NCBI GenBank assembly: GCA_001563335.1
Contig: LRSL01000009.1
Coordinates: 1 to 39,366, forward strand
DNA length: 39,366 nucleotides
Reading direction: 5' to 3'
Source of the DNA: Candidatus Thorarchaeota archaeon SMTZ1-45
GTDB taxonomy: Archaea > Asgardarchaeota > Thorarchaeia > Thorarchaeales > Thorarchaeaceae
Shown here: positions 1-39,366 of the stretch, one piece after another
How positions within the stretch are numbered: the first letter of the stretch is position 1
Layout of the letters: each line of letters starts with the position of its first letter
Position numbers and translations under genes: made by a program
Notes under the pieces: model-generated
The model's input: only the letters and a program-made list of their open reading frames with translations
Database searches by the model: none
What the model was told of the DNA's origin: nothing

Positions 1-15
1 CTGATTATTTGTCAT
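1..15 (-). CDS. Possible 5' end of a gene running off the left edge (MTNNQ...)
   Basis: Minus-strand ATG at 15 preceded by SD-like GGAGAG; only 5 codons visible. Confidence 0.3.
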
Positions 16-138
16 AAGTTTCAACTCTCCAGACACAGTAAGGTAGAAAGATTAAGACGCTACTTTCAGTAAATTATCAAGGTTGCCTCTGACAAATGAA
101 TCGTAAACGAACCTTGTTCAAGATTGGTGTGAATTGAT

Positions 139-846
139 ATGAAGAATAGTGAGATATCAGAACGCTTCTCGAAACTCTCAACTCCTCTAATAGCAGATGC
201 CTGCATTCGGTTGGGAGTGTCATTCAACATTGCCCCTTTCGGAATTCAGCCCGTTCTAATTGACTGTCGGATTGGAGGTAAAGCTCTACCAGTGCGTCAC
301 TTTGGAAGTGTTGATGTATTTCTCGAAGCAATGAACGAAGCGGAGGAGGGAGACATTCTTGTAGTGGACAACAATGGTAGGTGTGATGAGGGTTGTATCG
401 GAGACCTAATTGTAATCGAGGCTAATTCTTGTAATCTAGGTGGGATTGTAATTTGGGGCACACATAGGGACACGCCAGAACTTCGAAGCCTTGGGTTTCC
501 ACTATTTAGCTACGGTTCGTGGCCAGTCGGTCCGTTGAGAGTCGATGAGCGTGGTCCTGAAGTCTTTGAGTCTGCCCGTTTTGGGGAATATGGTGTGACA
601 AGAGATGATGCTGTTTTCGGGGACCTAGATGGAGTCTTATTTGTCCCATATGGGAGTGTCAACGAAGTATTGCAGATGGCTGAATCTCTCTCAGAAACTG
701 AAAAATCTCAGGCTAAAGCTGTGAGAAGTGGAAAGACTTTGAGGGAGCAGCTTCGGTTCGATGAATATTTGACCAAGAGAAAAAAAGACCCTCAATACGA
801 CTTCCGTAAGCATCTTCGTAAAATTGGTGGAGCTATAGAAGAATAG
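139..846 (+). CDS. RraA family / HMG-CHA aldolase-like protein
   Basis: STPLIADA N-terminus, GDILVVD, GCIGD, GxxRD and GDLDGV motifs; GGTG SD upstream. Confidence 0.85.
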   Translation: MKNSEISERFSKLSTPLIADACIRLGVSFNIAPFGIQPVLIDCRIGGKALPVRHFGSVDVFLEAMNEAEEGDILVVDNNGRCDEGCIGDLIVIEANSCNLGGIVIWGTHRDTPELRSLGFPLFSYGSWPVGPLRVDERGPEVFESARFGEYGVTRDDAVFGDLDGVLFVPYGSVNEVLQMAESLSETEKSQAKAVRSGKTLREQLRFDEYLTKRKKDPQYDFRKHLRKIGGAIEE

Positions 847-960
847 AATCAACAAGGGTTTACAAATAATCTCTCTCACATATTTGATAAATGCTCTTAG
901 AAAGGGGTTTTAGAAGACTTACAGTTCTATGAGTTGCCAATACTAGACTCTCATTTTGCA

Positions 961-1686
961 TCAATTAGTTTCTGTTGCAAGTGTTATCGACATAGGACTA
1001 CTGAGCTGAGCTCGGAACAATTGAATGTGAGGAATGAGTGCGCTCATCACTTTTCTTTCAGCTTTCTTCAAGTGTTCTTGAAATGTTGATCTAGGCACTC
1101 CAAGTTTCTTCGCTATTGATTGAATATCAGTTCTTCTAGGTCTATCATAATATCCATAGATGAACGCTGTCACAAGTGAATCCATCTGTTTCTCAGTTAA
1201 TTTAGAAAACATTGCATCTGCTGAAGCCGAAAGAGAACTTGCTAGGAACCCCTCGAAAGTACTTCTTTTTAACACCTCAACTTCAAAACCACTTTCCCTC
1301 AGTTTTCTTAGTAGTTTACCAAACTCCTCTGATTTGAAAGTCACCACTCGATAGTACTCCCAGCCGCTGTCATAGACAACTGGGTACACTTCTAGTAAAT
1401 CCAACTCTTCAATCGTTTCAGTTACGGTTTCAACACCTGCTGTACAAGAACGAGCCCTAGTAATCAGGTGAACCTTGCGATCATCGGACATCACATCGAT
1501 TTTCACATCAATCTCCATTAGTTCTTCAAGAATCATCTCATAATCTTCCTGATTCTCAACAATAAACTCGAGAACCTGCTGTTCTCGGTTACTCCACTCG
1601 AACATCTTCACTGAAGGATATCTTCTTGAGATATTGCTAATTGGACAATCATGTGACACTCTGAATTCCAACATTGACATTGTCAT
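961..1686 (-). CDS. Bacterio-opsin activator (Bat)-type HTH_10 transcriptional regulator, paralog 1
   Basis: C-terminal LTEKQ...GYYDRPRR...IAKKLGV..STFQEHLKKAERK signature. Confidence 0.85.
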   Translation of the reverse strand: MTMSMLEFRVSHDCPISNISRRYPSVKMFEWSNREQQVLEFIVENQEDYEMILEELMEIDVKIDVMSDDRKVHLITRARSCTAGVETVTETIEELDLLEVYPVVYDSGWEYYRVVTFKSEEFGKLLRKLRESGFEVEVLKRSTFEGFLASSLSASADAMFSKLTEKQMDSLVTAFIYGYYDRPRRTDIQSIAKKLGVPRSTFQEHLKKAERKVMSALIPHIQLFRAQLSSPMSITLATETN

Positions 1687-1744
1687 TCATCTTCGTCGAA
1701 CATTTTAATGTAATAATCACTCCATAATTTGACCTTAAAAGTGG

Positions 1745-1762
1745 TGCCGGCGTATGCTGGTT
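1745..1762. promoter_or_regulatory. Degenerate palindromic operator (TGCCGGCGTATGCTGGTT)
   Basis: 12/18 match to the core of the perfect palindrome at 14951-14970, mismatches mostly transitions; just upstream of minus-strand TTTTAAG of HTH paralog 1. Confidence 0.55.
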
Positions 1763-1814
1763 GTCTGTTTCGGCCAGCTAAAGTGATTTCGTCCCGCGAA
1801 TGGTCTGTATACAA

Positions 1815-2339
1815 CTAATGAGTTGCAATCCAATCCCTGTGAATAGCTGCCAAATGACCAGAATGGTAGTTCAGATGGCAAAACATGTCTGCGATTACTT
1901 GCCTAATTGATTTTCCACCAAAGAATTCAGGTATAGCTTTATCATCGATTACTCTCTCAAAATCATCACGACTGGCATTTTTCACCCAGTCTAGGAAAGC
2001 CCGTTCACAGAAATCATAGTACTCTTGAATCTTTACTATGTCGATTCCATCCCAGTTTCCTGATGTTCCAGGTAAGTAATTCTCATATATCTTGACAAAA
2101 TTTGAGTGTCCCTTTCTTAGACCTTTAATCACAAAATTCAATGTGAAATCGTAGACTGCCGCTTGATGTGCTAGCACCCAACCAAATGCTGACATCTTTG
2201 ATCTCGGTCGATATGAAAGGTCAATCAGTCCAGACTTAGTCATCTTCAAGATTTCTTGCTCACGCCATGCTCGGACTCTATTTACAGTGTTCTCCACGAA
2301 TTCATTCTCAGTCATATTCAGGAACGAAAATTGAAACAT
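1815..2339 (-). CDS. DinB family protein (start may be ATG 2315)
   Basis: GWVLAH and HLNYHSGH metal-binding His pattern. Confidence 0.75.
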   Translation of the reverse strand: MFQFSFLNMTENEFVENTVNRVRAWREQEILKMTKSGLIDLSYRPRSKMSAFGWVLAHQAAVYDFTLNFVIKGLRKGHSNFVKIYENYLPGTSGNWDGIDIVKIQEYYDFCERAFLDWVKNASRDDFERVIDDKAIPEFFGGKSIRQVIADMFCHLNYHSGHLAAIHRDWIATH

Positions 2340-2512
2340 TGTTAAGTATTATACCGGCGTCTGCCACCTCTTACTCGATTTGACTATTAATAGTTCATGA
2401 ACATTGAATATCATCAGTAGAAAATCATGTCAAATGGTCAAGTCCTAGTGTTCTCACTAGTTCTATAACTAGAATCATAAAGATTCATATCAAACTCTTA
2501 GATGGGTATTTT

Positions 2513-2770
2513 ATGAATCATCGGAGGCTTAGAACCTATTCCAAGGAAATCGGACTTATTCTCATAGGCATGATCATCGCGATAATGGGAATTCTTCTTG
2601 ATGCTTACTGGACTGAACAGTTCTATGCTAACAAGCCTCCATTTTCAACAGGTCCGATTCTGATTGGTACCGCAGGTCTTTTCTTCATATTCCCAGTTGG
2701 ATTGCTGATATTGATCTATGGTGTTCTTGTCATAGTATACAATTCAAAACGTTGGTTAGGAGTACATTAA
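2513..2770 (+). CDS. Small two-TM membrane protein
   Basis: 85 aa with two hydrophobic segments. Confidence 0.65.
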   Translation: MNHRRLRTYSKEIGLILIGMIIAIMGILLDAYWTEQFYANKPPFSTGPILIGTAGLFFIFPVGLLILIYGVLVIVYNSKRWLGVH

Positions 2771-2806
2771 TTGCTAGGCAGAACAGTACTTCTCTGACGA
2801 GTTGAA

Positions 2807-2825
2807 GCTCTTAACTTGTTTGTCG
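2807..2825 (+). repeat. Fragment of spliced tRNA-Lys(CUU): anticodon loop to variable loop
   Basis: GCTCTTAACTTGTTTGTCG vs spliced tRNA GCTCTTA|ACTTGTTGGTCG, 18/19. Confidence 0.75.
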
Positions 2826-2912
2826 TACCAATTCTTACTCTTTAGGTTTCCTAACTGTCACAGATGAGAGGATTGACCATGCTTTGAATCTTGTTAGACG
2901 AGGTTCTAAGTG

Positions 2913-3920
2913 TTAATATCCCAATGAAAGGAAACATTCCACTTGCTCGTTGTAGCCTTTTACTCTATTCGTGTTGAATTGTATATCGAATGAATCAACA
3001 AGCGCAGTCATCGAGGAACTGGAAACATCGATTTTGCTTAGCCATCTAACCGCATTTCTATACAGTGGCCAATCTGACTCCACATCATCGGGTTCTGGAG
3101 TATCTGGGGGAAACTCCCAGCCATCCCGATCGCTTCCTTCCTCTATCTCGCCATGCGGACCAATAAGAAACACTCTGCCCTCTCCGTATGAACAGGCTAT
3201 GATTGCTGCTTTTCCTATGATATCATACTCGCCCAGAATGGAAACGCTAGCATCATCATATGGTTCAAGATAGGGTCCACCCAAGTAGAACATCGTCATC
3301 GGATTTGGCATGGACTCAGTAATAGGATGAGTTTGGTCAACAATGTTGATCTCAGTCATTGCCCAGTAGGTATTATTGCGATCTGCGATTTCGAATATAG
3401 GTCCGTGCGCTACGCCTGGAAAAAGGTCTAGGTTTAATTCATCTCCCTCCACCTTATAATCAGGAGGCGGATAAGCATCATCATCCATCCAGACCATATA
3501 GTCTGCAGCATAGTACGCTCCAGCGCAAATTCCCAGATACCCACCACCCTCAGAAACAAATTCCTGTATCTCTGCCTTGCCTTCAAGACCCACATCAATC
3601 CAGTATTCTGGATAGCGTCCTCCTGGCCACATTAGCACATCATAATCGTCAAGGCATCCGTCTTTGATATCCTGACCTGTCACTGTTGTGAAAGAGCAAC
3701 CCATCCATTCAGTCATATTCGATAGAATTGCTTCTGATATTACCCACGCCCCCTCTCCATTATAATACGCAACATCTACATTGCTTAGGTCTGTATCTTC
3801 TATAGATGGTTCTTGCGCGCCTATGAAAAATAGAACTCCAACCGAGATGATAAGCGCAGAGAGAATAACTGCAATTACGCCCTTGGTGAGAGCAAAGTTG
3901 GTCACAACAAACACCTTCAC
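2913..3920 (-). CDS. Membrane-anchored BPL-N (class I glutamine amidotransferase-like) domain protein
   Basis: N-terminal TM/signal; VAYYNGEG, DVLMWPGG, GGGYLGICAGAYYA, GPHGE motifs; no ligase domain. Confidence 0.8.
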   Translation of the reverse strand: MKVFVVTNFALTKGVIAVILSALIISVGVLFFIGAQEPSIEDTDLSNVDVAYYNGEGAWVISEAILSNMTEWMGCSFTTVTGQDIKDGCLDDYDVLMWPGGRYPEYWIDVGLEGKAEIQEFVSEGGGYLGICAGAYYAADYMVWMDDDAYPPPDYKVEGDELNLDLFPGVAHGPIFEIADRNNTYWAMTEINIVDQTHPITESMPNPMTMFYLGGPYLEPYDDASVSILGEYDIIGKAAIIACSYGEGRVFLIGPHGEIEEGSDRDGWEFPPDTPEPDDVESDWPLYRNAVRWLSKIDVSSSSMTALVDSFDIQFNTNRVKGYNEQVECFLSLGY

Positions 3921-4106
3921 TCGTATTCACATTCATTTGTATTACATCTTTCCATCTTTTTGGAAATCTTTTGCATACTTCAACCAATGACGTATGGTGA
4001 GATGTTACCCCTCATTGACATTGTAGTCCATATCTATTGACGCTTCTCTCTATTGATTGATTTGAGTAGTTGAATCTAGGAATTTACGCTCAACTCAGCC
4101 TTACTC

Positions 4107-4160
4107 CACCACAACTTCTATAAACTGAAGACGAACAGATGGCATTTCGTGGGCCAGTGG
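4107..4160 (+). repeat. Degenerate duplicate of the tRNA-Lys promoter plus first 10 nt of the tRNA
   Basis: Ungapped 41/54 match to 4526-4579, including TCTATAAACT and CGTGGGCCAGTGG. Confidence 0.85.
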
Positions 4161-4228
4161 TCTTTCATCGGGCTCTAGTTGATTATATCGCTTGATTACC
4201 CTTCAATCCTGTTAATTATTTAAACTCC

Positions 4229-4423
4229 TCAACGTTTTCTTAACATGAGCACCACAGCCGCTATTATGAGCACGCAGCCACCAATAAAGAGGAGTAACTT
4301 GAACTGCTCCAACCAATAAGGGGTTGGGACTGAGCCTGGACTAGAACCTCCAAATATCAATAATATGATTCCGAAAAAAAGCAGACTACCCGCTAAATTA
4401 TAGTCCCGCTCCACTGCGGCCAC
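4229..4423 (-). CDS. Small two-TM membrane protein
   Basis: 64 aa, two hydrophobic helices, basic C-terminal tail; TTTATTAA box ~25-30 bp upstream. Confidence 0.65.
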   Translation of the reverse strand: MAAVERDYNLAGSLLFFGIILLIFGGSSPGSVPTPYWLEQFKLLLFIGGCVLIIAAVVLMLRKR

Positions 4424-4535
4424 CTATGCAGAGTAAACAGCTTAGTCTTAATAAACCCAGATATCAAGTATGAAACTTACCTTGCATACTGTCAGTAGCC
4501 AGTTGTACAACACAACCCTCGTTAACACCGCAATC

Positions 4536-4545
4536 TCTATAAACT
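4536..4545 (+). promoter_or_regulatory. TATA box of the tRNA-Lys gene
   Basis: TCTATAAACT ~25-35 bp upstream of tRNA position 1; conserved in the duplicate at 4117-4126. Confidence 0.7.
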
Positions 4546-4569
4546 TACAACAGGCAAAGGGCGTTCCGT

Positions 4570-4707
4570 GGGCCAGTGGCTAAGCCAGGTATAGCGACAG
4601 GCTCTTACTTCTCTCAGGTTATTCTGGGAGGAAGAGAGACTTGTTGGTCGAGGGTTCTGGCTTGTTGATTTCCAACAAGTCGCCCAAAAATCCCTCCTGG
4701 CCCGCCA
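4570..4707 (+). tRNA. tRNA-Lys(CUU) with two introns (4608-4638 at 37/38; 4658-4687 at 56/57), CCA encoded
   Basis: Acceptor GGGCCAG/CTGGCCC+G+CCA; D stem GCTA/TAGC; anticodon stem ACAGG/CTTGT with spliced loop CT-CTT-AA; T stem GAGGG/CCCTC with spliced loop TTCAAAT; both inserts fold into BHB-type motifs. Confidence 0.93.
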
Positions 4708-4710
4708 CAT

Positions 4711-7095
4711 TTACTTCTTCCGAATTACTACAAACAAGACAATTGCAATCCCACCTACAACTCCAATTGTGAATATGATGATAACTATCAGAGTGTCCAG
4801 AGGAGGAGGTCCTGTGGTTGTATCTGAAGCTGTAGATGTAGTGTCGGTTATAGTTGTCGGAAAAGTGGTCGTCGTTGTAGTTGTAGTAGTTGTTACAGTT
4901 TCCTCCACCACTGTGATAATGACCGTGTCTACCAGATTATATCCCGAAGCATCGTTCACTACCAAGGTCAGATTGTAACTACCAACTGATAGACCATTGA
5001 TTGACTTTGATATATGGTCTAGAGAAGAGTTCAAAGAATTTTGAACAATAATTGCTCCTTCCCACAATAACATGTATGATTCGGGATTTGGTAACCTAAC
5101 ATCCCATGAGATCGTAGGGACAATCGAACCAACCACATATTGAACATCATCCTGCCATGTGAGAAAGCCTAACGGATAGTTATCCACACCCATTCCTCCA
5201 ACGGAATAGACACCTTCGCCAGAATAGTCTGACCAGATATTACCCGTGTCTACACCATCATCCCATTCATTCCATATCCCACTATCAACAGCATTACCAG
5301 CCTCATTAAAGCCAATCATGTTGTTATAGATCTCAGAAAAGAGAGTATAGGATCCAAGATTCATTCCATAGTCAGCATTTCCATAGATTCTGTTATCGAG
5401 AATTCTTACGCCTGATGTAAAGTCCAAATGAAGCCCGTCTGACGAACTCCCAAGAATCGTGTTGTTGACAATCTCCAGATAGTTGACAACATAGAGTTCG
5501 AGAGGATCAGTATTATCATAGATCATGTTGTTTCTGACCACTCCGTAGCTGGTGTTAACTATGTTGATAGGATATCCCAGATTTTCATGTATCTGATTGA
5601 AATCAAAAATGTAATTATCAGAGCTAAATACCCAAATACCAAGCCCATTTCTCAGGATTTCACTCTCAGTCACAGTTGTGTAGTCAGATGTGTCAATTTG
5701 GAGTCCTCCAACGGAAGAATCTTTGATGGTCACATTTGTTAGGGTGCAATTGAGTGAGTGTGAAACTTCTATTCCTAAATCGTAGTTATCCACCAATAGA
5801 ACATCCCTTATACTACAATTGAAGCACGAATGAATCGCCATGCCAACAGTCGCAGAGGCGAATGTTCCATTTACTATAGAAAGATGGTTGGAACCTACCA
5901 ACACAAGCTGTCCGTATTCATTCCCGTTGATGGTCAAATCGCCCTGGTTGAGATAGTATCCGAACGGTTTTCCATTGACCGTGTTTCCTGTTTCAGAAAT
6001 AGTCCAGTACTCGGTAGCAGCTCCATTGAATATTATACCACATTCGATGAGAGTATTGTTTCTCAGTGTGGTATTCTCTGACTCGAACAAACTGATACCA
6101 TACAGGTTCTCACTGATTTCCATATCACTGATTGTGCAATTTGAGCACGATAGAAGACTTGGTCCAACTGATACATTGAAGAACACTCCTGAGTCGAGAC
6201 TCACATTGAAGCAGTCGATTAAGAACAGCTGGCCAAATTGATTTCCATCAATCTCGGTATTGTTTGTCCCTAAGAAATATCCAAGGGGTTTACCATTTAC
6301 CATATTCTCGGAGAAGTTGTGCATCCAGTACTCTTTGGACCCTACGATTCCGAAACCCCCATTTTGGAGTATATTGTTGACAAATGTGCAATTTCCAGTC
6401 GACCTGATGTAGAGCCCGAAAAAGCCGCTATCAATTATCTCGTTATCAGCGACTGTGATATTCTCAGAATCTTGAAATCTGATCCCCATTTCTCCGCAAT
6501 TGCGAATATAGTTATTCTCGACAATGGAGTATTTCAGATAGGCTAGATGGAAGCCGTAGCCTTCACAATTAATGACTCTATTCTCACTCAAAGTGCAATT
6601 GTAGCTTGACGCAGCCTGAGCGATTCCATAATAGCCACAGTCAGATAATGTGTTATTTACAATAGTGCAATCAATAGTGCCAATTAAGGCGATTCCAATG
6701 TAGCCGTTAGATATACTACAATTCTCGATAGCACCGTTACTCACATGTGAAAGCCTGATACTATTTGTTTTCACTTCACCTGTTTGCGACAGAACACAGT
6801 TCCTAATGACGAAATGGACATTGGTGTTAAAGATGTATATACATGTACCAGCAGTGACTATTTCCAGTCCTTCGATAATATATGGGGACTGTTGAGTTCC
6901 ATCACCTGGCCATCCCTGTGCTGCGAAAGCGGCATTTCCTGATATTGATATAGGACCATGAGGTACGAGTGATGATGGACTGGTTGAGGTATTTGGAAGC
7001 TCAGTCAAATACACCAGCATAGAACTGACGCTCGCACTAACAATTAACATCCCCACCAAGAAACTCAACAACTGCAGAACATTGATTCTTCTCAC
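4711..7095 (-). CDS. Cell-surface right-handed parallel beta-helix (NosD/CASH-like) repeat protein
   Basis: Signal peptide, GDGTQQSPYIIEG start motif, Asn-rich PbH1-like repeats with an internal duplication (VNGKPLGY/VNGKPFGY), Thr-rich linker, C-terminal TM + RKK. Confidence 0.9.
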   Translation of the reverse strand: MRRINVLQLLSFLVGMLIVSASVSSMLVYLTELPNTSTSPSSLVPHGPISISGNAAFAAQGWPGDGTQQSPYIIEGLEIVTAGTCIYIFNTNVHFVIRNCVLSQTGEVKTNSIRLSHVSNGAIENCSISNGYIGIALIGTIDCTIVNNTLSDCGYYGIAQAASSYNCTLSENRVINCEGYGFHLAYLKYSIVENNYIRNCGEMGIRFQDSENITVADNEIIDSGFFGLYIRSTGNCTFVNNILQNGGFGIVGSKEYWMHNFSENMVNGKPLGYFLGTNNTEIDGNQFGQLFLIDCFNVSLDSGVFFNVSVGPSLLSCSNCTISDMEISENLYGISLFESENTTLRNNTLIECGIIFNGAATEYWTISETGNTVNGKPFGYYLNQGDLTINGNEYGQLVLVGSNHLSIVNGTFASATVGMAIHSCFNCSIRDVLLVDNYDLGIEVSHSLNCTLTNVTIKDSSVGGLQIDTSDYTTVTESEILRNGLGIWVFSSDNYIFDFNQIHENLGYPINIVNTSYGVVRNNMIYDNTDPLELYVVNYLEIVNNTILGSSSDGLHLDFTSGVRILDNRIYGNADYGMNLGSYTLFSEIYNNMIGFNEAGNAVDSGIWNEWDDGVDTGNIWSDYSGEGVYSVGGMGVDNYPLGFLTWQDDVQYVVGSIVPTISWDVRLPNPESYMLLWEGAIIVQNSLNSSLDHISKSINGLSVGSYNLTLVVNDASGYNLVDTVIITVVEETVTTTTTTTTTTFPTTITDTTSTASDTTTGPPPLDTLIVIIIFTIGVVGGIAIVLFVVIRKK

Positions 7096-7263
7096 GAATC
7101 TCCCCAGTACACATTTACCTGTCTGCTATATAAACCAAAGCAATTTATCTATTCATTTATGGACGCTGTAATAGGTTAGAAAATACTGTCTAACTTGCCA
7201 TCACCACTCTATCTATTCTACTTGACCTTACTCAAAGGTATCAGGTATGCCTTTCAGCCAATT

Positions 7264-7283
7264 AAATTCCTCCTAGCCCGCCA
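7264..7283 (+). repeat. tRNA-Lys 3'-end copy 1 (att-like)
   Basis: AAATTCCTCCTAGCCCGCCA vs 4688-4707 AAATCCCTCCTGGCCCGCCA, 18/20. Confidence 0.9.
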
Positions 7284-7353
7284 TTTCATAAAAATTTGCT
7301 TTAATCCAATTCTCTATTATATCATAACTAAGTAGACCATCTGGTTAATCAAA

Positions 7354-8223
7354 ATGGAAGGGATACTCAGAACAGATGCAGGAGAAATCCGTTACTTCTG
7401 GAAGATTTCACTAGCCCTCATCCTGATTATTATGCTAATTGTCATAAGTAGGATTGTCCTGATATTTGCCGTCCAGCAGGTCTTCATTCTTCAAGGTATG
7501 ACCTCCGATATTGCCTTTGAGAACGCACAGGTCTTTGTGTCCGAATCATCAGAGGGTCAGGTGATAGCGAGTTCGCTGGACCTAGTTTTGACACTTCTGC
7601 TTGTACTCTTCCTAGTCACTCGCATCGAGAAACGTGAGTTCCACCTGACCGACCTCGGCTTGGATCTTCAACGTAATATCCTGCCTTTTGTGGGACTAGG
7701 ACTGTTCATGGGATGTGTCCTCTTTCTTGGAGCCGCCATGTTTGGAGTGCTTCTTGGCACACTTGAATTCCCGATATCACCAAATCTCAGCCAGTGGCCA
7801 TTCTTGAGCATGCTAGTTGCTTCAATAGCATTCTACGTCTTGAACAGTTTCTGGCAGGAAGTTCTATTTCGTGGATACTTGCAGACTCGAGCAGTCGGGG
7901 AATTTGGCCGTTTTACTGGAGTGACAGCAGTCACAGTGGTCTTTGTGGTCTTTCATAGCCTAGTTCAAACACTTACACCCATTGGGATTCTAGCAGGTTT
8001 TCTGTTGTTCTCGTTCATAGGTCTATTATATGAAAAGACCAATTCACTCTACCTCGTGGGTGTGATTCATGCAGTTCTAAATTTCCTGCCAGCTCTATTC
8101 AACACATGGTGGCAAGGGCTAGAAGCTGCCATGACATACGGTATTGCACTCATACTATTGATTCTGATGATACACCAAACTGAGCAGAGAGCACAAGTAG
8201 ACTCCAATCACACGCACTTGTAG
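7354..8223 (+). CDS. CPBP (Abi/CAAX protease) family intramembrane metalloprotease
   Basis: Multi-TM; QEVLFRGY, FVVFH and HAVLN motifs (first Glu of EExxxR is Gln). Confidence 0.85.
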   Translation: MEGILRTDAGEIRYFWKISLALILIIMLIVISRIVLIFAVQQVFILQGMTSDIAFENAQVFVSESSEGQVIASSLDLVLTLLLVLFLVTRIEKREFHLTDLGLDLQRNILPFVGLGLFMGCVLFLGAAMFGVLLGTLEFPISPNLSQWPFLSMLVASIAFYVLNSFWQEVLFRGYLQTRAVGEFGRFTGVTAVTVVFVVFHSLVQTLTPIGILAGFLLFSFIGLLYEKTNSLYLVGVIHAVLNFLPALFNTWWQGLEAAMTYGIALILLILMIHQTEQRAQVDSNHTHL

Positions 8224-8233
8224 GATTTTTTTA

Positions 8234-8253
8234 AAATCTCTCCTGGCTCGCCA
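8234..8253 (+). repeat. tRNA-Lys 3'-end copy 2 (att-like)
   Basis: AAATCTCTCCTGGCTCGCCA, 18/20 to 4688-4707. Confidence 0.9.
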
Positions 8254-8283
8254 CACCATTTTGTATGTAGTATCATTAGCAAT

Positions 8284-8958
8284 TTACTGAATAAACATGT
8301 TACCTGCTATCATGACTAGAAACGGGAGATTCACAAGATACATAATAAAATCATAGAGCGCTTCAAAAGCTGGCTCCTTACAAACTAGCTTGGCATATTC
8401 TGTAACTTCGTCCCTACTAGAAAAAAGAGAGGTCAATTCAAGTCGATGGCTTATAGCATCTATTCTATCTTGTTCTCTCTCAAATCTATGCCATCGTCTC
8501 CATACTGACATTGGTAATACCATCACGGAGAAAAAGAAGGTGGTCAAGGCTATGGTATACAAGACACCGAATGGGGAGAGTAGAAATACAAAGTATAGCG
8601 CAGCAACAAGAACAATCAGTGGATAGAGGAACGGAATGAAAAAATCAAGAATGAAAACCTCACGATATGACTCTAACTCATTCTCTTTTTCAATGTCATG
8701 CTCAGTTCTTGCAATGTATAATTTCATACCTGAGAGGAGATCTGTGTCCCTTAACTTAATCTTTAGAAATCCATCATCATCAATACTTGAAGAACACATA
8801 CGTTGCCGAGAAGAATCAGTTTCTTCGAATTCAATCTCAACTCTCTGAAGAACAACATCACTATATCCCTCAGCATAAAGCTCATGGCTTCTCTCAAGTA
8901 TCAACTCTTCGGCTTGTCTTTTCTTCTCTTCATTTTGATGGAAACTCATGTTGTTCAA
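8284..8958 (-). CDS. Hypothetical membrane protein
   Basis: 224 aa, soluble N-terminal part, two central TM helices and a hydrophobic C-terminus. Confidence 0.7.
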   Translation of the reverse strand: MNNMSFHQNEEKKRQAEELILERSHELYAEGYSDVVLQRVEIEFEETDSSRQRMCSSSIDDDGFLKIKLRDTDLLSGMKLYIARTEHDIEKENELESYREVFILDFFIPFLYPLIVLVAALYFVFLLSPFGVLYTIALTTFFFSVMVLPMSVWRRWHRFEREQDRIDAISHRLELTSLFSSRDEVTEYAKLVCKEPAFEALYDFIMYLVNLPFLVMIAGNMFIQ

Positions 8959-9026
8959 TCCATTACTGCAGACTCATCATTCTATCATACAGTGTGAATC
9001 GAGATAATTATTATTGAGAAATCTGT

Positions 9027-9053
9027 GAGAGTTCAAATACCCCTAGCCCGTCA
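9027..9053 (+). repeat. tRNA-Lys 3'-end copy 3, intron-less T-arm form
   Basis: GAGAGTTCAAATACC-CCTAGCCCGTCA vs spliced GAGGGTTC|AAATCCCTCCTGGCCCGCCA, 23/28 with one gap. Confidence 0.85.
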
Positions 9054-9144
9054 TCTACATCTAACTGTTCGCTGAATCGTAGTAAGCAGTATCACTCATA
9101 GAATAGTTCAGTAGAATTGCTTACTATACCGCGATAAAGAAACA

Positions 9145-9165
9145 GGGGCATCCCAAAGACACCCC
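9145..9165 (-). terminator. Hairpin followed by T-rich tract downstream of the 75-aa gene
   Basis: Minus strand GGGGTGTC-TTTGG-GATGCCCC then TGTTTCTTT. Confidence 0.5.
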
Positions 9166-9191
9166 CACTCAAGTTGCTGTTGTATTATAAT

Positions 9192-9419
9192 CTAGTCTGC
9201 ATGACGCATTGTGGTATAAGCATCGATGATGCGCCACAGACCATGCACAACTACGAACGCTAGAGCACTCCACGTTATCATATTTGCATATGTGCTGGAA
9301 CTGATTAGTGTACCACCAATTTCATAGATATATGGTATAAAAGCAAAAATCAAGACAATTTCTAGAATTCCCATGATCAGCTGACCCACAAAGCGTGGTT
9401 TTGCTACGCCTTTCTTCAT
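9192..9419 (-). CDS. Small two-TM membrane protein
   Basis: 75 aa with two hydrophobic helices; GGGAG SD-like upstream. Confidence 0.7.
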   Translation of the reverse strand: MKKGVAKPRFVGQLIMGILEIVLIFAFIPYIYEIGGTLISSSTYANMITWSALAFVVVHGLWRIIDAYTTMRHAD

Positions 9420-9523
9420 TATATTAGAAACTCTCCCAAAGTTTGTGCAATCATTCTACAACGGATATTTAACTCATACTTCTGTTTTCTAGGTCCTTTA
9501 ATAAGTCAATGAGATTATTCTAA

Positions 9524-9545
9524 TTCAAATTCCTCTGGTCCGCCA
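9524..9545 (+). repeat. tRNA-Lys 3'-end copy 4, intron-less T-loop form
   Basis: TTCAAATTCCTC-TGGTCCGCCA vs spliced TTC|AAATCCCTCCTGGCCCGCCA, 20/23 with one gap. Confidence 0.85.
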
Positions 9546-9659
9546 TGCTATCTTACATAAAGAATTGTCAGCTAGTATTGATGAACAGCCGCCATCTTCA
9601 TTGAGGCCGCCAAGCTCTAGGTTCATGCTCCCACAATGTCAGACGGTCGTTCTGGCATT

Positions 9660-10448
9660 TCACAGGACTTTAGGCAGGGTGTCAGAAACCCACTTCTCAT
9701 GAGCGAGATCAATGTCCTGAGATGAAAGCACGTAGTCTAGGTATCTCATATGGTCCTCAACACATCTTGCAATCGCATCATCAGACAGATTATGTATTCC
9801 CCAGTGTTGAGCCATTCTTTCTAATACCTCAAGAGGACTCCGCCAGTAGTTATGAAGATGAATGATCTTTACCTTGAACCCTATGGCCTCCATGCCTCTC
9901 TTGAAGGACTCTATTACTCCGCCATAGAGGACAACGGTCCAAGGATTTCTTTCAGCATGAAAGCTAATATTCTCAATGATGCGACGAAATCCCTTGGCGG
10001 TGAGTTCAAGTTGTTCTTCAAACAGGTCCCTCCATGCACTAATCTTAATCCTTCTCCGAGCACGCTCGCTTGTTTCCAAAAGTAAGGACTTCTCTAGAAG
10101 GCTATGAGCATCCATATGAATTTCCAAATCGTGATAACAGTAGACCTCAAGTCTTGGAATACTTTTCTTGAGTTGGTGCAGAGCGTCTAGAAGGGGGTCG
10201 ACGGTATATCTCAGTGCATTGACATAGGGGTCCTGCAGACCAGTCAGATAGATGTAGCTTTGCCATAACTCCTCTCTGGACACTTCTCCCACCATATAGT
10301 GATTGACGAAATTCGTCATGTCCTCTGGCAGCGCCAAGAAGAGTATCTTGTAGTTTCCCTTTGCCAGCCATTCAATCGCTCTTTCAGTCGTCTTCCTGAG
10401 CTTGGTGAGGACCAAAGTCAAGAGTGTTGGCAACACTGCTGCCTCCAT
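9660..10448 (-). CDS. Hypothetical protein
   Basis: 262-aa ORF 12 bp downstream of the PCM gene, same strand; no motif recognised. Confidence 0.7.
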   Translation of the reverse strand: MEAAVLPTLLTLVLTKLRKTTERAIEWLAKGNYKILFLALPEDMTNFVNHYMVGEVSREELWQSYIYLTGLQDPYVNALRYTVDPLLDALHQLKKSIPRLEVYCYHDLEIHMDAHSLLEKSLLLETSERARRRIKISAWRDLFEEQLELTAKGFRRIIENISFHAERNPWTVVLYGGVIESFKRGMEAIGFKVKIIHLHNYWRSPLEVLERMAQHWGIHNLSDDAIARCVEDHMRYLDYVLSSQDIDLAHEKWVSDTLPKVL

Positions 10449-10460
10449 GTTCTTTGCTAT

Positions 10461-11168
10461 TCAGTCGGACCAACCATGTTTCCCTTTGAGAGGAACGTAT
10501 AGGACTTTTTCTATGAACTTCCTCCTCAAAGTCCCATCCTTGTCCTGTTCTATCAGAATCAAGTCCTGAGCTCTTTCTGGAGATCCGACAGGCGCCATCA
10601 GCCTACCTTGAATCGCGAGCTGGTGAATCAATGGGCGAGGTATCTCAGGGCATGTGGCGGTGATGCAGATCTTGTCGTATGGAGCATCTGGTGCATAACC
10701 CAAAGAACCATCACCATGGATGAGAAAGACATCATCATAGTCTAACCTTTTCATGTTCCGCCTAGCAAAGTTGTATGTTTCCTCATCAATCTCGATTGTG
10801 ACGACTCTTCCATCTGGACCTACAATCTCCCTAGCCAAGGCTGCCCCATATCCAGAACCAGTACCCACTTCGAAGAGCTTCTCACCTGCTTTGAGTCCCA
10901 GAGCCTCATAGAACAACGGATAGCTATGAGGACATGAGATTGTGGCATCACGCCCTGGAAGCGGGAATGGGAGTTCGTGATATGCATAATCTCTGTACTG
11001 CTCAGGAACAAACTCCTCCCTTGGAACCTTGAGCATCGCCTTGATAATCCCTTTAGATTTTAAGAAGCCCTCCTGTGTCAGCCACTTGACCTTCTCTTCT
11101 CTTTCTTTTTCAAATTCTTTCTTTGTCTTTTCCGGTACCTTAGGATGAGGAATAGTCCAACCAACCAT
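10461..11168 (-). CDS. pcm: Protein-L-isoaspartate O-methyltransferase, paralog 1
   Basis: VPREEFV, ATISCPH, EVGTGSGY, GDGSLGY, APYDKI, YVPL motifs. Confidence 0.9.
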   Translation of the reverse strand: MVGWTIPHPKVPEKTKKEFEKEREEKVKWLTQEGFLKSKGIIKAMLKVPREEFVPEQYRDYAYHELPFPLPGRDATISCPHSYPLFYEALGLKAGEKLFEVGTGSGYGAALAREIVGPDGRVVTIEIDEETYNFARRNMKRLDYDDVFLIHGDGSLGYAPDAPYDKICITATCPEIPRPLIHQLAIQGRLMAPVGSPERAQDLILIEQDKDGTLRRKFIEKVLYVPLKGKHGWSD

Positions 11169-11368
11169 CTCAATGTGGAATTCACTGGGATCGAAATAAA
11201 CGAATCGGAATTGGCTTCTAGTTTTAGTCTATCGAATGTGGAGAATTGCTATATTAGTATCTCCAATGTTATTCTATATTCCATCCAGAATCTGAAACGA
11301 TTTCTAGAATTAAATCTCCTGATGAACCATTGTAAAGCAATGATTATGTAAATGGGCTAGGCACGAAA

Positions 11369-12358
11369 CTAATTAGACATTGTTTTAAGCCGTGAAATTA
11401 TCTCTTCAGCCTCAACCATTATTCTATCCAACAATTCCTTAACAGTAGGAATATCTTTGATCAAGCCTACGCCTTGACCACAAGCCACTACTCCAAGGTC
11501 AATATCTCCTTCCCTGTACATCTTTTCAGCTTTATCTCCAGATGCAGCTTGAATGAGCTTGAAGAGAGGAGCTCCTTCAGCCTCTAGTTCAAGCACGTGT
11601 TGCGCTGCTTTGTTGTTCCACAGTCTGTGAGTGTTTCCAACAGAACGCAAAGCTAAAACTGTATCAATTTCTGCTGCTTTAACGAAAGCCTGTTTGAGAT
11701 TGTCATGAATGGGACATTCCTTTGTAGCCATCAGCCTTGTGCCCATAATTACTCCTTCAGCGCCGAGTGCCAATGCCGCAGCAACACCCCTCCCATCAGT
11801 TATTCCCCCACCTGCAATTACAGGAACATCTAGAGCATCAACCACGGATGGAGTCATCACCATCGTTCCGATATCTAAGACTCCAGTAGCTCCACCATTC
11901 TCATATCCCACAACCGTTACTATGTCAGCACCTAGGGATGCTCCTTTTTTCGCATATCTTACCCCAGCACATTTGTGAATCCAGATAGCGCCACCATCCT
12001 TGAATTTAGGAACCAGATCCTCTGGAGCTTTGTGACCACTTGTTTCGATGATTTTCACTTCCTCAGCTAATGTGGCATCAACATAATCTTCTAGCTTTTC
12101 CTGAGGCATTAATGCGGGGAACAAATTGATATTCACGGCAAATGGTTGATCTGTAAGAGATTGTGTCTTTTTGATTGCATCGCGTAGATCATCAGGAGAC
12201 TTGTAATTTGCACTGGCTAGTACAGCACAGGCACCAGCATTACTAGCTGCTGCGACAAACTCTGGATTGGAAATCCTTGCCATGGTACCTGCTATAATCG
12301 GATATTTACATCCCAACATCTCAGTTACTTTTGTCTTTATCATTTGATTCACCCACAC
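11369..12358 (-). CDS. Nitronate monooxygenase / FabK-like flavoprotein (likely start ATG 12343)
   Basis: KYPIIAG, PFAVN, VPVIAGGGITDGRG, GVIMGTR, CGQGVGLI motifs. Confidence 0.88.
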   Translation of the reverse strand: MWVNQMIKTKVTEMLGCKYPIIAGTMARISNPEFVAAASNAGACAVLASANYKSPDDLRDAIKKTQSLTDQPFAVNINLFPALMPQEKLEDYVDATLAEEVKIIETSGHKAPEDLVPKFKDGGAIWIHKCAGVRYAKKGASLGADIVTVVGYENGGATGVLDIGTMVMTPSVVDALDVPVIAGGGITDGRGVAAALALGAEGVIMGTRLMATKECPIHDNLKQAFVKAAEIDTVLALRSVGNTHRLWNNKAAQHVLELEAEGAPLFKLIQAASGDKAEKMYREGDIDLGVVACGQGVGLIKDIPTVKELLDRIMVEAEEIISRLKTMSN

Positions 12359-12559
12359 ATCACTTGAACACCGACTAAATTCTCACAGATAAATATCGTT
12401 ATCAAATAGAACAATCGCTGCAAAGCTCTACTGATATGGAATTGTTCAAATTGCTCCTAGCCTTCAATTTTTCCTTTTTTTCGTAATCTCTATCCACTTG
12501 AATTGCTTTCCTCCCTCACGTAGTAATTCCTCAACAGACATATCTGAAAAGTAGTTGAT

Positions 12560-13075
12560 ATGAGTCGTGTTCTCTTGAGGAGGATCAAGAAGATGAATCG
12601 AGAGGAAATAATCCACTTCTTCGTGGATGACCATCAAAAACTAGAGAATGTCCTTTCAAAACTCACTAGCAAGGAAATTTTCCACGAAAAAGTCCAAGGA
12701 GATTGGACGGTAAAAGACATCATCGCACATATATCCGCTTGGAATTGGGAGCTCATAAAGCAAACAGATCTTGTTCTCTCTGGGAAAAAACCCTGGTATA
12801 CAGACCTCCCTGAAGCAGATTTCAATAAAAAAGCAGTAAAAAAGCGTGAATCTTGGTCTTTAGAGAAGGTCCTCTCAGAGTGGCGAGATTCATTTAATGC
12901 TCTAGTGACGAGAATGAGTACTCTCTCCCAAGAAGAGTGGACATTCGAGCTTGATGATGAGGCATGGCCTGAAGGTGGAAAAGTCACTGTTGCCTCCATC
13001 TTCGGATATCGTTACAATGAAGAAGGGCATGAAGGTGGTCATGCGAAAGTCATTCAGAGATATTTTGATATTTGA
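12560..13075 (+). CDS. DinB-like / ClbS-DfsB four-helix bundle protein (likely start 12593)
   Basis: WTVKDIIAHISAW motif and C-terminal HxxxH. Confidence 0.8.
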   Translation: MSRVLLRRIKKMNREEIIHFFVDDHQKLENVLSKLTSKEIFHEKVQGDWTVKDIIAHISAWNWELIKQTDLVLSGKKPWYTDLPEADFNKKAVKKRESWSLEKVLSEWRDSFNALVTRMSTLSQEEWTFELDDEAWPEGGKVTVASIFGYRYNEEGHEGGHAKVIQRYFDI

Positions 13076-13115
13076 CACATCATCGGCAAACTCTATCAAG
13101 GCAAGGACTTGCCTT

Positions 13116-13643
13116 CTAGTTCTTTGAAATTAAAACTCCCATTACAAGCGTATTGTGGTATTTTCCATCTGCTCCATAATAGGCATCTCTTTTTTTACCC
13201 TCAATCTCAAAACCAAATCTCTTGTATAACCGTACAGCAGCTTCATTGTCCTCAACTACTTCAAGACCAACCCTATGCAGTCCTTTGTTCTTAGCCAGAA
13301 AAAGAAGATTTTCAGTCATTACTGTTCCCAATCCAACCCCATGGAAATCTTGATGGATGTATATCATCATATCTCCAACCCCCCTCTCTCTCGGGCGTGT
13401 GAATTGATGTATTGCCGAGATTCCTACTATTCTGTTTTCAAAGATTGCCACAATTGATAAGCCGCTCTTGGTCCCACTCATCCAACGGTTTATTTTCTCC
13501 TCATCATATGGAGGATTGCTCCACACTAGCGCATCTGCTGACAGATTAGTGACCATACTTAGTAATTGCTCTTTATCATCAGGCACAAGCAAGCGGAGCA
13601 TAACTTCTCTTGCATCTCTTAACTTGGCAATCCGCTTCTTCAT
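13116..13643 (-). CDS. GNAT family N-acetyltransferase
   Basis: FHGVGLG acetyl-CoA motif; NEAAVRLYKRFGFEIEG. Confidence 0.9.
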   Translation of the reverse strand: MKKRIAKLRDAREVMLRLLVPDDKEQLLSMVTNLSADALVWSNPPYDEEKINRWMSGTKSGLSIVAIFENRIVGISAIHQFTRPRERGVGDMMIYIHQDFHGVGLGTVMTENLLFLAKNKGLHRVGLEVVEDNEAAVRLYKRFGFEIEGKKRDAYYGADGKYHNTLVMGVLISKN

Positions 13644-13875
13644 GCTTTTTCTTGCTGCGGTCGGATCAACTTGGATGTTTCGCCTTGAATCTTGCCTAGC
13701 TTGCCTCTTATCTTCAACCTGACTCGAAATCTGATTGTTTTTCTTTCATCTAGCTCCAGTTGTGGCGGGTCAAGATTATGATATGATTAATTGTGTGTCT
13801 AGACATGCAAAAGAAGTCCTGTCATAAATAATCATCCAATGGCTTACATTATAAAGAAAATACAGACATGAGTCG

Positions 13876-13895
13876 GTACCGGCAATTGTCGGTAC
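13876..13895. promoter_or_regulatory. Near-perfect palindrome GTACCGGCAATTGTCGGTAC (operator candidate)
   Basis: 15/18 to the core of 14951-14970; ~20 bp upstream of minus-strand TTTATAA. Confidence 0.7.
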
Positions 13896-13938
13896 AAAGA
13901 TTATGCTACTTTTTACTTGATTTTTATCGGTGATAGAA

Positions 13939-14019
13939 ATGGCTTGCACAACGAAACAACATACAATCCCACCCACAAAGATGTCTGAGGATATCGAGTG
14001 TGAGATCGACGATATTTAG
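13939..14019 (+). CDS. Candidate 26-aa small ORF (MACTTKQHTIPPTKMSEDIECEIDDI)
   Basis: GGTGAT SD 4 nt before ATG; downstream of the palindrome. Confidence 0.3.
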   Translation: MACTTKQHTIPPTKMSEDIECEIDDI

Positions 14020-14203
14020 CACAACAAGAAGCATTGCGACAACTCGAATGGAGAAAGAACAATGCCTTGGTATCGACTCATAGACTATCGTTCTTCAGAT
14101 AGACCAAGGAGGCGCACAAGCACTGATAACATACCACCTATGCGGATGTCCAGAGTGAAAGCGCCTCTCTCTTTTTTCCCATTATTGAGAATACTTTATA
14201 CTT

Positions 14204-14917
14204 TCAAACAAGAGCCATGGAATCTTTTCGATCTTGAGGAAGCTGCCTGAATAGCTGAATATGAGGAATGAGCGCAGTGATTATTTTGTTCTCCGCCTTT
14301 TTCAGATGCTCCAAAAAGGTTGTCCTCGATATCTTCTCTTTAGATGCAATCGTCTGAAGATCCGCTCCTCTCGGAAACCGGAAATATCCCTGCGCATATG
14401 CTGTCAAGAGAGCATGGACCTGTTTATCCGTCAATCCAGAGAACAAGGCATCAGTGGTTAGTGTTAGAGAACTTGCTATGTAACCATCAAAGGGTTTCTT
14501 TCTAATAATCTCAACCTCAAATCCATCCTCTCTAAGTCTTGTAAGAAGTTTCTTGACTCTCTCATGTCTAAAAGCAATCAAACGGAGGTGTTCCCATCCT
14601 CCCTCATATGCAATTGGCGGAATTAACAGAAGTGTTGGGTCTTTGAGATAGTTTTGAACGGTGCCTGGTCCTCCGCATGTACACATCCTTGTGATGACAT
14701 GAGTATTTTCTCCATTGTGTATCTCATCAATTATTTCCATAGCCCTTGACATGCCATTTCTAATTTGATCATAGTCTTCCTGTTTCTGCATGATTAGTTC
14801 CATGACATCATGTTTGTCATTACACCACTGAAAGATCTTGACAGAGGGATTATCTTCTGTAATTTCGCTAAGGGGATTATCATACTTAGCTCTGAACACA
14901 ACCTCGAATAATGACAT
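14204..14917 (-). CDS. Bat-type HTH_10 transcriptional regulator, paralog 2
   Basis: LTDKQ...GYFRFPR...RTTFLEHLKKAENK; colinear with 961-1686 (shared ALIPHIQLFR). Confidence 0.85.
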   Translation of the reverse strand: MSLFEVVFRAKYDNPLSEITEDNPSVKIFQWCNDKHDVMELIMQKQEDYDQIRNGMSRAMEIIDEIHNGENTHVITRMCTCGGPGTVQNYLKDPTLLLIPPIAYEGGWEHLRLIAFRHERVKKLLTRLREDGFEVEIIRKKPFDGYIASSLTLTTDALFSGLTDKQVHALLTAYAQGYFRFPRGADLQTIASKEKISRTTFLEHLKKAENKIITALIPHIQLFRQLPQDRKDSMALV

Positions 14918-14950
14918 ACCTCAATCTATGATACTTGATATTTATGAACT

Positions 14951-14970
14951 CTACCGACATATGTCGGTAG
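14951..14970. promoter_or_regulatory. Perfect 20-bp palindrome CTACCGACATATGTCGGTAG (operator candidate)
   Basis: Perfect inverted repeat between the divergent regulator and aminotransferase; abuts minus-strand TTCATAAATA. Confidence 0.8.
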
Positions 14971-15120
14971 GCATATGGAATCTGCAGTTCAATCTGCTAT
15001 ATCCTGTTTACAACAATGCTCCCTTCAGATTGATATCTTTGATAATGGTTATAGGCAAATTTGTTGATGATGAATGTGAAATAATCAGGGCATTAGAAAA
15101 TTTCTGGATGCCCAAAGGAA

Positions 15121-16572
15121 ATGACTGCTTGTGATGGAGGATTAATTATAATGTTAGATGATAAGTTTAGAGACCTGCATCTCTCAAATTCAGCGAAAAT
15201 TCTTGAGAAACCTCCTGGTCCTCGGTCGAGAGAAATGTTGCAAAAACAAGATCATGCTGAAAGTGCAGCAGTTTCATATCCGAAGGCAATTCCAGTAGCT
15301 TTTGCAGAGGGAAAAGGTGCGACTCTGAAGGATGTTGATGGCAACATCTACATAGATTTCTTTGCAGGGGCTGGAGTCCTAAATGTAGGGCACTGTAATC
15401 CAGAGGTTGTTGAGGCTGCAAAGGAGCAGATGGATAAACTAACTCATGCTCTAGACTTTCCAACTCCTATTCGGATGGAACTTGTAGATGAGGTACTCTC
15501 AGTCCTCCCAACGAGATTGAAGAATATCGCCAAGCTTCTCTTTGTTGCTCCAACAGGCTCTGATGCAGTTGAATCTGCGATGAAGCTAGCGAAGTTCAAC
15601 ACAGGTCGGATTGGAATGATATCTTTTGAAGGAGCATATCATGGAATGACTGCAGGTGCAATAACCCTGACAGCAAATAAGGCATTGAAGCAGAGCTTAA
15701 TGCCAATGATCCCCGAGGTGCACTTCTTACCCTACGCGTATTGCTACCGATGTCCCTTTGGAAGAGAATATTCAGAATGTGGCCTTGAGTGTGCCAGATA
15801 CCTCGAACATGTGTTGGAGGACCCCAAGTCCGGAGTAGTTGATCCAGCAGCTATTATCATAGAGGCTGTTCAAGGAGAGGGAGGTTCACTTCCAGCGCCT
15901 GATGAGTTTCTCAAGGAGGTCAAGCGAATTTCACGCGAATATTGTGTCCCTCTCATAGTGGATGAGATTCAAGCAGGCATGAGTAGAACTGGGAAGATGT
16001 GGGCCTACCAACATTCAGGTATAATTCCTGATATAATGACAATCTCAAAGGGAATTGGGGGAGGTCTTCCATTGTCTGTATTAGTTTTCGATGAGAAGCT
16101 AGACACTTGGGAAAAAGGTGCGCATGTAGGAACATTCAGGGGTAACGTTGTGGCACTAGCAGCGGGTGTTGCGACATTGAGATTCATCAAGAAGCATAAG
16201 TTATGGAACCATGCAAAAAGACTGGGTGAAGATGTGTTCTTTCCGTACCTTGAGGAAATACAAGAGGAAAGCAGGTTTATTGGAGATACTCGTGGAAAGG
16301 GCTTGATGATAGGGGTTGAATTTGTGAAGGATAAAAAGAGCAAGCAACCGTGGACTGAGTTTGCGAAAGAGATTCGGAAGGCATGCTACCAAAGAGGGCT
16401 TATAGTAGAGATTGGTGGTCATTTCTCCAACGTAGTCCGATTTATGCCTCCTCTTGTATTAACAAAGGAACTTGCAGAAGCTGGCCTCGAAATATTCGCA
16501 GATTCTGTAAGAGAAGTTGAAAACGCAAATAAAGACGCTGAATTTCCTACCTTAACATCTCAACTAAGCTGA
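15121..16572 (+). CDS. Class III PLP-dependent aminotransferase (GabT / diaminobutyrate transaminase-like; likely start 15151)
   Basis: DVDGNIYIDF, TGSDAVE, AYHGMT, DEIQAGMSRTG, SKGIGGG, GTFRGN. Confidence 0.92.
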   Translation: MTACDGGLIIMLDDKFRDLHLSNSAKILEKPPGPRSREMLQKQDHAESAAVSYPKAIPVAFAEGKGATLKDVDGNIYIDFFAGAGVLNVGHCNPEVVEAAKEQMDKLTHALDFPTPIRMELVDEVLSVLPTRLKNIAKLLFVAPTGSDAVESAMKLAKFNTGRIGMISFEGAYHGMTAGAITLTANKALKQSLMPMIPEVHFLPYAYCYRCPFGREYSECGLECARYLEHVLEDPKSGVVDPAAIIIEAVQGEGGSLPAPDEFLKEVKRISREYCVPLIVDEIQAGMSRTGKMWAYQHSGIIPDIMTISKGIGGGLPLSVLVFDEKLDTWEKGAHVGTFRGNVVALAAGVATLRFIKKHKLWNHAKRLGEDVFFPYLEEIQEESRFIGDTRGKGLMIGVEFVKDKKSKQPWTEFAKEIRKACYQRGLIVEIGGHFSNVVRFMPPLVLTKELAEAGLEIFADSVREVENANKDAEFPTLTSQLS

Positions 16573-18273
16573 GCTGAGTTTCACCTCATTTTTGAGGACT
16601 CTACCAGGGAACACATTCAACTGTTTGGCATCATCCACTACAATCTCTCCATTAACAATCACAGAGTGTATTCCTACTGGAAACTGGTGGGGGTTGAGAA
16701 AAGTGGCTTTATCTCGGATTCTTTCCGAATCGAACACAACCATATCCGCGCAGAACCCCTCTCGTATCAAACCTCGGTTTCTAAGTCTAAGTGTTTCTGC
16801 TGGAAATCCAGTCATTTTCCAGACTGCCTCTTCCAATGTTAACAATCTGTCTTCTCTCACATACTTACCTAGGACTCTTGGATATGTCCCATAGGATCTA
16901 GGATGCGGGCTGATGTAACTAAAAACCCCAGTGGGAGAAAGCCCCCATCCATCCGTCGCTATCATGGTGTGTTTGTCTTTCATGATACGTCGAATATCCT
17001 CCTCACCCATGCTCTCGATAGTCATGGAAACTTCCCCTACTTCATCAAGCAGAAGTTGATAGAGCAACAAGAAGTTGTCTGAGTAGCCGTATTCCTCTGC
17101 TATTTGTAGTAGGCTCATCCCCTGAATTGTCCTCCATTTGTCAGACTTTACTGATGCTATGTAGATACCATCCCATCCAACTTCCTTGATTATGTTCTCC
17201 CATCCCTCAATTCCACCATCGACGTCTCTCTTGATTTGCATTTGAGATTCAGGAGATTTTAGATGCTCAAGAATACTCTCCATTCCCCCCTCATGAACCC
17301 ACGGAGGCAGTACTGATATTAGCGATGTCATACCGCGGTTATAGGGGTACTGATCACATCTAATACGAGTGCCTCGGCTGTTCGCATCTGCAATAAGCTT
17401 GAGTGTGTGTTTGCTTGTTCCCCAATATGGCCTTCCAGCTATCTTGTGATGTGCAATCTGTCCTCCTCTACAACCTGACTCTTCCACAATGCGAATTAGC
17501 TCCTTAACAGCCTGAACTACGGTTGCTCCCTCTCCTCTGATATGAGAGGAGTATATCCCGTTGTATTCCGCCACTGTTTTAGCTAACTCGATGATTTCAT
17601 TAATCGATGCGAATATTTGCGGTGCATAAAAGAGTCCTGTACTTAGTCCGAAGGCTCCAGCCTCCATAGCCTCCGCGACGCTGGCTTTCATATTAGCAAG
17701 TTCATTCTTCGTAGGTTCTCGGTTCTCAGCTGCTGGACCTGCAGCTATTCTAACAGTCCCAAAACCGACAAGCGGGACCATATTGATTGGTATTCCAGTA
17801 TTCTTCAATGTTTCAAGGTACTCTCTAAAACTACGCCAGGTAATATTCAGTCTATGACCGGGAGGCGAAAAAATGTCAAACTCACTCTGAATAAGGTCGA
17901 GTGTATCATCGTTGACAGGAGCAAGCGACGATCCACAGTTACCAATAACAGATGTAGTGACGCCTTGTCGTATCATTGACTCGAGTCTATTATCAAAAGG
18001 TATGCTCATGTCGGAATGGCTGTGAATGTCAATGAAGCCTGGGCAAACAACTAGTCCCTCTGCATCAATTACAACCTTGGCATCAGTGGTACCATTCGAC
18101 CCGATATGCGAGATATGACCATCACTCACTCCAACATTAGCTTTGAGGGATTTCCGTCCTGAGCCATCCACTATGGTTCCATTGCGAATTAAGAGGTCAA
18201 GCTCACTTGTCATCAACCATCTCTCCAATGAGCAGACTGATTTCACTTTAGTTTCAACATAGGATTGCTGCAA
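16564..18273 (-). CDS. N-acyl-D-amino-acid deacylase (D-aminoacylase; likely start 18213)
   Basis: PGFIDIHSHSD, GNCG, GLSTGL, SHIRGE, DQYPY, HPRSYGTYPR. Confidence 0.92.
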   Translation of the reverse strand: MQQSYVETKVKSVCSLERWLMTSELDLLIRNGTIVDGSGRKSLKANVGVSDGHISHIGSNGTTDAKVVIDAEGLVVCPGFIDIHSHSDMSIPFDNRLESMIRQGVTTSVIGNCGSSLAPVNDDTLDLIQSEFDIFSPPGHRLNITWRSFREYLETLKNTGIPINMVPLVGFGTVRIAAGPAAENREPTKNELANMKASVAEAMEAGAFGLSTGLFYAPQIFASINEIIELAKTVAEYNGIYSSHIRGEGATVVQAVKELIRIVEESGCRGGQIAHHKIAGRPYWGTSKHTLKLIADANSRGTRIRCDQYPYNRGMTSLISVLPPWVHEGGMESILEHLKSPESQMQIKRDVDGGIEGWENIIKEVGWDGIYIASVKSDKWRTIQGMSLLQIAEEYGYSDNFLLLYQLLLDEVGEVSMTIESMGEEDIRRIMKDKHTMIATDGWGLSPTGVFSYISPHPRSYGTYPRVLGKYVREDRLLTLEEAVWKMTGFPAETLRLRNRGLIREGFCADMVVFDSERIRDKATFLNPHQFPVGIHSVIVNGEIVVDDAKQLNVFPGRVLKNEVKLSSA

Positions 18274-18512
18274 CAGTTCTGCTGCTACTTACTTTGATTG
18301 CTTGAATCACTATGAGGTTCTATAAATCGCACCAAAAGCCTGTTTCTGGTCAGAGCTCAACATCTAATGCTCTTAAACATTCTTGATGGGTCGTTCCATG
18401 AGTTGACAAGTGATTATTTGCATCCACCGTCGAAGATAATCCTCTAAGCAGACTTATAGCACGAATCTGATATGTTTCTTAAGAATTATCAATAATAGGA
18501 GGAACGAATCAA

Positions 18513-19301
18513 TTGGTATTCAACCCCCTTGGTCCAGGTCTTGACTGGGCTTGGGATTTTGTGGCAATGATAATCTCAATCATTGCTGTGATGCTCGTGG
18601 TGCTGATTAATGGTGCTATTCAGAAGAGTGGAAAACTCTCATCTGATGTGACAAGAAAGATTGTGCATATTTTTGCAGCCCCAGTCTTTCTGTTGACATG
18701 GTATCTCTATTCTGGAGGGATTTTCAGTCGCTACATAGCAATGATAGTCCCTATTCTTTTTGTACTCCTCTTTGTAGGGATTGGGAGTGGGAAGGTGAAG
18801 AATGAAGCATTTGTTGCGTCTATGTCACGCTCTGGTGACCCTGGAGAGCTATTGAAAGGAACCCTCTACTATGCCATAATGATAGTCCTAGTTACTCTAC
18901 TCTGGTTCTATATTCCTGCAAATCCGATGGCTTTTGTCATACTTGGTTGCTTAGCTGGCGGCGACGGTCTAGCGGATGTAATAGGAAGAAAGTACGGAGG
19001 CGAACGCAAGTTTGGAATAGCTGGTGCTGAGAAGACTGTTGCAGGCTCTATTGGGATGTTCATTGGATCGTTCTTGTTCAGTTATATCCTAATTGCAATC
19101 TTCTCTCTGGAGTTGGTAGCCTTCGACTTAGTCGCGCTATTCCTTCCAATTCTGGTCATCAGTCTTGTTGCCACAATCGTGGAAGCAATCTCACCTCCCA
19201 ACTTAGATAACTGGATTGTCCCGATTGTAGTAATTGTGATGGTGGTTCTCTTCATCTATCTGGTTCCTGCTTGGTGGCCATTTTCATTCCTGACCATTTA
19301 G
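18513..19301 (+). CDS. Phytol/dolichol/diacylglycerol kinase family (VTE5/SEC59/DGK1) membrane kinase
   Basis: RKIVH, ELLKGTLYY, GDGLADVIGRKYG, KTVAGS, DNW motifs; GGAGG SD. Confidence 0.85.
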   Translation: MVFNPLGPGLDWAWDFVAMIISIIAVMLVVLINGAIQKSGKLSSDVTRKIVHIFAAPVFLLTWYLYSGGIFSRYIAMIVPILFVLLFVGIGSGKVKNEAFVASMSRSGDPGELLKGTLYYAIMIVLVTLLWFYIPANPMAFVILGCLAGGDGLADVIGRKYGGERKFGIAGAEKTVAGSIGMFIGSFLFSYILIAIFSLELVAFDLVALFLPILVISLVATIVEAISPPNLDNWIVPIVVIVMVVLFIYLVPAWWPFSFLTI

Positions 19302-19321
19302 CATCAGATAGGTGATAGCAA

Positions 19322-20137
19322 ATGGGAAAAGACCTCACAGTTATCAAACTGGGTGGTTCACTATTAACTGACAAGTCGAAGCCATATGAAGCAAGAAGTT
19401 CTGTGATGAAGTCCACCGCACGTGAAATCAAGTCTTGCATGGATGAAGGACTCATAGAGTCCCTTGTGATTGTTCATGGGGTTGGGTCTTTTGGACATCC
19501 TCCAGTTCTTGAGCATAAACTCCACAAAGGCTATACAGGACCTGAGCAGTTCATTCCTCTTTCCAAGACACAACGGGTGGTCAATGAGTTTAGACATATG
19601 ATAACTAAGGAGTTCCAAGAAGCTGGTCTCCCTGTGAACCTTCTCCATCCATCGTCAATGATTGTTGCTGAGAAGATGAGGATTGTCAAGACTTTCTTTG
19701 AACCCCTTGAGGGTTGGATCAATCTAGGAATGATACCTCTCCTTGGAGGTGACCTTCTTTATGACGCCACTATGGGATTTAGTGTTGGTAGTGGTGATTT
19801 AATGGCTATTGAACTTGCACGTAAACTTGGTGCTAAACGGCTAATCTACGCCATGGATGTTGCTGGTTACTATGATGATAATCCACAAACTAATTCTGAT
19901 GCAAAGTTAATGGACCGAATAACACTCTCCGAACTCAACAATATTCTGAGGGCTATGGAGCAAAAAGGAGCTGCAGATGCTAGTGGTGCAATGAAAGGGA
20001 AACTATACTCCATCAGCACAGCAAGCGATCTTATAGCAGGTGGACTAGATGTTGCGTTAGTATCCATGATGAACGAAGGCAATCTGACAGCACTTCTACG
20101 AGGACAAGCTGTTCCTTGTACCCGAATAGTCCCTTAG
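19322..20137 (+). CDS. Isopentenyl phosphate kinase (amino acid kinase family)
   Basis: KLGGSLLTDK, VHGVGSFGH, SGD, DASGAMKGK. Confidence 0.85.
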   Translation: MGKDLTVIKLGGSLLTDKSKPYEARSSVMKSTAREIKSCMDEGLIESLVIVHGVGSFGHPPVLEHKLHKGYTGPEQFIPLSKTQRVVNEFRHMITKEFQEAGLPVNLLHPSSMIVAEKMRIVKTFFEPLEGWINLGMIPLLGGDLLYDATMGFSVGSGDLMAIELARKLGAKRLIYAMDVAGYYDDNPQTNSDAKLMDRITLSELNNILRAMEQKGAADASGAMKGKLYSISTASDLIAGGLDVALVSMMNEGNLTALLRGQAVPCTRIVP

Positions 20138-20144
20138 TGATGAT

Positions 20145-20172
20145 GGTGTTACACTCTTAGGTGTCTAACACC
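20145..20172. terminator. Imperfect hairpin between convergent genes
   Basis: GGTGTTA...TAACACC inverted repeat in the 41-bp gap. Confidence 0.4.
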
Positions 20173-20178
20173 TCGTCT

Positions 20179-21393
20179 TTATTTTTCTTTAATCAACTTT
20201 AGATAGGTTCGAATCAACTCATCATAGTGTATTTTAATGTCGAATTTTGCTTCAACTGTCTTTCTTCCATTTCTGCCAATTTTCTCTCGAAGCCTCTTGT
20301 CTTGTAACAAAGTAACAATTGCTCTAACAAGTTCTCTTACATTATCTGGAGGCACGGTCAAGCCATCAACATTGTTCGTGATAATCTCACTTGGTCCGAA
20401 CACATTGGTCGTGACAACAGGAACTCCACATGCCATTGCTTCCAAAATTGAAAGTCCAAATGGTTCCTCTCTTGAGGGATAGATGAACACTCGACTCTGA
20501 TTGATGAGATTAGGTACCTGTTCTGTGTTCACTACACCTAGATAGTCAACCATATCGGACACATCTTTTCTTTCAAAATCATCTAGTAGCTGGTTCCTGA
20601 GGGACCCTTCCCCTGTCATCAAAAACCGTAATGATGGGAAGTCTGATTTCAGAAGTGAGAGCATCTCAGGAAACAGGTCAACTGCTTTCATCGACTCCAG
20701 TCTGCCAAGAAAGGCGATATCCCACTGTTTTGAGGCGTCAGGTTGCGGGTAGAAGACAGATAGGTCTATGCCAAGGTACAATGTGCGAACAGGAATACTC
20801 CTCTTTCTTTCAGTCAAATAATGCTCCAATACTTCTTCAACATTCTTGCTTACTGCGAGAATAAGATTAAAGGGACATGCATCGACAAACGCATCATAGT
20901 CTGTCGTCTGTTTACCACCCGGTAAAATCAGTGGTTTTGGTCTTCCATGTATTGTGGCTATCATTGGGAGGTCTTTGAACTCATTTTGTTCTCGAATTCT
21001 CTCAAGAACGCGATTAAATACTACATAGGGACTATGTGCGTGTATCAGATCCGGGTTTACAGTACGAATTAGCTGAGATAATTTTTGATTTAAGGCATCA
21101 ACATTCAGAGTCAAATCATCTGGATTAAACATCTCATCAACTACTCTCTCGCGTTCCTCCTCTGATAAAGAGAAGAATTCCCATTTTCTAGCCTCAAGGA
21201 GATTTCCTTTGAGATAGTAGACTCGATAATGCTCATTGTCGATAAATTCTGACGAATCTCGTTTTGCAGCCTGAGTGACTACTATTGACTCATGTCCTCT
21301 CTCTGCCAACTGTTGGGACAGATAATGTAGATATGACTCATAACCCCCAAGACCGGCAGGATTAAGGCTATCACAGAGATGGAGAATCTTCAT
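20179..21393 (-). CDS. Glycosyltransferase family 4
   Basis: GGYE, PDLIHAH, FLGRL, EPFGLSILEAMACGVPVV. Confidence 0.92.
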   Translation of the reverse strand: MKILHLCDSLNPAGLGGYESYLHYLSQQLAERGHESIVVTQAAKRDSSEFIDNEHYRVYYLKGNLLEARKWEFFSLSEEERERVVDEMFNPDDLTLNVDALNQKLSQLIRTVNPDLIHAHSPYVVFNRVLERIREQNEFKDLPMIATIHGRPKPLILPGGKQTTDYDAFVDACPFNLILAVSKNVEEVLEHYLTERKRSIPVRTLYLGIDLSVFYPQPDASKQWDIAFLGRLESMKAVDLFPEMLSLLKSDFPSLRFLMTGEGSLRNQLLDDFERKDVSDMVDYLGVVNTEQVPNLINQSRVFIYPSREEPFGLSILEAMACGVPVVTTNVFGPSEIITNNVDGLTVPPDNVRELVRAIVTLLQDKRLREKIGRNGRKTVEAKFDIKIHYDELIRTYLKLIKEK

Positions 21394-22554
21394 CAGTACT
21401 ACTCCGAACTAATCACACAATCTTTGTGTGGACCATCTAATCTATCTAGCTGTTACCACACCCGAAAGATTGTGTCTGGTGTTGATCAATTGAACGACCT
21501 TGCACGTATCGATTTGCCGGCTCTTGTAAGGGACCGTGATATCTATCATGATTTAGAAGGTCGTGTCTTTGTAGTACTCGGATACATTCAACCATCTAAC
21601 CGAATACTCTCTTTTCTCAAGTACATTCCCGATCCATCAGGTGAATGGCAATCCGGTGAAATCAAATACAAGCGAATATTCTGGGGCAGCGTAGGCTCCA
21701 CTGTTGAAGGGATGAAAATTATCTCTCCTGACTATATAGTCGAAGACTCTCATTTTGGTACTGATCTATTGGAGCCTCCAAGAGAGGTTGTTGCAAAATA
21801 CTTCAGCCCAGAGATCAGACTGAAAGAGATCATGGATGTTGGTCCTGCTGACCCCCTTGAGGAACTTGCACAACGTGGAGCAAACACACTTCATGACACA
21901 CTAGGTATTTCATGCGATCAAATCGGAGTCGCAGGAAGTGTTCTCTGGAAAGGACATAATCTAGAACGGTCTGATATTAACATGAACATCTATGGGTTTG
22001 ATGTTTCTTGGACTTTGCACAACAATTACAATTTACTCATAGAAGGGAGAGAATATGCACGTCTACGTGACATTGCGGACTGGAAACATGCTATGAATAG
22101 AGTTCATGAAAGGGTTCCAATCATGAAGTCTAAAGACTTGCAGAATCTATTCTCTCGAAGACAGGCGCTCTGTCTGGATGATGTCTGCATTGGGATTACA
22201 CCTATTCTCCTGCCACATGAAACTCCAATCACACATGGTAGCGAATCATATGCAACATTAACTACAAAGCCTATGACAGTCACAATGGAGATTGAAGACT
22301 CCGAATATGGCATCTTCCATCCAGCAATCTATGAAGGACAATCATCACCGCTTGATGTTCTTGATGGAGATTCTGTGAGTCGAATCATGGTGTATGATGG
22401 TGCTTTCGGAGGGCTTCTCAGAACTGGTGACCGTGTAGAAGTCACTGGAACCCTCCAAAGAGTTGTTCCGAGAAGTGAGGCTTCACCTTTCTATCAGATA
22501 ATGGTGGGCACAAAATCAGGAGCTGGCAAGGAGTATATCCGACTACTTGTCTGA
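21379..22554 (+). CDS. Predicted archaeal nucleotidyltransferase-domain protein (true start probably ~21490)
   Basis: RDRD, FLKYIP, IGVAGS...SDINM, C-terminal OB-like GDRVEVTGTL. Confidence 0.7.
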   Translation: MENLHQYYSELITQSLCGPSNLSSCYHTRKIVSGVDQLNDLARIDLPALVRDRDIYHDLEGRVFVVLGYIQPSNRILSFLKYIPDPSGEWQSGEIKYKRIFWGSVGSTVEGMKIISPDYIVEDSHFGTDLLEPPREVVAKYFSPEIRLKEIMDVGPADPLEELAQRGANTLHDTLGISCDQIGVAGSVLWKGHNLERSDINMNIYGFDVSWTLHNNYNLLIEGREYARLRDIADWKHAMNRVHERVPIMKSKDLQNLFSRRQALCLDDVCIGITPILLPHETPITHGSESYATLTTKPMTVTMEIEDSEYGIFHPAIYEGQSSPLDVLDGDSVSRIMVYDGAFGGLLRTGDRVEVTGTLQRVVPRSEASPFYQIMVGTKSGAGKEYIRLLV

Positions 22555-22597
22555 AGAAGTATCACAAGTGTCTTAGGTCTGAAGGTCTCTTCTCAAA

Positions 22598-23653
22598 ATG
22601 ATGACATCAAAAAAACTATTCCTGAAGGTTGCAGCCACTGATGGAGAGCGAACTAGAAAGGCACTTCTAGAACATAATTTGCTTGACACAAACCACAAGA
22701 TATTGTCACAAGACAGCTCACTCTTCATACCTCTCATTCATGAGGTCAAGAAGGAATCTATTGACTCAATGCTTGGTCCTATCAACTATGAAACTGGAGA
22801 AATGGAATTTGCCCCCATATCTGAAGGTCCTAAGAACCTAATAGAAGCCCTTGCAGATCATCTCAGTCCTACTGAACTTGACCTTGTTCCTCGAGCATAT
22901 GATCTGATTGGGGATATCGCTATTCTGGAGATACCCGAAGAACTATCGAGGCACAGTGAAACAATTGGTCGAGCATTCCACAGTCTCCATAAGAATTTCT
23001 CTACAGTTCTAGCCAAAAAAGGTGCAATCTCAGGGACTACAAGAGTCAGAGAGTATCAGCATCTTGCAGGTGATAAGAAGACAGACACCATTCACATTGA
23101 ATATGGCTGTCGAATTGCAGTTAATCTGTCAAAAGCCTACTTCAGTCCGAGATTACTTGAAGAACACAACAGAATAGCTCAGCTCACAAAGGACAATGAG
23201 TTTGTAGTGGATATGTTCTGTGGTGTTGGTCCATTTCCAATCCACATAGCAAAACAGAGGAAAGCTCATGTTGTAGCCATAGACATCAATCCTGCTGCAA
23301 TAGCTCTTCTCAAAAAGAGTATAGGATTGAATAGACTGGTTGGAACGATTGAGCCAATTGTTGGAGATGTCAAAAGCTTCACCAAGAGGGACATCGCTGA
23401 TCGAGTCATAATGAACCATCCATCAGGAGCGTTTGACTTTGTTTCTGATGCCTGTCGTATCTTGAAACCACAGGGAGTACTACACTACTATGATTTCCAT
23501 GGTGGGAATAATCCAGAGAATGCAATTGCCGACAAGCTCACTCAGCTGGTCAAAGATGCTGGTCATTCTGTTGTCAACGTGAACTTTGTGAGGAGAGTTC
23601 GGGATAGCGCACCATACGAGTATCAAATGGTGGTTGATGCGATTATTGCGTAA
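22598..23653 (+). CDS. trm5: Trm5/Tyw2-family tRNA methyltransferase (m1G37 type)
   Basis: YDLIGDIAI, YFSPRL..EH, VDMFCGVGPF, DRVIMNHP. Confidence 0.85.
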   Translation: MMTSKKLFLKVAATDGERTRKALLEHNLLDTNHKILSQDSSLFIPLIHEVKKESIDSMLGPINYETGEMEFAPISEGPKNLIEALADHLSPTELDLVPRAYDLIGDIAILEIPEELSRHSETIGRAFHSLHKNFSTVLAKKGAISGTTRVREYQHLAGDKKTDTIHIEYGCRIAVNLSKAYFSPRLLEEHNRIAQLTKDNEFVVDMFCGVGPFPIHIAKQRKAHVVAIDINPAAIALLKKSIGLNRLVGTIEPIVGDVKSFTKRDIADRVIMNHPSGAFDFVSDACRILKPQGVLHYYDFHGGNNPENAIADKLTQLVKDAGHSVVNVNFVRRVRDSAPYEYQMVVDAIIA

Positions 23654-24068
23654 TATAGACTAATTCACACTCAATGACAACACCACTCACCTTCAATCTT
23701 TTAACAAAATCACGACTAAGATCTGAAGCAGCTTTGTTTGCGTTGACCATTAGTGTTCGTCCACACTCGAAGGCACTTGTCCTAGAAACCATGCTCGTTG
23801 AGTCACCATAGGTCAGTCCAGGGCTTCCAGTTCCAATAATCTCCTCGTTCTGTCCATCAACATCCATTCTGAGGATTATCTTTGTATTCGATAATGAAGC
23901 AAGTCTCTTTATTTCAGGACTTAATTCATTTAGAGTAATTTCTGAACGAACACCAACTATACATGTTCCCTGTTTTGTAAGCTGTTTCTCTGATGTAAGT
24001 TCAACCGTTGTCTTATGCTCACCTATTATGTTCTCATGTCCGTACGCCTTGAAACGCACTCTCTGCAT
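23643..24068 (-). CDS. DUF371 domain protein
   Basis: AYGHENI...HKTTVE..., GTCIVGV, ANKAASDL; start adjusted to ATG 24068. Confidence 0.85.
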   Translation of the reverse strand: MQRVRFKAYGHENIIGEHKTTVELTSEKQLTKQGTCIVGVRSEITLNELSPEIKRLASLSNTKIILRMDVDGQNEEIIGTGSPGLTYGDSTSMVSRTSAFECGRTLMVNANKAASDLSRDFVKRLKVSGVVIECELVYITQ

Positions 24069-24127
24069 GATTGTTATACTGCGCCCAAGCCTTTTATGAA
24101 TGCATGCCATCTCTATCAGTGATTCAC

Positions 24128-24805
24128 ATGCCTGAAGACCGTTTCAAGAAAACAATCGATGATTTAGTTCGACGTTTGCGAGGCTATGGCTACATCAAGA
24201 CCGATGAGATGGAACGTGCCTTTAGGACTGTGCCAAGAGAAGAGTTTGTACGCTCTGACACTCGAAACCATGCGTATCGCGACTCCCCACTCCCAATAGG
24301 CCTAGGTCAGACAATCTCTGCTCCGCATATGTGTGTGATAATGTGCGAAGCCCTTAGACTGAAGCCTGGCCTTAAGATCTTGGAGGTAGGTGCTGGTTCT
24401 GGATATCATGCTGCTCTATGTGCAGAGATGGTCGCCCCCAAATCTACTGATACCCCTGGTCATGTCTATACCACAGAGATTGTTGGTGGATTGATTGATT
24501 TTGCGAGGGGAAACCTTGAACGTAGTGGATATGATGATCGAGTCACCCTCATTCATGCTGATGGTGGAATAGGATTACCTGAACATGCCCCATTTGATAG
24601 AATACTTGTTGCAGCAGCAGCACCATCCATTCCAGAACCACTGGTCGATCAACTCAGTCCTGGCGGCATTATGTTGATTCCAGTTGGTGGGAGGGGATTC
24701 TTCCAAGAACTCATGATGGTAGAGAAAAATGAGGCTGGAGAGGTTTCTCAGAAACGCTGGGGTGGTGTGGCATTTGTGCCTCTCACTGGTAAGTATGGTC
24801 ATTAG
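24128..24805 (+). CDS. pcm: Protein-L-isoaspartate O-methyltransferase, paralog 2
   Basis: GQTISAPHM, LEVGAGSGYHAA, APFDRI, FVPL; start adjusted to ATG 24128. Confidence 0.92.
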   Translation: MPEDRFKKTIDDLVRRLRGYGYIKTDEMERAFRTVPREEFVRSDTRNHAYRDSPLPIGLGQTISAPHMCVIMCEALRLKPGLKILEVGAGSGYHAALCAEMVAPKSTDTPGHVYTTEIVGGLIDFARGNLERSGYDDRVTLIHADGGIGLPEHAPFDRILVAAAAPSIPEPLVDQLSPGGIMLIPVGGRGFFQELMMVEKNEAGEVSQKRWGGVAFVPLTGKYGH

Positions 24806-24806
24806 G

Positions 24807-25490
24807 TCAAGTTATCATGTGTAAAGGGATAACTGTCAGAATGACCTTATCATCATCAGCAAGACCAAGAGCATCCCTAATGTTAATTGGTGCCACGATC
24901 TCTAGGATCTCCTCGCTGTGATGTGTACGCTGTGCAATAACTACAGCAGCTTCTATTTTCCGGTTTACCTTTACGCGGTAGCATATCACATCACCAAATG
25001 TGCGACCCTTATGTGTGAAACCACTGACCACTAACGGTGGAGTGTTCTTCATTCTGCCAATTGCCTTGCGTGAGTCATCATCTGTTATCTTCACATTTAG
25101 CGTTCCAAGATGAGGCTTGAACCCCAGAGCAGCCTTTAGTTTTGAAGAATAGACATCAACATAATACGCCCCCTCACCCAAGCCTGTGACAACCGAGCCC
25201 TCTATAACAATCTCATCTTCGGGGGGTGCGAATGCAATCTCCAAGTTTGATAGGACATACAACAGTTCATCGCGTCCCTTGTTTGTAATCTGAAGGAGCA
25301 TACCCTCTGCTGTGTGCATCCTGCTTAAGTAACCCTGTTCAACACATTGCGTAATCCTTCTTGATGCAGTCTGTTGGCTAACATTCAGAATTTCTCCCAG
25401 CTCTCGTGTAGTGATTGTTGTCTTACTATGGATTGCCCCCTTGTTAGCAAGAGAATACAATGTGAACCATATTTCCGGGATAATCATCAT
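24807..25490 (-). CDS. ribK: CTP-dependent riboflavin kinase with N-terminal winged HTH (RbkR-type)
   Basis: SQQTASR HTH; GLGEGAYY, GTLNV, RTHH..ILEI. Confidence 0.9.
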   Translation of the reverse strand: MMIIPEIWFTLYSLANKGAIHSKTTITTRELGEILNVSQQTASRRITQCVEQGYLSRMHTAEGMLLQITNKGRDELLYVLSNLEIAFAPPEDEIVIEGSVVTGLGEGAYYVDVYSSKLKAALGFKPHLGTLNVKITDDDSRKAIGRMKNTPPLVVSGFTHKGRTFGDVICYRVKVNRKIEAAVVIAQRTHHSEEILEIVAPINIRDALGLADDDKVILTVIPLHMIT

Positions 25491-25492
25491 AA

Positions 25493-26146
25493 TCAGTCCT
25501 TCAAGCGCGCTTCAACATCATCCAGTTTTTTCATCAGCTTACTCTGCCCAAAGGCTCTTGTGAGGTCTCCACGAGTTCGCTCAACCAGAGACCGTCCAAC
25601 ATCACATTTTCTTCTTAAATCGGGAACTAACGCATTGGGATAATCGAACGAATGCAGCTCCTCGAGAATTTCCTCCATGAAGCCTAAGAGGGTTTCAGCC
25701 TTCTCCAAATTATCATTACGCAAAAGATCCAGTGTAGCTCTTCTCAGCTCGCCCACTGTATCTGCAAGACCATTTAGGTATGCTCTTGATGGGATGCCAT
25801 ATTCATCAGGAGGTGTGAATTTGTTAGATTCCAAGAGTGAGAGTAGGTTCACAGCCTCAGTCAGTTCCTGATAGGCAATATCAAGACCTCTTGACTTTAA
25901 CATGAAGTCACTAACAGAAATTTCTTGTGAGGCCTCAATAATCAACTGTTTGGCCTCACTGACCAAGATTTTAGCTTCGCTAAATTCTCCTCTGTGTGTC
26001 ATTTTGATTGCCTCACTACACTTACGAACAGCCTTTCTTCCAAGTGGCAGTGTTCTCTCTCGAACTGAATCATCTTCATCAATCTCGTTTCGAAGTGGTG
26101 TGAGGATATCTGCTAGTTTCATCTTATTCCTCCTCGCTTCAGTCAT
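25493..26146 (-). CDS. Translin/TRAX family protein (archaeal C3PO-like)
   Basis: QELTEA, YLNGLADTVGELRR, LRRKCD motifs. Confidence 0.88.
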   Translation of the reverse strand: MTEARRNKMKLADILTPLRNEIDEDDSVRERTLPLGRKAVRKCSEAIKMTHRGEFSEAKILVSEAKQLIIEASQEISVSDFMLKSRGLDIAYQELTEAVNLLSLLESNKFTPPDEYGIPSRAYLNGLADTVGELRRATLDLLRNDNLEKAETLLGFMEEILEELHSFDYPNALVPDLRRKCDVGRSLVERTRGDLTRAFGQSKLMKKLDDVEARLKD

Positions 26147-27105
26147 AGCTTCTTAATTTGTTTACTGCGTGAAAGCAGTACAACCCTGCTCTCAACCTGC
26201 TCATCCAGAAGATAATATCCTGTCAATGCTGCAAGCCTCTCTGAAAATGCATAAATCTCACGATGCGTGGGCACATTGTTCTGGTCTAGACGACCTCTTG
26301 AGGACCCTAGGAACATATACCCCTTAACTTCAATGAAGTCAGGTTCACCTATTTCGATGAGTCTAGAATAAGCTCGCTCATTATGCATGTTTCTATTTGC
26401 CACCATTGTCAATCTATTGACAGTTCTGGTGCTAAGAGACTGCAGTGTTTCTTGTGATTTCAGAATACGAGTCCAACCATCACGAAGGCCTGGTCTGCAG
26501 AGTGTTTTGTAAGTACTTTCATCAGCTGCTGCAAGTGTCACATATAGCTGCGTCGGTAAAGACATTGTTGATAATACATCTGGCTGAGTACCATTTGTCA
26601 CAAGAAATGATGTCATACCTCTTTGATGAATCTCATCGATGAGGTCACTTAGTAGAGGATAAAGTGTTGGCTCTCCTGCCAATGAGATTGCTACATGCTT
26701 TGGGTCTCTCGCTTCTTTGTACTTTCTCTCTGGAACCATTGCATTGACTTCAGGATTATATCCTCCAAGAGACCTCAGGTTTGCCATAAATACAGCATCC
26801 ATGAGCTCTTTAACGGGCATCACATCTGAAATAGACACATCTATCTGATTCCAGCTCACTCCAATATCTGAAGGAGTTATCCGCCAACAGAACTCGCAGC
26901 TCTGAGTGCACTTATCTACGACAGGAGTCATTTGAAGGCATTGGTGAGACTGGATTCCATAGAATCGTTGTTTGTAGCATGAGGTATCATGAAGAAGCGC
27001 TTTCTTTTGCCACTGACAAGCCTTGTAGGCACCTCTACTTCCAAGTAGATGGTACCCTTGTTTCTCGAGCTTTTCGCTCAACTCAATTGGCATGTCAGAG
27101 TTCAA
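26143..27105 (-). CDS. taw1: 4-demethylwyosine synthase (TYW1/Taw1), radical SAM
   Basis: CYKQRFYGI.SHQCLQMTP, CTQSCEFCWR, AISLAGEPTLY, EVKGYM..G.SR. Confidence 0.95.
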   Translation of the reverse strand: MNSDMPIELSEKLEKQGYHLLGSRGAYKACQWQKKALLHDTSCYKQRFYGIQSHQCLQMTPVVDKCTQSCEFCWRITPSDIGVSWNQIDVSISDVMPVKELMDAVFMANLRSLGGYNPEVNAMVPERKYKEARDPKHVAISLAGEPTLYPLLSDLIDEIHQRGMTSFLVTNGTQPDVLSTMSLPTQLYVTLAAADESTYKTLCRPGLRDGWTRILKSQETLQSLSTRTVNRLTMVANRNMHNERAYSRLIEIGEPDFIEVKGYMFLGSSRGRLDQNNVPTHREIYAFSERLAALTGYYLLDEQVESRVVLLSRSKQIKKL

Positions 27106-27165
27106 ACTTGGTCGAAGGCATGTCTATTGTATATCTTATCAGGGTTTGGCAATGTCCCTACATGG

Positions 27166-28425
27166 CTAAGACTTTCGTGAAGAAAGGTCTTCTGCGAAAC
27201 TCTCTTGAGTGCTCCAAGACCCTGTCAGGAGCTTTTTCCTTGATAGTTCTCCAAGGTTTCTTCTGCTCTCTGAGTCAAGTCTACCCGGAGGTTCATTCTC
27301 GAATGCACTACCAGGTAGTGGCATGAAGACATGTCCATGAGTCTTCGCTCCCATCCCAGCTAGAGAGTAACAGAGATCAATGCTCTCGCGCAACTCTGTC
27401 TTGGTTTCACCTGGTAGCCCGAAAATCATGTCCACATGTGGGATGAAACCACACTCTAGAGCAATGTCGATTGCAGCCAATCCTTCCTCAACCGTGTGGT
27501 GGCGATTAGCTAGTTTGAGAACCCGGTTGCTACTTGATTGAAGACCAATCTGAAGCGTTTTGTTTGCTATATATTCCCTCATCATTTCAAGAATTGGCTT
27601 AGTGACAAACTCGGGTCTAACCTCTGAGGGGAACGAGCCAAAGAAGACCTCTTCCAATCCTTCAATCTTGGTCACTGTTCTCAATAGCCTCTCAAGCTTG
27701 TCTGGTTCTACAGTGCGACCTCTACCACCGTAGGACAGAGCATTTGGTGAAAGAAACCATGTTCGATTGAATCCACTTTTTTCGACAGCTTTCTCCAGCC
27801 AATGAACGATAGCCTCTATAGACCGATTTCGTACCCTTCCCCCTGTAAGAAAGGGCGTGCAGCAGAATTTACAGGAATATGGACAGCCGCGCGTGACCTC
27901 AATTGGTCCTACAATATTCAATCCCAATGCAAAGGGGGGATACGCATCAAGATCAACAGGTTCAAGGTCTCTTGGCTTTGGACAATCCTCTGTTTCTTTA
28001 CCAACAACACCTGAGATACCAATAGGATCCATACCATTCATCAGATACCATAGTAGCTCAGGAAATGTCTTTTCACCCTCCCCTACAACTACATAATCAA
28101 ACCCACTCTCAAGAAGCTCCAATGGTCGTGCACTGGCATGCGCACCTCCACCTACAATGGTGACAGAGTTGCCAAACTTCTCTCTTACATATCTAATCTC
28201 CCTGTAAATTCGATTAGTCTGTGTGCTCATGACCGAATAAGCAATTATTGTAGAGCCCTTTGCAATACTCGCTCGTATCTTATTGGTAGTTATCCTTACA
28301 GGTGCTTCTGTAATAAGTTCGGAGAGTCGATGGTCTGTTTCAACTGCTCCCAGAAGAGCTGCCAGACTATACCTTGACGAAGAATGAGCACTGAAGATGA
28401 GGGTATGGGAATCCACCTGTTGCAC
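27166..28425 (-). CDS. B12-binding domain radical SAM protein (TIGR04013-like)
   Basis: GGAHAS, GEGE, EVTRGCPYSCKFC, FGSFPSEVRPE, FMPLPGS. Confidence 0.88.
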   Translation of the reverse strand: MQQVDSHTLIFSAHSSSRYSLAALLGAVETDHRLSELITEAPVRITTNKIRASIAKGSTIIAYSVMSTQTNRIYREIRYVREKFGNSVTIVGGGAHASARPLELLESGFDYVVVGEGEKTFPELLWYLMNGMDPIGISGVVGKETEDCPKPRDLEPVDLDAYPPFALGLNIVGPIEVTRGCPYSCKFCCTPFLTGGRVRNRSIEAIVHWLEKAVEKSGFNRTWFLSPNALSYGGRGRTVEPDKLERLLRTVTKIEGLEEVFFGSFPSEVRPEFVTKPILEMMREYIANKTLQIGLQSSSNRVLKLANRHHTVEEGLAAIDIALECGFIPHVDMIFGLPGETKTELRESIDLCYSLAGMGAKTHGHVFMPLPGSAFENEPPGRLDSESRRNLGELSRKKLLTGSWSTQESFAEDLSSRKS

Positions 28426-28430
28426 GCGCT

Positions 28431-29027
28431 CTAGTTGACAACTCGCTCAGCAATACCTTTCTCAGTCACACTCATGACACGGATTTCGCCACCTGACTGA
28501 GCATCTCTTGCGATACCAGCTTTGACTGCATTGATTGCCATCTCTTCAGCCTCCTTTACAGTCAAGGTTGGTTTGTATCCATCCTCAAGAACACCATATG
28601 CAGTAGCTATTCCTGACCCGGTCGCTGTGAAATCATCTGGAATTAGAGACCCTCCCATATCCAATGTGAAAAGCTGAGGCCCATCAGCATCTACTCCAAC
28701 CACAACAGTCTGGACGAATAATGGTGCCATGCGTCGTGCATAGAGAGTATTAGCCAGCATCTTTGAGAGAGCCTTTACAGTGATTTCCTTCTTCTGATTC
28801 AATTCATACAGTTTGATTTGTGCCTTTAGTCTGTTAACCAACATCTGATAGTCTGAGGTTAGACCTGCAGACGCAAGAACTATAGTATCTGTAAGCTTGA
28901 ACGCTTTAACACCTTTATCGGTCAAAACAAAGGTACCCCAAGTGATTAGTGAGTCAGTGGCCACTACTACGCCATCACTGCACTTTATTCCGACAACAGT
29001 TGCACCAGTTGGAAGTGACATTATCAA
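28431..29027 (-). CDS. psmB: Proteasome beta subunit, predicted non-catalytic
   Basis: VVGIKCSDGVVVATD, ATGSG, RDAQSGG; TG-ATVVG instead of TG-TTTVG. Confidence 0.9.
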   Translation of the reverse strand: MIMSLPTGATVVGIKCSDGVVVATDSLITWGTFVLTDKGVKAFKLTDTIVLASAGLTSDYQMLVNRLKAQIKLYELNQKKEITVKALSKMLANTLYARRMAPLFVQTVVVGVDADGPQLFTLDMGGSLIPDDFTATGSGIATAYGVLEDGYKPTLTVKEAEEMAINAVKAGIARDAQSGGEIRVMSVTEKGIAERVVN

Positions 29028-29116
29028 TAAGCCTCCGAAAGGGGAGCTAGTCTGTGTTGGTCACGTCCGCTCGTTTTAAAACGTTTGCGAACTGTCCTAT
29101 CTTGCCATGAAGGAGC

Positions 29117-30178
29117 TTGACTAAGTTGAGAAGACTCAATCCCTTTGCAAACATCCCAACTATATTGACTGCAGAGGAGATTATCAAGTTTGCTCATAAT
29201 AGGTCAACCAAGATTAGCATGAAAAGCTCGCTCAGAATGAAGAAGATTGAGCGAAGTCGCATCAGAGAAGTTGCCAGACTTCAAGAGTTTACAAAACAGG
29301 TCAAGACAAAGCTTTCCGAGGCTGTGGAGCAATTTCCCTCAGTGGAACGACTTCATCCATTTTATGTAGAACTATCTGAAATCCTGGTGGGCAACGACAG
29401 ACTAAAGCAGTCCCTAGGAGCTGTCTACAATTGTATTCCTCCAATTGATGATATCACTGACAAACACCTTCAAGCGATCAAACTCGCAGATGATTTTCGT
29501 CAGATGAAAAAATCAAGAAGCGCCGCCAAGGGACGAATCTCCTCAATTATCCGAGCAACAGCTGACAATCTGGACTTCATAATTAATGCGAAAAACACTC
29601 TCTCTAAACTCCCTGGAATCACACCCAACTCTCCAACCATAGTCTGTGCAGGGTTTCCTAATGTGGGAAAATCAACACTCGTGAAGGCTGTTTCTACAGC
29701 TGAGCCAGAGATTGCATACTATCCCTTCACTACAAAAAGTGTGATAATCGGACACTTGAAAGTGGACAATCACAATGTACAGATTGTGGACACCCCAGGG
29801 ATCCTTGACAGACCTATGGCAAAGCGAAATGAGATTGAACGTGAGGCAATTGCCGCGTTGAAGTACCTAGCAAATGTCATCATCTTCATGATCGACCCCT
29901 CAGAAACATGTGGATGGACATTTGACCAACAACTGAATCTATTGAACGAGGTCCAGAAGATGTTTCCAATAAACCCACTTTTGATAGTCCTGAACAAGAT
30001 TGACATCACTCCCGTCGAGAAGCTAGAAGAGGCTAGAAAGAAACTGCCTAAGTGTCATGAGATTGTAGCTTCTGAGGGAATTGGGGTTGAGAAACTGATC
30101 AAAAAAGCAGTTGAAGAGGTAGACCTGACTTCACTTCAAGAGTCTATTGATGAATATCTCGCATCTTTGTCAGAGTGA
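29117..30178 (+). CDS. Nog1-family (Obg-like) GTPase
   Basis: LHPFY, GFPNVGKS, YPFTT, DTPGILDRP, NKID. Confidence 0.92.
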   Translation: MTKLRRLNPFANIPTILTAEEIIKFAHNRSTKISMKSSLRMKKIERSRIREVARLQEFTKQVKTKLSEAVEQFPSVERLHPFYVELSEILVGNDRLKQSLGAVYNCIPPIDDITDKHLQAIKLADDFRQMKKSRSAAKGRISSIIRATADNLDFIINAKNTLSKLPGITPNSPTIVCAGFPNVGKSTLVKAVSTAEPEIAYYPFTTKSVIIGHLKVDNHNVQIVDTPGILDRPMAKRNEIEREAIAALKYLANVIIFMIDPSETCGWTFDQQLNLLNEVQKMFPINPLLIVLNKIDITPVEKLEEARKKLPKCHEIVASEGIGVEKLIKKAVEEVDLTSLQESIDEYLASLSE

Positions 30179-31231
30179 CAATCCTCTACCTTCCACGAGA
30201 ACAGTTCCAGGTTCTCCAGTTCTGCCCTGCACATCGATTCGTGTTCCTAGGACCTTCTTTACCGCCCAGATATTTGTCGTTAGATGGGATGTTACCATTG
30301 CCACACCAATCTTACTTGTTCCCTTTGCCATTGCTAGATAGGGGATTAGCATGTCACAAAGATGAGAATCTATTGCCTTTCCTGTTGAAACTTCGGCTAC
30401 CAATTGAGAGGCTGCATCAACTCCAACACTTTCTGCACTCTTCCCACGTTCACCAAGTTCGTCCGCGCCCATTCTGAACCCACGTTCTGATTGAGCCCAA
30501 ATCACTATACCACTTCCTGGCCCTAAATGTGGGTCTTCTTCCCTACTATAGGACTCACGAGCTATGTCTGGCTCAACCTCCAGATGCTTGATTATGATCT
30601 CCCCTGCAGATGCTGCCTGTCTTTCTGCTATATGCTCAGGCAAACGAACACAATGGGATATTCCTCCTACACTGCTGATATTTCCAAATTGAGTCCCCTC
30701 AAGTGGTTTGATACTATCCACCGGAGTTACTTCACATATTACATTTCCACCACCTCTGGGAAAATGACCGCGTTTTCTCTGAAGAATCTGTATCTTTGGC
30801 CCCAAAATCTCCAATGTGTGTACGAAGACATTGTTCAAGTAATCAATCGGTGGACTCCATTTCACATCTGTTCCACCTCGGAGCTTGAAGCTGATGGGTT
30901 CTGAGGACAATACTGCAGGAGGAAGTGCCGCCTGAAGAACGAGGGAGATTGAGCCTGCTGTACCTACATCATAGCTTATCGTACCGCCTCGACGTTGGCG
31001 TGGTACAAATTCTACAACCGTACTTCCTACTTGCAACCCCTTGATTTCAGCATCAACGATTTTTCCTGTGATCTCAATCCCAGCAATGTGCTGATTCTTG
31101 AGACCTGGCTTTGGTCTACCTGCACGTATATTGAAAACTCGAACTGGCCTCATGGTCAGTGCTGAGAGTGAAACCGCTGTGCGTAAAATCTGACCACCAC
31201 CCTCACCATATGAGCCATCTATTTCAATCAT
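30170..31231 (-). CDS. rtcA: RNA 3'-terminal phosphate cyclase
   Basis: IDGSYGEGGGQILR, RPKPGL, GGTDV, SHLTTN. Confidence 0.95.
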   Translation of the reverse strand: MIEIDGSYGEGGGQILRTAVSLSALTMRPVRVFNIRAGRPKPGLKNQHIAGIEITGKIVDAEIKGLQVGSTVVEFVPRQRRGGTISYDVGTAGSISLVLQAALPPAVLSSEPISFKLRGGTDVKWSPPIDYLNNVFVHTLEILGPKIQILQRKRGHFPRGGGNVICEVTPVDSIKPLEGTQFGNISSVGGISHCVRLPEHIAERQAASAGEIIIKHLEVEPDIARESYSREEDPHLGPGSGIVIWAQSERGFRMGADELGERGKSAESVGVDAASQLVAEVSTGKAIDSHLCDMLIPYLAMAKGTSKIGVAMVTSHLTTNIWAVKKVLGTRIDVQGRTGEPGTVLVEGRGLSL

Positions 31232-31335
31232 CTATCGAACCCTGTGAGCAATCTGTGAATCCTGTTAAGAACTTCTTCCTTTTGTCCCAGTACTAACCCT
31301 TATTTGTCATATGCGCCCCACCTAGAGCGATTACA

Positions 31336-31860
31336 ATGAGGTCGCTGTTTATTGGGCGGTTTCAGCCAATCCATATAGGCCATATTCATACAATCAAACA
31401 GATCTTGGCAAAGGAAGAAGACATAATCATAGTCGTTGGCAGCTCTCAATACTCTCACACCCCAGATAATCCGTTCACTGGTGGCGAGAGAGTGATGCTC
31501 ATAAGGCAGGCACTGATTGATGAGAAACTTCCCCTTGAACGTATCACAGTGATTCCACTCTCAGACATTAATATCCATCCGCTCTGGGTCAGTCACATGC
31601 GTTCCTTTGTACCTTATTTTGACAAGGCGTACAGCCACAATCCACTTGTCAAGAGACTACTGGAAGACGGTGGCATCAAGACCGATTCAACAAAGTTACT
31701 TGAGAGGTCAACATATAGTGCAAGTCATATCCGTGACTTGATACGATGGGGTAATGATGAATGGGAATCTCTTGTACCTAAAGGCGTGGCTGAACTGATC
31801 AAGAAACACAAGCTCGATGAGCGAATTCGAGAAGTAGGTGAAATTAGCACGAAGAAGTAA
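31336..31860 (+). CDS. nadM: Nicotinamide-nucleotide adenylyltransferase
   Basis: GRFQPIHIGH, NPFTGGER, WESLVP. Confidence 0.92.
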   Translation: MRSLFIGRFQPIHIGHIHTIKQILAKEEDIIIVVGSSQYSHTPDNPFTGGERVMLIRQALIDEKLPLERITVIPLSDINIHPLWVSHMRSFVPYFDKAYSHNPLVKRLLEDGGIKTDSTKLLERSTYSASHIRDLIRWGNDEWESLVPKGVAELIKKHKLDERIREVGEISTKK

Positions 31861-32012
31861 CTTTTCTTGACCAATCCTTTAAAAAGACACCACGAAAAAC
31901 AAAGATTTGGTGAACGTCGATGCTAGGTGAATACGTTCCGAAACTTCATTAAACCACTTATTCTCAGTCCTAGCCAGTTCCATGCATCAAAAACCACACA
32001 GAGGATAACAAC

Positions 32013-33491
32013 ATGAGTAACGAAAAAGACGATACGAAACTTGTCATCTTTGACATGGACAAAGAGAACAACTTCCCTGATTGGTACACCGAGATATGTA
32101 GAGTTGCTGAGCTGGCAGATGTCAGGTATGGCGTGAAGGGATTTACCCCATTTCTTCCTTGGAGTTTCATGAGCATGAACCTGATGTTTGAAATCTTAGA
32201 AGATGTACTCCAGCGAAAGGACCATCTGCCCATGTTGTTTCCCACTGTGATTCCTGAGAGCAATCTCACAAAGGAGGCAGAACATATTGAGGGGTTCACT
32301 CCTCAGGTATTCTGGATTGAAGAAATCGGCGCAGGTGAAAAATTGGAGGAGCGATTGGCACTAAGACCCACAAGTGAAACTGCAATCTACCCTATGTATT
32401 CACTCTGGGTACGTAGCTGGCGTGATCTCCCCATGAAAAGATACCAGCGATGTTCTGTCTTCAGATCAGAGGTAAAGAGTACACGTCCATTTCTGCGTGG
32501 AAGAGAGTTTCTGTGGATTGAGAGTCATAATGTCTATGCTACTCATGAAGAAGGAAAAGCACAAGTCATTGAGGACTTGGAAACCTCTAAAGAAGTCTGT
32601 ACAGATAACTTCGGACTACCTGTCATGGTGTTTCGAAGAAGCCAATGGGATAAATTTCCTGGTGGTTTGAACACATATGCTGCGGACACATTAATGCCGG
32701 ATGGTAAGGTGATTCAGCTCCCTTCAACGCATGACTTGGGTGATAACTTTGCCAAAGCCTTTGACATTAAATTTCTCAGCAAGGACAATGAAACAGTCTA
32801 TGCATGGCAGACGTGCTATGGACCTGCCATCTCGAGAATTTATGGTGCAATGATCTCTGTTCATGGCGATAATAAGGGCCTCAGACTGCCTTTCAAGGTC
32901 GCTCCCTATCAGGTGGTGATTGTCCCTATATTCAAGGGGAAAAACATTGACACTGTTCTAAAATATTGTAAAGACATCAAGAAGCTGTTGAAGAAGTCCG
33001 GAATTCGAGTTCATCTTGATGATAGCGACATGACTCCTGGTTGGAAATATCATTACTGGGAAATGAAAGGAGTCCCCATACGAGTAGAGGCTGGTCCCCG
33101 TGACATCAAACACAACAGTGTTGTGTTGTTCCGTCGAGATACTATGAAACGCCAAACTGTAAACTTGAAAGAAGTGAAAAAGAGGGTCGTAGCTCTAGGA
33201 AAAGAAATTGATGCTAACCTTCTCAAGATGGCTGAGGCTAAGTTTGAAGGTCTTATTGTCGATGCAGAACGCCTTGGGGAGATAGACGATGCATTGGACC
33301 ATGGGAAAATTGCACGAGTCCCCTTCTGTTCCATAGAGATGGATGCTTATTCCTGTGCTGAACAGATCGAGAAGAACACCCGGGGCGAAATCCGTGGGAC
33401 CCGAATCGACATCGATGAAGAACCTGAGGGAGTCTGCGTTGTATGTGGGAAGGTAGCCAAAGAGGTCGTTTATATAGCCCGCTCCTATTAG
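32013..33491 (+). CDS. proS: Proline--tRNA ligase (archaeal/eukaryotic type)
   Basis: KEAEHIEGF, LRPTSET, FLRGREFLW, C-terminal ARSY. Confidence 0.96.
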   Translation: MSNEKDDTKLVIFDMDKENNFPDWYTEICRVAELADVRYGVKGFTPFLPWSFMSMNLMFEILEDVLQRKDHLPMLFPTVIPESNLTKEAEHIEGFTPQVFWIEEIGAGEKLEERLALRPTSETAIYPMYSLWVRSWRDLPMKRYQRCSVFRSEVKSTRPFLRGREFLWIESHNVYATHEEGKAQVIEDLETSKEVCTDNFGLPVMVFRRSQWDKFPGGLNTYAADTLMPDGKVIQLPSTHDLGDNFAKAFDIKFLSKDNETVYAWQTCYGPAISRIYGAMISVHGDNKGLRLPFKVAPYQVVIVPIFKGKNIDTVLKYCKDIKKLLKKSGIRVHLDDSDMTPGWKYHYWEMKGVPIRVEAGPRDIKHNSVVLFRRDTMKRQTVNLKEVKKRVVALGKEIDANLLKMAEAKFEGLIVDAERLGEIDDALDHGKIARVPFCSIEMDAYSCAEQIEKNTRGEIRGTRIDIDEEPEGVCVVCGKVAKEVVYIARSY

Positions 33492-33516
33492 AGCAGAAGT
33501 CCACAGATATCCGGAT

Positions 33517-34542
33517 ATGATATTGGAGAATCGTGGTAACCATTTGGAAGTTGAGTGGATGAAAGTACTAGTTCCCTATCCTGATGAACTTGTCAAGATA
33601 TTCAAAACCATAATTGGTGACCAAGCTGAAGTTATTCAGTCGGAACGTACAACAGAGTCGATGCTTGAAATTGGTGGGGACGCGGAAATCATCGGGTCTG
33701 TCATCGTTCCTAGTGAATATATTCGAAAAGCATCGAATCTTCGTATGATTCAAACATTTGGAGCTGGAATCGATAGTGTAGACCTTGATGCTGTGAGAGA
33801 GCGTGGCGACATCATTGTCTGTAACAATCATGTCAACTCTGCTGAAGTCGCTGAATTTGCAATATCGTTGCTTCTCGCGGTTGCCAAGAATCTCATTCCA
33901 AGTGACAGAGAACTTAGAACTGGGAATTGGGTCCATAGATGGGGTGGTCCTGTTCCAAATATCGAGATTCGAGGAAAAAAAGTTCTCATCATTGGATTAG
34001 GTCACATTGGTGCTGATATAGCTAAAAGATTGAGGTCTTTTGAAGTCACAATTACTGCTGCAACTCGAAGTGGAACCTCAAGCAATGATAATCTTGTAGA
34101 TCATATTGTTGGTATTGATGAAGTAAAACCCCATGTTTCAGACTCAGACCTTGTAATCCTGTCCCTGCCCCTGACGGATGAATCTGAGGGTCTTGTTAAC
34201 AGAGAGTTCCTCTCCTGGATGAAACCAACCTCCATTTTAGTGAACATATCTCGCGCTCAAATCATTGACGAACAAGCACTCTATGAAGCGCTAAAGGAAA
34301 AACGGATTCATGGTGCAGGAATTGATGTGTGGTGGAGATATCCCACACAATGGCGCGGAATAGCAGTCCCACCCTCTGATGTACCATTTCACGAGCTCGA
34401 TAACATTGTAATCTCACCTCATAGAGCGGCATATTCAGCAAACACTGAGCGTGAATTGTTCCAGTTTGCAGCATCAAACATTCTCCGATTCATTCGTGGT
34501 GAAACTCCCTTGAACATAGTAGACCTCGAACGGGGCTATTAA
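33517..34542 (+). CDS. D-2-hydroxyacid dehydrogenase family (likely start 33559)
   Basis: GAGID, VAE, IIGLGHIG, LVNISR, SPHRA. Confidence 0.9.
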   Translation: MILENRGNHLEVEWMKVLVPYPDELVKIFKTIIGDQAEVIQSERTTESMLEIGGDAEIIGSVIVPSEYIRKASNLRMIQTFGAGIDSVDLDAVRERGDIIVCNNHVNSAEVAEFAISLLLAVAKNLIPSDRELRTGNWVHRWGGPVPNIEIRGKKVLIIGLGHIGADIAKRLRSFEVTITAATRSGTSSNDNLVDHIVGIDEVKPHVSDSDLVILSLPLTDESEGLVNREFLSWMKPTSILVNISRAQIIDEQALYEALKEKRIHGAGIDVWWRYPTQWRGIAVPPSDVPFHELDNIVISPHRAAYSANTERELFQFAASNILRFIRGETPLNIVDLERGY

Positions 34543-34615
34543 TCATCCAATGCAAAAAATGTAGGAGAACTTCTATCCCCCTATCATATCTGATTGTAAT
34601 AGGGAGTATGGTTTC

Positions 34616-36904
34616 ATGGAACGTACATTATACCTCAGTGAGTCGGAGAGTCAAGACTTTAAGGAAAGCCTCAATCATCGCAGAGGAAACAGTCAATATT
34701 CGGGGGACGACGCATTGACCCTAGAAAGTCTTTCAGAAATACCTGGCGTAGGTGAGAAAGTCAAGCAAGCCCTTATTGATCACTTCGGAAGCGAAACTCT
34801 AGCTCTCAAAGTGATCCATGACTCACGAGTTGACCTAGTAGCTGCTGTACCAGGCATTGGATCTAGACAAGCAGTCAACCTTGTCAAAGGCGCATTTGAG
34901 AAGGAATTTGGTGCAAGCTCTAACATGCTACTTCGTAGTCAGGACATCAGGAAAATATACGAGTCAACCCTTGAAATCATTCGAAGTTACGCAAATACGA
35001 CCTATGCGAAGGATAAACTATTCCTCTATTTTCCACTGCCCCCGGAGAAATTGGATGTCATTCTTGAGAGGCAGAAGTATTTCACAGATGCAGCTCAGAT
35101 GTCCAGAGAACTTACACATGACCAGCGAGAGAAGTTAAGGGACCTTCTGAGCCAGGTCAGAGGGCTCTATCGGCGGGTTAAACCACGTAGACTCGAAGGC
35201 CGTGTAATCATCACAAATGATGACAAAGTGTTTGACACATTAGTCAAGGATGGAGTTGATAGATGGTGTCCTGTCTATGTGCTATCTGAGGGTGAAAATG
35301 CTGCTGACTATGCCCACGGTTATGATTTGGTTCTATTCATATCGCCTCTGGGAATCTATGATGACTCGGTAGACATGCTTGATAATGTAGAGATCCTAGG
35401 AAAGGATTGGTCAATCGAGGATGTGCTTCCAGAGAAGACAGTGAGCTTCTATGCCCGTAATTATCGTGTGATTGATGCATCATGTAAGATTGTCGATGCG
35501 TTCAACGAGCTTCCGACGAATGACTCAGTCTACACTTTCACATCTGGACTAGACTTTGATCGACTCACAAAAGTGGGTGAGGTTCTCAGGAATTTGGATG
35601 AGGATGGTGACCTGGCTCAGGGTATCGATGCTGACCTTGATAGATACCGAAATGCGGTAAAGATATTCCCAACTGCAATAGCCGAAACTGAGGCATGGCT
35701 GAATGACGAAATAACCTCACGGATTTCAAAGAGTGAGGTCACACTTGGCGGTCAACAAATCATCAGTATCCTACAATCTGCTGACATGGAGGGAGCAGAT
35801 GGAAGTGCGTTGCGAAATATGTTGCCAGCTGAGATAGTTGAAACCTTCACAACAACGCTCCAAGAAGCCGAGGACAAGCTAGTTCAGTTGCTACGACTCA
35901 CACTACGAGAGGCTGATTGGGTGACAGGTATCATCAGTGAAGAGATCTCACTTCCTGTAAGGATGGTACCCAATCAAATCAATGATCTCGAGGACAAGCT
36001 AAGACGCAGATTCGCTGACAGGCAGTTCCGGTTAATCAAGAAGTTCGCAAATGAGCTTGATGAATTAAAGGAGGTCGTGACCCAGGCAGTCCAGACACTC
36101 CTTGAGTTTGATTTATTCCTCGCTGTAGGACTGTTTTCAGCGGACTATGCACTAAATACGCCTGAAATCTCACTTGAGTACTCTGGAGTTGGTGTTCAAG
36201 GAGCAACGAACTTATTCTTGATGGAGAGTTATCTTAGGGGAAAACATGGAGCTGTCGAACCTATCGATTATGCCATCGGAAAGACTCCCTATCAGCCTAC
36301 GGGCACGAATGGGGAGAACTGTGCAATCTTGTCTGGGGCAAACAGTGGTGGAAAGACCACTACAATTCAGACACTCGCCCAGATAGTTGTCTTAGCTCAG
36401 TCCGGATTACCAGTTCCTGCCAAGAAGGCATATCTCCCAGTCTTTGAGGAACTATACTTCTTCTACAAGAGTAGAGGCATGGTGAGTGCTGGTGCTTTTG
36501 AAACAACTCTGAAACAGTTTGCAGAGATTGTCGTTTCAGAAAAGGCGAAGCTGGCGCTCTTTGATGAAGTTGAAGCAATAACTGAGCCCGGAAGTGCTGC
36601 TAATGTCATTGCAGGGCTCATTGAGATTCTTCAGAGCGATCCCAAAACTTCTACAGTCATATGCAGTCACCTAGCCAGAGAGATAAATGAGGTGACTGAT
36701 GCTCCTATCAGAGTGGATGGAATCGAGGCTAGAGGGCTTGATGAAAATCTGGAGCTGATTGTAGATAGAACTCCCAAGTTTGGAATACTGGCACGCAGTA
36801 CGCCAGAGCTCATTGTGGAAAGACTTTCAAAACTAGCCAAAAGTCCCAAGAAGGAAGTCTACACTAAGATCTTGGAAAATCTCACCAGAGTTCGGTCCAA
36901 ATGA
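34616..36904 (+). CDS. Archaeal MutS-related ATPase with N-terminal HhH motifs (MutS5-like)
   Basis: IPGVGEK and VPGIG HhH; Walker A GANSGGKT; SAGAFE, LFDEVEAITEPG, SH. Confidence 0.85.
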   Translation: MERTLYLSESESQDFKESLNHRRGNSQYSGDDALTLESLSEIPGVGEKVKQALIDHFGSETLALKVIHDSRVDLVAAVPGIGSRQAVNLVKGAFEKEFGASSNMLLRSQDIRKIYESTLEIIRSYANTTYAKDKLFLYFPLPPEKLDVILERQKYFTDAAQMSRELTHDQREKLRDLLSQVRGLYRRVKPRRLEGRVIITNDDKVFDTLVKDGVDRWCPVYVLSEGENAADYAHGYDLVLFISPLGIYDDSVDMLDNVEILGKDWSIEDVLPEKTVSFYARNYRVIDASCKIVDAFNELPTNDSVYTFTSGLDFDRLTKVGEVLRNLDEDGDLAQGIDADLDRYRNAVKIFPTAIAETEAWLNDEITSRISKSEVTLGGQQIISILQSADMEGADGSALRNMLPAEIVETFTTTLQEAEDKLVQLLRLTLREADWVTGIISEEISLPVRMVPNQINDLEDKLRRRFADRQFRLIKKFANELDELKEVVTQAVQTLLEFDLFLAVGLFSADYALNTPEISLEYSGVGVQGATNLFLMESYLRGKHGAVEPIDYAIGKTPYQPTGTNGENCAILSGANSGGKTTTIQTLAQIVVLAQSGLPVPAKKAYLPVFEELYFFYKSRGMVSAGAFETTLKQFAEIVVSEKAKLALFDEVEAITEPGSAANVIAGLIEILQSDPKTSTVICSHLAREINEVTDAPIRVDGIEARGLDENLELIVDRTPKFGILARSTPELIVERLSKLAKSPKKEVYTKILENLTRVRSK

Positions 36905-37476
36905 GTCAACGAGTCCTAGTCTTTGGAGATGCTCATATCCCCGCACGAAGAGATTCCATTCCTGAGGCTTTCTACACTCATATACAAGAAACCACCTATG
37001 ATTTGGCTCTGATTACTGGAGACCTTGTACGGGAATCAGATATGCGGTCTGCTCTTCCCCCTCTTCCACGGAGTTTCATTGTTGTTGGGAACATGGACTA
37101 TAGTAGTCAGTATAACTTTCACGAACAGATTCAACTTGATGAGTTCAATATCCTTTTACTTCATGGCACCCAACTCCGACCTAGGGGCAACATTAAACAG
37201 CTCTCAGAGATTGTGCAGAAGATAGGAGCTGACATAGCTATTCATGGTCACACTCATACAGCCTCCATTGAACTCTACAAAGACCAGCTGTTTCTGAATC
37301 CTGGAACCATTTCAGGAGCCACAGGTGGTTGGGCTGGTAAGACTGATGCCAGTTTCATCGAACTTGAAGTGAGCAAAGACAGATTACTGGTAACACTCTT
37401 CCACACTGATTGGAAGGTTGTGAAAGAATCAACTGTACGATTCAGAAAACATGAGAGTCGAATTATACGACTCTAA
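36901..37476 (+). CDS. YfcE/Vps29-family metallophosphoesterase
   Basis: GDAHIP, GD, GNMD, HG, GHTH, NPG motifs. Confidence 0.88.
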   Translation: MSQRVLVFGDAHIPARRDSIPEAFYTHIQETTYDLALITGDLVRESDMRSALPPLPRSFIVVGNMDYSSQYNFHEQIQLDEFNILLLHGTQLRPRGNIKQLSEIVQKIGADIAIHGHTHTASIELYKDQLFLNPGTISGATGGWAGKTDASFIELEVSKDRLLVTLFHTDWKVVKESTVRFRKHESRIIRL

Positions 37477-38090
37477 TAATCTCCCCATGGGTCCGGACTC
37501 AAGAGCCTCATGTAGATTCGTTTGAGTATGTTAGAACTTACAAGTACAGCATCTCTGGTTGTGCTCTGGATGTCAACGGTCTTGGATGACACCTTGGGTG
37601 ATCCTAGAATCTTTCCGAACATCCCCCTCTTTCCTTTGCCACCTCCAAATGGTTTGACAATTTCAAGAGCCACCTTTTCAATCTCTTCTTCAGGAAAGAT
37701 ATCCCGTGTAAATCTAAGTTCTTCAAAGAATATTGAGAGGGTTTCTTTCACAGCCATTTTATCTGGAGGATCCTCTGGCAACTCAGAAACTATGTCCAAT
37801 GCTCTTTTCCTGAGATTCGATGATAATATTGACTGAATCTCCTCAGCAAGCTCACGGTTCAACGCGCATGCAACACCAATATTGATCATGAGAATCCTGA
37901 TTCGATCAAGAAGCATTCCTATGTTGCTACCGATCAATGATTTGCTCCTCATCGAAACCAGCCAGTCCTCATAGGTTTCATTGACCGTGCGTAACTCCTC
38001 CTCATACTTGACAAGTTTATCAATCTCTTCAGGTGGGATCAATGTGCACCACACGGTCATCTGGACATGGTTGCTGGACTCAGGTGACAT
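37473..38090 (-). CDS. Hypothetical alpha-helical protein
   Basis: 205-aa ORF, protein-like composition, no motif recognised. Confidence 0.7.
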   Translation of the reverse strand: MSPESSNHVQMTVWCTLIPPEEIDKLVKYEEELRTVNETYEDWLVSMRSKSLIGSNIGMLLDRIRILMINIGVACALNRELAEEIQSILSSNLRKRALDIVSELPEDPPDKMAVKETLSIFFEELRFTRDIFPEEEIEKVALEIVKPFGGGKGKRGMFGKILGSPKVSSKTVDIQSTTRDAVLVSSNILKRIYMRLLSPDPWGDY

Positions 38091-38191
38091 ATCATTGGAC
38101 TCGTCGTTCTCCGTTTTCAGTATTACTTGTGTATGTCTTTGCGCTTGTGAATTACTTCTAATACCCAGTTGACTTGCGTTCTGGGGTGGTT

Positions 38192-38467
38192 ATGGATATG
38201 ACAAGGTACAAGGTGACAATCGAAGTAATTGATATTCTGGGAGAGGGCAAGTGTTCCATGGACCAAAAAGTGGGCGATACCTATAGCTATCCTGAAGACA
38301 GAGGAAAAATGTGTCCCAGTTCATTTCATAATCTCTTTCCGTGGATAATGGTAATGGAATCTGGTGGAAGCTTTTTTGGTTCAGTGGAAGACCATATGAC
38401 AACTGGCTGTCCCGACTATAGACACCAAGTCGTTTACAAGATCTCCCGAAAAATTGTTGAAGACTGA
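38192..38467 (+). CDS. TIGR04076-like small Cys-containing protein
   Basis: GKC...VGD, MCP, CPD motifs; start adjusted to ATG after GGGGTGG. Confidence 0.8.
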   Translation: MDMTRYKVTIEVIDILGEGKCSMDQKVGDTYSYPEDRGKMCPSSFHNLFPWIMVMESGGSFFGSVEDHMTTGCPDYRHQVVYKISRKIVED

Positions 38468-38505
38468 TCTCTTTTATATGCACTAGACAGTTAGAGGATA
38501 GTTCC

Positions 38506-38877
38506 ATGGACGATGAAGCAGAGTATTCAATCAGCACTGATATCGAGTATGGTCCACTCGAATTGATTGATATTCCAAATCTAATCCAAGCAAGTAGGAA
38601 GAAATGGCAGAACTTCTCTTTATGCGAGGTGAATGATTGCGTTGTTAGGTTAGGTGTAATCCATGGAGAGTTTCATTGGCACAAACACGATAATGAGGAT
38701 GAATTCTTCTATGTGATTGATGGATCGTTACATATTGACACAGAAAATAAAGTTCATAGTCTGAAATCAGGACAGGGTTTCCTGGTGCCAAAAGGAGTCA
38801 TTCATCGAACAAGAGCTCCAGAACGTACATCCATCTTGATGATTGAGGGAAAGACAGTGACTCCAACCGGAGACTAG
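38506..38877 (+). CDS. Cupin domain protein
   Basis: GEFHWHKH..EDEFF, VPKGVIHR. Confidence 0.9.
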   Translation: MDDEAEYSISTDIEYGPLELIDIPNLIQASRKKWQNFSLCEVNDCVVRLGVIHGEFHWHKHDNEDEFFYVIDGSLHIDTENKVHSLKSGQGFLVPKGVIHRTRAPERTSILMIEGKTVTPTGD

Positions 38878-38920
38878 AAGCATCGAATTCAAAAGATTAC
38901 TTAGGACATTCTAATATGCC

Positions 38921-39366
38921 ATGGAAAACATTCGGCCTCTTCGAGATTCAGACAGGGAAGACATCCTTGAGATTGCTAAACACACATGGGAAGGTCATGA
39001 CTATGTACCATACTTCTTTGATGCGTGGATTAAGGACAAAGACTCATACACTGCTGCTATTGAGAGAAATGGACATGTTGTCGCTTTGGCAAATCTTAGA
39101 GTGATTGAGAATGGGCGAACTGGATGGATGGAGGGACTTCGCGTCCATCCAGACTATAGAGGTCAAGGGCTTGCATCCATTCTAACCCAGCATGTTGTGA
39201 AATTAGCAAGGGAGATTTCAGTCGAACGTATTCGATATACAACTGCTGTTGACAATGAGAAATCTATCCATCTTGGAGAATCTGTAGGCATGAAGAGAAT
39301 ATTCGATCTCGCCGTTCATTGGCAAGACAGAATGGATGAGGTGTCTTTGAGCGCTCCAGTCAGTTC
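38921..39366 (+). CDS. GNAT N-acetyltransferase, truncated by the window end (not in ORF track)
   Basis: Frame from ATG 38921: MENIRPLRDSDREDILEIAKHTWEGHDYVP...WMEGLRVHPDYRGQGLAS. Confidence 0.88.
   Translation, partial: MENIRPLRDSDREDILEIAKHTWEGHDYVPYFFDAWIKDKDSYTAAIERNGHVVALANLRVIENGRTGWMEGLRVHPDYRGQGLASILTQHVVKLAREISVERIRYTTAVDNEKSIHLGESVGMKRIFDLAVHWQDRMDEVSLSAPVS

Follow-up and report, generated by a model that had tools for sequence, protein, structure and literature searches.

What looks like gene capture at tRNA genes of Thorarchaeota: tandem arrays of small, mostly one-gene units bounded by tRNA tails, with no integrase gene in the array

Islands standing in tandem at RNA genes have been described in bacteria, as the ssrA-specific islands of Dehalococcoides at the tmRNA gene (PMC3146451) and the tycheposon islands of Prochlorococcus at tRNA genes (10.1101/2020.12.28.424599), both of which, in the parts of these reports cited here, are bounded by partial-gene direct repeats. 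Many of the Dehalococcoides islands carry a CcrB-type serine recombinase, and they fall within the typical phage genome size range (PMC3146451); many tycheposons carry tyrosine or serine recombinases (10.1101/2020.12.28.424599). The terms CIME (cis-mobilizable element) and site-specific accretion are employed below as in PMC3146451 (also PMC5704250), and CIMEs are described in the former source as lying beside, and being mobilised by, a co-resident integrase-bearing element. Archaeal tyrosine integrases of the SSV, pNOB8 and pTN3 types are described as preferring the tRNA gene's 3' end, the 5' limit being variable, while pTN3-like integrases use the 5' half, and attP-borne introns have been proposed to change tRNA intron content (PMC8371274). 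Integrases that target tRNA and tmRNA genes are reported to act at the T-loop (PMC8371274, PMC3146451), and integrons have been reported in Archaea (10.1101/2022.02.06.479319).

The window analyzed here, a stretch of 39,366 nt, comes from the Asgard archaeon Candidatus Thorarchaeota archaeon SMTZ1-45 (assembly GCA_001563335.1, contig LRSL01000009.1, positions 1-39,366). It had been predicted to contain a tRNA-Lys gene, although no tRNA was called in the window by ARAGORN, or by Rfam at the gathering score and at E <= 10. We found that the gene is real: removal of 4608-4638 and 4658-4687, cut by coordinates from 4570-4707, yields a 77-nt tRNA-Lys(CTT) with an ARAGORN score of 123.2 and a canonical cloverleaf, as in archaeal intron-containing tRNAs. 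The two inserts, about 30 nt each, lie at position 37/38 and inside the T-loop, respectively. Since another choice of splice junctions gives the anticodon CTA at a score of 126.2, the Lys identity depends on the canonical 37/38 splice position. In the minimum-energy fold, the first insert has bulges of 2 nt and 1 nt where splicing would be expected, with a 5-bp helix between them, a relaxed form, and the T-loop insert forms a 10-bp hairpin in which a bulge-helix-bulge motif is not evident. The 5' exon is 97-100% identical among congeners, and the intron positions of this anchoring tRNA vary among them (anticodon stem, 37/38, T-loop). The genome of SMTZ1-45 is rich in unusual intron-bearing tRNAs.

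Downstream of this gene we identified direct copies of the last ~23-28 nt of tRNA-Lys, running from the T-loop to the encoded CCA and sometimes including the 5' T-stem strand (termed t3). The features of the locus are as follows.

2783-2825, plus strand: displaced fragment from the interior of an older tRNA-Lys allele (18/19 against the spliced tRNA; 37/42 against a congener's allele)
2913-3920, minus strand: upstream cassette, BPL_N-domain protein with an N-terminal membrane anchor (Pfam PF09825, E 1.2e-25)
4106-4160, plus strand: displaced copy of the promoter region and the first 10 nt of the tRNA (repeat comparison)
4229-4423, minus strand: upstream cassette, 64-aa two-TM protein (ORF; TM-like segments)
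4570-4707, plus strand: tRNA-Lys(CTT) gene with two putative introns and encoded CCA (in-silico splicing)
4711-7095, minus strand: cassette 1, 794-aa NosD/beta-helix protein (Pfam PF05048 and PF13229; N- and C-terminal TM-like segments)
7261-7286, plus strand: t3 repeat (match at 7264; nhmmer 16.8 bits, E 2.3e-4; PWM 24.4)
7354-8223, plus strand: cassette 2, CPBP/Rce1-like intramembrane protease (Pfam PF02517)
8231-8255, plus strand: t3 repeat (nhmmer 16.0 bits, E 4e-4)
8284-8958, minus strand: cassette 3, 224-aa membrane protein (no Pfam family; TM-like segments)
9031-9057, plus strand: weak t3 copy with indels (4.4 bits, noise level; supported by synteny)
9192-9419, minus strand: cassette 4, 75-aa TM protein (ORF; TM-like segment)
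9523-9547, plus strand: t3 repeat with one deletion (nhmmer 11.5 bits, E 0.011)
9660-11168, minus strand: two-gene unit, 262-aa protein (no family) and an extra PCMT (Pfam PF01135)
11369-12358, minus strand: old cassette, nitronate monooxygenase, NMO (Pfam PF03060; clear flanking t3 copies in the congener G024)
12444-12468, plus strand: degenerate t3 copy ending the NMO cassette (PWM 9.9; nhmmer 2.4 bits, weak; synteny)
12560-13075, plus strand: DinB_2 protein (Pfam PF12867; right-hand repeat here no longer recognizable)

The copies at 7264, 8231 and 9523 each scored above all of 30 shuffles (best 8.2 bits), and these copies are the best non-self matches to tRNA-Lys across the whole 3.5-Mb genome. 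The original prediction had placed pieces at 7264, 8234 and 9524, which are thereby confirmed, and a further one at 9027, which corresponds to our 9031 copy and is indistinguishable from noise by score; we accept the latter because a homology block of the congener G010 begins at query 9031. Homology blocks of congeners similarly start at query 7264, stop at 8253 (G024 and G014) and end at 12458-12466, by the 12444 copy, which aligns column for column with t3 copies of G024, G016 and G042. A contig from run X1 passes from unrelated sequence into the window at 8225, next to the repeat at 8231 (n=1). All tRNA pieces lie on the plus strand, as had been predicted. The left limit of repeat identity is rather constant, in or at the T-loop, and by inspection the unit boundaries are direct T-loop-to-CCA copies of the tRNA, not attC-like palindromes. 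Since the t3 copies of the window have decayed, with indels or with 2 mismatches in 20, this array may be old and inactive.

The two predicted pieces upstream of the gene, at 2807 and 4107, were also recovered, and they differ in kind (an internal part, and a promoter/5' part) from the four downstream 3'-end copies. The copy at 4106-4160 spans 54 nt, with 76% identity to the window's own 4526-4579 and 46/54 matches to a congener's promoter and 5' end. The piece at 2783-2825 begins with the 3' part of the allele's intron, which is followed by the anticodon loop, 3' anticodon stem and variable region, and it lacks a 37/38 intron. Its alignment to the intact congener allele scored 64, against a maximum of 33 in 300 random windows, and its counterpart lies directly 3' of the 5' exon in 8 congeners. 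Judged from these alignments, both pieces derive from an older, differently introned tRNA-Lys allele. A contig from X3 joins the other tRNA allele to the SMTZ1-45 3' exon at 4639 (n=1).

Pfam matches and ORFs upheld the prediction of one gene per interval between 2807 and 9545, in the families named, and TM-like segments were present in all six products (at residues 1-38 in the BPL_N protein), in line with their description as membrane or surface proteins. The array extends beyond this stretch, to the degenerate repeat at 12444-12468, and no TM segments were found in the rest of its products, namely the 262-aa protein, PCMT, NMO and DinB. Across the genus, the cargo consists mostly of small soluble enzymes, including methyltransferases, GNATs, DinB, NMO and peptidases (20 representatives; best 25 of 95 families). 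Hence, the cargo consists of accessory genes in general, with no specific relation to the envelope, and the suggestion that the array diversifies the cell envelope does not generalize.

The position of these genes varies among relatives. The BPL_N gene is either directly upstream of tRNA-Lys or absent, and the 64-aa TM gene adjoins tRNA-Lys in some congeners and is absent from others. The beta-helix gene has a different place in the arrays of G003, G005 and G014, a homologue of the 224-aa protein is found at another position in G005, and the 75-aa TM gene precedes NMO in 6 congeners and follows it in 3. The 262-aa/PCMT unit has no DNA match at the tRNA-Lys locus of congeners; 10465-11174 is matched by only three genomes, all non-genus, and the array PCMT shares 41% identity with the other PCMT of the window (24071-24805). 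Four congeners provided 5 copies that aligned with the DinB_2 gene, and 4 of these copies, in 3 congeners, are flanked by t3; these relatives suggest that the array formerly included DinB and reached about 13.1 kb.

We extended the comparison to 28 congeners, all represented by incomplete MAGs (all genomes 71-99% complete). The repeat pattern was present in 23 of them, in contrast to 0 matches for the reversed control, and all sites lay on one strand in 22 of 25 loci with at least two sites. The 53 inter-repeat intervals had a median length of 875 bp, and 39 contained one ORF of at least 50 aa (about 40 with the window's beta-helix unit, missed by the ORF finder); 13 held none or more than one, and some, with AbiTii/HEPN-type genes, reached 4.2 kb. 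Gene orientation was mixed (22 minus and 17 plus). Within each recurrent family, the orientation with respect to the repeat was uniform (8/8, 6/6, 5/5 and 4/4). Gene content and order differed between species, as the original prediction had anticipated, and the same one-gene units, delimited identically but with different neighbors, recurred in as many as 8 species. For the methyltransferase cassette, found in 8 genomes, column identity was 0.75-0.95 inside the repeats and 0.1-0.3 outside, and the right-hand repeat moved together with the cassette; homology of the CPBP and NMO cassettes (4 genomes each) was likewise bounded by the repeats. Thus, the breakpoints coincide with the tRNA fragments. 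No unit was found in a relative as the remnant of an integrase-bearing island.

Independent metagenomic contigs replicated this pattern, with 38 loci, at least two sites in 26 of them, and 46 intervals of median 806 bp, 33 with one ORF. Arrays reach 7 repeats within 5-9 kb. Scanning the tRNA genes of SMTZ1-45, as the original prediction had proposed, revealed similar one-gene arrays at tRNA-Leu, tRNA-Ala and tRNA-Gln; at other tRNAs, nearby 3'-end copies numbered 16 on the same strand versus 2 on the opposite strand, and reversed queries gave 0.

In many congeners the downstream t3 copies are conserved at 91-100%, better than the surrounding spacers, which, like the abundance of unusual intron-bearing tRNAs in SMTZ1-45, would be expected if the repeats were not recombination scars but functional sequences (split-tRNA 3' halves, signals for processing or termination, or small RNAs). 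However, most copies lack the 5' T-stem strand and everything upstream, so that they cannot form a tRNA half, the mixed gene orientation means that the repeats have no fixed relation to gene ends, Rfam gave no matches at the repeats, and the repeats mark homology breakpoints between genomes. We therefore regard a functional role as highly improbable.

In our view, the locus is probably an array, anchored at a tRNA gene, of small inserted units that mostly hold one gene and were generated by serial Campbell-type insertion. Each unit comprises a gene and its own copy of the tRNA-Lys(CUU) tail. A small circular DNA with one tail copy would recombine Campbell-fashion with the tRNA gene or an earlier copy, the incoming copy regenerating the tRNA and the former 3' end being displaced downstream as a direct repeat, and repeated rounds would build the array. 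Recombination between repeats would loop a unit out as a circle, leading to loss, reordering and transfer to other cells. Separate events on the 5' side would have duplicated the promoter and 5' part of the older allele with its different intron; use of the 5' half, as described for pTN3-like integrases, could by analogy explain these duplicates, and attP-borne introns fit the differing intron positions among congeners (PMC8371274). The T-loop left limit of the repeats counts in favor of insertion, given the reported site of action of integrases that target tRNA and tmRNA genes. Against it, the window's repeats are degenerate, and the 13 of 53 intervals that are not single-ORF are what small decayed islands would look like. 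We infer the circular intermediate and the enzyme. Between pure homologous recombination on 23-28 nt and a conservative site-specific recombinase acting in trans, we consider the latter somewhat more likely; its gene could lie on an unbinned virus or plasmid, or the enzyme could be of a family missed by the profiles used.

The stand-alone tyrosine recombinase that the original prediction proposed to seek did not emerge: PF00589 had no match in the SMTZ1-45 genome, with 14 of 14 control genomes positive, and among the congeners it occurred in 8 of 28, never on array contigs. PF16795 and PF07508 were each found in 0 of 28 congeners and the serine recombinase PF00239 in only 8, leaving SMTZ1-45 and 17 of the 28 congeners with neither tyrosine nor serine recombinase. 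No recombinase homologues were detected by tblastn over 83 array loci (545 kb) and, as had been stated, no Pfam recombinase or transposase families among the window ORFs scanned. Six integrase loci scanned for the t3 repeat revealed no co-resident integrase-bearing element sharing the site, and neither viral contigs bearing the site nor, in assembled contigs, circular junctions or excision joints were seen. Mobile elements are often missing from MAGs.

The lack of recombinases in SMTZ1-45, in those 17 congeners and at the array loci accords with a process driven by homology alone, in which, with no dedicated recombinase, the tail repeats of 23-28 nt and the upstream promoter/5'-exon repeats of ~60-85 nt are substrates of the cell's general recombination machinery; units would be looped out, circles reinserted and units swapped between strains, and new units would be larger tRNA insertions decayed to one gene. 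The same architecture at four tRNAs of different sequence would require several enzymes or one of relaxed specificity and thus favors this process. It is also consistent with the upstream pieces as remnants of whole promoter-plus-tRNA duplications, as given by Campbell insertion with a full tRNA copy, with the congener G017, in which all four downstream copies show its own tRNA variant as gene conversion would produce, and with the exchange of modules between tandem elements by homologous recombination, as described in part of PMC8371274. On the other hand, a left limit that hardly varies from the T-loop would rather point to a defined crossover site, the tight one-gene size is not explained by homology in itself, and arrays of perfect direct repeats should be deleted fast by the same process. 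Moreover, homologous recombination is hardly efficient on as little as 23 nt. Taking these points together, we consider homology alone less likely than serial insertion by a recombinase.

Tandem tRNA integration followed by integrase loss is documented in archaea (PMC8371274) and bacteria (10.1101/2020.12.28.424599, PMC3146451), in the parts of these sources cited, and the arrays might accordingly be tandem-integration graveyards, with intervals left over from multi-gene, integrase-bearing viruses or plasmids; the multi-gene, defense-like intervals and the degenerate repeats of the window are compatible with this. Yet a single ORF fills most of the interval in about 40 of 53 congener cases and 33 of 46 metagenomic ones, and independent decay would not yield the same units, identically delimited beside changed neighbors, in as many as 8 species. 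Furthermore, tblastn and the scan of 20 representatives and the best 25 of 95 cargo families (84 ORFs) found neither integrase fragments nor virus or plasmid hallmarks. Ordinary decay is therefore unlikely.

Serial insertion, our preferred reading, makes the locus best read as a new variant of tRNA-targeted tandem integration. On the features described in the cited parts of the reports, it resembles the Dehalococcoides and tycheposon islands in its intact RNA gene at one end, co-oriented downstream direct repeats of the gene's 3' ~20 nt, insertion in or near the T-loop with newer units displacing older ones outward, strain variability, and some units lacking an integrase. Unlike those islands, the Thorarchaeota units have a median size of ~0.8-0.9 kb and one gene, the arrays and most genomes have no integrase, and the host is an Asgard archaeon. 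With respect to accretion, the locus has the intact target gene and the 3' direct repeats at unit boundaries, and relatives differ by units gained, lost or reordered, the breakpoints lying at the repeats; an integration module, present or visibly former, was not found in the units (28 congeners, 83 loci). As in CIMEs as described in the cited part of PMC3146451, the units have att-type flanking repeats and no integration, recombination or transfer genes, and would depend on an enzyme in trans; no integrase-bearing element was found beside any array in the MAGs, which often lack their mobile elements. The repeats correspond to the tRNA 3' end targeted by SSV, pNOB8 and pTN3-type integrases, but these families were not detected in SMTZ1-45.

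The predicted likeness to integrons holds in outcome only. Arrays of mostly single-ORF cassettes of ~0.3-1.8 kb with their own recombination site at one end, small accessory enzymes as cargo (GNATs, methyltransferases, DinB-like proteins), and order and content that vary between relatives are shared with integrons as far as the cited source describes them. In contrast to integrons, the Thorarchaeota arrays have neither an IntI gene nor attI, their cassette site is, by inspection, a tRNA tail in place of the imperfect palindrome of attC type, their genes are found in both orientations, and the anchor is a functional tRNA gene, with several tRNAs used per genome. The predicted capture of single genes at a tRNA, whether by a trans-acting recombinase or by homology, is in part supported by the shuffling, the breakpoints and the other tRNAs.

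A broader, tentative possibility is that Thorarchaeota possess an undescribed gene-capture system that functions much as integrons do. Several ordinary tRNA genes would offer their T-arm/3' tails as attachment sites, the cassettes would be single genes with one tRNA-tail copy each, and the recombinase would be a host enzyme or one of a class missed by current integrase profiles. If this is true, the variable tRNA intron positions would be by-products of, or defenses against, the recombination.

No tRNA was called in the window by ARAGORN, or by Rfam at the gathering score and at E<=10. Inspection of the sequence at 4480-4780, nevertheless, revealed acceptor, D-arm, anticodon-arm and T-arm segments with two interruptions. 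For in-silico splicing, inserts were removed by coordinates and the product was given to ARAGORN. Removal of 4608-4638 and 4658-4687 yielded a 77-nt tRNA-Lys(CTT) with a score of 123.2. Since a junction moved by two bases gave the anticodon CTA and a score of 126.2, the lysine identity depends on the canonical 37/38 intron position; the predicted anticodon is Lys CUU, or CUA at the alternative junction. A separate intron-less tRNA-Lys(CUU) copy was found in one congener and none in the SMTZ1-45 assembly (3.54 Mb, 119 contigs, 87.7% complete). Genome-wide, ARAGORN called 26 tRNAs without and 41 with intron search, none of them on C9, the contig that the window spans in full, and several of the 41 being odd; a tRNA-Sec was called on contig C29. 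Many tRNAs of SMTZ1-45 probably carry multiple or non-canonical introns that are overlooked by standard tools.

The original prediction had described six degenerate pieces of this tRNA punctuating an array of one-gene units. A repeat finder detected a family at 4686, 7262, 8232 and 9032 resembling the tRNA 3' end (T-loop, acceptor strand and CCA), and a 54-nt pair (4107-4160 / 4526-4579) ending in a tRNA-like 5' end. A genome-wide comparison with the spliced tRNA placed all the top non-self matches on the window contig and on the tRNA's strand. We also scored the window with a profile built from 33 congener copies of the repeat, a direct copy of the last ~23-28 nt of the tRNA.

Copies of tRNA-Lys in the window, by match to the spliced tRNA and by profile score
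2807-2825, tRNA's strand: best non-self match, 18/19
8233-8253, tRNA's strand: best non-self match, 19/21
7264-7283, tRNA's strand: best non-self match, 18/20
tRNA gene itself: profile score 23.3 bits
7264: profile score 16.8 bits
8231: profile score 16.0 bits
9523: profile score 11.5 bits

In 30 shuffles of the window, the best score was 8.2 bits and the mean of the best 4.1. The copies at 7264, 8231 and 9523 were thus upheld by the profile, and two upstream pieces by matches to a congener's intact allele. The piece at 2783-2825 matched that allele at 37/42 positions (score 64, against a null maximum of 33 in 300 windows), over a stretch that starts inside an intron of the anticodon stem and runs to the end of the variable loop, and 4106-4160 matched the same allele's promoter and first 10 nt at 46/54, as compared with 76% for the promoter of the window's own gene. 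Therefore, both are remnants of an older, differently introned allele. The sixth piece, at 9027/9031, was at noise level on score alone (4.4 bits), but a homology block in the congener G010 begins at 9031. A further site at 12444 (2.4 bits), likewise noise on score alone, is supported by relatives, in which homology blocks of the nitronate monooxygenase (NMO) gene stop at 12458-12466 and clear copies 3' of NMO align with it (G024, G016 and G042). An origin of the repeats by tRNA-primed reverse transcription was rejected, as the genes face either way with respect to the repeat and some copies reach past the T-loop upstream into the T-stem. Halves of split tRNAs were likewise rejected, given that nothing upstream of the T-loop is present in most copies. 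Weak Rfam matches to two snoRNA families and a fluoride riboswitch (E 1.2-5.7) were judged to be chance, and no base-composition anomaly was seen over the array.

The gene assignments of the prediction held in Pfam: BPL_N, a NosD/beta-helix protein and a CPBP/Rce1-like protease, the remaining three products being small or unassigned membrane proteins, with TM-like segments in all six. The genes past position 9545 encode a 262-aa protein without a family, a protein-L-isoaspartate O-methyltransferase (PCMT), NMO and a DinB_2 protein, in none of which a TM-like segment was found. This PCMT (10461-11168) is the second in the window, 41% identical to the gene at 24071-24805; it looks acquired, and the DNA search at the locus gave no congener match. 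The remainder of the window consists of housekeeping genes, and a family scan of its ORFs found no recombinase or transposase, as had been noted from the sequence. Paralogous HTH_10 / HVO_A0563_N regulators (961-1686 and 14204-14917; 46% identical by tblastn) flank the array, the second of which adjoins NMO in congeners.

When 41 genomes, including 24 from the same genus, were searched at the DNA level, window modules turned up in 23/24 congeners, in differing orders and combinations, and 40 congener regions were then mapped. The repeat pattern occurred in 23 of the 28 genomes of the genus, with up to five exact or near-exact copies per contig and strand, and a reversed-pattern control gave 0 matches. 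The profile search yielded 91 sites scoring 9 bits or more in 45 loci, one site being counted twice because L024 and L046 share 4 kb. Sub-regions of other loci (L005, L006, L009, L010, L011 and L054) and the integrase loci L033-L038 were left out of the site, interval and orientation counts, and the weak window sites 9031 and 12444 were added by hand ahead of the interval count. All sites were co-stranded in 22 of the 25 loci having at least two; of the three exceptions, two owe their odd site to an intact tRNA-Lys gene that stands apart. Successive sites enclosed 53 intervals of 304-4183 bp (median 875 bp), and 39 held just one ORF of 50 aa or longer, or 40 when the window beta-helix unit is counted, which the ORF finder missed because its stop codon abuts the tRNA. 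Recurrent protein families each kept a single orientation relative to the repeat (8/8, 6/6, 5/5 and 4/4), while orientation varied between families (22 single-ORF units minus, 17 plus).

Array order and content differed between species, in line with the gain, loss and shuffling that the prediction implied. A unit encoding a 248-aa methyltransferase, for instance, is first after the tRNA in G022, second in G042 and third in G003. Across eight genomes carrying this unit, mean column identity was 0.1-0.3 left of the left repeat, 0.75-0.95 inside and ~0.3 past the right repeat. The right-hand repeat, extended to the T-stem 5' strand, travels with the unit. The CPBP and NMO units (four genomes each) showed the same boundary behaviour, so that breakpoints do coincide with the tRNA fragments, and DinB was repeat-flanked in four copies from three congeners. 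Since the right-hand repeat stays with its unit and homology falls at the repeats, the unit is a gene plus its own distal repeat. Many array contigs are just 2-6 kb, and numerous contigs of congeners terminate at a repeat or inside one (e.g., L018:1-30, L041:37-63 and G020:C435:1-19), which suggests that assemblies break at arrays owing to the repeats or to population heterogeneity. In G001, we observed three copies of the tRNA promoter and first ~10 nt (L014:9007-9490 and L013:18835-18875, on contig C3), with no array-bearing tRNA body detectable and with only degenerate repeats left around the methyltransferase cassette; this locus may be a fossil array whose anchor gene was lost.

Four sequencing runs hold the stretch, in the form of assembled contigs only. 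A contig of run X1, which may be the source sample, joins the window at 8225, beside the 8231 repeat, coming from unrelated sequence. Among the joints listed for assembled contigs of the four runs, none was an excision or circular joint at a repeat. The sole listed joint, in one contig each of runs X2 and X3, puts 104 other letters between positions 11174 and 11393; its flanks differ at ~5% of positions, and it is a replaced PCMT-NMO spacer in a diverged strain. Depth in X2 and X3 was near zero over ~3270-4670, with neighbouring bins covered, which is no evidence of absence because no contig bridges this interval.

The prediction that similar arrays might occur at other tRNAs of the genome was borne out at tRNA-Leu, tRNA-Ala and tRNA-Gln, where same-strand copies of the tRNA's own 3' end bracket single ORFs of 150-257 aa.

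Arrays at other tRNAs of SMTZ1-45
C34:10448-11560, tRNA-Leu(GAG): 158-aa ORF, 23/24 repeat, 152-aa ORF, 21/23 repeat
C15:51490-59407, tRNA-Ala(GGC): 160-aa and 150-aa single-ORF units; more repeats, including 22/22 and 22/23
C101:2011-2956, tRNA-Gln(TTG): one unit

Using 3'-end queries from 42 tRNAs, we found 16 nearby same-strand copies versus 2 on the opposite strand, and 0 with reversed queries. A 'tRNA-Tyr with a 1245-nt intron' called by ARAGORN (C15 53628-54967) is probably an artefact of the C15 array. In public metagenome contigs, the intron-less repeat identified 38 loci, 26 of them with at least two sites, which in 22 of these 26 all lie on one strand. Their 46 intervals, which are not independent because several loci are near-duplicates from related samples, had a median of 806 bp, and 33 contained one ORF. 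Among the matches listed for public genomes, multi-copy contigs were titled Candidatus Thorarchaeota, Promethearchaeota or 'uncultured archaeon' only, and bacterial matches were single-copy.

The stand-alone tyrosine recombinase that the prediction looked for elsewhere in the genome did not appear, PF00589 giving 0 matches in the 87.7% complete assembly.

Recombinase families in SMTZ1-45 and in the 28 genomes of the genus
PF00589 (tyrosine): SMTZ1-45, 0, with all 14 control genomes matching; genus, 8/28, never on array contigs
PF16795 (SSV-type): SMTZ1-45, 0; genus, 0/28
PF00239 (small serine, ~200 aa): SMTZ1-45, 0; genus, 8/28, none on array contigs
PF07508 (large serine): SMTZ1-45, 0; genus, 0/28

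All four families were absent from 17 of the 28 genomes, including the array-rich G005, G017, G010, G042 and G022. The repeat was absent from the six integrase loci scanned, and when 40 ORFs taken from loci with recombinases were run by tblastn against the 83 array loci (545 kb), no recombinase was matched; the queries that did match were ~480-aa ORFs, whose neighbours in the source loci are small serine recombinases, and the matches lay kilobases from any array. Three repeat matches on viral contigs were dismissed as chance (high GC, no tRNA context, no similarity to cassette proteins). As the genomes are incomplete MAGs, an enzyme could be encoded on an unbinned element. In the 20 of 28 genus genomes without a PF00589 match, a Xer-type chromosome-dimer resolvase is either missing or too divergent for the profile. 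G020:C116 (L033:1-2406 and beyond) carries tandem tyrosine-recombinase ORFs of 352, 331 and 173 aa within ~2.7 kb, and no tRNA-tail repeat was found on the examined part of this short contig.

The most likely explanation for the arrays is serial Campbell-type insertion at the 3' part of the tRNA, in which the incoming copy would restore the tRNA gene and displace the old tail; repeat-repeat recombination would then remove, reorder or transfer units. Serial insertion predicts the pattern found, namely an intact tRNA, downstream 3'-tail repeats, a unit-borne distal repeat, fixed polarity and breakpoints at repeats. A process driven by homology only, with no dedicated enzyme, is a serious rival, favoured by the lack of a detectable integrase and by the occurrence of arrays at four different tRNAs. 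On its left, identity breaks off in or at the T-loop, in agreement with the sublocations used by tRNA- and tmRNA-targeting integrases (PMC8371274 and PMC3146451), and for this reason we lean towards a site-specific enzyme that would act in trans. Judging from the promoter/5'-exon duplicates that lie upstream, the 5' side seems to have undergone events of its own. These may reflect an enzyme of the pTN3 type, which targets the tRNA 5' half (a section of PMC8371274), or homologous Campbell insertion of a circle with a whole tRNA copy.

It has long been proposed that tRNA introns arise from, or guard against, integrating elements. Intron positions of tRNA-Lys varied among congeners: the G008-type allele has a single, anticodon-stem intron, an anticodon-stem insert occurs together with a T-loop insert in G024 and G023, and the window gene is interrupted at 37/38 and in the T-loop.

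tRNA-Lys alleles compared for introns
L018:1-175 (-)
L025:5592-5756
L030:3369-3535 and 5551-5672
window 4570-4707

On G020:C435, two tRNA-Lys copies with different intron alleles stand in convergent orientation. An X3 contig matches the window from 4639 on and is preceded by letters of the other tRNA allele; therefore, the intron arrangement differs even between near-identical strains. The differing positions would fit the idea that attP sites can bring introns into tRNAs, a proposal of Sugahara et al. cited in a passage of PMC8371274.

Cargo was sampled as 20 representatives plus a batch of 84 distinct ORFs. Judged for the batch by the best 25 of 95 families, most of it consists of methyltransferases, GNAT acetyltransferases, CPBP proteases, beta-helix proteins, DinB_2, NMO, FMN reductases and peptidases. 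The cargo also includes unknowns and a small number of defence-like genes (AbiTii and HEPN). Tandem islands with partial tmRNA-gene or tRNA repeats are described for Dehalococcoides ssrA islands (in part of PMC3146451) and Prochlorococcus tycheposon islands (in part of 10.1101/2020.12.28.424599), tandem tRNA integrations are known in archaea (a section of PMC8371274), and att-flanked units without an integrase are termed CIMEs in a section of PMC3146451. The Thorarchaeota arrays differ from these in their one-gene unit with a median below 1 kb, in depth, in being without integrases, and in having several tRNA anchors in an Asgard lineage. The array had been likened to an integron; the outcome is alike, but defining integron features such as an adjacent IntI-type gene and co-oriented cassettes failed to appear. 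In the main texts of the open literature searched, we found no account of arrays of this kind, whether from Asgard or from other archaea. Standard tRNA finders miss the anchor gene, and island finders that need tRNA and integrase calls would therefore overlook such arrays.

Taken together, these arrays are defined, repeat-bounded sites where species differ by gain, loss and rearrangement of individual accessory genes, in most genomes with no visible integrase. The exchanged cargo includes methyltransferases, acetyltransferases, DinB-like proteins, proteases, NMO and envelope proteins, and the cassettes form a catalogue of genes in recent exchange. They offer a concrete, testable platform for gene flow, as the repeats can be used for outward PCR primers and read mining. 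The locus also connects the diversity of tRNA introns with recombination, both at the same two sites of the tRNA, and this connection bears on the idea of intron origin or protection.

Follow-up and report, generated by a model that had tools for sequence, protein, structure and literature searches.

In the uncultured Asgard archaeon Candidatus Thorarchaeota archaeon SMTZ1-45, a tRNA-Lys(CUU) gene probably carries at its 3′ end an integrase-free accretion array, i.e. a series of discrete one-gene cassettes that would be moved by a recombinase acting in trans. The window, by which we mean the whole stretch of DNA that was analysed, covers 39,366 nucleotides of contig LRSL01000009.1. The evidence comes from displaced copies of the tRNA, from cassettes that keep exact boundaries while their places in the array change, and from the relation of rank to repeat decay and sharing.

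The tRNA-Lys gene and its displaced copies

The array is anchored by a tRNA-Lys(CUU) gene at 4570–4707 on the forward strand, which carries two introns. The first (4608–4638) lies at the canonical 37/38 position and the second (4658–4687) inside the T-loop, leaving a 3′ exon at 4688–4707 that ends with CCA at 4707. Splicing both introns out by coordinates gives a canonical 77-nt tRNA-Lys(CTT) with CCA. In the precursor fold the acceptor, anticodon and T stems are formed (z = -4.78), and a comparison of relatives shows that the exons are kept and the intron flanks vary. A canonical cloverleaf upon intron removal and conserved exons are what would be expected of an intron-containing archaeal tRNA. 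ARAGORN, including its intron options, made no tRNA-Lys call in the window, and Rfam gave no match there at the gathering score, tRNA-Lys included; the tRNA-Lys is real despite the silence of both. Its T-loop intron is present, absent or differently placed depending on the species, and some displaced tRNA copies have an intron flank unlike that of the resident tRNA.

Five repeats of the tRNA 3′ end follow on the forward strand. R1 (7264–7283) and R2 (8234–8253) are ungapped 18/20 matches to the 3′ exon and form the distal ends of the first and second cassettes. R2 has the GGCTCGCCA variant, which it has in common with the repeat after the CPBP gene in genome G014. R3 (9027–9053) and R4 (9524–9545) each have one deletion relative to the spliced tRNA and match it at 23/28 and 20/23 positions, respectively; both have the intronless T-loop, and R3 includes part of the T-stem. 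The most distal and most decayed copy is R5 (12445–12467), at about 17/23 (6 edits). The first four identities reproduce those of the original prediction, and so do its unit sizes of about 2.6, 1.0, 0.8 and 0.5 kb, the start-to-start spacing being 2576, 970, 800 and 492 nt.

The first four copies are not expected by chance. A 3′ exon probe with up to 3 mismatches finds 3 sites, including the tRNA itself, and 0 are expected from 100 shuffles. With up to 5 edits, a 23-nt intronless probe finds exactly 5 sites in the window, all on the forward strand, namely the tRNA and R1–R4; 100 Markov simulations give 0.07 sites per window by chance, and never more than 1. R5 alone is not significant, with 0.97 sites at 6 edits expected by chance; its orthologues in G024 and G007 occupy the equivalent position downstream of NMO. 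A further 6-edit site at 11084 lies inside the PCMT ORF and was taken as chance. An intact tRNA followed by displaced 3′ fragments in the same orientation, with none on the reverse strand, is the arrangement of a tRNA-gene island.

A displaced 5′ fragment is found upstream at 4107–4160 on the forward strand. It duplicates the tRNA promoter and the first ~10–12 nt of the tRNA (76% identity to 4526–4579), and is the edge of a small unit with a 64-aa membrane-like ORF (4229–4423, reverse strand). This ORF lies between the fragment and the tRNA, has only a weak MFS_2 match and belongs to a family, F1, that adjoins tRNA-Lys at 7 loci. Similar 5′ fragments occur in G003, G001 (three copies) and G020, and each stops at tRNA position ~10–12.

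Cargo of the window

The first cassette (unit 4708–7283) hosts a 794-aa NosD/right-handed beta-helix surface protein on the reverse strand (ORF 4711–7095; Pfam NosD 4.9e-46, Beta_helix 2.7e-45). The gene stops 3 nt past the CCA, as had been claimed, and has relatives within the arrays of G003, G005 and G021. The second cassette (unit 7284–8253) encodes a 289-aa CPBP/Rce1-like intramembrane protease on the forward strand (ORF 7354–8223; Pfam Rce1-like 9.8e-12) and brings its own conserved upstream region. Its stop was correctly placed 10 nt ahead of the next repeat. In the third (unit 8254–9053) a 224-aa membrane protein of no known family is encoded on the reverse strand (ORF 8284–8958); Pfam gave no match and the protein atlas no usable lead, and a 73% identical copy is found at rank 2 of the G005 array. 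The fourth (unit 9054–9545) holds a 75-aa ORF on the reverse strand (9192–9419) that is unique among the loci compared.

Beyond these, the distal unit or units (9660–12358, reverse strand) contain a 262-aa ORF without a family, a PCMT methyltransferase (10461–11168) and an NMO, or nitronate monooxygenase (11369–12358), both assigned by Pfam. NMO is the distal gene conserved in the Lys arrays of other species. It lies directly after the tRNA in G007, between two repeats in G024, just past the last detected repeat in G003, and in G005 after the CPBP cassette, from which no detected repeat separates it.

Cassettes are discrete units that move

Two cargo families, the CPBP proteases and a methyltransferase family, F7, show the unit of movement. 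Six F7 cassettes can be aligned over the whole interval between two CCAs, starting with the base that follows the upstream one and ending with the downstream one, and their outside flanks are unrelated. Six orthologous CPBP cassettes likewise align over the interval that begins just past the upstream CCA and ends with the downstream CCA, with divergence on either side. Both kinds keep the same exact boundaries in related genomes and metagenome contigs, at different ranks and with different neighbours; F7, for example, is found at ranks 1, 1, 2, 2, 3 and 6 in six genomes. Since the boundaries are constant while the rank and both neighbours differ, it is the small unit itself that has moved.

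Metagenome contigs support these boundaries. Where F7 is at least 77% identical, a Lys-tail copy lies within 70 nt of its stop in 19 of the 21 assessable loci and within 130 nt of its start in 18/22. For more distant F7 homologues the counts are 0/11 at the stop and 0/11 at the start, and a wrong-strand control gave 3/1500. The identities of cassette genes are incongruent with that of the flanking SHMT core gene, e.g. between G003 and G023 the core gene is 93% identical, F7 76% and CPBP 64%. Cassette order also varies between species: F7 precedes CPBP in three genomes and follows it in one other, and the 224-aa gene is on one side of CPBP in G000 and on the other in G005.

No free circular form and no empty site were seen, and in the Logan contigs of four sequencing runs no cassette is skipped at any joint. 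A single joint was seen in these contigs, one that replaces 11174–11393 with 104 other letters (runs X2 and X3). The same array recurs at about 99% identity in runs from other studies, and there is therefore no sign of fast turnover. One contig of run X3 goes from 4707 into an F7-type cassette; as the tRNA is conserved between species, this may be another species' DNA. Runs X1 and X4 have a loose contig end at 8225.

Arrays at other tRNAs and in other genomes

The same genome has tail arrays at tRNA-Ala (6 copies), tRNA-Leu (3) and tRNA-Gln (2), and a single copy at tRNA-Cys, with 0 matches on the reverse strand. Lys arrays are found in at least 10 genomes of the same genus, and clusters of Ala tails occur genus-wide with 0 control matches (28 genomes). 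Most of the repeats at Lys, Ala, Leu and Gln start at the same place, the beginning of the T-loop. The cargo of these arrays includes GNAT acetyltransferases, methyltransferases and small proteins without assigned function, and some proximal units hold several genes, defence genes among them, e.g. a 4.2-kb unit in G014 with AbiTii and HEPN. Two candidates for transfer between arrays were rejected: the CPBP genes of the Lys and Ala arrays are not detectably related, and the beta-helix genes of the two arrays have 33% identity within a large family.

How the cassettes may move

A cassette consists of a gene, usually with its own promoter region, and at its distal edge a tRNA 3′-end copy of ~23–32 nt that runs from the T-loop (sometimes the T-arm) through the CCA. 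We propose that a circular or otherwise free cassette would recombine through this tRNA mimic with the resident tRNA 3′ end, or less often with a displaced copy. Insertion would place the cassette directly past the CCA and keep the tRNA whole, and the leftover copy, now free of selection, would decay. Because the intact tRNA would be the best target, new cassettes would mostly enter beside it and push older ones outward. As a result, distal copies should on average be more decayed, and distal units more widely shared. The repeats, the tRNA, the cassette boundaries, the shifts of rank and neighbours between genomes and the lack of detectable recombinase genes are observed; we infer that there is a circular intermediate and an enzyme, and in which direction cassettes insert. 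The recombinase would not be encoded by the array but would act in trans, from an unbinned mobile element or as a member of an unrecognised family.

A search for such a gene was negative. Tyrosine recombinases (PF00589), serine recombinases (PF00239) and Cas1 (PF01867) have 0 six-frame matches in the genome, and no recombinase is found among 20 ORFs of the window, 42 array ORFs or 99 ORFs on 20 metagenome contigs with arrays. Directly next to the repeats are ORFs for the beta-helix protein, the CPBP protease and methyltransferases. The absence of an integrase from this genome is weak evidence, because the genome is 88% complete and the binning of metagenome-assembled genomes tends to lose mobile elements. 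Within the genus, 8 of the 28 genomes have a PF00589 recombinase; these integrases sit on other contigs, away from tRNA tails, and their contigs have no tRNA gene and no convincing tRNA tail (12 short and 10 longer loci). Viral contigs gave 0 exact matches to the 23-nt intronless tail and a viral collection 0 confirmed relatives of the F7 protein. A cognate, integrase-bearing mobilising element was thus found neither in the binned genomes of the genus nor in the viral scans.

It is unlikely, in our judgement, that the arrays are classical tandem islands worn down, in which viruses, plasmids or tycheposon-like elements with integrases arrived in succession and deletions left one cargo gene and a displaced tRNA fragment from each. 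This is the published origin of such fragments in the accounts given by the Islander paper (PMC4383910), an archaeal review (PMC8371274) and the description of Prochlorococcus islands, in which elements are degenerate and partial tRNAs lie scattered (10.1101/2020.12.28.424599). The tyrosine recombinases of the genus and the multi-gene defence unit of G014 are also consistent with it. However, erosion does not readily account for F7 and CPBP cassettes that keep both boundaries in many genomes while rank and neighbours differ. Furthermore, no integrase remnant is found six-frame in the genome or among 161 ORFs in and around the arrays, and the integrases that the genus does have show no tie to tRNAs.

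A dedicated enzyme may not be needed at all. Homologous recombination between the short tRNA repeats could loop out circles, and a single crossover could reinsert these, within one cell or in a different one, either at the tRNA or at any copy that is still intact enough. This would suit the 20/28 genomes without PF00589 and would explain arrays at five different tRNAs without a separate enzyme for each, as well as units bounded by upstream 5′ fragments of about 60 nt. It would even yield polarity, if better-preserved copies are the preferred targets. We nevertheless regard it as rather improbable: 20–32 nt of homology is very short, and the shared start of most Lys, Ala, Leu and Gln repeats at the beginning of the T-loop has the look of a fixed identity block, as in a site-specific system, and not of a historical accident. 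Recombination by an enzyme acting in trans is the reading that we prefer.

Does rank track age?

The original prediction held that the newest units enter next to the tRNA and push older ones outward, with repeat decay and falling unit size as its signs, and that four copies make such a trend only suggestive. The last point is correct: the copies R1–R4 have 2, 2, 4 and 3 edits, and cannot show polarity by themselves. The trend in size does not hold, either in the window, where the last unit, bounded by R5, is about 2.9 kb, or in any other array.

Polarity was measured by counting the edits that separate each repeat from the resident tRNA of its array and relating them to rank in a permutation test. 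Divergence rises with rank across 11 arrays (S=23, p=0.008; p=0.015 without the discovery array) and across 15 arrays that include four metagenome arrays and R5 (S=36, p=0.0005; p=0.002 for the 14 others without the discovery array), although these pooled p-values overstate the significance, because related genomes have units of their Lys arrays in common by descent. In the same genome the three arrays that are fully independent, at Ala, Leu and Gln, gave S=3 and p=0.36, so the identity-versus-rank analysis that had been suggested for other arrays succeeds when pooled and not for these three alone.

The accompanying expectation, that proximal units are the more variable and distal units the more shared, is borne out in direction. 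In 5 of the 11 Lys arrays the rank-1 unit recurs in an array of another genome; from rank 2 onwards, 23 of the 28 units do (Fisher p=0.044; counts made by hand from array maps, on a small sample of related genomes).

There is some possibility, a minor one in our estimate, that the array is real but unordered. Cassettes would then enter or shuffle at any copy, and the trend within the window would be chance. The result for the independent arrays is in line with this reading, and there are clear exceptions to the trend: the rank-5 copy at Ala is perfect, the rank-4 copy in G005 has 1 edit, and all three copies in G017 have 0 edits. The variation of cassette order between species also suits it, but can also come from independent acquisitions out of a common pool. 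Against a lack of order stand the pooled trend of the 14 other arrays, the lower sharing of proximal units and R5, the most distal and most decayed copy, which is conserved in place across species. F7 itself is equivocal: it directly follows the tRNA in only 4/21 metagenome contigs and is internal in 17/21, which fits an outward push by later insertions and equally fits insertion at internal copies.

Taken together, these sequence comparisons partly support polarity of acquisition. The divergence and sharing trends favour it, the independent arrays and the exceptions do not, and cassettes nearest the tRNA tend to be the newest.

Comparison with known systems

Ordered acquisition alone is not new, as a model of polar accretion is already published for Prochlorococcus. 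In the tycheposon islands of that report, partial tRNA copies separate successive insertions and cargo is left behind; incoming elements push existing ones deeper into the island, and heterogeneity is highest beside the tRNA (Hackl et al., bioRxiv 10.1101/2020.12.28.424599). The sharing counts above place the highest variability at the tRNA-proximal end here too. However, tycheposons are described there as several kb long, with their own tRNA-specific tyrosine recombinases and replication modules. The units here are 0.3–2.9 kb, mostly of one gene; no recombinase was found in the genome or the arrays, and no replication module in the units. The host is moreover archaeal, and the target tRNA has introns.

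Tandem tRNA-gene arrays have an intact tRNA followed by displaced 3′ fragments in the same orientation, with sublocations from the T-loop to the acceptor end, according to PMC4383910 and, for archaeal cases, PMC8371274 and PMC6563490; the Lys array is alike in these respects. Islander requires an integrase for each island and rejects candidates of <2 kb, in its published outline (PMC4383910). By that outline the Thorarchaeota units would be filtered out, since an integrase and at least 2 kb are demanded: no tyrosine integrase was found by PF00589 in the six-frame genome or the window ORFs, and only the first of the four units passes the length limit. The smallest element given in the Thaumarchaeota survey (among PMC8371274 and PMC6563490) is 2.6 kb, with an integrase.

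Integrons and integrase-less attC clusters (CALINs) are reported to be enriched in Asgard archaea (Ghaly et al. 2022, PMC9668308). As described there, they resemble our arrays in their mostly single-gene cassettes with their own site at one end, often with no integrase nearby and with possible mobilisation in trans. The arrays here likewise consist mostly of one-ORF cassettes, each closed by a single site. However, the site is a copy of a tRNA 3′ end and probably not an attC hairpin, the anchor is a tRNA gene and not attI beside intI, and genes lie in both orientations with their own upstream regions. An IntI-type tyrosine recombinase with attI was not found, PF00589 being absent. attC sites are imperfect palindromes with RYYYAAC...GTTRRRY cores, and no GTTRRRY is visible by eye at the four junctions, where the repeats are explained as tRNA tails. 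The likeness to integron or CRISPR arrays that had been drawn is a fair analogy for order only, and no integron feature was found.

Accretion at att sites also occurs in streptococcal ICEs. Their cis-mobilisable elements (CIMEs) are att-flanked, have no recombination genes of their own and are thought to be moved by an integrase in trans. They derive from a known cognate ICE and sit beside it. The units here share the att-site-type flanks and the lack of recombination genes, but the cognate element was not found. In the ‘suicidal’ integrase gene capture of the SSV type, the unit sits between the two halves of a split integrase gene, and att lies within int. No such halves surround the units here, as there is no six-frame PF00589 signal.

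The gain of a tRNA intron through mobile-element integration has a precedent in one 1.8-kb element that encodes a recombinase (Sugahara et al. 2012, PMC3293823, as summarised in PMC8371274). The case is similar in its extra tRNA intron, its displaced 5′ fragment upstream and its variation between close relatives (PMC3293823). It differs in that there are many units here, none with a recombinase.

Significance

More tentatively, and as something that we consider possible but would not yet bet on, the Thorarchaeota may have a cassette exchange that is integron-like but keyed to tRNA tails. Many tRNAs would serve as docking sites for single genes with a 23–32-nt T-loop-to-CCA mimic, through a recombinase of an unrecognised family or none, and T-loop introns would shorten or reshape the target and themselves be swapped.

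If cassettes do move without an integrase of their own, this would be a main way for Asgard archaea to gain genes on a small scale, with a cargo that ranges over surface proteins, proteases, acetyltransferases, methyltransferases and defence genes. Units of this kind are lost to standard island finders, which demand an integrase and at least 2 kb. Rank and repeat decay would make the arrays a built-in relative clock for dating acquisitions. Finally, the displaced tails and the species-variable T-loop intron form a concrete data set for the old question of whether archaeal tRNA introns are the work of mobile elements or a barrier to them.

The tRNA-Lys gene and the copies of its 3′ end

ARAGORN finds no tRNA and Rfam no family in the window. 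A two-intron tRNA-Lys was nevertheless suspected by eye from the sequence at 4540-4710, and when 4608-4638 and 4658-4687 are excised at those coordinates, what is left is a canonical tRNA-Lys(CTT) of 77 nt, its CCA encoded; positions 4688-4707 (20 nt) form its 3′ exon. In the fold of the precursor the acceptor, anticodon and T stems all form, and each loop contains an intron hairpin (z = -4.78).

The copies of this 3′ end lie exactly where the original prediction placed them. R1 (7264-7283) and R2 (8234-8253), numbered outward from the tRNA, are ungapped 18/20 matches to the 3′ exon, with 0 expected (100 shuffles), while R3 (9027-9053, 23/28) and R4 (9524-9545, 20/23) each carry one deletion when aligned to the spliced tRNA. 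The predicted stop-codon distances are also correct: the first cargo gene stops 3 nt after the tRNA CCA, and the CPBP protease gene 10 nt before R2. The T-loop is uninterrupted in R3 and R4; because the resident T-loop holds an intron, the match between resident gene and cassette site is limited to 20 nt. With a 23-nt intronless probe and up to 5 edits the window yields five sites where chance predicts 0.07; every one is on the + strand.

A fifth copy, R5 (12445-12467), follows the nitronate monooxygenase (NMO) gene. At 6 edits it would not be countable alone, as 0.97 such sites are expected in the window; it aligns with the repeats after NMO in the same-genus genomes G024 and G007. With R5 the last unit reaches about 2.9 kb, and other arrays have no size trend, so the proposed outward fall in unit size is not borne out. 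Directly past R4, at 9580-9615, lie two short GCCGCCA-type stretches similar to the repeat's final bases; they could be what is left of additional junctions that are empty.

The T-loop intron (4658-4687) varies among species, as seen against loci L016, L013, L029, L010, L025 and L026. It lies after TTC in the window and before TTC in G003, G017 and G006, is missing from the tRNA-Lys of G021 and G008, and has a different sequence in G022. Some displaced copies, the second in G017 and the first in G005, have an intron flank unlike that of the resident tRNA. Together, these differences would fit intron exchange via integration.

At 4107-4160 the window carries an upstream duplicate of the tRNA promoter together with the tRNA's initial 10-12 nt, as do loci L014, L016 and L015. 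Such 5′ duplicates bound small units, e.g. a 64-aa gene, and L014 (G001:C3) has three 5′ fragments with no full Lys tail nearby. The tRNA-Lys gene thus seems to gather units on its 5′ side as well. In L015 (G020:C435, 1-7627) the 5′ part of a tRNA-Lys is broken off past the variable loop. A 3′ tail that matches it lies 7.5 kb away, where the contig ends, and another, complete tRNA-Lys in opposite orientation stands between the two. Possible causes are disruption of the gene or an inversion involving copies of the tRNA.

Cassettes as discrete units

The same tRNA-Lys is followed by similar arrays in same-genus genomes, where the beta-helix protein, CPBP, the 224-aa protein and NMO of the window recur as cargo. 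Alignments of six CPBP units begin at the first base past the upstream CCA and run through the downstream CCA; they take in a conserved region upstream of the gene, and the sequences outside are unrelated. Six units of F7, a family of 248-aa methyltransferases that is not in the window, have the same boundaries and end in a 32-nt tail copy extending into the T-arm. A cassette therefore consists of a gene and, at its distal edge, a tRNA-tail copy of its own.

The rank of F7 in the arrays of six genomes is 1, 1, 2, 2, 3 and 6, and the identities of cassette genes between genomes are not in step with those of the flanking SHMT gene. Taken with the shared boundaries, this means that units well under 1 kb switched context whole. 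Close F7 homologues on metagenome contigs have a tail copy at the expected place (19/21 on the stop side, 18/22 on the start side), as do none of 11 distant homologues; the wrong-strand control gave 3/1500. Separately, F7 homologues about 60% identical in loci L083 and L084, also metagenome contigs, adjoin sequence like the 3′ end of another tRNA, hinting that the family may ride with other tRNAs' tails in other lineages.

Arrays at other tRNA genes

All 42 tRNA genes surveyed in G000, the genome of the window, were examined for copies of their own 3′ end. Such copies lie downstream of tRNA-Ala(GGC) (six; G000:C15:51490-59451, L031), Leu(GAG) (three; C34, L032), Gln(TTG) (two; C101, L033) and Cys (one; C18, L034), spaced 0.5-2.4 kb apart with mostly one ORF per unit and zero reverse-strand matches. 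Clusters of Ala tails were found repeatedly throughout the genus (28 genomes), where the backwards control had 0 matches.

Array cargo includes beta-helix and CPBP proteins, GNAT acetyltransferases, methyltransferases, a beta-lactamase-fold protein, a thioesterase, the defence genes AbiV/AbiTii/HEPN and SIR2, and many small membrane proteins. A beta-helix gene and then a CPBP gene stand in the Ala array too, with at most a distant relationship to their Lys-array counterparts. A 'tRNA-Tyr with 1245-nt intron' called by ARAGORN at G000:C15:53628-54967 is probably an array artefact, its 3′ end being an Ala-tail copy.

Order along the arrays

Polarity was measured by the edit distance between a copy and the 3′ exon of the tRNA resident in its array, S being concordant minus discordant pairs within arrays. 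Divergence rises with rank in pooled arrays (11 arrays, S = 23, p = 0.008; p = 0.015 without the discovery array), in partial support of the original prediction that the newest units sit beside the tRNA and older ones are pushed outward. With R5 and four metagenome arrays added, S = 36 and p = 0.0005 (p = 0.002 without the window array). The trend is not significant in the three independent arrays of G000 (p = 0.36). Proximal units recur less often in other genomes, in the direction proposed: 5/11 rank-1 units of Lys arrays have a counterpart in another genome, against 23/28 later units (p = 0.044, on counts made by hand from array maps). NMO is the most distal unit and is present in every array extending that far.

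We consider it rather unlikely that this order is not real. Against strict order, the Lys arrays tested are connected by descent, cassette order varies between species, and there are exceptions: the Ala copy at rank 5 is perfect, the G005 copy at rank 4 differs by a single edit, and G017 has perfect copies only. The differences in order could reflect independent acquisitions from a common pool or, equally, entry at internal copies.

Four sequencing runs hold the stretch, two of them from other studies with the same array at ~99% identity. No contig skipping a cassette was seen in their short contigs; the runs lend no support to rapid turnover and, contigs being short, do not contradict slow turnover. 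In runs X2 and X3, 11174-11393 of the window (intergenic, PCMT-NMO), a spot at which one could expect a boundary between cassettes, is swapped for 104 other letters.

Recombinases and a possible mechanism

PF00589, PF00239 and PF01867 have 0 six-frame matches in G000, the control genomes being positive, and none of the 20, 42 and 99 ORFs in and around the arrays encodes a recombinase (the last set is 99 of 117 listed ORFs, 18 F7 copies being excluded). Two ORFs of these sets have a TnpB-like domain. With a genome that is 88% complete, and given that mobile DNA tends to be lost from MAGs, these negatives show no more than that the enzyme is not carried by the cassettes. Tyrosine recombinases occur in 8/28 genomes of the genus, on other, mostly short contigs, on which no tRNA or tRNA tail was found near them. 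The PF00589 domain is absent from the other 20, one of them 97% complete; a Xer-type recombinase detectable by this model would therefore also be missing.

The smallest archaeal element in one survey is 2.6 kb with an integrase present (PMC6563490), and the filter of Islander would discard units such as the window cassettes (PMC4383910). For Asgard archaea, one report describes integrons and CALINs with attC sites and leaves tRNA unmentioned (PMC9668308). A search of literature that included few subscription journals turned up no account, for archaea, of single-gene cassettes that lack an integrase and are flanked by tRNA tails. Polar accretion itself has been published for Prochlorococcus islands (bioRxiv 10.1101/2020.12.28.424599).

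The tRNA mimic of a free cassette would recombine with the tRNA 3′ end, and the anatomy of the arrays would be the expected outcome. An enzyme acting in trans would carry out the recombination. Copies of four different tRNAs have a common left edge, the start of the T-loop, and this resembles an identity block of the kind used in site-specific systems. This shared edge favours such an enzyme; that short homology alone drives the recombination seems distinctly improbable, and it is likewise improbable, in our estimation, that the arrays are classical integrated islands, worn down. We thus lean towards the reading that these Thorarchaeota tRNA genes host cassette arrays, probably built by recombination in trans through an enzyme still to be found.

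Follow-up and report, generated by a model that had tools for sequence, protein, structure and literature searches.

The window analysed here, a stretch of 39,366 nucleotides from Candidatus Thorarchaeota archaeon SMTZ1-45, contains a tRNA-Lys(CTT) gene on the plus strand (4570–4707) that consists of three exons (4570–4607, 4639–4657 and 4688–4707), ends in an encoded CCA and is interrupted by a 31-nt anticodon-loop intron (4608–4638) and a 30-nt T-loop intron at position 56/57 (4658–4687). Searches of the raw window with ARAGORN and Rfam returned no tRNA at all, the doubly interrupted gene being invisible to both, and ARAGORN called a tRNA-Lys(CTT) with the 31-nt anticodon-loop intron once the 30 nt at 4658–4687 had been cut by script. 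ARAGORN overlooks tRNA genes with non-canonical introns. We confirmed that the CCA of the gene is genome-encoded, as the initial annotation had stated; 39 of the 42 tRNA genes examined end in CCA.

The splice position in the T loop can be placed in one way only (TTC, 30 nt, AAAT), and the pre-tRNA-Lys folds with a z score of -4.78. Across 12 species, 96.2% of the cells pair in a proposed structure of a 4-bp helix plus a 9-bp hairpin, a value that was reached by 0 of 500 shuffles and compares with 26–48% in slid controls. The 4-bp helix (GGGU/GCCC) is paired in 100% of cases across the 12 species, compensatory changes occur at 8 of the 9 pairs of the hairpin, and both inferred splice sites fall in unpaired stretches that flank the 4-bp helix. 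Canonical bulge-helix-bulge motifs have a 3-nt bulge, and the T-loop intron was counted as a relaxed form because its 3′ bulge exceeds this length. Structurally, the insert is a real intron of the bulge-helix-bulge type, and its removal from the RNA is predicted; a search of public RNA sequencing runs listed none that contains the stretch.

Downstream of the gene, and within 7.8 kb of it, lie five partial copies of its 3′ end, all on the plus strand. Copy 1 (7230–7283) is composed of cTCAA (7231–7235), a 28-nt intron-like insert (7236–7263) and a copy of exon 3 (7264–7283; 20 nt, two mismatches). The insert aligns at 18 of 28 positions with a different T-loop intron, that of the resident gene of the congener G022 (local score 16, compared to 6 for the reversed-sequence null). 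Copy 2 (8231–8253) has two mismatches in the 20-mer, reads TTA before AAAT and forms the right end of a CAAX-protease cassette; its orthologue in G024 reads TTC. Both this copy and the insert preceding 7264–7283 had been missed in the copy list of the initial annotation. Copy 3 (9027–9053; core 9032–9053) reads GAGAGTTCAAAT on to a CCA-like end, with GAGAG, TTC and AAAT running continuously over the 56/57 junction; the 28 nt include four mismatches and one gap of 1 nt. Its orthologue in G005 has GAGAATTC before AAAT and a conserved left flank. Copy 4 (9524–9545) reads TTCAAAT through to CCA with two mismatches and a 1-nt deletion, and its left flank is conserved in the orthologue at locus L075. 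The observation that started this work, namely that these latter two copies cross without interruption a junction at which the genomic gene carries a 30-nt intron, was thereby verified. Copy 4 crosses the junction by only 3 nt (TTC), which is weak by itself and becomes convincing solely through the genus-wide pattern described below. Copy 5 (12444–12466) is decayed, has GTTC followed by AAAT and marks the right end of a nitronate-monooxygenase cassette (about 11362–12466); clear copies occupy the orthologous position in G024 and G007. Overall, an orthologue whose left flank is conserved exists for every copy in the window, and copies 3–5 are more decayed than copies 1 and 2.

Local scores against the 28-mer spliced in the script were 30 (7264), 31 (8231), 29 (9027), 29 (9524) and 23 (12444). 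For the chance null, the remainder of the window was dinucleotide-shuffled 100 times and the best score of each shuffle was taken (mean 21.8, sd 2.0, maximum 29), so that copies 1–4 score at or over the null maximum and copy 5 alone is not significant. Throughout the 3.54-Mb assembly, matches to exon 3 with at most two mismatches were found only in this array (3/3, gene included). A search with a 10-nt motif and two mismatches allowed gave 37 matches compared to 47 expected. By eye, a possible decayed copy was also spotted at about 11306–11329, and a reverse-strand 9-mer near 13760.

The extent of the repeat was defined by 70 non-redundant distal copies collected across the genus with nhmmer (E ≤ 0.01; 21 congener loci sets plus 70 loci linked to NMO), a set in which at least two members are resident genes that the filter missed. 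TTC stands directly before (A/G)AAT in 45 of these 70 copies, for which the chance expectation is about 1 in 64, and is absent from 25, many of which are simply decayed. In 69 distal copies, conservation sets in at position -3 (T 0.81, T 0.74, C 0.75), with position -4 at background (G 0.41), and position +1 is a T in 0.86 of them. The repeat can be defined from these alignments as a core of 23 nt that begins at T54 of the T loop and ends with the encoded CCA, plus the following T. In the available text of the Islander paper, the T loop is listed among three crossover subsites in tRNA genes (the anticodon loop, the T loop and the T/acceptor junction), and the 5′ boundary of the copies at T54 coincides with this T-loop subsite. 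The same arrays were found on metagenome contigs, two of which (L148 and L151) combine a resident gene of the GAAT type with a distal copy of the AAAT type. Elsewhere in this genome, the tRNA genes Ala(GGC), Leu(GAG) and Gln(TTG) have comparable arrays, whose repeats likewise begin with the (T)TC of the T loop.

Copies that read across a splice junction could have arisen by an RNA-templated step, and the initial annotation had raised this origin together with a resemblance to primer-binding sites. The fragments would then be cDNA of mature spliced tRNA-Lys or the minus-strand primer-binding sites of a retroelement, a reading that draws on the continuous junction in copies 3–5 and on the complementarity of the minus strand to the tRNA 3′ end. 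Retroviral primer-binding sites are 18 nt long, compared to a repeat here of 23 nt with its boundary at T54. Intron-like inserts homologous to the resident introns of other genomes were found in at least six distal copies of the genus, of which one lies in the window (G005 3589, G017 5384, G004 4058, G000 7264, G014 10232 and G018 2283; scores 14–20 compared to a null of at most 10; the copy labelled G000 7264 is copy 1 of the window). These are T-loop introns of a different family, and mature tRNA cannot supply them. The reverse transcriptase search that had been proposed as a check gave no PF00078 match in the assembly (87.7% complete), and neither a reverse transcriptase nor an LTR-like gene was found in the cassettes. 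Intron-less DNA alleles, moreover, occur in congeners, and the available text of a 2026 preprint on Asgard tRNA introns reports no reverse-transcription signal for these. Neither feature expected of retroelement primer-binding sites or RNA-templated copies, a reverse transcriptase in the element or genome and copies that reflect mature tRNA only, was seen in this assembly. We regard the RNA-templated origin as extremely improbable, and this reading of the scars can be set aside.

An uninterrupted template would also be provided by an isoacceptor gene, or any other tRNA gene in this genome, whose T loop is continuous. One candidate is tRNA-Lys(UUU), which is encoded on contig C69 without a break in the T loop and gave the second-best match. 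Spliced Lys(CUU), however, scored higher for every fragment (16 vs 14, 17 vs 15, 16 vs 12 and 13 vs 11), orthologous copies in congeners show the T-stem and acceptor bases of Lys(CUU), and all ARAGORN-called tRNAs of the genome likewise matched worse. A scan of the whole genome revealed no closer 3′ end, the tRNA comparison set being incomplete owing to the non-canonical introns that ARAGORN misses. There is accordingly hardly any probability left for an isoacceptor source. The better-matching intron-less tRNA that the initial annotation had named as the refuting observation was found in congeners and not in this genome.

Within the genus, the resident gene exists in 24 distinct alleles, of which four are intron-less, three have only an anticodon-arm intron and 17 carry a 30-nt T-arm intron; the T-arm intron is thus missing in 7 of 24. 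The L052 allele is fully intron-less and identical to the exons of the tRNA-Lys(CTT) gene studied here. Three intron families were distinguished in the genus. The 56/57 intron splits the attachment core, and the other T-loop introns sit exactly at the core edge (53/54). This polymorphism bears on the proposal that the scars predate the intron, i.e., that the array was built while the T loop was continuous and that the 56/57 intron was gained later and then inherited vertically. The stronger decay of copies 3–5 is what older events would show, and intron states differ even among sister species in the ProRS tree, so that turnover would be fast enough. On the other hand, the family-1 T-loop intron looks old, because both main ProRS clades have it and its sequences, though strongly diverged, keep the structure. 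The cassette order is not colinear between genomes (see below), so the array is no simple fossil record, and the most proximal copy holds an intron of another family. We consider this proposal unlikely, although less so than the two preceding ones. Among the three options put forward initially, distal att sites that come from intron-less alleles fit best, with the isoacceptor variant of that option falling away. The data are compatible with a given copy forming before or after the gain of the resident intron.

The T-stem bases of the distal copies weakly track those of the resident allele (9 of 28 match, where permutation gave 4.4 ± 2.0 and a count as high was reached in 171 of 5000 cases). 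This signal was driven by G017 and G003 and was not significant without G017 (5/25), so that it is a hint only.

The segments between the copies (4708–12443) were annotated with Pfam and PHROGs. They encode a NosD/beta-helix protein (4711–7095, minus strand), a CAAX protease (7354–8223, plus strand), a 224-aa protein (8284–8958, minus strand), a 75-aa protein (9192–9419, minus strand) and, at 9660–12358 on the minus strand, a 262-aa protein, PCMT and a nitronate monooxygenase. The copies delimit cassettes of 0.5–3 kb without integrases; in neither Pfam nor PHROGs did the cassettes yield an integrase, a reverse transcriptase or a viral hallmark gene, and the sole PHROGs match among seven cassette proteins was a weak, tail-spike-like one to the beta-helix protein. 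Cassettes are shared with congeners in differing order, for instance NosD, CAAX, C, X2, NMO, GNAT and HTH10 in G000, C, NosD, CAAX, NMO, HTH10 and X2 in G005, and GNAT, CAAX, HTH10 and NMO in G018, while in G007 the NMO cassette directly follows the tRNA gene. Homology breaks fall at the copies, and the comparison among congeners indicated that each copy moves together with the cassette on its left. The genomes compared are draft MAGs throughout (for the present one, completeness is 87.7% and contamination 5.8%), and part of the variation in order could stem from chimeric assembly. Mobile elements often remain unbinned in MAGs.

We searched for the recombination machinery and for traces of its activity. 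Neither PF00589 nor PF00239 had a match in the window or its own assembly, and no IntI-type integrase was found beside the array, there being no tyrosine recombinase in window or assembly. PF00589 matched in only 8 of the 28 genomes of the genus and was not linked to the arrays in five congeners, and 20 fetched integrase loci (about 1.5 kb of flank each) contained no tRNA-Lys copy. The 23-nt core had no match in viral contigs. Three viral-contig matches to a 19-nt pattern were dismissed as chance, as they lie on contigs of 57–63% G+C without tRNAs. Contigs of four public DNA runs showed no excision joint between copies and a single replacement joint (11174 to 11393).

That no integrase was found near any array, together with the position of the homology breaks at the repeats, is what would be expected if the cassettes were reordered without a site-specific recombinase, solely through gene conversion or homologous recombination acting on the 23-nt repeats, exchange between strains included. 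A repeat of 23 nt is, however, a short substrate for homologous recombination. In addition, a sharp boundary at T54 is common to the arrays at four tRNA genes, which according to the available text on islands is typical of integrase identity blocks. Shuffling by homology alone appears improbable to us, to about the same degree as scars that predate the intron.

We consider it likely, judging from the comparative sequence data, that the repeats arose at the DNA level, as att copies that successive recombination events at the 3′ end of tRNA-Lys(CTT) left behind, and that the resident intron sits inside the recombination core. The core would be the uninterrupted stretch from T54 to CCA, 23 nt plus the following T, and each copy would close a small gene cassette on its right-hand side and move along with it. 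As the native core would have a continuous T loop, the copies would read TTC and then AAAT, and because the 30-nt intron of the resident gene lies exactly inside this core (56/57), they would look spliced without any RNA intermediate. Excision and re-insertion of cassettes may be performed by a candidate tyrosine-type integrase acting in trans or by recombination between repeats, and insertion would be possible at any uninterrupted copy. With the 56/57 intron in place, the resident gene would no longer serve as a target, and distal copies that lack an intron would stay usable. Such a split core fits the idea of Randau and Söll (2008) that tRNA introns protect from integration, and the model of Sugahara et al. 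(2012; PMC3293823), which proposes for Caldiarchaeum that introns may be carried by att sites and that integration is blocked when attB contains an intron; it proves neither.

The array resembles tDNA-targeted integrative islands: 3′ fragments, a defined boundary and variable content are all present, and no integrase was found for any island. In Streptococcus, CIMEs are integrase-less and accrete in tandem with integrative elements, and similar to the array here, att-flanked segments without their own integrase pile up beside the target gene. CIMEs are bacterial and their integrase comes from a known neighbouring element, whereas no such helper was found here. Tandem tRNA-gene islands (Islander; sublocation classes of Williams 2002) share with our array the intact tRNA gene followed by 3′ fragments in the same orientation, the identity block from the T loop to the 3′ end and the variation in content among relatives. 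They differ in that no cassette here has its own integrase, the segments measure only 0.5–3 kb and at least five fragments stand in a row. The available text of Islander counts only four tandems of three or more among 3919 islands, under a filter that demands an integrase per member. Like the Sugahara case (PMC3293823), the present locus has an intron state that is polymorphic at one tRNA locus, and tRNA fragments beside the gene. As far as the available text describes it, that case concerns a single tRNA-Thr locus, where the fragment is a 5′ one, the intron sits at 24/25 and the insert encodes a recombinase, in contrast to the many species, 3′ fragments, T-loop intron exactly in the core and lack of a recombinase here, where protection is a proposal. 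Integron cassette arrays, reported also in Archaea (PMC9668308), likewise consist of units of one to three genes that end in a recombination site and vary in order, but the array here has no IntI gene beside it, its site is a tRNA gene segment and mobility is deduced from comparison only. A literature search, supplements excluded, found no account of such short arrays delimited by tRNA fragments in Asgard archaea, which is not proof of absence.

The 2026 preprint, in its available text, found no link between Asgard tRNA introns and mobile elements as judged by hallmark genes within 5 kb, and called the route of intron arrival open; no word beginning with “thor” occurs in the available main text. 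Arrays without hallmark genes, like the one described here, would slip past such a 5-kb screen. The genus offers a natural series of closely related Asgard genomes in which the T loop of one tRNA gene is unbroken in some, split at 56/57 in others and interrupted at 53/54 in yet others, beside an att-type repeat with its core from T54, and this series makes the 2008 proposal of protection by introns and the 2012 proposal of intron delivery by att sites testable by comparative genomics and a recombination assay. A broader and tentative extension, which we hold to be possible and rather doubtful, is that integrase-less cassettes, each with a 23-nt segment from T loop to CCA, form integron-like reshuffling arrays behind several tRNA genes, that T-loop introns may be the way in which the host or a resident element disables the site, and that the intron-bearing att copies in six genomes may be vehicles that move introns between genomes. 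If this extension is true, there would be a direct tie between mobile elements and the turnover of tRNA introns in Asgard archaea.

Additional repeats were found on the 5′ side. A 54-nt stretch on the plus strand (4107–4160) repeats, in direct orientation, the tRNA promoter region and the first 10 nt of the gene, 76% identical to 4526–4579, and the pair brackets a 0.37-kb insert with a 64-aa ORF. This promoter-region repeat is also present in G008 and G020 and absent from G022. Further upstream, an internal fragment of another tRNA-Lys(CTT) allele (2784–2825, plus strand) comprises the anticodon arm with a 30/31-type intron, as in the resident gene of some congeners; in BLAST searches it was matched by the resident genes of eight congeners (G003, G004, G005, G008, G009, G010, G016 and G023) and by a reverse-strand fragment in G020. 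In two of the DNA runs, a contig departs from the gene at 4600 into an allele with the 30/31-type intron.

The raw window yielded no tRNA with ARAGORN or Rfam. After 4658-4687 (30 nt) was cut out in a script, ARAGORN called a tRNA-Lys(CTT) with a further, 31-nt anticodon-loop intron, its exons lying at 4570-4607, 4639-4657 and 4688-4707 on the plus strand and its CCA being encoded. The T-loop insert sits between C56 and A57, a placement without slide, and the pre-tRNA fold is strong (z = -4.78). A homologous 30-nt insert occurs at the identical site across 12 congeners (alignment A2). In the proposed structure, the intron pairs through its 3' end with the 5' strand of the T stem in a 4-bp helix, next to a 9-bp internal hairpin, and both inferred splice sites are unpaired stretches flanking the 4-bp helix. 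Pairing was found in 96.2% of the cells of alignment A2, with two-sided changes at eight of nine hairpin pairs; none of 500 shuffles reached this value and slid partners gave merely 26-48% pairing. We take this arrangement to be a relaxed bulge-helix-bulge motif, and the 30-nt insert is thus a predicted bulge-helix-bulge-type intron. The conserved part of the window also encodes tRNA-related enzymes (22598-23653, 26143-27105, 30170-31231 and 32013-33491: a Trm5/TYW2-type methyltransferase, a wyosine-formation radical SAM protein, the RNA 3'-phosphate cyclase RtcA and prolyl-tRNA synthetase, ProRS).

The 3' end of the gene recurs downstream in five partial copies, all intergenic and on the plus strand. 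Aligned to the spliced 28-mer, they scored 30 (7264-7283; two mismatches), 31 (8231-8253; TTA before AAAT, two mismatches in the 20-mer; unlisted in the initial annotation), 29 (copy 3, 9027-9053; GAGAG, TTC, AAAT onward), 29 (copy 4, 9524-9545; TTC, AAAT onward, a 1-nt deletion) and 23 (copy 5, 12444-12466; GTTC, AAAT onward, decayed). In 100 shuffled windows the top score had a mean of 21.8 (sd 2.0) and never exceeded 29, and matches to exon 3 with at most two mismatches were confined to this array when the whole assembly was scanned (3.54 Mb, 119 contigs, 87.7% complete, 5.8% contaminated). Reading and aligning the sequence confirmed that copies 3 and 4 run continuously over the 56/57 junction, as initially noticed. 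An intron-less tRNA of the same genome, such as Lys(UUU), had been suggested as a possible better match; none was found in the alignment to the tRNA set (the resident gene and 41 tRNAs called by ARAGORN), and no 3' end closer to the copies than that of Lys(CUU) emerged from a whole-genome scan, which rules out another tRNA of this genome as the source. Copies 3-5 matched the spliced Lys(CUU) end best, while for the 7264 copy, which matches exon 3 only, the genomic form was marginally ahead (17 vs 16). Lys(UUU) ranked second after the gene itself for all copies except 9524, where an Ala gene tied with the genomic form of the resident gene, above Lys(UUU).

When the gene was compared by BLAST with 40 relatives, most of the 24 same-genus genomes yielded an orthologue, and many of these orthologues had several hits resembling exon 3 close by. 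The structure of the resident gene is extremely variable: among 24 distinct alleles, four have no intron, three have an anticodon-arm intron only (30/31 or 37/38), ten combine one anticodon-arm intron with a 30-nt T-arm intron, and in seven there is a third intron, 30 nt long, within the variable region. T-arm introns form at least three groups. Family 1, at 56/57, is shared by this genome with 11 others; G022 and G010 have a second family within that loop, and G003, G006 and G017 a third at 53/54, where locus L060 has an unrelated sequence. Intron states were patchy on a ProRS tree (24 genomes, one marker, rooted at the midpoint, with 6 of 21 forks open). The sister of this genome (37/38 plus family 1) is G010, with 30/31 and the second family; two introns distinguish G024 from G007; and genomes lacking a T-arm intron (G008, G011, G014, G021) are interspersed. 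All combinations of the two anticodon-arm types with the three T-arm groups were found, a result that demands either intragenic recombination or repeated transfer. Contigs from two public sequencing runs (X2 and X3) indicate that allelic forms of the locus coexist in nature: they track the gene to 4600 and then enter an allele with a 30/31-type intron, and the intergenic stretch 11174-11393, between the PCMT and nitronate monooxygenase genes, is swapped for 104 other nucleotides. At a further locus (L026, on contig C69 of G014), the resident tRNA-Lys(CTT) is a divergent, fully intron-less allele oriented opposite to the adjacent array, whose first copy retains the 3' end of a family-1 intron; this looks like the replacement of an older, interrupted gene.

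The initial annotation had also considered an RNA-templated origin of the fragments from mature tRNA. Six distal copies, however, carry an insert, flanked by a TTC-like triplet and AAAT, with homology to the T-loop intron of another genome's resident gene (G005 3589, G017 5384, G004 4058, G014 10232, G018 2283 and the 7264 copy of this window; local scores 14-20, reversed-sequence null at most 10). At 18 of 28 positions the insert in the window (7236-7263, preceded by cTCAA) agrees with G022's second-family intron (alignment A1), and it differs from the resident family-1 intron. A copy at a contig end of G020 comprises the T-stem 5' strand, an entire second-family intron and exon 3. Since mature tRNA cannot supply intron sequence, and the reverse transcriptase family PF00078 had no match in this assembly, an RNA-templated step is unneeded and we rejected it. 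Intron-less alleles as donors of att sites fared better: the fully intron-less allele at locus L052 is identical to the joined exons of this gene. The ordinary explanation therefore holds: the copies are att cores in their intron-less form, carried as DNA.

A search with a profile built from the copies (E ≤ 0.01; congener and nitronate monooxygenase-linked loci) gave 92 non-redundant copies, of which 22 were classed as resident and 70 as distal. The distal set includes two or more resident genes (G016 2786, L075 39) that slipped past the 5'-end filter. TTC stands immediately 5' of (A/G)AAT in 45 of the 70 distal copies, nine of which also have the T-stem 5' strand. Across 69 distal copies, information content is at background at -4 and rises abruptly at -3 (T 0.81, T 0.74, C 0.75), and the base 3' of CCA is T in 0.86, indicating a repeat unit of T54-A76 plus T with a continuous T loop. 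Copies spanning the junction thus represent the normal state of this att-type recombination core and are no sign of splicing. According to the Islander paper, the T loop is one of three integrase crossover subsites in tRNA genes.

The segments between copies (cassettes, 0.5-2.9 kb) code for proteins that look ordinary, among them NosD/beta-helix, CAAX protease, PCMT, nitronate monooxygenase and small membrane proteins; no integrase or viral hallmark is present. Congeners have the same blocks, with homology starting or ending at the copies, in different orders: NosD, CAAX, C, X2, NMO (nitronate monooxygenase), GNAT, HTH10 in this genome (X2 here being a cassette); C, NosD, CAAX, NMO, HTH10, X2 in G005; GNAT, CAAX, HTH10, NMO in G018; CAAX then NMO directly in G024; and NMO immediately behind the gene in G007. 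For every copy in the window there is an orthologue whose left flank is conserved and whose right flank diverges, so each copy goes with the cassette to its left. Flanking the locus are a conserved gene upstream and, 20-31 kb off, ProRS (this genome, G005, G024, G018). The same arrays occur on 21 metagenome contigs, two of which pair a GAAT-type resident gene with an AAAT-type distal copy. The phenomenon is general in this organism, as the Ala(GGC), Leu(GAG) and Gln(TTG) genes are followed by five (C15:51490-59400, 8 kb), three (C34:10448-12600, 2 kb) and two (C101:2011-3500) copies of their own 3' ends, spaced by 0.5-2.4 kb and all beginning at the T-loop (T)TC. An ARAGORN call on C15, a "tRNA-Tyr with a 1245-nt intron" ending in an Ala fragment, is probably an artefact.

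We propose that the arrays would arise through recombination at the T54-to-CCA core, and that cassettes could undergo excision and then re-insert wherever a copy is uninterrupted; family-1 and second-family introns would split the resident core, and the 53/54 intron would leave it whole. In two genomes with the 53/54 intron, all four distal copies have the resident's unusual T-stem bases, compared to 5 of 24 at the other 12 loci (9 of 28 overall, a match equalled in 171 of 5000 permutations). These genomes are kin, and the agreement is weak evidence that fits the core-splitting idea. The pattern also agrees with the proposal of Randau and Söll and the model of Sugahara et al. for one Caldiarchaeum locus (PMC3293823), as a fit and not a demonstration. 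PF00589 and PF00239 had no match in this assembly; PF00589 (tyrosine recombinase) matched in only 8 of 28 genomes of the genus, none near an array. This count would be unexpected were an archaeal XerA-type recombinase universal, and as all genomes are draft MAGs, incompleteness may explain part of it. The core was absent from all viral contigs searched, and contigs of four public runs contained no excision joints. A live alternative is that homologous recombination between the repeats, instead of a site-specific recombinase, moves the cassettes.

Tandem tDNA islands are well known, and the Islander description requires one integrase per member and counts just four tandem arrays of three or more; the arrays here, in contrast, are integrase-less. 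For Heimdallarchaeia, published work describes Asgard mobile elements that integrate at tRNA genes. According to a 2026 preprint on Asgard tRNA introns, mobile-element hallmarks are not enriched within 5 kb of intron gains and the arrival route is open; arrays without hallmark genes would be invisible to that test. Our literature search found no description of such tRNA-fragment-delimited arrays in Asgard archaea. In this Asgard genus an intron lies within the crossover core of a cassette array that reshuffles and lacks integrases, a setting that merits follow-up.

The 5' side of the gene also bears an insertion scar, as suggested by the variable presence of a 0.37-kb insert (in G008 and G020, not in G022). 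This insert, which holds an ORF for a membrane-like protein of 64 aa (minus strand, 4229-4423), is enclosed by a 54-nt direct repeat (4107-4160 vs 4526-4579, 76% identical) that covers the tRNA promoter region and the first 10 nt of the gene. At 2784-2825, 1.75 kb upstream of the gene, lies an internal piece of another tRNA-Lys(CTT) allele, comprising the anticodon arm with a 30/31-type intron, the type found in the resident gene of several congeners.
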